20,000 nucleotides of DNA from an uncultured virus (IMG/VR IMGVR_UViG_3300002488_000005) (lineage: Duplodnaviria; Heunggongvirae; Uroviricota; Caudoviricetes): IMG/VR virus record IMGVR_UViG_3300002488_000005, positions 58,618-78,617 of that record. One strand, given 5' to 3'. Shown here one piece after another: positions 1 to 20,000 of the stretch (positions within the stretch are counted from its first letter, which is position 1; the number at the start of each line of letters is the position of its first letter). Position numbers and translations under genes: made by a program. The notes below the pieces were generated by a model. It ran no database searches and was not told the origin of the DNA. It saw only the letters and a list, made by a program, of their open reading frames with translations.

Positions 1-191
1 GTGTTAAGCAGATTTGTCATCATTCAAACTCTAAGAAAAAGTATGAGGACGAGTCAGTCAGAGCTAGTGCACATTCGGATTGGTACTATACGCCATTCGA
101 AAACTACAAACAACCAGTCGATGTTGTGCTTGAGTGCAAGATGAAAGAGCAAGCGTTACTAAAATACAAAAAAGATTTTACATGCGTGTAG
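1..191 (+). CDS. uvsE: UV-damage endonuclease (UvsE/UVDE family), C-terminal fragment, 5'-truncated by the window
   Basis: Frame from nt 3 reads VKQICHHSNSKKKYEDESVRASAHSDWYYTPFENYKQPVDVVLECKMKEQALLKYKKDFTCV* (TAG 189-191). The H-x-S...AHSD...D-V-x-L-E-x-K-x-K-E-x-A-L pattern matches the UvsE C-terminus. Not in the ORF track. Confidence 0.8.
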   Translation, partial: VKQICHHSNSKKKYEDESVRASAHSDWYYTPFENYKQPVDVVLECKMKEQALLKYKKDFTCV

Positions 192-361
192 GCGATCTTG
201 TTGTTTGGAAGCCTGACCTGCCCTTTCAATTCTCTAGAGATTATGGAATTGTCATTGAGGTTATTGATGGCTTTTTGGTCGGTGTTTTGTGGCTCGGCTC
301 TACCGAAGTTTATTTAGAGCCAATTAGGTATTTGGAGGTTATTTATGAAGAGGGCAATTAG
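182..361 (+). CDS. Small SH3/KOW-like 'KVGDLV' family protein, copy 1
   Basis: MRVGDLVVWK...YGIVIEV...VGVLW...YLEVIYEEGN. The ATG at 182 overlaps the upstream stop; the ORF-track start at 134 is probably too long. Confidence 0.75.
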   Translation: MRVGDLVVWKPDLPFQFSRDYGIVIEVIDGFLVGVLWLGSTEVYLEPIRYLEVIYEEGN

Positions 362-557
362 TTCCATAAAGAAAGGTGCGCTTGTAAAAAAGAAGTACAA
401 TATTGACGAGGTTTTTGGCATCACAACCTCAAATGTCGAATACCATAGTCCAATGAACAGCGGCACAGTTACCGCATATATTTGGGTTTTATGGGATGAT
501 GGTGACCACCACCTTTACAAAGTAGATATGTTGGAGGAAGTAAATGAAAGTAGGTGA
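345..557 (+). CDS. Small SH3/KOW-like protein, copy 2 (divergent)
   Basis: IKKGALVKK...FGI...IWVLW...MLEEVNESR; GGAGG ends 6 nt before the ATG. Confidence 0.75.
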   Translation: MKRAISSIKKGALVKKKYNIDEVFGITTSNVEYHSPMNSGTVTAYIWVLWDDGDHHLYKVDMLEEVNESR

Positions 558-711
558 TTTAGTAAGAGTAAAAAATACGCCGTGGGATGATTTAGGAATT
601 ATTTTAGAAATAAACGGCAATTTCAAGTGGGCAGAAGTGCATTGGGTAACTTCCGGGTACATCTATGCTTTTTTTGCTGAAGACTTGGAGGTAGTAAATG
701 GAAGTGGGTGA
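544..711 (+). CDS. Small SH3/KOW-like 'KVGDLV' protein, copy 3 (55 aa)
   Basis: Hand translation MKVGDLVRVKNTPWDDLGIILEINGNFKWAEVHWVTSGYIYAFFAEDLEVVNGSG*; GGAGG RBS; below the ORF-track size cutoff. Confidence 0.85.
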   Translation: MKVGDLVRVKNTPWDDLGIILEINGNFKWAEVHWVTSGYIYAFFAEDLEVVNGSG

Positions 712-880
712 TCTCGTTTGGCTCGATAGGAGACAATTTTATGAGCATGACGAGAACGTTGGTATTATTTTAGAAGTCTTACAGACTCCTGATGGCAAAC
801 TTCTTAAAGTTGCATGGGATAATAATGAGGCTTCATGGTTTCACGAAGACGAATTGGAGGTAATAAGTGAAAATAGGTGA
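698..880 (+). CDS. Small SH3/KOW-like 'KVGDLV' protein, copy 4
   Basis: MEVGDLVWL...VGIILEV...LKVAW...ELEVISENR; GGAGG RBS. Confidence 0.85.
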   Translation: MEVGDLVWLDRRQFYEHDENVGIILEVLQTPDGKLLKVAWDNNEASWFHEDELEVISENR

Positions 881-1043
881 TTTGGTTAAACTTAAAACAG
901 GAACTGAGATTTATGGCTTCATTGTTTGTATACAAGAAAATAAATGGATTGGTTCTCGATGCGCCGTTGTCTGGCTACAGGACGGATTCCCAAAGAAATG
1001 GTATGCATTAGTCGAACTGGAGGTGTTAAATGAAAGTAGGTGA
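867..1043 (+). CDS. Small SH3/KOW-like 'KVGDLV' protein, copy 5 (58 aa, GTG start)
   Basis: Hand translation MKIGDLVKLKTGTEIYGFIVCIQENKWIGSRCAVVWLQDGFPKKWYALVELEVLNESR*; GGAGG RBS; not in the ORF track. Confidence 0.85.
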   Translation: MKIGDLVKLKTGTEIYGFIVCIQENKWIGSRCAVVWLQDGFPKKWYALVELEVLNESR

Positions 1044-1215
1044 TATAGTTTACATGAGCAAATCGATGCTCGAAATGGGATACCCAGAGATGGGAATAGT
1101 TGTGGGAATGAAAGGTAAACATTATGTTGTTGGTTTTCCAAATGGATTGGTTCAACCATTTCATCCTAACTGGGTTAGGGCCATATCAATCGAAAGGAAG
1201 AATAATGGCAAATAA
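1030..1215 (+). CDS. Small SH3/KOW-like 'KVGDIV' protein, copy 6
   Basis: MKVGDIVYM...MGIVVG...YVVGF; GGAGG RBS. Confidence 0.8.
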   Translation: MKVGDIVYMSKSMLEMGYPEMGIVVGMKGKHYVVGFPNGLVQPFHPNWVRAISIERKNNGK

Positions 1216-1450
1216 ATTTAAGGTAGGAGATCTTGTGAGGCATGTGCACTGGGATCTGTATGGAATAATTGTGCCAAGTGACAATTATTATAACTGGGTA
1301 AGAGTGATGTGGACTCGTGGAGATTTGGAAAAGCCACCCCAAGGAATTACTTGGATGATGAAGGAGGAACGAGTTGGTTGGAATTCAACACAATTCCCCG
1401 TTTGTAAAGTGGCGAAGCATTGGATCAAATTAGTACAAAAGGAGGAATAA
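1205..1450 (+). CDS. Small SH3/KOW-like 'KVGDLV' protein, copy 7
   Basis: MANKFKVGDLVRH...YGIIV...VRVMW; ATG at 1205 after AAGGA; the stop overlaps the primase start (TAATG). Confidence 0.8.
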   Translation: MANKFKVGDLVRHVHWDLYGIIVPSDNYYNWVRVMWTRGDLEKPPQGITWMMKEERVGWNSTQFPVCKVAKHWIKLVQKEE

Positions 1451-2388
1451 TGGAAGAAAAAGTTAAAATTTTATCGGAGATCTTGGGAAGACCCAACACT
1501 CCATCGGGCGGTGAGTTGTACTACCATTGTCCTTATTGTAATCATCACAAGAAGAAGTTGGCAGTCAATCTCAAGAAAGGTTGGCACTGCTGGGTCTGCG
1601 ACAAACGAGGCAAGAATGCTTATCGCATTGTCCGTAAGTTTGGAACATACCAGCAAAGACAGAAGTGGCTTGAGTTGGAAGGTCGTCTCGACCTATCAGA
1701 ATTTGATCAAATCTTTAATGAATTGAATAATCTTGAAGAAGTACAGACAATCTCACTACCAGATGAATTTATATCGCTCTGTAACAAACACCTGCCTCGC
1801 ACATGCAGAAAACCTTTAGAATACTTGGAGAGCAGAGGTATAGGCAAAGATAAGATACTGAGATGGAAAATAGGTTACTGTCCCGAAGGCCAATATGGAG
1901 GCAGAATAATCATACCTTCGTTCAACAATAACGGAGACATTAATTATTTTATTGCAAGATCTTATGTTGGTCACTCATGGAGATACCTCAATCCCCCGGC
2001 TAAAAAGGACGTTATTTTCAACGAATTGTTTGTAGACTGGGATGAGCCGATCACGTTAGTAGAAGGAGTTTTTGATGCTATAGCGGCTGGGGAAAATGCT
2101 ATTCCTGTGCTTGGGTCCACCCTGCGAGACAAAACAAAATTATTTCAGGCGATAGCCCTGAATGACACGCCGGTTTACTTAGCTTTTGATCAAGACGCTG
2201 AAAAAAAGACTGGACAAATTATTAAGAACATGTTATACTATGATATAGAGTTATACAAGATAGATGTAAGTGGCTTTGAGGACATCGCTGAAATGCCACG
2301 AAGGGTTTTGGAAACTCGAAGGGAAATGGCGCAAGCCATTGACCATGATGATTATTTTTTAATTGACGAACTTAGGAGGATAATGTGA
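1450..2388 (+). CDS. DNA primase (DnaG/T4 gp61-like; Zn finger + TOPRIM)
   Basis: CPYC...CWVC zinc ribbon; YLESRGI; RIIIP; TOPRIM VEGVFDA and AFDQD. GGAGG at 1441-1445 supports the ATG at 1450. Confidence 0.92.
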   Translation: MEEKVKILSEILGRPNTPSGGELYYHCPYCNHHKKKLAVNLKKGWHCWVCDKRGKNAYRIVRKFGTYQQRQKWLELEGRLDLSEFDQIFNELNNLEEVQTISLPDEFISLCNKHLPRTCRKPLEYLESRGIGKDKILRWKIGYCPEGQYGGRIIIPSFNNNGDINYFIARSYVGHSWRYLNPPAKKDVIFNELFVDWDEPITLVEGVFDAIAAGENAIPVLGSTLRDKTKLFQAIALNDTPVYLAFDQDAEKKTGQIIKNMLYYDIELYKIDVSGFEDIAEMPRRVLETRREMAQAIDHDDYFLIDELRRIM

Positions 2389-2582
2389 GTGAGAAAGAGA
2401 AAGAATATTTACAAAAAGATTATATTAAACTAAAAAATATATGCCGTGATCTTGTTTGGATGACACACGGAACAACGGATAAAGAAGAGCATTATGACTT
2501 AGTCAAAATGACAATACCAGCAATCAGGGAAGCCCTTGAAATTATGAAGCAACTTATAGAGGAGGAACAATGTATAAGATAG
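2385..2582 (+). CDS. Hypothetical protein
   Basis: GTG start overlapping the primase stop (GTGA), AGGAGG upstream, 3' end overlaps the next gene. Confidence 0.65.
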   Translation: MSEKEKEYLQKDYIKLKNICRDLVWMTHGTTDKEEHYDLVKMTIPAIREALEIMKQLIEEEQCIR

Positions 2583-5500
2583 CACACATAGCAGACACAC
2601 ACATAAGAAACTTGAAGTATCACGATGAGTATAGAATCGCCTTTCGTGATCTTTATGAAAAATTAGCAAGCGACATGCCGGACCTTATTGTCCATTGCGG
2701 TGACCTTGCACATACAAAGACGCAACTCAGTCCTGAATATTTTCAACTGTGCGCAGAGTTTCTATCGTCTTTAGCCAACATAGCGCCAACATATGTTATA
2801 TTGGGTAATCACGATGGCAATCTCAAGAACGACAGTAGGCAAGATGCGATTACGCCTATTGTAAATGCACTGAACCATCCACGATTACATTTACTAAAAG
2901 ATAGTGGTGAAGTTCATATTGGCAATGATTTGGTTCTAAATGTGCTTTCAATCTTTGACCGAGACAATTGGGCCAAACCAACAAACAAAGAAAAAATTAA
3001 CATTGCCTTGTATCATGGGGCAATTGCCGGTAGCCAAACCGGTGCAGAATGGACAATGGACCAAGGAGATGACGATGTTTCTATTTTTCATGATTTTGAT
3101 TTTGCGATGCTTGGAGACATCCACAGACAGCAACAGCTAGACCTTGATGGTAGAGTCTGGTACTGTGGTTCAACCACTCAGCAGAAATTTAGCGAGTCTG
3201 CTCGCAAAGGTTATCTTTTGTGGGAAATAAACTCAAAAGACAAGTTTAACGTTTCAAAAAGATTCGTAATAAATCCAAGACCNTTTATTACAATAAGNCT
3301 AACAGATAAAGGTGCGCTACCAGACACTCATGTACCTAGAAATGCAAGACTCAGAATCATCTCTAGAACCAATTTGCCGGCTGATAAACTTAGGAAGGCA
3401 AGATCAATAGCGGAAATGAAATGGAGCCCTCATTCCGTAACAATGCTCAACGGCAAAGAATCGTCAAAAATGCATGATGAAGGCTATTATTCGAACTCTG
3501 TCTTATCTGAAAATCTAAGAGATATCAGTGTGCAAGAAAAATACATTAAGAACTATTTATCCGACATGGAGCTTGAACCTAGCGTTTTGGAAAAGGTTCT
3601 TGAGCATAACCAGAAATACAATACATTAGCAGAACAAGGGGAGGAAGTTAGTAGAAATGTTATATGGAAAATTAAAAAAGCAGAATGGGACAATTTGTTC
3701 AACTACAGTGAAAAGAATGAAATCGACTTTGCAAAACTCAACGGGCTTGTTGGCATCTTTGGCCGTAATTATTCCGGCAAGTCTAGTATTATCGACAGCA
3801 TTTTATTCACGCTGTTTAATGCAACCTCGAAAGGTGAGCGAAAGAACGTACACGTCATAAACCAAAATAAGCAAAAGGCTATTGGTAAGGTAGAGATTGA
3901 GGTTGGAGATAAAACCTACAAAATCTGTAGAAATTTAGAGAAGTATACTAAAAAGTATAAAGGCAAGGAGTCTCAAGAGGCTAAAGTTGATTTAGATTTT
4001 CATCTAGTTTCTGATGATGAAAGCCTGAACGGTACAACAAGGAATGAAACTGATTCCAACATTAGAAAGCACTTTGGGAGCATGGAGGACTTTTTGTTAA
4101 CATCCATGTCTTCCCAGTTAGATTCTTTGTCTTTTGTCAAAGAAGGTTCTACGAAGCGTAAAGAAATTCTCGCTAAGTTTCTGGATTTGGAAATATTTGA
4201 TAAAAAGTTCAAGTTGGCCAAAAAGGACGCTGCTGAGTTGCGTGGTGTCGTAAGAAGGCTACAGGATAAAAAGTGGGATAAAGAGATCCAAAAGAACATA
4301 GAGATCTTGGAGGAAATCAAGCACGATCTTGCTAACCAAAATACCAAATGTCAAAAAATAACATCAGAGTGCGACAGTCTTCAGGCAGAACTTGACATTC
4401 TCAATTCCAGAATTGAGAACATACCAGCAGAGCCAATTGACATTGATAAGGTTATTTTAGAAATTAGTAAGATACAGAAACGTAAGCAGCACCTCAAAGA
4501 TCAAACTCAAGATTTCAATTTCAAGGTCTGGGAAATGGAAGAGCAGGTTGAATCTAAAAAGAAAGAGTTTGCGGAGATCAATATAGGCGAATTACGTCTT
4601 AGTAGAGCATCTGCTGATGCTATCGAGCATAAAATCAAAAAGACACGTGAAGCTATATCAAACTGGATTTCGCAAGAAAAGGTAGCACTAAAAAAGATCA
4701 AGATGTTAGATAATCACGAATATGATCCCAACTGCGTGTTCTGTTGTGAAAATAAGTTCGTCAAAGATGCACATGATGCTAAATCTTCTTTACCCGATAC
4801 GTTGGAGAAAATTGCCCATCTACAGCAGCACCAAAGAGATCTACAGGACTCGCTAAATGACCTAGACGTAGAAACAGTAGATAGCCAAATTGATTTACAT
4901 GTCAAACTACAGGAAGACATTCACCGCCTAAGCAGAACAATTGAGATGCACAAAATTTCTATTGAAGGCAACAAATCAAAAATAAATCTCCTACATAAGG
5001 AATACGAAGAGTTGTGTGAAAAGAAAAACCTTTATGAAGAAAATCGAGAAGCAATTGAAAATTTAGAGACATTATCTAGAGAAAAGAATGCTTTAGAAAT
5101 GGTAATTCGCAGTAAGCAAAATTCTTATAAAAAGTGCCAAGATAGAATAACTGAGATTCTTGTTGAGAAAGGGTCAACCAAGTCGACATTGGCTACGTTG
5201 CTTGAAAACCGTAAAGAACTAGAGGATGTTGAGAGAGAGTGGATCGCTTATGATTTGTTTTTGCAATGTATGCATGCAAATGGCATTCCTTACCAAATTA
5301 TAAAACAAAAACTTCCTTTACTAAATGAAGAGATTGCAAAAATTCTAGAGAACATCGTTGATTTTGAAGTCTTTTTTGAGAGTAATGATGCAAAGCTCGA
5401 CATCAACATAAAGCACCCATATTATGATCCTCGTCCGTTATCTATGGGTTCAGGCGCAGAAAAGACATTGGCATCGATGGCAATACGTTTAGCTTTGATT

Positions 5501-5719
5501 TCAATAACAAATTTGCCAAAGAGCGAACTATTTATACTTGACGAACCAGCAACTGCTTTAGATCAAGAACACATGGAAGGCTTTACAAGATTGCTAAGAT
5601 TGATTAAAAACCAATTCAAGACTGTAATTCTAATCTCCCATCTTGATTCCTTAAAAGACGTTGTCGACATGACAATTGAAATTGATAAAGTTGATGGCTA
5701 TGCTAATGTGAGGGTGTAA
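2570..5719 (+). CDS. Fused Mre11/SbcD nuclease - Rad50/SbcC ATPase (T4 gp47-gp46-like)
   Basis: N-terminal metallophosphoesterase motifs (HIADTH, GD, GNHD, YHG, GDIH), then Walker A GRNYSGKS, long coiled coils with a central CVFC Zn-hook, signature-like SGAEK, Walker B FILDEP and H-loop ISH, all in one 1049-aa ORF. Confidence 0.93.
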   Translation: MYKIAHIADTHIRNLKYHDEYRIAFRDLYEKLASDMPDLIVHCGDLAHTKTQLSPEYFQLCAEFLSSLANIAPTYVILGNHDGNLKNDSRQDAITPIVNALNHPRLHLLKDSGEVHIGNDLVLNVLSIFDRDNWAKPTNKEKINIALYHGAIAGSQTGAEWTMDQGDDDVSIFHDFDFAMLGDIHRQQQLDLDGRVWYCGSTTQQKFSESARKGYLLWEINSKDKFNVSKRFVINPRXFITIXLTDKGALPDTHVPRNARLRIISRTNLPADKLRKARSIAEMKWSPHSVTMLNGKESSKMHDEGYYSNSVLSENLRDISVQEKYIKNYLSDMELEPSVLEKVLEHNQKYNTLAEQGEEVSRNVIWKIKKAEWDNLFNYSEKNEIDFAKLNGLVGIFGRNYSGKSSIIDSILFTLFNATSKGERKNVHVINQNKQKAIGKVEIEVGDKTYKICRNLEKYTKKYKGKESQEAKVDLDFHLVSDDESLNGTTRNETDSNIRKHFGSMEDFLLTSMSSQLDSLSFVKEGSTKRKEILAKFLDLEIFDKKFKLAKKDAAELRGVVRRLQDKKWDKEIQKNIEILEEIKHDLANQNTKCQKITSECDSLQAELDILNSRIENIPAEPIDIDKVILEISKIQKRKQHLKDQTQDFNFKVWEMEEQVESKKKEFAEINIGELRLSRASADAIEHKIKKTREAISNWISQEKVALKKIKMLDNHEYDPNCVFCCENKFVKDAHDAKSSLPDTLEKIAHLQQHQRDLQDSLNDLDVETVDSQIDLHVKLQEDIHRLSRTIEMHKISIEGNKSKINLLHKEYEELCEKKNLYEENREAIENLETLSREKNALEMVIRSKQNSYKKCQDRITEILVEKGSTKSTLATLLENRKELEDVEREWIAYDLFLQCMHANGIPYQIIKQKLPLLNEEIAKILENIVDFEVFFESNDAKLDINIKHPYYDPRPLSMGSGAEKTLASMAIRLALISITNLPKSELFILDEPATALDQEHMEGFTRLLRLIKNQFKTVILISHLDSLKDVVDMTIEIDKVDGYANVRV

Positions 5720-5720
5720 A

Positions 5721-6089
5721 ATGAAATTAACTACAAAATTATTGAAAAAAATAATAAGAGAAGAGGTTGATAGGCTCAAAGAAACAGCCTATAACAAAGC
5801 AAAAGAAATAGGGGAAAAGCACGGTATTAACGATTGGAAATCAATCGACTTCGACAAGCATGCGGCAGCGGCTAAACATGCCCTAAATATCTTGTCAAAG
5901 TTTGGTTATTTCAAAAGCGACAATAAGGGTGTTGCAAGGTGGGTTAATGAGCTAAACCTAATGAATGGGGTATACAAAATTTATGTACACCCAGACAAAT
6001 TTTCAGAAGTTGTGAATAAAATAGAAGCCGAAGCTCCTAGTATTGCAAGGTTCATGACAGTTACCTACTATGAGGAGAAAAAATTATGA
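5721..6089 (+). CDS. Hypothetical protein with 'MKLT..L..IIREE' leader
   Basis: N-terminus MKLTTKLLKKIIREEV; starts 1 nt after the preceding stop. Confidence 0.75.
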   Translation: MKLTTKLLKKIIREEVDRLKETAYNKAKEIGEKHGINDWKSIDFDKHAAAAKHALNILSKFGYFKSDNKGVARWVNELNLMNGVYKIYVHPDKFSEVVNKIEAEAPSIARFMTVTYYEEKKL

Positions 6090-6166
6090 GTAAGTCAGAA
6101 GAAAAAAAATGTAAATGCACAACACCGTGTTGTGAAGGTTGCCAATGTAAGGGGGGCTGTTGCTAA
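6086..6166 (+). CDS. 26-aa cysteine-rich, metallothionein-like peptide
   Basis: MSKSEEKKCKCTTPCCEGCQCKGGCC*; GAGGAG RBS at 6072-6077; ATGA overlap with the upstream stop and TAATG overlap with the downstream start. Confidence 0.7.
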   Translation: MSKSEEKKCKCTTPCCEGCQCKGGCC

Positions 6167-6429
6167 TGGCCTGTCACGACGATCATGATGTTGAACAAGA
6201 AGACACTCGATTATCGGGTGATTGTGAATCGCATGAAGCGATGAATAAATTAGGAATGATTGATATCATTCTTGGTAAGGCTGTATCTAGAAAGTTGCTG
6301 GTTTTTGCAACAGCAACAGGAATGTTTATGTGGTATGGTCTTGATCCTGACACGTGGGGCCTGATTGCAATGATATATGTCGGTGGCCAATCTGTTATTG
6401 ACACAGTCAAAGTATGGAAGCATGGATAA
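6166..6429 (+). CDS. Putative holin-like small membrane protein
   Basis: Two hydrophobic segments after an SRKLLV motif, with a basic C-terminal tail; ATG at 6166 overlaps the upstream TAA. Confidence 0.55.
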   Translation: MACHDDHDVEQEDTRLSGDCESHEAMNKLGMIDIILGKAVSRKLLVFATATGMFMWYGLDPDTWGLIAMIYVGGQSVIDTVKVWKHG

Positions 6430-6818
6430 TGTTTTGGGTTAAGCTAAAATTAGCTGCCGCATGGTGTCGCCAATACTGGAGATGGCTCGTATTTGTCATC
6501 GCAGTATTGGTTTCTTACCTTTTGGGTAAGAGAGACAAAGATAAACTGAAAGAACAAGCAAAGCTAGCAAAAGATATGTATATTAAAGAAAAGGAAGTGA
6601 TCGAAAGAGCACATCAGCAAGAAATGCAAGCCAAAGAAGAAGCACAACAAAGATATTCTGAGGCTGTCGATAAGATCGAAAAGAAGTACGAAGAAGACCA
6701 ATTCGATTTAACCCATGCAAAGAAAGAAGCAGTTAAGAAGATGGTCAACAAGGCCAAGAACAACCCGGATGAGATTGATCGCATTCTGGAGGAACAATTA
6801 GGAATAGTAAAAAAATGA
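6429..6818 (+). CDS. Membrane-anchored coiled-coil protein (i-spanin/Rz-like)
   Basis: Single N-terminal TM segment (WLVFVIAVLVSYLLG) followed by a charged helical coiled coil; directly follows the holin-like gene (TAATG). Confidence 0.5.
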   Translation: MFWVKLKLAAAWCRQYWRWLVFVIAVLVSYLLGKRDKDKLKEQAKLAKDMYIKEKEVIERAHQQEMQAKEEAQQRYSEAVDKIEKKYEEDQFDLTHAKKEAVKKMVNKAKNNPDEIDRILEEQLGIVKK

Positions 6819-7948
6819 AACTTATAATGGAAAATTGGAGAAGGTATATTGTAGAATCTAAGTTGAAATTGGATGAAAACCAAATGCAACCTAAATTCCT
6901 CAGAGAGTTTGTAATGAACGAGGGTCTTATTGAAGAAGACAAGGACCCTGACTCGTTATCTGTTCAAGAATTAGCCAATATGAAACCGCAGCAAATAATC
7001 AGTGCTTATGAAAACATGAAGAAGAATGAGACTGGTGACAGGATAGCAAAAAGAATTTCTCGGTACAAAGCATTGAACGACAGACTAAGAGAAACAGAAT
7101 TTGAAATGTCAGAACTAAAATGGACGAGAGAGGAAGGCGGACCTTCAATTTTCACTAATTTTTTCGACTCAATCAAAAAAATAACCAACGCAATTCTTAG
7201 GACCTCCTTCAAGACATCAAAAGAAAAAGAGGCCGATATAGAAAAAAATTATGACAAATCTGTCGCAGATCTTAGACAAATCATGCTTGATGCTTATAGT
7301 CCAATTGAAAGGGAGCTATTTAGAGCAATTAGTATTTTTACCGGAGGACATTACCCAGCGATCAGGGATCCTGATGCTTTTGATCCAAAGAAAGCCAAAG
7401 CTCTCAAGTTTGTTAATGATGGCATCATCGACATGTTTCAGCCTTCCAAAGAAACATACGAAAAGGCTAAAGTAATATTACAGAAACTAGTTCAATCCAA
7501 AATAAAACCTGTCGAGGTGTGGAGAGGCCTTAGTATGAAAGAGACGACATCTAGTAAAAGTAGGTATGCCGGTTTAGATTTGTATAAGAAAGGGAACGTA
7601 ATTAGTGTGGGTAATCTTAGCTCTTTTAGTACTGACAAGAATATTGCTTACGATAATTTTATGGAAGGCGAGCATTTTGCTAATTTGCAAAAAGGTCAAT
7701 GGGGTGTTATATTATATATACCTAAATTGACAAGGGGTGCTGACGTCGATGAGTTCTCGCAGTTCGAAGACGATGAAGTAGAGATTATAGTGTCTGGTAA
7801 ATTTAGAATAAGTAAAGTAGAATCGCACCCAAGAGGAAAGGAGAACAAGAGGCAAGAAGGCAATAGCTTACAGGACCTCTTGAATTCTCCAAACCCTCCA
7901 AGATATGATCAGCATGTCATAGTCATAACGTTAGAGGATATAAAATGA
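6815..7948 (+). CDS. ADP-ribosyltransferase, R-S-E class (T4 Alt/Mod, VIP2-like)
   Basis: C-terminal domain has VWRGL (Arg), LSSFST (STS motif) and SQFEDDEVEII (ExE); N-terminal leader MKLIMENWRRYIVE. Confidence 0.72.
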   Translation: MKLIMENWRRYIVESKLKLDENQMQPKFLREFVMNEGLIEEDKDPDSLSVQELANMKPQQIISAYENMKKNETGDRIAKRISRYKALNDRLRETEFEMSELKWTREEGGPSIFTNFFDSIKKITNAILRTSFKTSKEKEADIEKNYDKSVADLRQIMLDAYSPIERELFRAISIFTGGHYPAIRDPDAFDPKKAKALKFVNDGIIDMFQPSKETYEKAKVILQKLVQSKIKPVEVWRGLSMKETTSSKSRYAGLDLYKKGNVISVGNLSSFSTDKNIAYDNFMEGEHFANLQKGQWGVILYIPKLTRGADVDEFSQFEDDEVEIIVSGKFRISKVESHPRGKENKRQEGNSLQDLLNSPNPPRYDQHVIVITLEDIK

Positions 7949-8172
7949 AATTTTTATTATTATTAACATTAGCACAAGAGACCGAAGAACCAAAGGTCAA
8001 ATATCAAAAAGAAACGGTCATAGACTTTGAAGGATTAGAATTAGAAGGCGAACTGGTAAGGCCGCAAGGTAACCTCATCTTAGAAAGAAAACGAGCAAAT
8101 TTCAACCCTCTCATTAGACTAAGAGACACTTTTGATGCCGAGATCAAACAATCGGGAAAGGACATAGAGTAG
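7945..8172 (+). CDS. cglF: CglF/GltF-like (myxobacterial adventurous-gliding) small exported protein
   Basis: Short hydrophobic N-terminus, then KETVIDFEGLELEGELVRPQG...ERKRANFNPLIRLRDTFDAEIKQS. This matches the TVIDF...EGEL.KP.G...RK...F..LI..R..F..E...S pattern I recall for CglF/GltF. Confidence 0.72.
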   Translation: MKFLLLLTLAQETEEPKVKYQKETVIDFEGLELEGELVRPQGNLILERKRANFNPLIRLRDTFDAEIKQSGKDIE

Positions 8173-8777
8173 TGAAATTGACAACAAAACAGTTAAAACA
8201 AATCATTAAAGAAGAATTAGGCTCGCTTGTAAAAGAAGCAATGTATGTTCCACCCGGGGTGACTGACATCAGAAAAACACTCAATCCCCGACAGAGAAGA
8301 GCGGCGGATGAATTATACCAGACAGATCCAATAATGGGATCTGAGTTAGGTGGCGTGGACAAAGATCATATGGGCCCTGAGAAACCCGAACAGATTCTTG
8401 GGACTACTGGGATGCGGATACCAAAAGAAACAATTCGAAACACAGCAATAGATTATTTATCATCTGGATGGGATCGTGAGCGAATGCCCTTTAAGAATTG
8501 GAATATACACGCACTAAAGCCAAAGGTAATGAACCATGTACTTGACACACATTATCCCGGCTTCAGGGAACGTTTGGCTAATAGATGGAAAGGAGAACCA
8601 GAACATCAAAAAAGTCAGGACAATCAGCTTAAATGGCATGGCTTCCCTGACGGTGAGGAGTGGTTCGGGAAACATCGTGAATCTATAGATCAAATTGTCA
8701 CGGAAGTTATCTATGATATGTTCAAATTGTACAACAAGGAAGTTCTTCATGATATATTCAAATCGGATAGTATGTGA
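8172..8777 (+). CDS. Hypothetical protein with 'MKLT..L..IIKEE' leader (GTG start)
   Basis: N-terminus MKLTTKQLKQIIKEEL; TAGTG overlap with the upstream stop. Confidence 0.75.
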   Translation: MKLTTKQLKQIIKEELGSLVKEAMYVPPGVTDIRKTLNPRQRRAADELYQTDPIMGSELGGVDKDHMGPEKPEQILGTTGMRIPKETIRNTAIDYLSSGWDRERMPFKNWNIHALKPKVMNHVLDTHYPGFRERLANRWKGEPEHQKSQDNQLKWHGFPDGEEWFGKHRESIDQIVTEVIYDMFKLYNKEVLHDIFKSDSM

Positions 8778-8805
8778 GAAATAGAATATAATTACAAGAA
8801 AAAAC

Positions 8806-8834
8806 TTGACAAACCCCTAAAAGCGTGTTATACT
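8806..8834 (+). promoter_or_regulatory. Sigma70-type promoter (extended -10)
   Basis: TTGACA (8806-8811), 17-nt spacer, TATACT (8829-8834) preceded by TGn, with an A-rich upstream tract, in the largest intergenic gap of the window (78 nt). Confidence 0.85.
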
Positions 8835-8855
8835 ATATTTTTACACGGAGATCAA

Positions 8856-9266
8856 ATGACTAGTTTTTTTATGTTTTTGCTAATGGCATGCCCTGTTGCT
8901 CATGCGGATGTGCCAAAGTTTACAAGTATTAAGAAAGGAGAAGCTGCGCCCTTCGCAGGGCGACTATTCAACGACGAGGCTCTTGCAATTATCATTGTTG
9001 ATAAGAAATTCGAAGGCAAAGAATGCCAGTTGCGTGTGAATTACGAGGTTGATTTGATGAAGGCACATGAAAAATACAAGTTTGATATCCTCACGGCGAC
9101 TTGTGAAGCAGATGATATGCGTTTGAGCGAACTAATTAGCATTAGGGAAGAAGAAAACAAATTTCTTCGTGAACAGATTAAGCCAAGTAAAAACTCGTGG
9201 TGGTTGGCTGGTGGATTTATCACTGGTGTGGCAACTGCGATTGGCATAATGAATGTTATAAAATAG
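8856..9266 (+). CDS. Exported coiled-coil protein with C-terminal membrane anchor (possible spanin component)
   Basis: Signal-like N-terminus (AHA|D cleavage site, or LMAC lipobox-like), helical middle, C-terminal WWLAGGFITGVATAIGIM; GGAG RBS. Confidence 0.6.
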   Translation: MTSFFMFLLMACPVAHADVPKFTSIKKGEAAPFAGRLFNDEALAIIIVDKKFEGKECQLRVNYEVDLMKAHEKYKFDILTATCEADDMRLSELISIREEENKFLREQIKPSKNSWWLAGGFITGVATAIGIMNVIK

Positions 9267-9274
9267 GAATTATT

Positions 9275-9520
9275 ATGAAAATAACAAAACAAAAATTATT
9301 GAACTTAATAAAAGAAGAGATGGAGCTAGATAACGTCCTATCAGACGAATTGGAAAATAAAGTTGGACCAATTGCGAAAAAACTTAGAGATGATTTGAAA
9401 ACAAATGCTGCTGTGGTCAAGATTGTAGACGACGCAGCAAAAAACATTTCTGGTGGAAATGAAAACGTTCAGGGATTAGTCAAGGCAGCTATTCTAAGTA
9501 AGATTTTTATTGAAGACTAA
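9275..9520 (+). CDS. Hypothetical protein with 'MKIT..L..LIKEE' leader
   Basis: ATG at 9275 after AGGA; MKITKQKLLNLIKEEM. The ORF-track start at 9197 is probably too long. Confidence 0.75.
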   Translation: MKITKQKLLNLIKEEMELDNVLSDELENKVGPIAKKLRDDLKTNAAVVKIVDDAAKNISGGNENVQGLVKAAILSKIFIED

Positions 9521-9530
9521 TGGAGGCACC

Positions 9531-9917
9531 TTGAGCAAAGATCCAAATTATGCAATTAAAATAGAAAAAGCAATAGCAAAAAAGTATGGCGATGAAACCG
9601 TACAGCACCCTAAAAAGAATTGGTGCGATAAAAAAGAAAAAAAATACTTATCGGAAATGAAAAGGCTTTACAAGCCAGAAAGCAATCCAGATGATGATGT
9701 TGAAATTGACGGTGTTTTAATATCAAGGAAACTAATTACAAAAGAATCTGATCGTTCTTGTCCGATTTGTAACACATATTCATTCAAATCAAGCGATGAT
9801 GTTTACATGTCAAAGTTTGGTTGCTGTCAAAGGTGCTACATTCAGTGGGTTGAAGGCCGTGAAGAAAGATGGAAAAACGGATGGAGACCAAATGAAGATT
9901 ACAAAAACGAGACTTAG
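9531..9917 (+). CDS. Hypothetical protein with C-terminal zinc-binding motif
   Basis: GGAGG then TTG at 9531; CPIC...CCQRC. Confidence 0.7.
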   Translation: MSKDPNYAIKIEKAIAKKYGDETVQHPKKNWCDKKEKKYLSEMKRLYKPESNPDDDVEIDGVLISRKLITKESDRSCPICNTYSFKSSDDVYMSKFGCCQRCYIQWVEGREERWKNGWRPNEDYKNET

Positions 9918-10197
9918 AAAAATTATTCAAGAAGAAATGCAAAGACTTGAGGAAATCGATAATGATTGGGCTGTTGAAAAGGCCATGGATGAATTGAGAC
10001 GATTATTGCTTTCAGGCAGAATCCCAGATCCAATTATGGTTTTAGATGGTTTTATTGAGGAATTGAAAGCTATGTCTGATGGTGGTAGCGACTTGCCGCC
10101 AACAGGAGGCTCCATTCCTCCTTCAGGTGACATGGGCGGAATGCCAATGCATGCCGGTATGATGGAAGGATTCAAAAGAAAAAAGAGGAAAAAATAA
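9892..10197 (+). CDS. Hypothetical protein with 'MKIT..L..IIQEE' leader
   Basis: ATG at 9892 after GGAG; MKITKTRLRKIIQEEM; G/P/M-rich and basic C-terminus. Confidence 0.72.
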   Translation: MKITKTRLRKIIQEEMQRLEEIDNDWAVEKAMDELRRLLLSGRIPDPIMVLDGFIEELKAMSDGGSDLPPTGGSIPPSGDMGGMPMHAGMMEGFKRKKRKK

Positions 10198-10748
10198 TGG
10201 CAGATTCTAATATTTTAGAGATTGTAAGAGGCTTGGCCCAAGCGGCAGCAAATGCTTATGATGGTTCGCATGATGAGCGCTTTGTTCGTGATGGCGAGGC
10301 TAAGAAAGTCGGACTCCAGAGAGAGGAAGGTTGCCCTATAATGGATTCTAGGGTTATGGATGGATTTAATGTAAAATTTTACGGAAATAAAATCTGTATA
10401 AAATACCAATCAGACATTCAATTGAAAGAGATTCATGGTGGCGGCTTTGAAACAGAGATGGAAAGAAGACTCGATGAGATCAAAAAGTTCTTGCAAAAAG
10501 AGTATAAGGTAATCACCGGCAAATCAATTACATTATCAAAAGTAGACGATATTCAGATTTTAGCAACTTCTGTTTCACGAGTAAGGTCATTTGTACAAGC
10601 ATATCGTCACTATAACATATCCGGCCTAAAAGAAGACGAAGGCTGGAAAGGATCAGAAAATAGATCTGTTGATGATTCTATTAGAAAGTTTTTAGAGTTA
10701 AGTAACAATAACAAGAGACCCCAGAACGATACAAGGAAAAAGGGCTAA
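10197..10748 (+). CDS. Hypothetical protein upstream of terminase
   Basis: 183-aa ORF; GAGG RBS; TAATG overlap. Confidence 0.75.
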   Translation: MADSNILEIVRGLAQAAANAYDGSHDERFVRDGEAKKVGLQREEGCPIMDSRVMDGFNVKFYGNKICIKYQSDIQLKEIHGGGFETEMERRLDEIKKFLQKEYKVITGKSITLSKVDDIQILATSVSRVRSFVQAYRHYNISGLKEDEGWKGSENRSVDDSIRKFLELSNNNKRPQNDTRKKG

Positions 10749-10754
10749 TGTATA

Positions 10755-12338
10755 ATGGCCTTCAGGTTAACAAAGAAACAGATTGTTAAAGAAATACTAA
10801 AATGTGGAAAAGATGCTCCACATTTTATTAATAATTATTGTCGAATAAGTCACCCCATGAAAGGTTTGATTCAGTTCAAGACTTACCCATATCAAGATGA
10901 TTTACTAAATGATTATAATGATTTTAGATTCAACGTTATTCTAAAAGCTAGGCAGTTAGGGATATCAACCATTACTGCTGCTTATTGCGTTTGGTTTATG
11001 CTTTTCCACAAAGAAAAGAACATTGTTGTTCTTGCGACCAAGTTCAGCACAGCGGCGAACTTAGTAAAAAAAGTAAAAAGTATGATGAAGAATTTACCTG
11101 AGTGGATGAAAATAGCAACAATTGACGTTGACAATAGAACGTCTTTTGAATTATCTAATGGCTCAATCATAAAAGCAGTGCCCACTTCTGAAGACGCTGG
11201 TCGTTCAGAGGCGTTATCTTTGCTTGTTGTTGATGAGGCTGCTCATATAGAAAAAATGAATGAAATTTGGACTGCGGTTTACTCCACGCTAGCAACTGGT
11301 GGTCGGTGCATTGCACTTTCTACTCCAAAAGGAACGGGAAACTGGTTTCACAAGACGTATATTGGGGCAGTTGACGGAGAAAACGAATTCAATCCCATAG
11401 AGCTAATGTGGGATGTGCACCCGGAGCGAGATCAGGCTTGGTTTGAAAAGGAAACTAAAAACATGTCTAAGAGACAAGTGGCCCAAGAATTGCTCTGTAA
11501 TTTTAACACCTCCGGAGATACAGTTGTTCATCCGGATGATTTGGCTTGGATTCAAGGAAACATCAAAGATCCGATCTATAGAACTGGATATGATAGAAAT
11601 TTTTGGATTTGGGAGAAATTTGACGGCAATAACCAATACTTACTAACAGCAGACGTAGCCAGAGGCGATGGTGCAGATAATTCTGTATTCCATGTCATAA
11701 AACTAAACACCATGGAGATCGTAGCAGAATATCAGGGCAAACCATCTTTAGATTTATATTCTAGGATCCTGTTTGATGCCGGTGTTGAATACGGAAATTG
11801 CTTATTAGTTGTCGAGAACAACGGAATTGGGATCTCTGTTTTAGAAAAGCTATGTGATTTGGGATATCCTAATCTTTACTATTCAATAAAGTCAACGCAT
11901 GAGTTCGTTGAGTCTTATCAGGGGGAAGTGATGGACAAGGCCGTAGCAGGGTTTACTACTTCTACCAAGACAAGGCCACTGGTTGTGGCTAAATTGGAAG
12001 AATTTTTTAGGAATCGACTCTTAACAACTTATTCATCTAGAATTTATCACGAATTGAAGACATTTATTTGGCAAAACGGCAAACCACAAGCAATGCGTTC
12101 ATATAACGACGATTTGGTTATGGCACTTGCCATCGGCTGCTGGGTCAGAGATACCGCTCTACAGGTCAACAAGAGAGAAGTAGAATATAAAAAAGCGCTA
12201 TTGAATTCTATGTATAAAAGTGACAGCGTTATGAACACAACAATTAAAGGAATGAAGGGCTACAACGAAAAAATTGAAGAAAAACAACAAAAATTCAAAG
12301 AAGATATGACTAAATTCTCATGGATTTACAAAGGATAA
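10755..12338 (+). CDS. Terminase large subunit (T4 gp17-like)
   Basis: YPYQ adenine-binding motif, Walker A KARQLGIST, Walker B LLVVDEAA, motif III STPKG, nuclease acidic motifs ADVARG and DDLVMA. Confidence 0.95.
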   Translation: MAFRLTKKQIVKEILKCGKDAPHFINNYCRISHPMKGLIQFKTYPYQDDLLNDYNDFRFNVILKARQLGISTITAAYCVWFMLFHKEKNIVVLATKFSTAANLVKKVKSMMKNLPEWMKIATIDVDNRTSFELSNGSIIKAVPTSEDAGRSEALSLLVVDEAAHIEKMNEIWTAVYSTLATGGRCIALSTPKGTGNWFHKTYIGAVDGENEFNPIELMWDVHPERDQAWFEKETKNMSKRQVAQELLCNFNTSGDTVVHPDDLAWIQGNIKDPIYRTGYDRNFWIWEKFDGNNQYLLTADVARGDGADNSVFHVIKLNTMEIVAEYQGKPSLDLYSRILFDAGVEYGNCLLVVENNGIGISVLEKLCDLGYPNLYYSIKSTHEFVESYQGEVMDKAVAGFTTSTKTRPLVVAKLEEFFRNRLLTTYSSRIYHELKTFIWQNGKPQAMRSYNDDLVMALAIGCWVRDTALQVNKREVEYKKALLNSMYKSDSVMNTTIKGMKGYNEKIEEKQQKFKEDMTKFSWIYKG

Positions 12339-12342
12339 AAAA

Positions 12343-14286
12343 ATGGCTTATAATAAAAATAACAAGAATCCGTATAATGAAACATCAGGGCTTTTCAAAG
12401 CGCTCACAAAATTATTTTCGGGTCCAATAATAAATAGAAGAACTCAAACAGGCAGAAAACTCAGACGCAGACATTTAGACATGTTTTCATCTAAGTTTAG
12501 ATCTGCTAGCGGTAAACAATTCAAAAAGACAGAATACAATGCAATGAATGCGATCACTGTCAACATGATCTCGGCTAGAAATAGAACAGAGCGTTATGTA
12601 GATTTTGATGAAATGGAATATGAACCAATAATTGCATCTAGTATTGATATTTATGCGGACGAAATCACTACACACTCCTCAATACAACCAATGTTGAAGA
12701 TCAAGTGTCCGAATGATGAAATAAAGGCAATTTTAAATTCATTATATTACAATGTTTTGAACATAGAGCACAATCTTTTTGGATGGGCTCGCACCATGTG
12801 TAAGTATGGCGATCTATTTTTGTATTTAGACCTTGACGATAACATAGGAGTTCGTTCGTGCATTGGGATTCCGTCCCAAGAAGTGGAAAGATTAGAAGGC
12901 GAAGATGAATCAAATCCAAATTATGTACAATTCCAGTGGAATTCTGCTGGTTTGACATTAGAAAACTGGCAGGTTGCACATTTTAGGGTTTTAGGAAACG
13001 ACAAGCACTATCCATACGGGACCTCAGTCTTAGAGCCAGCCAGACGCATATGGAGGCAGCTAATTTTGTTAGAAGACGCCATGATGGCCTACAGAATTGT
13101 TCGTTCTCCAGAAAGACGAGCATTTTATATTGATGTTGGGTCTATTCCCCCGCAAGATGTTGAGCAATATATGCAAAAAGTCATGACTCAAATGAAGAGA
13201 CACCAAGTTGTTGATCCGAAAACTGGTCGGGTTGACTTACGATACAATCCGCTTTCTATTGAGGAGGATTATTTTATTCCAATCCGTGGTGGTGCTTCCA
13301 ACACAAAAATCGAATCTATGAAAGGTGGGGAATTTACCGGCCAAATAGAAGATGTTAAGTATCTGCGTGAAAAGTTGTTCGCAGCGTTAAAAATCCCACA
13401 ATCATACCTTGTTATGGGTGAGGGCGCACAAGAAGACAAGACAACATTGGCCCAAAAGGACATCAGGTTTGCGAGAACAATTCAAAGACTACAAAGATCT
13501 GTTGTGTCTGAATTGGAAAAAATAGGAATTATACATCTTTTTACATTGGGCTATCGTGGAGATGACTTGCTGTCATTCAAGTTAGGTTTGAACAACCCTT
13601 CAAAAATAGCAGAATTACAAGAACTGGAGCACTGGAAGACTAAATTCGACGCAGCGGGTGCGGCCACTGAAAACTATTTCTCTAGAAGGTGGGTAGCAGA
13701 AAACATGTTGGGTGTATCCGAAGAAGAGTTCCTCAGAATGCAAAGAGAGATGTACTTCGACAAAAAATTCTTAGCAGATCTTGAAAAAGCAGCATCTGGT
13801 GAACAAGGAGGCGGTGACGATCTCGGTGGTGGTGATCTAGGCGGAGACCTTGGCGGCGATCTCGGTGGGGACCTTGGTGGTGATTTGGACCTCGGAGGTG
13901 ATGAAGGCGGTGATGCCGGAGAAGATGAAGGAGGAGACGCTGGTGGTGACGATGATGTTCTATTGGCAGCGCCCGGCAAAAGAGATGAGGACATTTGGGT
14001 TCGTGCAGATGCGGCCAAGTTCAAGAGAGGCAAATATAAAAGGCACAAGTCTTCTTATGACAAAGGCGGCAGAAGAAAGCAGATGAAAAATATGGCTACT
14101 GGAGAATATGGACAAACTGGGCGATCAATCTGGAAAGGATATCCAGAACTGAGTCGTTTAGGGAAAGGTATTATAGAATCTCATAAAGTAGAAGAAAATA
14201 AACTATTTAGTACTAAAGATGAAACAGCTTACTTAGTTGAAGGCTTACTATCAAAGAGGAATAATGATGAAAATGAAGCACAATAA
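12343..14286 (+). CDS. Portal protein (T4 gp20-like) with low-complexity C-terminal extension
   Basis: LEDAMMAYRIVRSPERRAFYIDVG, EEDYFIP, EDVKYLREKLFAALKIP and DIRFARTIQRLQ are gp20-family motifs; follows the terminase. Confidence 0.93.
   Translation: MAYNKNNKNPYNETSGLFKALTKLFSGPIINRRTQTGRKLRRRHLDMFSSKFRSASGKQFKKTEYNAMNAITVNMISARNRTERYVDFDEMEYEPIIASSIDIYADEITTHSSIQPMLKIKCPNDEIKAILNSLYYNVLNIEHNLFGWARTMCKYGDLFLYLDLDDNIGVRSCIGIPSQEVERLEGEDESNPNYVQFQWNSAGLTLENWQVAHFRVLGNDKHYPYGTSVLEPARRIWRQLILLEDAMMAYRIVRSPERRAFYIDVGSIPPQDVEQYMQKVMTQMKRHQVVDPKTGRVDLRYNPLSIEEDYFIPIRGGASNTKIESMKGGEFTGQIEDVKYLREKLFAALKIPQSYLVMGEGAQEDKTTLAQKDIRFARTIQRLQRSVVSELEKIGIIHLFTLGYRGDDLLSFKLGLNNPSKIAELQELEHWKTKFDAAGAATENYFSRRWVAENMLGVSEEEFLRMQREMYFDKKFLADLEKAASGEQGGGDDLGGGDLGGDLGGDLGGDLGGDLDLGGDEGGDAGEDEGGDAGGDDDVLLAAPGKRDEDIWVRADAAKFKRGKYKRHKSSYDKGGRRKQMKNMATGEYGQTGRSIWKGYPELSRLGKGIIESHKVEENKLFSTKDETAYLVEGLLSKRNNDENEAQ
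13819..13899 (+). repeat. Coding tandem repeat (DLGG)x6 in the portal tail
   Basis: Mostly 12-bp units GAYCTNGGNGGN with synonymous variation. Confidence 0.85.
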
Positions 14287-15091
14287 GAAAAGAAATACCG
14301 CTTTTCTTTACGAATGTCTTGTAAAAGAACTTACAAAATCAATTGTTAGAAATGATAAAGACAAAAAGAAAGCAATTATAAAGATTATAAAAGAGTTTTA
14401 CTGTAGAGGATCACTCTTGAGAGAGGATTTGGAAATATACAAATCGGTTCTAGAATCCAACAAGATGTCTACAGAGTTCGCCAAAAGATTTATCTTTGAA
14501 GCGAAAAAAGACTACGACGCTTTAGATAGAAAAGCTATCTTCAACCTCCAGACAAAGCTGATTAGAGCCATTAACGAGACGTTATCAAACAATGCTTTTG
14601 CTAACTTTATATCAAACTACAAAGACATAGCGTCTGTTGGTGCTTTTTTTGATTCCAATTTGAAGGCAAAAAACAGACTAATTGTCGAATCTAGGCTGCT
14701 GACAAAATTGACTAAAAAGCCTAGTGCCGAAAAGGAAATGAGGCATATTGATAACCTGACTTATAAAACTTTTGTGGATTCTTTTAACAAGAGATATGAA
14801 AAGACATTAAGAAAAGAGCAAAAGGACTTACTGACTAATTATATTGTTTCTTTTTCTGATAATGGATTAGGCCTAAAATCGTTCATGAATGAGGAAATTT
14901 CACGACTTATAAAAGAGGTAGATAACATTACCGAAACTCAAAAAAACGATAAAAATGGTATGTTTTTGTCCAAAATAGAGCGTGTTTCTACTAAGTTGAA
15001 AGACTTTTCAAAGAAGCCTATCTGTGAGCAAATGGTAAAAGATGTTTTTTATATACAAGATTTAGTAGCGGAGATCAATAGAAATGCCTAA
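14264..15091 (+). CDS. Hypothetical protein downstream of portal (head module)
   Basis: GAGGA RBS at 14256-14260 with ATGs at 14264/14267/14273; MKHNKKRNTAFLYE; largely helical. Confidence 0.75.
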   Translation: MMKMKHNKKRNTAFLYECLVKELTKSIVRNDKDKKKAIIKIIKEFYCRGSLLREDLEIYKSVLESNKMSTEFAKRFIFEAKKDYDALDRKAIFNLQTKLIRAINETLSNNAFANFISNYKDIASVGAFFDSNLKAKNRLIVESRLLTKLTKKPSAEKEMRHIDNLTYKTFVDSFNKRYEKTLRKEQKDLLTNYIVSFSDNGLGLKSFMNEEISRLIKEVDNITETQKNDKNGMFLSKIERVSTKLKDFSKKPICEQMVKDVFYIQDLVAEINRNA

Positions 15092-15770
15092 TTTGAAAAT
15101 AACACCCAAAGACATGCTCAATGTTGATTTATACGATGATGTTGATGTTAGAGTGCAACAGGCGCAACAAGTTCCAGTTCAAATAACGGGCCTTCCGAGT
15201 CAGGAAGAGAAGGTTAGCGTCAATATCAAGCCGCCTGACATGTCTGTTAACATCATTAACGATAAGAAAAGAGTATTTGAATTTCAACTAAATGTTAGAA
15301 GCGCTTTGAATGGCGACTTTATGATTTTTGACCATAAAGACATTGATATCATGATAATAAAGGAAAAAAAGAAAATTGTTGCATTTGCTAAAGACATGAT
15401 GTCGGAGGCGGTTTATGGTGCCGAAAATCGACTTTTCAACCATCTACGTAAAAAAGGGATTGTGGCTTATGACTCAATAAAAGGCGGTAGCGTCTATGGG
15501 TCTCTAGAAGCCCTTATGTTGGAAGCCAAAGATAAAAAAGAGCCGGAAGTTCTTGATTTAGTTTTATATCAAATTAGTGAATGGATGAAGAACGAAAAAC
15601 CACATTTTGAAACCGATAACGATTATGATGATCTTATCAATGACTATTATTCAGATCCAGAAGAAGACCAGTCGACTGAGTTAGGCGAAGTGCCACATGA
15701 AGAAGAAAAAGGATCAATAAGGCAGCATGGCTTGTTTGCTCCATATCTTTACGGGAGATATACGTACTAA
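15084..15770 (+). CDS. Hypothetical protein with acidic C-terminus
   Basis: 228-aa ORF; GGAG RBS; overlaps both neighbours. Confidence 0.72.
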   Translation: MPNLKITPKDMLNVDLYDDVDVRVQQAQQVPVQITGLPSQEEKVSVNIKPPDMSVNIINDKKRVFEFQLNVRSALNGDFMIFDHKDIDIMIIKEKKKIVAFAKDMMSEAVYGAENRLFNHLRKKGIVAYDSIKGGSVYGSLEALMLEAKDKKEPEVLDLVLYQISEWMKNEKPHFETDNDYDDLINDYYSDPEEDQSTELGEVPHEEEKGSIRQHGLFAPYLYGRYTY

Positions 15771-16597
15771 TGATATTATCTGCCTTTCAAATAAAGCAAA
15801 TAATAAAAGAAGAAATAGAATTCTTTTTAGACGAAGATAGAAGGGGTAACAAAATAATTGGCTATCACGCAACAAACACAGGGGTAAATCTATCTAATGT
15901 GCTTGGATGGAAAGAGATTACAACCAATAGGAGCGTAGATATGGCCTCTGCTCAGGGTGGTGGCTTTTACTTATTTAGTGACAAGAATAGAGCACTAAGA
16001 AGACTCAAGAGCACTGCGGCAGTCTCTGATTGGGATGAAGAAACAGGCATTCATTCATATAGAAAGATGGATCCTGATTTAGATGGACTAGGTATGATTA
16101 TAACCCTAGAGGTCCCCTACAGCTTTAGGCACTTGGAAATAGATTATGAGGTTAGCTACGACATTTGGATTGATTTCGTAATCACCTATATGGATAGGTT
16201 CTTGTCCTTAACGCTGCCTAATGGACAAAAGATTTTTGATTATTATGACAAAGAAAATAATAGGATTGTAGTTAANCCACCATACAACGTAAAAAGACAA
16301 TTAGGCCCTTATATTACATTAGACAAGAAAATATCTGGTGGCACAAAAAGATTGGTTGGGAACGTTATGTCTAGAGTTTTCAAATTTATGGAACAAGGAC
16401 TATTTGGTTCTGCTGCTAAGGGAATTCACCAAGAGTTCGAAGAGCAGCTAATTGAGAAAGCACCAGCATTCAAGTATAATGGGAAAAACATCTCACCAAC
16501 TAAAATAGAAATTGTTGTAAATGATAGATTATATGACGTGACAAAAGAAGTTCTTTCTGGGGATTTCGAACGTATGAAAGCAAAACTGGAGATTTGA
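15770..16597 (+). CDS. Leader-bearing protein with putative H-Y-E-class ADP-ribosyltransferase-like domain
   Basis: Leader MILSAFQIKQIIKEEI, then IIGYHATN...QGGGFYLFSD..RA, and a late EIVV strand. Confidence 0.5.
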   Translation: MILSAFQIKQIIKEEIEFFLDEDRRGNKIIGYHATNTGVNLSNVLGWKEITTNRSVDMASAQGGGFYLFSDKNRALRRLKSTAAVSDWDEETGIHSYRKMDPDLDGLGMIITLEVPYSFRHLEIDYEVSYDIWIDFVITYMDRFLSLTLPNGQKIFDYYDKENNRIVVXPPYNVKRQLGPYITLDKKISGGTKRLVGNVMSRVFKFMEQGLFGSAAKGIHQEFEEQLIEKAPAFKYNGKNISPTKIEIVVNDRLYDVTKEVLSGDFERMKAKLEI

Positions 16598-16905
16598 TGG
16601 ATTTACTATATTTTATTCTTGCCTCATATGGCTTGACCTTTATTTTGGTTTATGGCAAGATTTTTGAAGACCTAAGGCCGGCAAAAGATTATAGTAAAAA
16701 ATGGAATACACTATTTCATTGCCCTCTTTGCGTAGGATTTTGGACAGGATGCTTTCTTTTTTTGATAAACGCCGGAACCGAACTATTTACTTTTGATTAC
16801 ACAATTGCAAATTTTTTTATTTGCGGTTGGATCTCATCTGGGACTTCTTATTTTCTATCTATGGTAGTGGATGATTCCGGATTTAAAATAACAAAAAAGG
16901 AATAA
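16597..16905 (+). CDS. DUF1360-like membrane protein
   Basis: Three hydrophobic segments with an LFHCPLCVGFW motif. Confidence 0.6.
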   Translation: MDLLYFILASYGLTFILVYGKIFEDLRPAKDYSKKWNTLFHCPLCVGFWTGCFLFLINAGTELFTFDYTIANFFICGWISSGTSYFLSMVVDDSGFKITKKE

Positions 16906-16908
16906 AAG

Positions 16909-17232
16909 ATGAAATTAACAAGCAAAAGACTTAAGCAAATGATCAAGCGGGAACTAAAGGAAATGATGTCTTACAATAGAGATGATGACCAAAGAAGCAA
17001 GAATGCATTCATGATGCATCATTTGAACAACGTTTTGAATGGGATTACTGCTATCCCTGTTGACCAAAAAGCACAAATTGAATCTTCAGTGAAAAACTAT
17101 ACAAGAAATGCAGATTTTCCACAGACATTTGATAATGCTTTAGAAATGGCTCTCAATGATACAGTGCCCGAATTACCTAGTGAGTTAAAAGGAATGATCA
17201 TGCAGCAAGTAAGATCACAATCAGGAGAATAA
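16909..17232 (+). CDS. Hypothetical protein with 'MKLT..LK.MIKREL' leader
   Basis: MKLTSKRLKQMIKRELKEM; AAGGA RBS. Confidence 0.75.
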   Translation: MKLTSKRLKQMIKRELKEMMSYNRDDDQRSKNAFMMHHLNNVLNGITAIPVDQKAQIESSVKNYTRNADFPQTFDNALEMALNDTVPELPSELKGMIMQQVRSQSGE

Positions 17233-17233
17233 A

Positions 17234-17287
17234 ATGACTAAAAAATGGATGTTACAGCCCGTTCGACGTTGTTGTTCAGGAAGCTGA
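17234..17287 (+). CDS. 17-aa peptide MTKKWMLQPVRRCCSGS
   Basis: AGGAG at 17223-17227, ATG 1 nt after the previous stop, TGA at 17285-17287; fills the gap before the protease. Confidence 0.5.
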   Translation: MTKKWMLQPVRRCCSGS

Positions 17288-17292
17288 CTCAA

Positions 17293-17307
17293 GCGGGTAA
17301 CGCCCGC
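17293..17307 (+). promoter_or_regulatory. GC-rich hairpin upstream of the protease RBS
   Basis: GCGGG-TAACG-CCCGC perfect 5-bp stem in an AT-rich context; no U-tract follows. Confidence 0.5.
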
Positions 17308-17321
17308 AATAAGGAAAGAAA

Positions 17322-17948
17322 ATGGCTAAAAAATTATTAACAGAATTTTTTGAACTTTGCAAGGATGGTATTTGCCAAGACCTGTTGACCGAGAGGGAAA
17401 AGAGAGAAATGGCAAATGGCGTTCTGTATTTATCTGGTAGACTTCAGACATGCGAAAAAAAGAATGGCAATGGAAGAGTCTACCCGTGTAAAGTTCTTGA
17501 TAGAGAGATTAACAATTACAAAAGAGTTATAGAGGACAACAGGGCTTTAGGCGAACTAGATCACCCTGATGACTCGGTTATAAATCTTAGAAATGCTTCT
17601 CATATGGTAACAGACATCTGGTGGGAAGGAAATGATGTAATGGGCAAGATAAAGGTCCTAGACACACCATCTGGTAAGATCTTGAAAGATCTTATCAATA
17701 ACGGCGTAAAATTAGGAATTTCTTCTAGAGGCCTTGGATCTGTAAAAGAAAGCATGGGAAACACTGTTGTGCAAGAAGACTTTGAACTAATCTGCTTTGA
17801 CATTGTTTCGGAACCATCAACGCCCGACGCCTACATATATCCAGAGCAGAGCGCTTCGGGCAGAACCATTAGGATGCGTGAAAACAAACTTAATGAAAAG
17901 AAAGATCTGATACTTAACGATCTTTTTGATAAAATTTTGAGAGACTAA
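17322..17948 (+). CDS. Prohead core protein protease (T4 gp21-like)
   Basis: KNGNGRVYP, ALGELDHP, GISSRGLGS and FDIVSEPS motifs. Confidence 0.93.
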   Translation: MAKKLLTEFFELCKDGICQDLLTEREKREMANGVLYLSGRLQTCEKKNGNGRVYPCKVLDREINNYKRVIEDNRALGELDHPDDSVINLRNASHMVTDIWWEGNDVMGKIKVLDTPSGKILKDLINNGVKLGISSRGLGSVKESMGNTVVQEDFELICFDIVSEPSTPDAYIYPEQSASGRTIRMRENKLNEKKDLILNDLFDKILRD

Positions 17949-18355
17949 TGAATAAAAATGAACTAAAGAGAATCTTGAAACCTCTTATAAAGGAGTGTAT
18001 CAAGGAAGTGCTTTTTGAAGAAAGTGGCGCTTTGTCGCATGTTATAAAAGAAGTTGCGGTTGGTTTATCTGGAAAAGAAACAATAACAGAATCCAACTAT
18101 AATGCGCCCAAACCCAAGGCAAACAATAAGCACTTAAAACAAAAAAAGAAAAAATTGCTTGATGTTATTGGGCGTGATGCTTACAACGGAATAGATCTTT
18201 TTGAAGGGACAACCCCGGCTCCAGCGCCTGTTCAAACTGGAAACGGTAGAGGTCCATTGTCTGATGTGGCCCCTAATGATCCCGGAGTTGATATAAGTGA
18301 AATTTTTAATGCAAAATCATTTGCAATTTCTAGAAAAATGATGGGGAAAGAATAA
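17948..18355 (+). CDS. Hypothetical head-module protein with leader-like N-terminus
   Basis: MNKNELKRILKPLIKECIKEVLFEE; TAATG overlaps on both sides. Confidence 0.7.
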   Translation: MNKNELKRILKPLIKECIKEVLFEESGALSHVIKEVAVGLSGKETITESNYNAPKPKANNKHLKQKKKKLLDVIGRDAYNGIDLFEGTTPAPAPVQTGNGRGPLSDVAPNDPGVDISEIFNAKSFAISRKMMGKE

Positions 18356-18561
18356 TGGCAACAAATCTGGTTGTAAAGCCTAGAAGGGGCGAAAATATTG
18401 AGCGAGTTATAAAAAGGTTCAATAGGAAAGTAAAGAAACTTGGAATCATAAACGAATACAAGGAAAGTCAAAGGTATACTAAGCCTTCTGATAAGCGAAG
18501 ATTGAGAAACAAGAGATCCGATAGAAGAAGAGCAAAGGAATTAGCAAAAGCTAACAAATGA
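18355..18561 (+). CDS. rpsU: Phage-encoded ribosomal protein bS21
   Basis: 68 aa, very basic; V...GENIERVIKRFNRKVKK.GII.E.K....Y.KPS.KRR is the bS21 signature. Confidence 0.88.
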   Translation: MATNLVVKPRRGENIERVIKRFNRKVKKLGIINEYKESQRYTKPSDKRRLRNKRSDRRRAKELAKANK

Positions 18562-18568
18562 CTATTTA
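18561..18568 (+). promoter_or_regulatory. Candidate phage late-promoter element ACTATTTA
   Basis: At the gene boundary, 21 nt before the ATG at 18590; the same RACTAWTTA motif recurs at 7 other + strand sites. Confidence 0.4.
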
Positions 18569-18589
18569 TAAAAGATTGGAGAAATAACT

Positions 18590-19051
18590 ATGTCAGTACA
18601 TAAGTATACAAGTTGGGGCAGGACAAGAAGCCCAAAAAATATAGCAGGCTCTCAAGGTGGAACAGTAACACCGGTTGAGAGTTTAGATGATTTAAGAGGA
18701 ATCACGTCAGCAATTGGAAGTCAGGGTTACGCAACAGAAAACCAAAGATACTTGCATGTGTTGATTGAAGATACTAATGAAGACGACAGCGAAACTGTAA
18801 CTGTCTTTGGGTATTGCCACGCATTTCAAAGATGGTTTCCTCTTATGACAAGAGTCGGAGGAACAAATGCTGCTCAAAGCGGAACAGAGGAAATAAGCAT
18901 AGTCGGTGAGGATTCCAATCTTACTCCTGCCAGTTGTACACCCGACAAACGCACATATCGAGTTTATGAAATTGTCGGAGTTGACAGGGTAGCGTTTCAT
19001 TGTGCTGACGCTTCTGAGATTAATCTCTTTGCCGCTTGTAGCACATTTTAG
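18590..19051 (+). CDS. Hypothetical, probably virion-associated protein
   Basis: 153-aa ORF; GGAG RBS; S/T/G-rich; lies in the structural region. Confidence 0.65.
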   Translation: MSVHKYTSWGRTRSPKNIAGSQGGTVTPVESLDDLRGITSAIGSQGYATENQRYLHVLIEDTNEDDSETVTVFGYCHAFQRWFPLMTRVGGTNAAQSGTEEISIVGEDSNLTPASCTPDKRTYRVYEIVGVDRVAFHCADASEINLFAACSTF

Positions 19052-19063
19052 TAGGAAACAACT

Positions 19064-19669
19064 ATGGCAGATTTTGGATGGGCATATTTATCTGGGGCAG
19101 TAACTGGTGAAGGACCGGCAAAAAGCATACAGTATTTGAAAGCAACTAACGGTGAATTAACCGGTAGTTCTAAATTTACATTTGATCAAAGCACAAATAA
19201 GCTGTTCTTGACCGGAACAATGATAATCAGCGGAACCATTCAAGCACTTACGTTTGACGTAATCCACACAAATAAAATAGAATTGCAATCTTCGGGTAGC
19301 AGTAATTTTGGTAACGATAGCGGCGACACACATGTTTTTACAGGGAGCGTTTCTATAGTTTCTGGTGCTTTTAGGAATCATTACAAAAGACTAACAACGA
19401 CCTCATACACAGCTAGTGCCTATGACTCAATAATTGGAGTTAGCGCCAGTGCGGCTGTGTCTATAAAGTTGCCATCGGCAGCAAGCGCTTATGGTAGAGT
19501 TCTTATAATAAAAGACGAATGGTCTTTTACCAGAACAAACCCAAAAGCGATCGGAATTACGGCCTCCTCTGGTCAAAAAATAGACCATGCGGATAATTAT
19601 GGTATCACTGGAGATAATGCTGCTCTCAGTTTATACTCGGATGGTGTTTCCAAGTGGTTCATCTATTAG
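19064..19669 (+). CDS. Virion fibre/decoration-like protein
   Basis: S/G/T-rich with FGNDSGDTHVFTGS and a C-terminal LP.A....GR.LIIKDE...LYSDG..KWFI module of the kind seen in phage fibre proteins. Confidence 0.6.
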   Translation: MADFGWAYLSGAVTGEGPAKSIQYLKATNGELTGSSKFTFDQSTNKLFLTGTMIISGTIQALTFDVIHTNKIELQSSGSSNFGNDSGDTHVFTGSVSIVSGAFRNHYKRLTTTSYTASAYDSIIGVSASAAVSIKLPSAASAYGRVLIIKDEWSFTRTNPKAIGITASSGQKIDHADNYGITGDNAALSLYSDGVSKWFIY

Positions 19670-19683
19670 CAGGAGGCTAATTT

Positions 19684-20000
19684 ATGGGTTACAATGTTTT
19701 AAGCGGGAGCACATCGGCTGTAAGTCTGACAATGAGCGGATCATTTGTTGGCGACGGATCACAGCTAGAAAATGTTGAGCAGTTTCCCCTACAGAACGCT
19801 TCTGTTACAAGGATACCATTTTATAAAACAATCAGTGGAGAACTAGGCCTCAACGCTAACAGCGGCTTTACGTTTGATGTAAGTTCTAATGCCCTGACAG
19901 TTCCGGGACTTACTTCATCAGTTGGTATTAGAATCACAAACCCAATTTCAGGCTCTTTAGCTGGTTCGGGGAGCTACTTGGGATTAGATTCTAGTGGCAA
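19684..20000 (+). CDS. Virion fibre-like protein, 3'-truncated by the window
   Basis: AGGAGG at 19671-19676; MGYNVLSGSTSAVSLTMSGSFVGDGSQLENV..., open to the window end; F.GDGS.L repeat motif. Not in the ORF track. Confidence 0.7.
   Translation, partial: MGYNVLSGSTSAVSLTMSGSFVGDGSQLENVEQFPLQNASVTRIPFYKTISGELGLNANSGFTFDVSSNALTVPGLTSSVGIRITNPISGSLAGSGSYLGLDSSG

Follow-up and report, generated by a model that had tools for sequence, protein, structure and literature searches.

Seven overlapping open reading frames of 55-81 aa, all members of one protein family, follow one another on the + strand at positions 182..1450 of the DNA studied here. The question that this locus raises is why nearly the same short stretch of DNA recurs where one of these genes ends and the next begins, and whether genes can be exchanged at it. 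The window, i.e. the whole stretch of 20,000 nt that was analysed, belongs to a 78.6 kb (78,617 b) record of an uncultured marine phage, in which the array is flanked by uvdE and a DNA primase gene. The reading that we favour, with a probability of roughly 0.7, is that of a co-transcribed array of seven SH3-like mini-genes in which the junction serves as short homology for the shuffling of whole units. ORF calling returned the same seven-gene run as the preliminary description of this DNA, and the array with its borders is as follows.

3..191, + strand: 3' end of uvdE (UV-damage endonuclease), left border of the array; 10-nt overlap with the start of u1
182..361, + strand: u1, 59 aa, first unit; Gly4 codon is GGC, so that no TGA is created; no GGAGG upstream
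345..557, + strand: u2, 70 aa; deviant N-terminus MKRAISSIKKGALV; 17-nt overlap with u1
544..711, + strand: u3, 55 aa, canonical unit
698..880, + strand: u4, 60 aa, canonical unit, folded with AF2
867..1043, + strand: u5, 58 aa, GTG start
1030..1215, + strand: u6, 61 aa, without the W and LEV motifs
1205..1450, + strand: u7, 81 aa; N-terminal extension MANKF; insertion between strands 3 and 4
1450..2388, + strand: DNA primase, right border of the array; phrog_47 at E 9.7e-38

The full uvdE ORF (L001:219-1160) matches Pfam UvdE PF03851 at E 8.7e-53, and at the other border the stop of u7 and the ATG of the primase overlap by 1 nt. A common skeleton running from KVGDLV at the N-terminus to W and LEV further on had been ascribed to the units, and it is found in most of them but not in u2 (KKGALV for KVGDLV), u6 (no W, no LEV) or u7 (which ends in IKLV and carries the insertion). 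When the seven units are aligned, the identity to u1 is 22-37%, and G4, V7, G22 and V35 are common to all.

Four of the six unit-unit junctions in the array are canonical and are located as follows.

531..563, + strand: junction u2/u3; last-strand codons plus GGAGG, a 6-nt spacer, ATG and the next gene's start with an embedded TGA
685..717, + strand: junction u3/u4
854..886, + strand: junction u4/u5
1017..1049, + strand: junction u5/u6

The 33-nt consensus given in the preliminary description matches these four sites with 1-2 mismatches and had no match in 200 dinucleotide-preserving shuffles, and a scan of the whole 78,617-b record with a loosened pattern returned the same four sites only. 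At each of them the upstream stop TGA sits within the downstream GGT-GAT codons, which gives the 14-nt overlap. The C-terminal LEV(I), the last strand of the fold, also spells the GGAGG ribosome-binding site, and the NESR-type tail is simply the next gene's start in another reading frame. The combination of a GGAGG ending 6 nt before the start codon with a fixed 14-nt overlap stands for the four canonical junctions, but it does not extend to u1/u2 (17 nt) and u6/u7 (11 nt). Related loci were fetched with the primase as anchor (321 primase relatives in viral contigs), and in these loci, whose choice did not depend on the junction pattern, the 14-nt overlap occurs in 22 of 33 abutting pairs. Loci L085-L235 were fetched with the junction pattern itself, and in the pattern-fetched loci the figure is 173 of 212 overlapping pairs after removal of the 109 seed junctions. 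Over 284 distinct junctions with the 14-nt overlap, conservation covers ~32 nt, from position -12 to +19 relative to the start codon.

The units are predicted to be SH3-like small beta-barrels of ~60 residues with five antiparallel strands. The AF2 model of u4 (pLDDT 88.2, pTM 0.74) has five strands, of which LEVIS is the last, and an unstructured ENR tail, and the model of u7, the most deviant unit, has the same five strands in the same order at pLDDT 76.9, with residues 53-61 at pLDDT <50. Both models are SH3-like five-strand barrels, in line with the common fold that had been presumed for the units. Foldseek gave TM values of ~0.7 to PetP and YorP and of 0.65-0.75 to SH3, KOW, PWWP and PsaE barrels, with no PDB match reaching E 1e-3, and the best BFVD match had E 8.4e-5 and TM 0.80. 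The barrels of PetP (2n5u, 7r0w_V) and of YorP of the SPbeta prophage (2heq), and likewise the five-strand barrels of the eS4 KOW domain, PsaE, T4-type Gp30.5, DUF4314 and UBE2O SH3-C, resemble those of the units at TM ~0.7-0.8. Since this likeness to known barrels is at the level of the fold only, it gives no functional assignment for the units. Their N-terminal xVGDxV with the conserved Gly that follows we take to resemble the KOW pattern. None of the seven units reaches any Pfam cut-off: with KOW PF00467 and the Mind-bomb SH3 repeat PF18346 no unit had a match at E<=1, and the best scores were 18.6 bits for YccV-like PF08755 (cut-off 22.8), 13 bits for PetP / Tsr0524-like PF11061 (cut-off 25), 12.6 bits for DUF1918 PF08940 (cut-off 24) and 11.5 bits for DUF2158 PF09926 (cut-off 22.3). 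PHROGs returned weak matches only, to families of unknown function, and the nearest clusters in the ESM Atlas are viral hypothetical proteins without Pfam domains. The net charge of the units is widely spread (294 negative, 70 neutral, 264 positive), so that no single ligand class is suggested. The fold matches to PetP and PsaE had also prompted the idea of a cyanophage, which was dropped; psbA-type PF00124 was found in 0 of 5 records.

A reading of the repeats as non-coding elements of DNA or RNA, e.g. regulatory ones, with accidental ORFs is one to which we give almost no credence, as the periodic DNA repeat itself speaks for it and nothing further. Against it, the differences in 71 orthologous pairs number 646, 493 and 1302 at the three codon positions, with third positions dominating, and of the codons that differ one half are synonymous (836 synonymous, 838 nonsynonymous); the units are under purifying selection. 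The unit interiors are unrelated as DNA while the protein pattern is kept, the fold predictions are confident, and no Rfam family matched within the window. The array could also be a tandem-SH3 polyprotein translated by a +1 ribosome shift at each junction, or a decayed multi-domain gene, and it is true that the frame moves by +1 from each unit to the next, that a natural protein of 127 aa (P0149) consists of two units of the family joined in frame across the junction, and that the family profile also matches long proteins with 4-14 SH3-type repeats. The Mind-bomb SH3 repeat PF18346 is usually found as tandem repeats inside one polypeptide, and when eight proteins were checked against Pfam it ranked first in the long proteins P0121 and P0123, each with separate domain matches, and had weaker whole-protein scores in P0122, P0124 and P0140, P0125 being a SprB-repeat protein; a distant superfamily link between the units and the Mind-bomb SH3 repeats is possible. 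The junctions themselves nevertheless make a polyprotein very unlikely. Every downstream unit of the 284 junctions has a start codon (ATG 131, GTG 152, TTG 1; partly circular, since units were called at start codons), GAGG or GGAG is present in 249 of 278 internal units and the full GGAGG at the fixed distance in 147, TGA closes the upstream frame 11 nt after the start, no slippery heptamer was seen in the junction consensus, and units are gained and lost singly.

The recombination model put forward in the preliminary description, with units gained, lost and reordered at the junction, is supported by the relatives: their arrays are not fixed and syntenic, for the content varies and breakpoints fall in the junction. 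In each relative with a primase of 82-95% identity, the stretch between uvdE and the primase holds a different array. Orthologues of u1 are present in L005 (61% identity) and L006 (65%), and those of u6 in the same two loci (68% and 84% identical). The orthologue of u2 is 58% identical in L005, is missing in L006 and adjoins the primase in L009, whereas u4 orthologues have four differing neighbourhoods across the window, L005, L008 and L009, and u5 has no orthologue at >=50% identity among L005-L013. When the abutting family neighbours of one orthogroup were compared across two locus groups they were different in 147 of 157 comparisons, which are non-independent and from which the most syntenic pairs had been removed, as genomes with an identical unit were merged before counting; the neighbours were still different in 13 of 16 cases with focal units at least 85% identical. 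Gene order is in conflict in 48 orthogroup pairs and in agreement in 85.

Three indels between near-identical genomes comprise whole units, and in all of them both breakpoints lie within the junction. The difference between L106 and L152 is 176 nt, one unit, with a 40-nt common repeat and flanks 99.9% and 98.6% identical; that between L095 and L102 is also 176 nt and one unit, with a 20-nt repeat and flanks 99-100% identical; and that between L132 and L164 is 540 nt and three units, one tandem duplicate among them. The internal ends of matches of >=93% identity in the arrays point in the same direction, as all 29 distinct ends lie between -20 and +23 nt of a unit boundary, compared with 35% of random positions (binomial p 8e-14), although these ends, too, are non-independent events. 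Contigs of other marine runs match the window only in ~40-nt pieces at junctions (~528-566, 845-891, 1014-1052). The many junction-to-junction joints in those contigs were considered as deletion variants and rejected, their sides being just 20-42 nt and attributable to other organisms or repeats.

The way in which the junction may bring about such exchange can be read from its geometry. Strand 1 (MKVGDLV) and strand 5 (LEV-I) hold the conserved scaffold residues, at both ends of the protein. With each gene starting 14 nt before the previous stop, the last-strand codons of a unit spell the ribosome-binding site of the next, whose first five codons in turn supply the tail and the TGA stop of the previous unit. 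As a result, ~32 nt are nearly alike from junction to junction. The repeated junction would thereby offer short homology of 8-40 nt, which phage recombination, single-strand annealing or template switching could use, and whole units would be deleted, inserted, duplicated or reordered with no scar and no site-specific recombinase, a functional start, stop and ribosome-binding site being restored each time. The exact matches between junctions are short (within-locus pairs have a median longest match of 10 nt, >=20 nt in 72 of 837 pairs and 36 at maximum, and the window's own four junctions have <=18 nt in common), and this suggests short-homology recombination and not classical long-tract homologous recombination, which would be inefficient on tracts this short. 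The gene geometry further suggests translational coupling, with ribosomes handed from unit to unit, and the proteins may be diversified binders that act early in infection against host proteins or defences. We infer that the junction causes the rearrangements, beyond merely surviving them; selection against broken genes would also be able to gather the surviving breakpoints at gene borders.

The latter consideration leads to an ordinary birth-and-death multigene family, in which generic illegitimate or microhomology recombination is combined with selection for intact genes and the junction has no causal role. Much of the junction fits this explanation, as LEV(I) is the last strand, MKVGDLV the first and GGAGG precedes the start codon by 6 nt, and the ordinary constraints (strand 1, strand 5, ribosome-binding site, embedded stop) account for most of the junction conservation. 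The free wobble positions -5, -2, +17 and +20 of the junction vary, the short exact identity between junctions also speaks for it, and gene-sized indels bounded by 7-41-nt overlaps are found in unrelated phage loci without the family as well (L032-L039, L042/L053). On the other side, the conservation does exceed what coding requires, a point that the preliminary description had raised: synonymous sites at the 5' end are over-conserved even in the 109 first units, i.e. units without an upstream ORF. For Gly4 the codon GGT is used by 77 of these 109 (background 0.29), for Val3 GTC by 37 of 71 (0.19) and for Lys2 AAA by 77 of 94 (0.52), whereas the other invariant Gly has GGT in just 172 of 525 units, a background-like usage. 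Moreover, the junction repeat bounds all three indels between near-identical genomes with a working junction regenerated, all 29 homology ends are within ~20 nt of unit borders, and a non-systematic reading of arrays turned up no truncated or scarred units. We therefore consider the birth-and-death explanation unlikely, though it should be taken seriously.

A bolder form of the shuffling reading is that the junction has been selected as a self-restoring recombination module, a coding equivalent of the integron attC that needs no integrase. The 5' synonymous sites would then be held constant since exchangeable cassettes give access to a shared pool, and the thousands of SH3-like binder cassettes in this pool, which would span the ocean, would be reassorted during co-infection and so keep pace with host defences or targets. 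If true, the arrays would correspond, in phages, to combinatorial repertoire systems, with whole mini-genes in place of gene segments. We regard this reading as rather improbable.

Modular shuffling at short repeats is already known in T4-type phages, where the repeats, according to Arbiol et al. 2010 (PMC2839356) and Comeau et al. 2014 (PMC4122927), are the PeSLs of the hyperplastic regions, i.e. intergenic regulatory cassettes in which an early, sigma-70-like promoter is combined with a terminator stem-loop and which flank unrelated ORFans. The likeness consists in a short conserved repeat placed among small, non-essential ORFs in the genome of a large lytic phage, at which insertions, deletions and replacements arise between close relatives with no site-specific recombinase; the location of breakpoints between close relatives in the repeated motif was tested here and is shared (three indels, 29/29 ends). 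In contrast to the PeSL as described there, the present repeat codes in two frames and carries a ribosome-binding site, and all cassettes come from one protein family. Nor is it a promoter-terminator cassette of that kind: within 1-2600 of the window no + strand terminator-like site was found and promoter-like sites are not in excess (9 vs 7.1 +/- 3.1 in shuffles), and a search of 100-1500 for inverted repeats found a single pair, away from the junctions, with no hairpin at the junctions. The phage also differs from the T4 type in its primase, which is not T4-like and whose best isolate match is 33% identical.

The array resembles an integron cassette array in that small, promoterless, individually mobile cassettes are read from one side and their content and order vary among relatives. 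Integrons require the IntI tyrosine recombinase and folded attC sites, however, and here attC-type inverted repeats are absent from the junctions; the description of the system as integrase-free holds, as none of 5 array-bearing records, of which three are >=90% complete, has a match to PF00589 or PF00239, and control genomes were positive. Poxvirus gene accordions are likewise tandem arrays in large dsDNA viruses that expand and contract by recombination between repeated units, but they amplify near-identical copies of one gene. A gene accordion in this strict sense, as had been proposed, is rare here: a recent duplicate (threshold >=55% identity) was seen in 1 of 335 abutting pairs, at 79% identity, and 2,686 of 2,730 within-genome unit pairs are under 40% identity or unalignable. 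The arrays are, to judge from these identities, strings of anciently diverged cassettes. In the literature searched no phage counterpart of the poxvirus accordions was found, and no account of this family or array within the terms used. What sets the locus apart is that one ~32-nt stretch would do four jobs, as last strand, as ribosome-binding site, as start codon and first strand of the next protein, and as exchange point, so that every recombinant would be an expressible gene.

The family revealed by the array is very large and hyper-diverse and has no Pfam match above cut-off. The fetched loci contain 628 distinct units in 474 orthogroups, a profile search gave 4,262 matches at E<=1e-3 among 50%-identity representatives, i.e. 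thousands of 50%-identity clusters, and none of 1,063 proteins at E<=1e-3 has a Pfam domain. Its carriers are uncultured marine phages of about 160-290 kb, to which it appears to be confined, and near-complete genomes have 16-20 copies spread over several loci. A further candidate member at another place in the genome, C1:11853-12071, reached E 5e-4 with the first profile and was rejected as an eighth member because it was sub-threshold with the iterated profile. By blastn, positions 1-2400 of the window had zero matches among 50,697 phage records; at the protein level the closest isolates are Flavobacterium phage immuto (large terminase 47% and primase 33% identical) and Microcystis phage Mel-JY01, both with 0 matches to the family. 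The junction pattern also occurs in 10 stretches among GTDB species representatives, and seven of these have arrays, all in marine MAGs assigned to five phyla. They are most simply taken as mis-binned phage contigs, and no host is therefore named from them. It is plausible that the family is a reservoir of small binders directed against host proteins. Should its targets be found, it would constitute a natural library of mini-binders, and the arrays would be a tractable case for measuring the turnover rate of phage accessory repertoires.

Two smaller features of the junction DNA may be mentioned. Its free sites are slightly more similar within genomes (0.606) than between genomes (0.573), a difference reached in 0 of 300 shuffles, which is a weak homogenisation signal that genome composition could also cause. 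In addition, a second direct repeat flanks u7, its two copies being 83% identical over 29 nt.

1193..1221, + strand: second direct repeat, left copy, region of ribosome-binding site and ATG
1438..1466, + strand: second direct repeat, right copy, at the primase start

Seven consecutive ORFs were called on the + strand at window 182-1450, as the preliminary description had proposed, and these units (u1-u7) lie between uvdE and a primase gene.

Features of the window
182-361, + strand, unit ORF u1
345-557, + strand, unit ORF u2
544-711, + strand, unit ORF u3
698-880, + strand, unit ORF u4
867-1043, + strand, unit ORF u5
1030-1215, + strand, unit ORF u6
1205-1450, + strand, unit ORF u7
Upstream of the array, uvdE (PF03851, E 8.7e-53)
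Downstream of the array, DnaG-type primase (phrog_47, E 9.7e-38)
2570-5719, next after the primase, fused SbcD-SbcC-like nuclease: single 1,049-aa ORF with SbcD-like phosphoesterase and SbcC/SMC-like ATPase
10755-12338, same strand as the array, large terminase
12343-14286, same strand as the array, portal
17322-17948, same strand as the array, prohead protease

The u1 protein is 22-37% identical to the other unit proteins, and G4, V7, G22 and V35 are invariant in all seven. No terminator-like site was found on the + strand of the array and promoter-like sites are not in excess, which is consistent with a single transcript. The translated SbcD-SbcC-like ORF has two X residues owing to Ns in the record, and most other ORFs of the structural module (10755-19669) are without a PHROG match at E<=1e-5. 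The window makes up the final 20 kb of the parent viral record (IMG/VR), which has 78,617 b, a GC content of 37.6% and an estimated completeness of 43% (CheckV). No nucleotide match to window 1-2400 was found among 50,697 phage records; by protein, Flavobacterium phage immuto (large terminase 47%, primase 33% identity) and Microcystis phage Mel-JY01 are the nearest isolates, and the window DNA is present in marine metagenome runs.

The 33-nt junction consensus first proposed recurs at 531, 685, 854 and 1017 with 1-2 mismatches (0 matches in 200 shuffles), and a looser pattern, scanned over the whole 78,617-b record, returned the same four sites only. At each of them GGAGG ends 6 nt 5' of the ATG/GTG start and the upstream TGA is embedded in GGT-GAT of the downstream gene, which makes the overlap 14 nt. 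The near-identity, spacing and overlap originally described are all confirmed. The remaining overlaps are non-canonical (uvdE/u1 10 nt, u1/u2 17 nt, u6/u7 11 nt and u7/primase 1 nt). In 284 distinct junctions with this overlap length (14 nt), the conserved stretch extends from -12 to +19. LEV does double duty, as last strand of the protein and, as TTG-GAG-GTN, as the ribosome-binding site, and the ATG-AAA-GTN-GGT-GA that opens the next gene, shifted by one base, supplies the four residues that follow LEV-I. Where the downstream Gly is encoded by a codon other than GGT, there is no TGA and the upstream ORF extends, as at 4866-5063 of the related locus L005, which ends ...ENRRFSKD. The tail after LEV-I is therefore passive, being the start of the next gene in another frame and extending where the TGA is absent. 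Inverted repeats were not found at the junctions, nor an Rfam match in the window. Most arrays have C at position +8 (Val3 wobble), with A in locus L144 and the lineage of the window; this indicates slightly different junction variants among lineages.

An AlphaFold2 model of u4, built with an alignment of 43 units, is a five-strand barrel (residues 6-9, 22-30, 33-39, 45-49 and 53-57; pLDDT 88.2, pTM 0.74), in which LEVIS forms the final strand and the ENR tail is unstructured. The most deviant unit, u7, has the same five strands and a low-confidence insertion (pLDDT 76.9). Foldseek gave no PDB match at E<=1e-3; the top PDB rows, with TM about 0.7, are SH3-like barrels (PetP, YorP, the eS4 KOW domain, PWWP and PsaE). 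Matches in BFVD are mainly unnamed viral proteins (best E 8.4e-5, TM 0.80), with T4-type Gp30.5, DUF4314 and UBE2O SH3-C among the others. The earlier designation "SH3/KOW-like" is thus appropriate for the fold and not for the sequence, where none of the seven units reaches a Pfam cut-off.

A profile of the 43 units matched 1,063 proteins at E<=1e-3 in a 90%-clustered collection, all named hypothetical and none with a Pfam domain, and 4,262 representatives at 50% identity. The matches listed are mostly proteins of 52-75 aa, with some long proteins containing 4-14 matched stretches; of eight long proteins checked, Mind-bomb SH3 repeats appear as individual domain hits in two, and another is an SprB-repeat protein. 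The junction pattern occurs in at least 151 stretches of viral contigs; family members are present in 150/151 of those listed, at up to 19 units per 6 kb. Near-complete genomes of 185, 191, 293 and 159 kb have 16, 17, 18 and 20 family matches, respectively, over several loci each, and the isolates immuto and Mel-JY01 have none. No description of the family was found in the literature searched. Family arrays were also seen on contigs binned to marine MAGs (L238, L240, L243-L247) labelled Deltaproteobacteria, Flavobacteriales, Planctomycetota, Acidiferrobacteraceae and Legionellales; misplaced phage contigs are the probable explanation.

In syntenic loci retrieved via the primase gene, and so independently of the junction, the content of the array differs.

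Units upstream of the primase gene
Window (L012 identical): u1-u7
L005 (primase 94% identical): u1' u2' u3' u4' X Y u6', then an HNH-type ORF
L006 (primase 95%): u1' u3' Z u6', then a 66-aa ORF
L007 (primase 86%): 11 abutting units and 3 more about 4 kb upstream
L008: three units, one a u4 orthologue
L009: u4 orthologue, then u2 orthologue
L010 / L011 (primase 82%): three other units

The HNH-type ORF (L005:5577-6017, 146 aa, assigned by reading its Cys/His motif) separates the primase from the last unit and is missing from the window; the 66-aa, probably helical ORF is common to L006:5039-5239 and L008:5817-6017, where it replaces u7 directly 5' of the primase. Over all fetched loci 914 units were called, representing 628 distinct DNA sequences and 474 orthogroups (single linkage, >=55% identity). 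For one orthogroup in two locus groups, the abutting family neighbour belonged to a different orthogroup in 147/157 comparisons, and in 13/16 when the focal units shared >=85% identity. The comparisons are non-independent and were made after merging genomes with an identical unit, and fast-evolving orthologues may be spread over separate orthogroups. The order of 85 orthogroup pairs agrees and that of 48 conflicts, so that differential loss from one ancestral array is insufficient as an explanation.

Three indels between otherwise near-identical genomes locate the breakpoints. L106 and L152 differ by 176 nt, exactly one unit, with 40 nt of junction common at the borders (flanks 99.9% and 98.6% identical); L095 and L102 likewise by one unit of 176 nt, at a 20-nt repeat at the start of the gene (flanks 99-100%); and L132 and L164 by 540 nt, three units, with about 8 nt in common (flanks 91% and 95%), this indel containing a tandem duplicate that shares 79% identity with the adjacent unit. 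Within arrays, matches of >=93% identity have 29 distinct internal ends, which are non-independent; every one falls between -20 and +23 nt relative to a unit boundary, a range holding 35% of random positions (p 8e-14). Selection for intact genes contributes to this pattern, and unrelated phage loci also show gene-sized indels with short overlaps. Fixed syntenic arrays were not what the relatives contained, and the proposal of cassettes with a common fold, exchangeable at the junction without an integrase, survived the refutation tests set with it; searches of five array-bearing records for tyrosine and serine recombinases gave no hit. Exact identity between junctions is short (median 10 nt, >=20 nt in 72/837 pairs, maximum 36; longest run common to the window junctions 18 nt), which makes short-homology recombination, annealing or template switching the probable chemistry.

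The array is not an integron, having neither attC site nor integrase, nor is it an accordion of the poxvirus type, because only 1/335 abutting pairs is a recent duplicate; the label "accordion" is a tentative one. The closest precedent for exchange at the junction is the modular shuffling mediated by PeSLs in T4-type phages (PMC2839356, PMC4122927), where short repeats between small accessory ORFs likewise serve as exchange points; the PeSL is a promoter-terminator cassette, whereas the repeat here is a coding dual-frame junction.

The question of whether the junction is conserved beyond the demands of two frames and a ribosome-binding site can be answered partly in the affirmative, as the codon bias extends to 109 first units without an upstream ORF. 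Val3 is GTC in 174/222 internal and 37/71 first units (background 0.19), Lys2 is AAA in 217/239 and 77/94 (0.52), and Gly4 is GGT in 278/278 and 77/109 (0.29), while the other invariant Gly is GGT in only 172/525 units. The 5' end is thus constrained as DNA or RNA, which may reflect optimised translation initiation, a recent move of first units from internal sites, or recombinational homogenisation; similarity at free junction sites is only slightly higher within genomes (0.606) than between them (0.573).

Purifying selection acts on the units (646, 493 and 1302 differences at codon positions 1, 2 and 3; 836 synonymous vs 838 non-synonymous differing codons). Conserved residues lie in strands and variable ones in loops, net charge is spread over 294 negative, 70 neutral and 264 positive units, and the arrays sit in variable regions adjoining replication and repair genes, which together suggests one scaffold with diversified surfaces for different partners. 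A putative role in host takeover or counter-defence is a tentative reading that we rate somewhat below even odds; the function proposed for the array is putative, as is translational coupling between units.

The unit u7 is flanked by a second type of direct repeat (1193-1221 / 1438-1466, 83% identity over 29 nt) that includes the start codon (ATG) and ribosome-binding site of both u7 and the primase, suggesting that u7 was inserted, or can be lost, via the same type of event at a different repeat. In P0149, a 127-aa protein matched by the profile, two family units are fused in frame across the junction (...LEVVKQVKVGDLV...), so a small frame change there can make one two-domain protein from two genes. 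Outside the window, the parent record has a solitary, divergent family-like 72-aa ORF with KIGDLV...GIIV (G000:C1:11853-12071; E 5e-4 with the first family profile, no match with the iterated one), flanked on both sides by ORFs that, judged by reading their sequences, are putative glycosyltransferases.

Follow-up and report, generated by a model that had tools for sequence, protein, structure and literature searches.

The internal proteins of phage T4 are basic, and the N-terminus MKTYQEFIAE is common to two of them, ipII and ipIII. The function of the T4 capsid targeting sequence (CTS), the processing at I-x-E and the diversity of the internal proteins are treated in passages of PMC3012670, PMC9026906 and PMC12373910, the last of which in one section presents all three T4 internal proteins as inhibitors of host restriction enzymes. 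Since the T4 CTS has been in use as a protein-delivery tag since the 1990s (section of PMC9026906), such a use of the leader described here, suggested in the initial annotation of this locus, is not new. According to PMC9026906 and PMC5694885, a diverged homologue of gp21 processes many head and ejection proteins of the giant phages phiKZ and SPN3US, cutting on the C-terminal side of Glu. The leader described here resembles these propeptides in its putative removal by a gp21-type protease at a short motif whose last residue is Glu. To our knowledge, no single portable leader is common to the phiKZ/SPN3US propeptides, and their cleavage motif differs.

We analyzed a window of 20,000 nt in the 78.6-kb contig of an uncultured marine T4-like phage. 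A 16-residue N-terminal peptide is common to six ORFs of the window (5721, 8172, 9275, 9892, 15770 and 16909), and we consider that this leader is probably a clade-specific analogue of the T4 CTS (probability about 0.6). The initial annotation had proposed a capsid-targeting, protease-cleaved propeptide on variable cargo. Support for this proposal comes at the sequence level: the phage encodes a Peptidase_S77 protease together with a portal of T4 type, the leader is conserved as protein and has [LI]-x-E at a fixed position, homologous cargo occurs with different leader types, [LI]xE is specifically scarce in the cargo bodies, and one cargo is a predicted R-S-ExE ADP-ribosyltransferase (ART), like T4 Alt. 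The relevant features of the window are as follows.

5721..6089, + strand: leader protein of 122 aa beginning MKLTTKLLKKIIREEV; 25.9 bits in the leave-one-out test; no Pfam or PHROG match
6815..7948, + strand: type-2 leader MKLIMENWRRYIVES on a predicted 377-aa R-S-ExE ART (alignment A3, Foldseek, language-model neighbours)
8172..8777, + strand: leader protein of 201 aa, starting on a GTG that overlaps the stop codon of the preceding ORF; 36.6 bits
9275..9520, + strand: leader protein of 81 aa; 19.7 bits
9892..10197, + strand: leader protein of 101 aa; 26.2 bits
12343..14286, + strand: T4-type portal (gp20), into which an acidic insert of GGDL repeats is placed close to the C-terminus; Pfam Portal_T4, E 1.2e-76, 258.7 bits
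14264..15091, + strand: conserved head-module protein in the slot of T4 gp67/gp68; homologues, alignment A5
15084..15770, + strand: second conserved head-module protein; homologues in related loci, alignment A6
15770..16597, + strand: leader protein of 275 aa; 17.0 bits in the leave-one-out test
16909..17232, + strand: leader protein of 107 aa in a conserved slot directly upstream of the protease; 25.7 bits
17322..17948, + strand: prohead protease of T4 gp21 type (Peptidase_S77); Pfam E 6.8e-34, PHROG 207 E 5.9e-62
17948..18355, + strand: conserved 135-aa protein after the protease, with a leader-like helix LKPLIKECIKEV and several IxE sites; 27-sequence alignment A4

The seven N-termini quoted in the initial annotation are all present in the sequence, with GTG as the start codon of 8172 and ATG in the others. 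Six of them belong together. With another copy that lies 1,914 bases upstream of the window, at 56703 of the contig, they make up a family of seven with the pattern M-K-L-T-x-x-x-L-K-x-I-I-K-E-E-L, in which the start codon is the exact first codon of every copy (7/7). In a leave-one-out PSSM test the members scored 17.0–36.6 bits, and the best of the 71,643 non-member six-frame positions of the contig, which served as background, scored 10.2–11.9 bits; none reached the score of any member. The bodies behind the leaders are unrelated, as had been claimed, the best pairwise BLASTP E-value among ten bodies being 0.26, and no known family was assigned to the cargo of 5721, 8172, 9275 and 9892 by Pfam and PHROG searches. 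The motif could have been equally common on replication enzymes, an alternative that the initial annotation itself had raised; among the annotated contig genes checked, the recognised replication and structural genes are devoid of it.

We next considered the leader in relatives, using 80 related loci (1.03 Mb) and a threshold of at least 13 bits. There were 122 matches, every one of them in the direction of the genes and none in the reverse direction; ATG or GTG underlies 110 of the 122, and 12 are off start codons. In all, 128 distinct leader proteins were collected. The leader consensus is M-K-(L/I)-T-x-x-x-L-(K/R)-x-(I/L/M)-I-K-E-E-(L/I/M), of which a W8/F11 variant exists, followed by an acidic linker. 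It is very improbable that the motif is a nucleotide-level feature, whether a stretch rich in A where translation starts or a site of recombination for cassette shuffling. The leader codons are indeed A-rich, with AAA, ACA and GAA dominant, and a part of PMC2839356 describes cassette shuffling via short repeats in T4-type phages. However, all synonymous codons are used, L8 for instance being encoded by all six Leu codons; the codon is the same in 71 of 142 comparisons of identical residues, and the longest nucleotide run common to leader copies is 6–13 bases. These figures largely refute such an origin and indicate that the leader is conserved at the protein level, not at the DNA level; the strand and start-codon counts, and the absence of the motif from the contig's recognised replication and structural genes, also speak against it.

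The cargo is apparently a fast-turning set, mostly of small unannotated proteins with some enzymes. BLASTP clustering resolved 107 bodies into 77 clusters, a Pfam family was found for only 4 of 123 leader proteins, and at database scale there are at least 5,772 leader-protein clusters at 50% identity. Short, acidic, low-complexity sequences are frequent among the cargos; cargo in relatives also includes a DEDD exonuclease and a P-loop kinase.

The initial annotation had noted (I/L)-x-E sites in the leaders, and the wider collection bears this out. Residue 14 is the last residue of an [LI]-x-E motif in 110 of the 128 leader proteins, I12 and E14 each occurring in 118, and a second peak of [LI]xE lies at residues 18, 21 and 22. 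Glu directly follows Glu14 in 104/128 and would occupy P1' of the presumed cut, which we count against a capsid tag. In the cargo bodies (97 clusters, 10,585 aa), [LI]xE occurs at 0.73x the shuffled expectation (z −3.1), and the control motifs [LI]xD and [LI]xK are commoner than expected in the same bodies (1.32x and 1.30x). By contrast, [LI]xE is enriched 1.24x in 68 contig genes that lack a leader, and a replication set of 247 clusters of database matches gave 0.88x for [LI]xE versus 1.35x for [LI]xD. The avoidance of [LI]xE by the bodies suggests that cargo must survive the protease; the depletion is moderate (z −3.1 and −2.2), which again counts against the capsid-tag reading.

The gene context points to the head. 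The gp21-like protease reported in the initial annotation is confirmed, with a Peptidase_S77 score of 117.5 bits against a cut-off of 27, and on sequence grounds it is the presumed leader-removing enzyme. The upstream 14264 protein has homologues in 73 ORFs of related loci and also in Microcystis phage Mel-JY01 and Flavobacterium phage immuto. The leader genes had been described as interspersed singly between core genes; this fits the two between portal and protease, but five window leader genes are clustered in a variable region at 5.7–10.2 kb, between an SbcCD-like nuclease and the terminase. In relatives, leader genes concentrate at two places, 44 ORFs directly before the protease and 49 ORFs before the terminase. 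The same helix might have been expected on the propeptides of scaffold or capsid, and in the one relative checked it was absent from the gp22-like scaffold and the gp23-like capsid protein.

These data also bear on an alternative in which the tagged proteins enter the prohead as expendable filling of the core or scaffold, comparable to T4 gp67, gp68 and gp22, and are degraded and expelled at maturation with no delivery to the host. In 35 of 79 related loci a leader ORF ends directly before the protease, where T4 has gp67 and gp68 between its portal and protease genes, the many short, acidic, low-complexity cargos would suit filler, and T4 core proteins are cut up and leave the head according to a passage of PMC9026906. 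We nevertheless regard this alternative as rather improbable: the bodies avoid [LI]xE as if they had to survive the protease, some cargos appear to be enzymes (ART, exonuclease, P-loop kinase), and the cluster count among the bodies resembles an arms-race repertoire more than structural filler.

Other features sit less easily with a capsid tag. The search for similarity to the T-even CTS, MKTYQEFIAE, found only M-K and the terminal I-x-E in common with the leader, which would thus be CTS-like in its manner of working and not a member of the CTS sequence family; we count the missing similarity against the capsid-tag reading. So do we count the two closest cultured phages, immuto and Mel-JY01, whose portals are ~40% identical to the one found here and in which the leader profile had no match. 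The cargo is mostly acidic, in contrast to the basic T4 IPI–III (net negative charge in 80 of 123 bodies, mean −1.55 charges per 100 aa), and this difference likewise weighs against a capsid tag. Finally, unlike the T4 CTS, the leader family includes internal and C-terminal copies and multi-module proteins: the best 119 database matches hold 70 internal copies in 59 proteins, and in relatives the motif stands near the end of five ORFs, 23 residues ahead of the stop codon. A signal that works purely at the N-terminus has no need of such copies, and they too are counted against the capsid-tag reading.

Internal and C-terminal copies, a helix of modest hydrophobic moment (0.39 vs 0.25 +/- 0.13 shuffled), the lack of T4 CTS similarity and cultured relatives without the leader would all be compatible with an uncut docking or oligomerisation module for another partner (a host complex, a phage chaperone, a membrane or other leader proteins) unrelated to the capsid. 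This explanation is unlikely: it leaves unexplained the [LI]xE fixed at residues 12–14, its specific depletion in cargo bodies, the exact N-terminal placement and the clustering beside head-assembly genes, and the leader lacks the hydrophobic core of secretion signals.

The CTS-like reading draws on further parallels with T4. As with the T4 CTS, a short N-terminal peptide ending in I-x-E stands on otherwise unrelated proteins, in a phage that encodes, like T4, a portal of T4 type and a gp21-type protease. Relatives differ in their cargo sets, just as the T4 internal proteins are polymorphic in passages of PMC9026906 and PMC12373910. The leader spans 14–22 residues versus 10 for the T4 CTS, and tagged genes number 5–14 in each of four near-complete relatives (179–186 kb), whereas T4 has 3 and the T-evens together about 10 known ones.

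We propose that during formation of the prohead core the basic N-terminal half of the leader (residues 1–13, mean charge +3.1) and the hydrophobic residues 3, 8, 11, 12 and 16 would bind a core component, so that any tag-bearing protein would be co-assembled into the prohead. The gp21-type protease (17322–17948) would then cut after Glu14 of I12-x-E14 and free the cargo, with a second cut at L/I-x-E near residues 18–22 in about half of the proteins; we infer this cleavage from the position of the motif and its avoidance in the cargo bodies. By analogy with T4 IPI–III and Alt, the cargo may remain in the head and enter the host with the DNA.

If this is true, a simple sequence rule would pick out the capsid-carried, probably injected proteins of abundant uncultured ocean phages, lists of which need virion proteomics in other phages. 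As the three T4 internal proteins all inhibit restriction enzymes in the section of PMC12373910 concerned, the thousands of tagged unannotated proteins would be a rich source of candidate counter-defence factors and host-takeover enzymes. The avoidance of a protease motif in cargo would offer a novel way to infer from sequence that a protein meets a capsid protease, applicable to other phages. Because the principle and the use as a delivery tag are already established in T4, the advance would be one of scope, not of kind. More tentatively, marine T4-like phages may possess a very large, unannotated head-loading system for any domain, including enzymes. Its parts would be the thousands of clusters counted above, with ART, exonuclease and kinase cargo; multi-module polyproteins, by which one gene would deliver several effectors; internal Met-retaining leader copies, acting as extra docking helices and protease cut sites; and a tag evolved by each T4-like clade along with its core. 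On this broader and doubtful reading, the tag would give a sequence handle by which the anti-defence proteins that uncultured ocean phages inject could be catalogued.

Two leader proteins had been suggested to be ADP-ribosyltransferases. For 6815 this is supported by alignment and model. In the 14 sequences of alignment A3 the W236-R237, S270-F271 (GNLSSFS) and E321-x-E323 positions are invariant, including the predicted catalytic R237, S270 and E321/E323, and the type-2 leader is kept in 14/14. The eight Foldseek PDB matches at E <= 0.001 are all ARTs, headed by Vis (4xzj, E 1.8e-5, probability 1.00), for a model whose mean pLDDT is just 60.9 and whose matches have low TM scores (0.22/0.35). 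No Pfam family was found at E <= 0.01, PF03496 at its gathering score included; PF03496 is carried only by the language-model neighbours of the protein, which are ADPrib_exo_Tox clusters. The protein is thus a predicted R-S-ExE ART, with the conserved Arg, Ser-x-Ser and Glu-x-Glu and the predicted fold of C2/C3/Vis-type mono-ADP-ribosyltransferases. Like T4 Alt it carries an N-terminal propeptide-like leader. Unlike Alt it has no detectable sequence relation to that protein (hhalign probability 0.4), and it differs from both Alt and the C2/C3/Vis types in a conserved helical N-terminal half of ~190 residues.

The leader of 6815, MKLIMENWRRYIVE, had been called a second type; it is a variant that aligns in register with type 1 (M1, K2, L3, I12 and E14 the same, W for L at 8 and Y/F for I at 11). 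It also occurs on a 1,382-aa ORF at contig position 2991. Homologues of the 15770 cargo carry either a type-1 (P0003) or a type-2 leader (P0004), so on these sequences one cargo family takes either type and the leader is modular. The assignment of 15770 itself to the ARTs is not supported: its model (pLDDT 67.7) had no Foldseek match at E <= 0.001, its best VIA-align Z was 4.7, to CARD domains, and the language-model hint was weak (a rank-29 cluster with ART-PolyVal in 29% of members, and DUF3990 rows under the bar).

The seventh N-terminus of the initial annotation, that of 17948, scored 9.0 bits at a +2 offset, within the noise, and is therefore not a member of the leader family by the PSSM test. 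The protein, probably a small component of the prohead core, comes from a conserved gene family of its own (alignment A4), and the likeness of its N-terminal helix to the leader is no more than a resemblance.

The window forms the final 20 kb of a virus contig of 78.6 kb. Seven genes of the contig begin with the 16-residue type-1 leader: those starting at window positions 5721, 8172, 9275, 9892, 15770 and 16909, and one at contig position 56703, 1.9 kb before the window. When the six frames of the contig were scanned with leave-one-out leader profiles, each member scored 17.0-36.6 bits against 10.2-11.9 bits for the best of 71,643 other positions, and the first codon of every copy was the start codon. 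All N-termini quoted in the initial annotation were found in the sequence, and the bodies are unrelated as it had stated (best BLASTP E-value 0.26). The 17948 protein, which it had listed as a weaker member, reached 9.0 bits at an offset of +2 and is within noise; it represents a distinct, well-conserved family (27 sequences) that has a helix of its own at the N-terminus and FEGTTP...DPGVDIS as its C-terminal motif. The type-2 leader, found at 6815 and on a 1,382-aa ORF at contig position 2991, is in register with type 1: W replaces L8, Y/F replaces I11, and I12 and E14 are common to both. Searches of Pfam and PHROGs found no family for the cargo of six type-1 leader proteins and 6815, while the two upstream leader proteins had no Pfam family and only one of them had PHROG matches, all of unknown function. 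The recognizable genes of the window are all on the + strand, and the leader motif is absent from the recognized replication and structural genes of the contig.

Recognizable genes of the window (window coordinates, strand, gene and evidence)
1420-2388, +, primase (Pfam/PHROG family searches)
2570-5719, +, SbcD/SbcC-like nuclease, fused (family searches)
10755-12338, +, large terminase (family searches)
12343-14286, +, T4-type portal (Portal_T4, E 1.2e-76)
17322-17948, +, prohead protease of the T4 gp21 type (Peptidase_S77, E 6.8e-34)
18355-18561, +, ribosomal protein S21 gene (Pfam, E 1.3e-13)

Eighty related viral-contig loci were retrieved with the protease (46-100% identity; 1.03 Mb in total). 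The leader profile gave 122 matches of at least 13 bits in these loci, every one of them on the gene strand rather than the opposite one; 110 of them, in 56 of the 80 loci, start on ATG or GTG, and 12 lie off a start codon. Four near-complete relatives (179-186 kb) contained 6, 5, 10 and 14 matches. Leader ORFs peak directly upstream of the protease (44 ORFs; one ends there in 35 of 79 loci) and again before the terminase, 7-10 kb upstream of the protease (49 ORFs). In larger collections, at least 5,772 representatives among 1.84 billion proteins clustered at 50% identity matched a profile of the first 42 residues at E <= 0.001, and a word-indexed search of 5.8 billion proteins yielded 563 of 7,998 scored candidates at E <= 10. 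A tblastn search of 50,697 phage records with a 36-aa leader protein gave no match at E <= 10; the shortness and low complexity of the query make this a weak negative.

The leaders head a highly variable set of proteins. The 107 leader-protein bodies from the related loci fell into 77 BLASTP clusters, and of the 123 leader proteins of at least 60 aa, two matched Phage_L5_gp82, one RNase_T and one, weakly, DUF5661, the only four with a Pfam family. An AAA_33 P-loop protein of one relative is headed by the type-2 leader. Homologues of the 15770 cargo occur with either type: the database protein P0003 starts MHLTIKQLKQIIKEEV, and P0004 (35% identity) starts MKLLFESWRRFIKEE. Thus, the two leaders are interchangeable on one cargo.

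Leader anatomy was compared in 128 distinct leader proteins (33-407 aa) from the related loci and the four near-complete relatives. The commonest residues are K2 (110 proteins), T4 (112), L8 (112), I12 (118), E14 (118) and E15 (104). In agreement with the (I/L)-x-E sites proposed by the initial annotation, 110 of the 128 proteins have an [LI]-x-E with its Glu at residue 14, and a second group of these sites ends at residue 18, 21 or 22 in 17, 14 and 23 proteins, respectively. The mean charge is +3.1 over residues 1-13 and -3.7 over residues 14-30. The helical hydrophobic moment is modest (0.39 versus 0.25 +/- 0.13 for shuffled residues), and AlphaFold models place a low-confidence helix at residues 5-20 and 2-17.

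The motif could instead have been an artefact at the DNA level, such as an A-rich translation-start bias equally common on replication enzymes. However, the conserved residues use every synonymous codon, including all six Leu codons at L8; within the contig, identical residues share the same codon in 71 of 142 comparisons, and two leaders share exact nucleotide runs of 6-13 bases at longest. This codon diversity and the short shared runs exclude a translation-start or recombination-site explanation, and the recognized replication genes lack the motif; a DNA-level artefact is essentially excluded. The T4-type late promoter TATAAATA occurs four times on the gene strand of the contig and never near the leader genes.

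T4 gp21 cleaves after (L/I)-x-E. Tagged proteins that occupy the prohead together with a gp21-type enzyme and need to survive it would be expected to have bodies that avoid [LI]xE. From residue 31 to the end, leader-protein bodies (97 clusters, 10,585 aa) contain 79 [LI]xE motifs versus 108.2 +/- 9.3 after shuffling (0.73x, z -3.1), with the control motifs [LI]xD, [LI]xK and Ex[LI] at 1.32x, 1.30x and 1.33x. The 68 non-leader genes of the contig have [LI]xE at 1.24x (z +3.5) and controls at 1.08-1.11x. A first control on the related loci was set aside because the same conserved head genes recurred in it up to 80 times and dominated the count. Among database matches outside the leader copies (247 clusters, 28,029 aa), [LI]xE was at 0.88x (z -2.2) and [LI]xD at 1.35x. 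The depletion in cargo bodies is moderate yet specific and repeatable. We consider that the leader is probably a clade-specific capsid-targeting propeptide, cleaved by the gp21-type protease, on a variable cargo set, with a probability of about 0.6.

A docking helix bearing no relation to the capsid is an unlikely alternative. The leader (residues 1-45 of 16909) gave an ipSAE of 0.00 with the 14264, 15084 and 17948 families in complex predictions run without controls, a result that speaks neither for nor against docking. The leader helix that the initial annotation had proposed to look for on scaffold or capsid propeptides was not found in the relative G003. The 14264 and 15084 proteins had no match below E 0.1 among PDB sequences.

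The capsid-targeting reading has a precedent in T4, whose ipII and ipIII have MKTYQEFIAE in common. In the T4 head as described in PMC9026906, the prohead core contains gp21, gp22, gp67, gp68, Alt and the internal proteins; packaging of IPIII takes no more than its first 10 residues, residues 4 and 7 being important for targeting and 8 and 10 for processing; Asp at P1 prevents processing while leaving targeting intact; 7 N-terminal residues are removed from Alt; and GFP, beta-galactosidase and nucleases were delivered as fusions to the capsid targeting sequence (CTS). Other papers describe the T-even internal proteins as a diverse set with the CTS as the only common part (PMC3012670) and Ip1-3 as each inhibiting a different GmrSD restriction enzyme (PMC12373910). 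CTS packaging and these fusion deliveries mean that the tag principle, including its use for delivery, is already established. The novelty of the present case lies in the tag itself, which differs from the CTS and belongs to a distant uncultured clade, in a cargo set that is far larger and includes enzymes, in the multi-module proteins and in the avoidance of the protease motif; among the papers listed by literature searches, none contained the leader strings and none dealt with such tags in marine phages. By analogy, the cargo would be delivered into the host. That it fills the prohead and stays undelivered seems quite improbable. T4 internal proteins are basic, whereas most of the cargo here is acidic, with a negative net charge in 80 of 123 bodies.

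Some leader copies lie elsewhere than at the N-terminus, which a simple N-terminal signal would not predict. The motif is at residue 1 in 107 of the best 119 database matches, and 59 of these 119, a sample biased because score ranking favors proteins with several copies, also have internal copies (70 in total; Met kept in 55). Multi-module database proteins (P0019-P0063, P0138-P0273) have 2-4 full copies each. Such proteins may have arisen by in-frame fusion of neighboring leader genes, or they may represent polyprotein cargo. Just before the internal copies stands a junction, L-(E/G)-(E/G)-(N/K)-K, that may derive from a ribosome-binding site read through in frame, may offer the protease another L-x-E site, or may do both. 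In relatives, five ORFs end with a motif copy 23 residues before the stop, in the pattern ...ITKxDIxxMVxEEIxxVxxG-x-stop, and at least three also begin with a leader (L011:2932-3639, L012:545-988 and L036:534-950); the others are L020 at 159 and L053 at 733.

Two leader proteins had looked like ADP-ribosyltransferases in the initial annotation. For 6815, the assignment gained support: the type-2 leader is kept in all 13 homologues, and the family has invariant W236-R237, S270-F271 and E321-x-E323. All eight Foldseek PDB matches (E <= 0.001) of the predicted model (mean pLDDT 60.9) are ADP-ribosyltransferases of the Vis/VahC/SpvB/CDTa kind, and its language-model neighbors carry ADPrib_exo_Tox; Pfam gave no match. 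Alignment of the 6815 family with T4 Alt by hhalign returned a probability of 0.4. These residues and structural matches, with no detectable relation to Alt, point to a predicted R-S-ExE ADP-ribosyltransferase that is not an Alt homologue. The assignment was not borne out for 15770, which had no Foldseek match at E <= 0.001, CARD domains as its best VIA-align match (Z 4.7) and only a weak ART-PolyVal/DUF3990 hint. A single N base at window 16276 gives X in the 15770 translation; the identical viral contig L001 has Lys there (alignment A2).

Among cultured phages, Flavobacterium phage immuto and Microcystis phage Mel-JY01 come closest, with portals only ~40% identical; leader profile A1 matched neither of the two (0/2). 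The gene order of Mel-JY01 matches the window (terminase, portal, three ORFs, protease, small ORF, S21) and continues later with a gp22-like scaffold and the major capsid protein. Because this order is kept, the genes for the scaffold and the capsid protein of the phage studied here lie past the contig end. The S21 gene is located within the head module, directly after the protease and a small conserved protein, as in Mel-JY01 and related contigs. Portal residues 489-538 (window 13807-13956), in the C-terminal part, form an acidic Gly/Asp/Leu low-complexity insert with GGDL repeats, outside the Portal_T4 match and with local G+C up to 0.45.

The 2570-5719 nuclease is one 1,049-aa ORF joining a Metallophos (SbcD/Mre11-like) N-terminus to an SbcC/Rad50-like SMC ATPase; in T4 the counterparts are two separate genes, 47 and 46. 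N bases at 3283 and 3298 leave its frame unbroken. The region 134-1450 contains a tandem array of seven small paralogous ORFs (55-81 aa) that overlap one another, with a common N-terminal (K/E)-V-G-D-L-V ... G-I-(I/V)-(L/V)-E and a frequent ending ...LEV(V/I/L)NESR; they have no Pfam family, and the last has a weak YccV-like match (E 0.0024). Two possible lysis genes lie among the leader genes: the product of 6414-6818 (134 aa) has a membrane segment at its N-terminus and weak PHROG matches to Rz-like spanins (E 4.6e-4), and that of 8856-9266 (136 aa) combines a lipoprotein-like signal (LLMAC) with a membrane segment at the C-terminus. Between two head-module leader genes, 16594-16905 encodes a small membrane protein with CxxC motifs, intact in the window and interrupted in the related contig L016 (8227-9527) by a GIY-YIG-like ORF of 257 aa.

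Follow-up and report, generated by a model that had tools for sequence, protein, structure and literature searches.

Why should a marine phage carry a gene for one small part of a bacterial gliding machine? The question is raised by a 20,000-nucleotide stretch of DNA (hereafter the window) from an IMG/VR virus record of 78,617 bp, for which the CheckV completeness is 43%. To judge from the genes found in the window—a T4-type portal (PF07230, 1.2e-76), a large terminase (TerL), a prohead protease, a primase and an SbcCD-like nuclease—the record is a marine T4-like phage, with its nearest cultured relatives, by TerL and portal, among phages of Flavobacterium and Microcystis. The gltF-like gene is flanked by viral genes, the primase and the SbcCD-like nuclease upstream and TerL, portal and protease downstream, and it keeps this position between replication and packaging genes in related phages, where 10 related loci are syntenic. 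It opens with the earliest start possible in its frame (the ATG at 7945) and closes with a TAG (8170–8172); the ATG overlaps the stop of the upstream ORF in an ATGA (7945–7948), and the stop overlaps the GTG of the following ORF (8170–8174). No Pfam or PHROG family matches the upstream 377-aa ORF (Table 1).

Table 1. Features at and around the gltF-like gene, in window coordinates
Feature	Position	Strand	Basis or remark
Upstream neighbour, conserved in the phage group: 134 aa, with a TM segment at the N-terminus and a coiled coil	6414..6818	+	Synteny in 9/10 group loci
377-aa ORF, stop overlapping the gltF-like ATG	6815..7948	+	Only in the window phage and identical copies
Shine-Dalgarno motif GAGGA	7934..7938	+	6 nt upstream of the gltF-like ATG, read from the sequence
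gltF/cglF-like gene, 75 aa	7945..8172	+	ORF; NF033764 match; 204 homologs; purifying selection
Short hydrophobic leader, residues 1–10 (MKFLLLLTLA), putative signal peptide, T-L-A at -3..-1	7945..7974	+	
Acidic linker, residues 11–19 (QETEEPKVK), family-variable	7975..8001	+	Phage column conservation 0.28–0.72
Conserved strand segment, residues 20–39	8002..8061	+	Y20, T24, I26, D27, F28, G35, L37 invariant
Middle segment, residues 40–54	8062..8106	+	P40, G42, R48, F53 conserved
C-terminal helix, residues 55–74	8107..8166	+	R60 invariant; F63, E66, S70 nearly invariant; AF2 helix
Downstream neighbour, conserved in the phage group: 136 aa, hydrophobic at the N-terminus (…LLMAC…), with a TM segment at the C-terminus	8856..9266	+	Cluster C16
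Large terminase (10755–12338) and T4-type portal (12343–14286)	10755..14286	+	Mark the contig as phage

The original prediction had proposed a similarity to the myxobacterial protein CglF/GltF, and the motifs that it quoted (TVIDF, EGELVRPQG, RKR, LIRLR and FD.E...S) are all present in the translation of the 75-aa ORF. The similarity itself is borne out by a match to the NCBIfam model NF033764 (gliding_CglF; E 3.5e-15, 55.8 bits), which spans residues 11–73 against profile positions 25–87 of 88 (63 of 88 positions); Pfam and PHROGs hold no family for the protein. The score lies below the equivalog cutoff of 90 bits, as do those of the true gltF genes of MAGs (55.6–88.1 bits for six matches in 5 cellular genomes); since the cutoff leaves out these cellular matches too, it marks Myxococcus-type equivalogs and not the wider family. 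None of 14 control genomes matches the model at E ≤ 0.001, and at a loose E ≤ 10 three archaeal controls give sub-cutoff matches. Every family-invariant residue (Y, T.IDF, G.L..P.G, R, F, R, F..E...S) occurs in the window protein; these residues are conserved at 0.86–1.00 in 58 unique phage cores and three cellular clades, and each residue invariant across the three cellular clades is kept in the 58 unique phage copies. At the level of sequence, these comparisons show the window protein to be a phage-borne member of the GltF/CglF family.

The same prediction had remarked on a minimal hydrophobic N-terminus, which is indeed what is found: a leader of ~10 residues followed by QETEE, with T-L-A preceding an acidic mature end. 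This is unusually short for a Sec signal, and it is kept in close relatives of 75–76 aa (P0019, P0035, P0042, P0043 and P0045; alignment A1), while the leader is of normal length in copies from cells and from less closely related phages (15–24 residues in other phage copies). Separately, a few residues of the window copy are atypical (G71, E75). The best-known relative, M. xanthus GltF (CglF, MXAN_4868), resembles the window protein in being small (89 aa vs 75 aa), in bearing an N-terminal leader, in having no Pfam domain and in sharing the NCBIfam model, the invariant core and the predicted build of an unfolded chain with a C-terminal helix. The window copy differs in being phage-encoded with no other glt gene nearby, in its sub-cutoff score, in lying outside the Myxococcales-type clade and in its much shorter leader.

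CglF is described as small and secreted, with a signal peptide of type I (PMC3325183). In M. xanthus, according to the published account, GltF is essential for gliding and is found at focal adhesions, and the clustering of GltD needs it (Luciano 2011). A recent structural account portrays it as a mostly unfolded chain with a C-terminal helix, placed in the periplasm as a bridge between GltG and GltC and not in the outer-membrane pore, with one of its strands paired, in parallel orientation, to a strand in the TonB-like domain of GltG; both contacts are AlphaFold models, for which the authors themselves state that there is no biochemical evidence (PMC11761067). The AF2 monomer of the window protein, a coil with a C-terminal helix at 55–74 (mean pLDDT 60.5; 63–77 within the helix block; a further leader helix at 4–10), matches this architecture. 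With the C-termini aligned and the NF033764 profile coordinates as a guide, window residues 20–39 would be the counterpart of the M. xanthus strand (GltF 94–111) modelled on the GltG TonB-like domain, and the helix would correspond to that modelled as inserting into the GltC crevice (PMC11761067). GltF is among the least understood of the Agl–Glt parts, its bridging of GltG and GltC being so far a matter of models; a phage-selected minimal version, with leader, strand and helix only, might mark which of its parts matter and provide a compact reagent for complementation, binding tests and the study of motor-to-outer-membrane coupling.

A short ORF from a metagenomic source could in principle be a chance reading frame, cargo in decay or a piece of cellular DNA wrongly assembled or classed as viral. 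This reading, whose probability we put as negligible, is already contradicted by several observations. The identical gene occurs in three records (G000, L082 and L083), its position is kept in related phages, and near-identical pieces occur in other marine sequencing runs; the runs listed for the sequence comprise 24 of DNA and none of RNA. The phage copies are under strong purifying selection, with a median dN/dS of 0.081 and a maximum of 0.262 over 181 pairs, and all four differences (4/4) between the gene and an independent marine contig over it are synonymous. Furthermore, GltC/D/E/G is absent within 6 kb of the gene in all 80 viral loci that were kept, whereas GltE or GltG lies beside the gene in 76 of 80 cellular loci.

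The gene is widespread among uncultured phages: 204 homologs of the window protein were found, with relatives encoded on 94 IMG/VR stretches in at least eight distinct phage gene neighbourhoods, and the carriers include records of 289 kb and 316 kb that are 96% and 94% complete. A tblastn search of the protein against 50,697 GenBank phage records gave no match at E ≤ 0.01, and hence no cultured carrier. The claim that this had not been described as a phage auxiliary gene agrees with a literature search, which found no report of a phage GltF; the main text of a myxophage preprint (10.64898/2026.09.14.751636) contains no 'glt', although its supplements might list such a gene. The presence of so well-conserved a copy in many uncultured phages suggests that these viruses act on the surface-motility apparatus of their hosts.

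As to where the gene came from, all 58 viral cores fall inside one cellular subclade of the tree, in which 7 changes between viral and cellular labels are seen, 2 of them forced by well-supported branches. The tree is short (66 columns) and poorly resolved (60 of 130 inner branches unresolved), so no number of transfers and no precise donor is claimed; the window copy has its longest terminal branch (0.73). The closest cellular relatives, and the sole cellular context, are Glt/Nfs-type clusters of MAGs labelled by their depositors as Myxococcota or 'Deltaproteobacteria'. The nearest sequences are gltF/nfsF-type genes of aquatic MAGs (e.g., L002, L005, L006, L007 and L043), which show 57–66% core identity, lie adjacent to the phage clades and score in the same NF033764 range; they differ in standing in a cluster with the order OMP barrel, GltC, a TPR protein in the GltD position, GltE, gltF, GltG and CglE, and in a GC content of 47–66% vs 38% in the phage. 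Profile A1 matches 59 of 101 genomes in the phylum of G001, with scores of up to 137 bits, and 221 of 251 in the phylum of G011, where no score exceeds 84 bits; these are probably two different phyla, since no genome is shared among the rows listed for the two samples. The gene may have passed to an ancestor of these phages from cells of a lineage within the phylum of G001, after which it would have been kept in many phage lineages.

The host had been predicted to be a gliding predator of the Myxococcota or Bdellovibrionota. The Myxococcota half of this proposal is partly supported, its predatory side being conjecture, in that the nearest relatives lie in Glt/Nfs clusters and a second phage envelope gene, for a VWA-like lipoprotein, points to the same phylum: relatives of its family occur in 84 of 151 genomes of the phylum of G001 and in 0 of 121 of the control phylum, that of a Bdellovibrionota-labelled MAG. 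The Bdellovibrionota half is not supported by the genomes sampled, as only one of these 121 matches either profile (gltF or VWA-like), and that match is on a phage-like contig; gltF has been reported from Bdellovibrio bacteriovorus (Luciano et al. 2011). A comparison of window positions 1–20000 (of the 78.6-kb record) with 401 genomes of the phylum of G001 gave no spacer-like match. Seven weak matches (78–91% identity over 33–67 bp) were rejected as compositional, because all of them fall at 13812–13951, in a (GGD-L)n low-complexity repeat of the portal tail. Shine-Dalgarno-like motifs precede 47 of the 75 genes of the record, compared with 10 of 75 in a background window and 2 of 49 genes in a related Flavobacterium phage, and such strong usage argues against a Bacteroidota host. 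Together, the VWA-like family and this usage lend some indirect support to a host with a Glt/Nfs-type machine. The gltF-like gene would then be a marker by which dozens of uncultured large phages from the sea could be assigned to a little-known bacterial lineage.

These same data bear on whether the host has a Glt machine at all. Were it to lack one, the conserved strand might act as a TonB-box-like peptide on the C-terminal domain of a TonB/TolA-type protein, the likeness to GltF reflecting ancestry only. Such a host would suit the GC of the phage (~38%, with viral loci mostly at 34–45% and cellular loci at 44–73%, the nearest of them at 52–66%) and the kinship of its structural genes to those of Flavobacterium and Microcystis phages. 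Jumbo phages can, however, differ widely in GC from the bacteria that they infect (phiKZ), and both the Shine-Dalgarno usage and the distribution of the VWA-like family speak against a host of this kind. The modelled GltF–GltG contact is itself a strand addition of the kind seen between the TonB box and the TonB C-terminal domain, though modelled and not solved (PMC11761067). Against this, identity to cellular GltF is 50–66% over the whole core, including the modelled GltC-binding helix, with the invariant residues identical, which would be hard to keep without the same partners. We therefore consider a host without Glt improbable.

The phage protein probably acts on a Glt/Nfs-type machine of the host, at the sites of GltF. 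The short leader would direct the pre-protein through Sec, with cleavage behind TLA, releasing a largely unfolded mature peptide of ~65 residues that would bind the host machine where the host GltF does: its strand (~20–39) would extend the beta-sheet in the TonB-like C-terminal domain of GltG, and its helix (~55–74) would sit in the TPR crevice of GltC. This double contact would couple the motor side at the inner membrane to the outer-membrane platform. With somewhat less than even confidence, we propose that the exported protein docks on host GltG and GltC, replaces or tops up the host GltF and so leaves the machine coupled, the likeliest purpose being to make good a possibly labile host GltF while host gene expression fails. 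Since both proposed contact segments are conserved, a bivalent linker fits better than a one-sided competitor; and given the periplasmic place of GltF in the published model, a literal plug of the outer-membrane complex, as once suggested for this protein, is less apt; the accompanying suggestions of a receptor decoy, or of an effect on neighbouring cells by outer-membrane exchange, are speculative. The GltG/J-type tail domain (NF033768) is absent from the five phage records searched, so that the partner would have to be the host's; TraB (NF033763) is likewise absent from these five. A complex prediction of the GltG C-terminal domain (L007, residues 545–654, A2) with phage residues 14–75 (A1), run without controls, returned scores of 0.28, 0.32 and 0.21 with the mark set at 0.32, which tips the balance on binding neither way. 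In cells the genes form contiguous clusters, as they do in the sporulation paralog nfsA-H, and the machine acted upon may therefore be something other than a gliding machine.

A working GltF of this sort would make the gene an auxiliary one of 'motility/envelope' type, comparable to psbA in cyanophages. The parallel with such genes of lytic marine phages lies in the supply of a single part of a multi-protein host machine by large T4-like marine phages, in purifying selection and in a placement nested within host diversity. The difference is that the phage GltF is non-metabolic, its part being that of a structural linker within a machine for envelope motility or transport; a literature search found no report of phage-borne linkers of this class, and the reading would extend host-derived phage auxiliary genes from metabolism to such a component.

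The protein could also be an inhibitory mimic, an exported peptide that, at the excess reached in infection, saturates GltG and/or GltC separately (a prozone effect of a bivalent linker) or blocks them, uncoupling the platform from the motor. Gliding would then stop, or an envelope receptor would be hidden or immobilised, resulting in superinfection exclusion or in progeny shielded from debris—a new route to exclusion via a PMF-driven envelope machine. The region around the gene is accessory and variable and encodes small secreted or membrane proteins; exclusion genes of T4-like phages reside in regions of this kind. An outer-membrane-type lipoprotein is likewise encoded by several carriers; classical exclusion proteins that block receptors, such as T5 Llp, belong to this class. 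In the five records searched the phage carries the linker only, without its partner. There is precedent in phage proteins that switch off host motility organelles, namely type IV pili: Tip and Aqs1 of Pseudomonas phages act on these, and T5 Llp acts on FhuA. Like the window protein, they are small phage proteins aimed at an envelope machine that may double as receptor. They are, however, phage inventions without host homologs, whereas the window gene is a near-faithful copy of a host part, in which the two binding segments and every invariant residue are retained just as they stand in cellular GltF; in a dedicated blocker one would expect one of the sites to be lost or altered. Inhibition is accordingly a possible but rather doubtful reading.

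The immediate neighbours of the gene might suggest a role within the phage's own envelope functions, in a cassette for lysis or for its timing, rather than in motility. The gene lies between the TM/coiled-coil protein, which has a weak match to an Rz-like spanin PHROG (E 4.6e-4), and the spanin-like protein of cluster C16, with hydrophobic segments at both ends; the order of the trio is conserved in nine of ten group loci, the exception being L083, a contig that begins within the 377-aa ORF, past the upstream gene. In seven or more other neighbourhoods, however, the neighbours are mostly of cytoplasmic type (NUDIX, nuclease, thymidylate synthase), and the GltF-like gene itself is the only constant. 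A lysis role is on these grounds very improbable.

Returning to GltF as an effector of the host machine, a broader scheme may be envisaged, if only tentatively, since we rate it as unlikely: large marine phages, both T4-like and jumbo, of uncultured Myxococcota-like bacteria might carry a host surface-machine kit with which they seize gliding or adhesion of the infected cell. The kit would comprise the GltF linker and, in many phages, a VWA-type lipoprotein adhesin, with focal-adhesion-type gliding or adhesion as its target. If true, the Glt machinery would have its first viral 'auxiliary motility genes', and the gltF-like gene would serve as a marker for host assignment. The VWA-like lipoprotein is present in four of the five gltF-carrying phage records, and all 17 genomes in which A1 reaches at least 90 bits also hold its family (E ≤ 2e-35). 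Cluster C23 was considered as a second glt-cluster gene common to cells and phages and was rejected, as the two sides agree at only ~25% identity, in an Ig-like (choice-of-anchor D) part that they have in common. The phage protein of this cluster is of interest in its own right.

The gltF-like ORF starts with ATG, encodes 75 aa and is tightly packed with both flanking ORFs: its start overlaps the stop of the preceding 377-aa ORF (ATGA), its TAG overlaps the GTG of the following one, and a Shine-Dalgarno GAGGA lies six bases 5' of the ATG. The motifs quoted in the original prediction, which had proposed homology to CglF/GltF, are all present in the translation. Searches of Pfam and PHROGs with the protein returned no family; the curated NCBIfam profile NF033764 (gliding_CglF, 88 positions) matches residues 11–73 over its positions 25–87 (E 3.5e-15; 55.8 bits, under the equivalog cutoff of 90 bits), and by this match the proposed likeness is significant. 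As a control, five metagenome-assembled genomes (MAGs) with gltF inside a glt cluster score 55.6–88.1 bits, all below 90; thus, the cutoff sets apart the Myxococcus-type equivalogs and not the whole family. At the level of sequence, the window protein is a member of the GltF/CglF(/NfsF) family, with two departures from GltF/CglF proper: the score under the equivalog cutoff and the genomic context.

By its primase, nuclease, terminase, portal and prohead protease genes (see Table) the window is phage DNA. It is the final 20 kb of a 78,617-bp IMG/VR virus record (CheckV completeness 43%) with a single tRNA-Arg, in which 75 of 77 crude ORFs lie on one strand. The cultured phages closest to this virus by TerL and portal are Flavobacterium phage immuto (47% and 39%, respectively) and Microcystis phage Mel-JY01 (43% in each). 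The fused nuclease joins an N-terminal calcineurin-like phosphoesterase (SbcD/gp47-like) to an SMC/SbcC-like ATPase (gp46-like), i.e., two nuclease subunits in one chain. The portal extends about 170 residues past the C-terminus of the T4 portal domain, and within the extension lies an acidic glycine-rich repeat (GGDLGGDLGGDL), by which the local GC rises to 45%; short DNA matches of the portal to high-GC genomes stem from this repeat and were rejected as spurious.

Table. Locations of the genes and elements discussed (L, loci with gltF-like genes or their companions; G and C, genome record and contig)
Feature	Location	Strand	Remark
DnaG-type primase	window
Fused SbcD/SbcC-like nuclease	window 2570-5719	+	1049 aa, single ORF
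134-aa protein	window 6414-6818	+
377-aa ORF	window 6815-7948	+	similar N-terminus
Shine-Dalgarno GAGGA	window 7934-7938
gltF-like gene	window 7945..8172	+	75 aa
ORF after gltF-like gene	window 8172-8777		similar N-terminus
136-aa protein	window 8856-9266	+
ORF	window 9197-9520		similar N-terminus from internal Met, ~9275
ORF	window 9796-10197		similar N-terminus from internal Met, ~9892
T4 gp20-type portal	window 12343-14286	+	PF07230, E 1.2e-76
Portal repeat	window 13753-13960	+
Large terminase (TerL)	window
gp21-type prohead protease	window
Predicted lipoprotein	L104:5114-6670	-
Predicted lipoprotein	L135:10227-11813	-
Predicted lipoprotein	L140:55-1653	+
Predicted lipoprotein	L155 and L156:5171-6778	+
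GltG-like protein	L173:7917-9512 (G012:C9)		531 aa

Relatives of the gene are widespread. A word-indexed search yielded 204 similarly long proteins; 94 IMG/VR stretches proved to encode relatives (80 viral loci kept), as did 100 stretches when each species was represented by a single genome (80 cellular loci kept). The cellular loci have GC contents of 44–73% and a fixed order of outer-membrane barrel, GltC, a TPR protein of about 1070 aa in the GltD position, GltE, the small gltF-like gene, GltG and CglE. In tblastn searches with the proteins of one cellular locus (L007), GltE or GltG lies within 6 kb of the gene in 76 of the 80 cellular loci (the others being L028, with the gene near a contig edge, L034, L071 and L059), and GltC, GltD, GltE and GltG occur within that distance in none of the 80 viral loci. 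The latter are gene-dense, with almost all genes on one strand, mostly at 34–45% GC (four at 52–57%), and fall into at least eight distinct gene neighborhoods with a NUDIX hydrolase, nuclease, protease, thymidylate synthase and many unknowns; the window arrangement is common to ten of them. In tests of five further carrier records, a T4-type portal was present in two, including one of 288,697 bp that is 96% complete, and a third, of 316,664 bp and 94% complete, gave no match to such a portal. No isolated phage among 50,697 GenBank records has the gene. In the literature searched we found neither GltF/CglF nor any other Glt component described from a phage, and "glt" is absent from the main text of a recent myxophage preprint. 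The host protein family is known already and its viral setting is new; the gene is common enough among phages for this to be biology rather than accident.

Sixteen of the cellular loci come from MAGs titled Enterobacterales, Enterobacteriaceae, Klebsiella pneumoniae or Rickettsiales (L004, L006, L011, L015, L023, L031, L045, L048, L049, L051, L060, L061, L064, L068, L070, L071); the gltF-like genes here lie in DNA of 58–70% GC, with GltE or GltG within 6 kb in 15, and these depositor labels look wrong. Many cellular genomes, sampled in the phyla of genomes G001 and G011, hold 2–4 GltF-like genes, which is consistent with paralogous systems of the Glt/Nfs type; G433 and G455 each have two copies spaced a few hundred bases apart.

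The phage copies have been under strong constraint: over the last 60 codons of 60 distinct copies, dN/dS has a median of 0.081 and a maximum of 0.262 (181 informative pairs). Near-identical pieces of the window recur in contigs of other runs labeled marine metagenome (runs X3 and X4, being identical records, were counted once). One contig, of run X8, covers 8023-8114 and differs at 8053, 8061, 8064 and 8076, all four being synonymous (L37, R39, P40, L44), though at low depth single differences could be errors. Residues Y20, T24, I26, D27, F28, G35, L37, P40, F53 and R60 are invariant in all three cellular clades and kept in the 58 unique phage cores, in which G42, R48, F63, E66 and S70 are also nearly invariant. 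Judged by these substitution patterns, the phage gene is a functional one, and that it should be an artefact is scarcely credible.

A tree of 133 unique 66-residue cores (IQ-TREE; 58 viral, 75 cellular; the truncated L116, the read-through L066, L037 with no start, and exact duplicates left out) places all viral cores within one cellular subclade, that holding L002–L050, and splits off 17 Myxococcales-type sequences with 96% SH-aLRT support. In the subclade the phage sequences are divided among several groups, some adjoining L002/L006/L007, L005/L012/L017 or L043. Seven viral/cellular label changes are needed on the tree, of which well-supported branches force only two, and shuffled labels average 43.4; since there are 66 columns and 60 of 130 inner branches are unresolved, we put forward no count of transfers and no particular donor. 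Scans of whole genomes by a profile of GltF-like proteins (A1) agree with this placement: 59 of 101 genomes match in the phylum of G001, which holds L002, at up to 137 bits; in the phylum of G011, whose genomes reach 13 Mb and include a MAG labeled Myxococcota, 221 of 251 match, at 84 bits at most, a result independent of the unpublished genome G209, which is among the matches; and one of 121 matches in the phylum of G012, labeled Bdellovibrionota by its depositor.

A second envelope gene has a similar distribution. In five viral loci a predicted lipoprotein of 518–535 aa, also found in records G008 and G010, lies near the gltF-like gene. Its sequence contains a MIDAS-like motif (D-N-S-x-S-M) besides a pair of Ig-like domains, and a VWA_2 domain was matched in the L104 copy (28.0 bits; cutoff 27). 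Relatives occur in four of five gltF-carrying phage records tested, two at 38–39% identity over the full length, and none was found in the window's own, partial record. In the phylum of G001, 84 of the 151 genomes sampled encode full-length relatives (E down to 5.5e-78), no relative occurs in the 121 of the phylum of G012, and all 17 genomes scoring at least 90 bits with the GltF profile hold the lipoprotein at E <= 2e-35. Thus, two unrelated phage envelope genes have their nearest cellular kin in the same genomes. This lipoprotein is possibly an adhesin of the CglB/CglD kind, or else one that masks a receptor.

The Myxococcota side of the host claim in the original prediction is thereby partly upheld: we infer a Myxococcota-type host from the two envelope genes with their nearest kin in the phylum of G001. 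Against it stand the GC gap (38% in the phage versus 52–66% in the nearest cellular loci, with a few carrier genomes having loci at 44–48%), the absence of spacer-like matches to the window in 401 genomes, and structural genes closest to Flavobacterium and Microcystis phages. Jumbo phages such as phiKZ can differ from their hosts in GC by as much. An SD-like 4-mer at -18..-4 precedes 47 of 75 genes in the window record (10 in a background window) and 667 of 1311 in viral loci L084–L161 (background 129), unlike immuto, with 2 of 49 (background 9), which weakens the alternative of a Bacteroidota host; in Mel-JY01 the count is 16 of 39, or 23 with annotated starts (background 2).

The Bdellovibrionota part of the host claim fared less well. 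The sole match in the phylum of G012, with A1 and NF033764 alike, is L059 (G012:C108), an 8.9-kb contig of 22 small genes with PHROG matches to a MazG-like pyrophosphatase (E 2.8e-46), a phosphoesterase and a moron family, whose GltF-like protein groups with viral sequences in the tree; the most fitting reading is that a phage contig ended up in the bin of a Bdellovibrionota-labeled MAG. Of the 121 genomes, this MAG alone has a GltG/J-type tail domain, in a GltG-like protein with no adjoining gltF. It is a weak host lead: phage and MAG are either a phage-host pair or a mixed bin.

As to function, gltF of M. xanthus (MXAN_4868) encodes an 89-aa protein with a signal peptide and without a Pfam domain; every glt gene is required for gliding, functional GltF-mCherry locates to clusters at focal adhesions, GltD no longer clusters when gltF is missing, and the contiguous sporulation cluster nfsA-H is the closest paralog set of glt (Luciano et al. 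2011). Given such contiguous paralogs, we call the contiguous MAG clusters Glt/Nfs-type and do not assume a gliding role. In the model of PMC11761067, for which its authors state that biochemical evidence is absent, GltF is largely disordered and bridges GltC to GltG and GltD, its strand 94–111 pairing in parallel with a strand of the GltG TonB-like C-terminal domain and its C-terminal helix 133–147 entering a crevice of the TPR protein GltC. This periplasmic position fits poorly with the literal plugging of an outer-membrane complex that had been proposed, and behind the suggested outer-membrane exchange stands a single discussion statement that CglE and CglF, with type I signal sequences, are "likely transferred" between cells (PMC3325183). 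By alignment of the C-termini and NF033764 coordinates, strand and helix would correspond to phage residues of about 20–39 and 55–75, which are the two conserved blocks; in an AF2 model built on A1 (mean pLDDT 60.5), the chain is coil apart from a short helix in the leader (4–10) and one at the C-terminus (55–74).

Because both proposed contact segments are fully conserved, the putative leader is present in all copies and selection is strong, the phage peptide is probably exported by that leader and would occupy the GltF position, between the GltG TonB-like domain and GltC, in a Glt/Nfs-type machine of the host. No GltG/J-type tail domain was found in five phage records searched, two at least 94% complete, so any such partner must be the host's; that the peptide has a different target of the TonB/Tol type is doubtful. 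Within the GltF-position reading, we tentatively favor the phage protein supplying or replacing a labile host part, as in a dedicated blocker one of the two sites should have been lost. The retention of both counts against inhibition, wherein excess linker would uncouple the machine, stopping movement or masking a receptor for superinfection exclusion; the location of the gene in a variable accessory region and the lipoprotein accompanying it in related phages speak for this possibility, which we hold to be somewhat less likely. A part in the phage's own lysis cassette is quite improbable.

Other ORFs of the accessory region deserve mention. The 377-aa ORF, translationally coupled to the gltF-like gene and confined to the window phage and identical copies, matches nothing in Pfam or PHROGs; an R / S-x-S-T / E-x-E pattern in its C-terminal half (VWRG, SFSTD, EVEI) is reminiscent of ADP-ribosyltransferases such as T4 Alt. 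Similar N-termini (MKLIMENWRRYIVE, MKLTTKQLKQIIKEEL, MKITKQKLLNLIKEEM, MKITKTRLRKIIQEEM) stand on unrelated accessory ORFs, with a kindred MKLLLENWR... in neighbor clusters C3, C41, C60 and C64 of other phage loci; they resemble the sequences that direct T4 internal proteins to the capsid and are cleaved by the prohead protease, and the region may encode injected proteins. The 136-aa protein is like a unimolecular spanin in its C-terminal TM and lipobox-like N-terminus (…LLMAC…), and the 134-aa protein has an N-terminal TM, a coiled coil and a weak Rz-like PHROG match (E 4.6e-4); both are conserved neighbors of the gltF-like gene in the window phage group.
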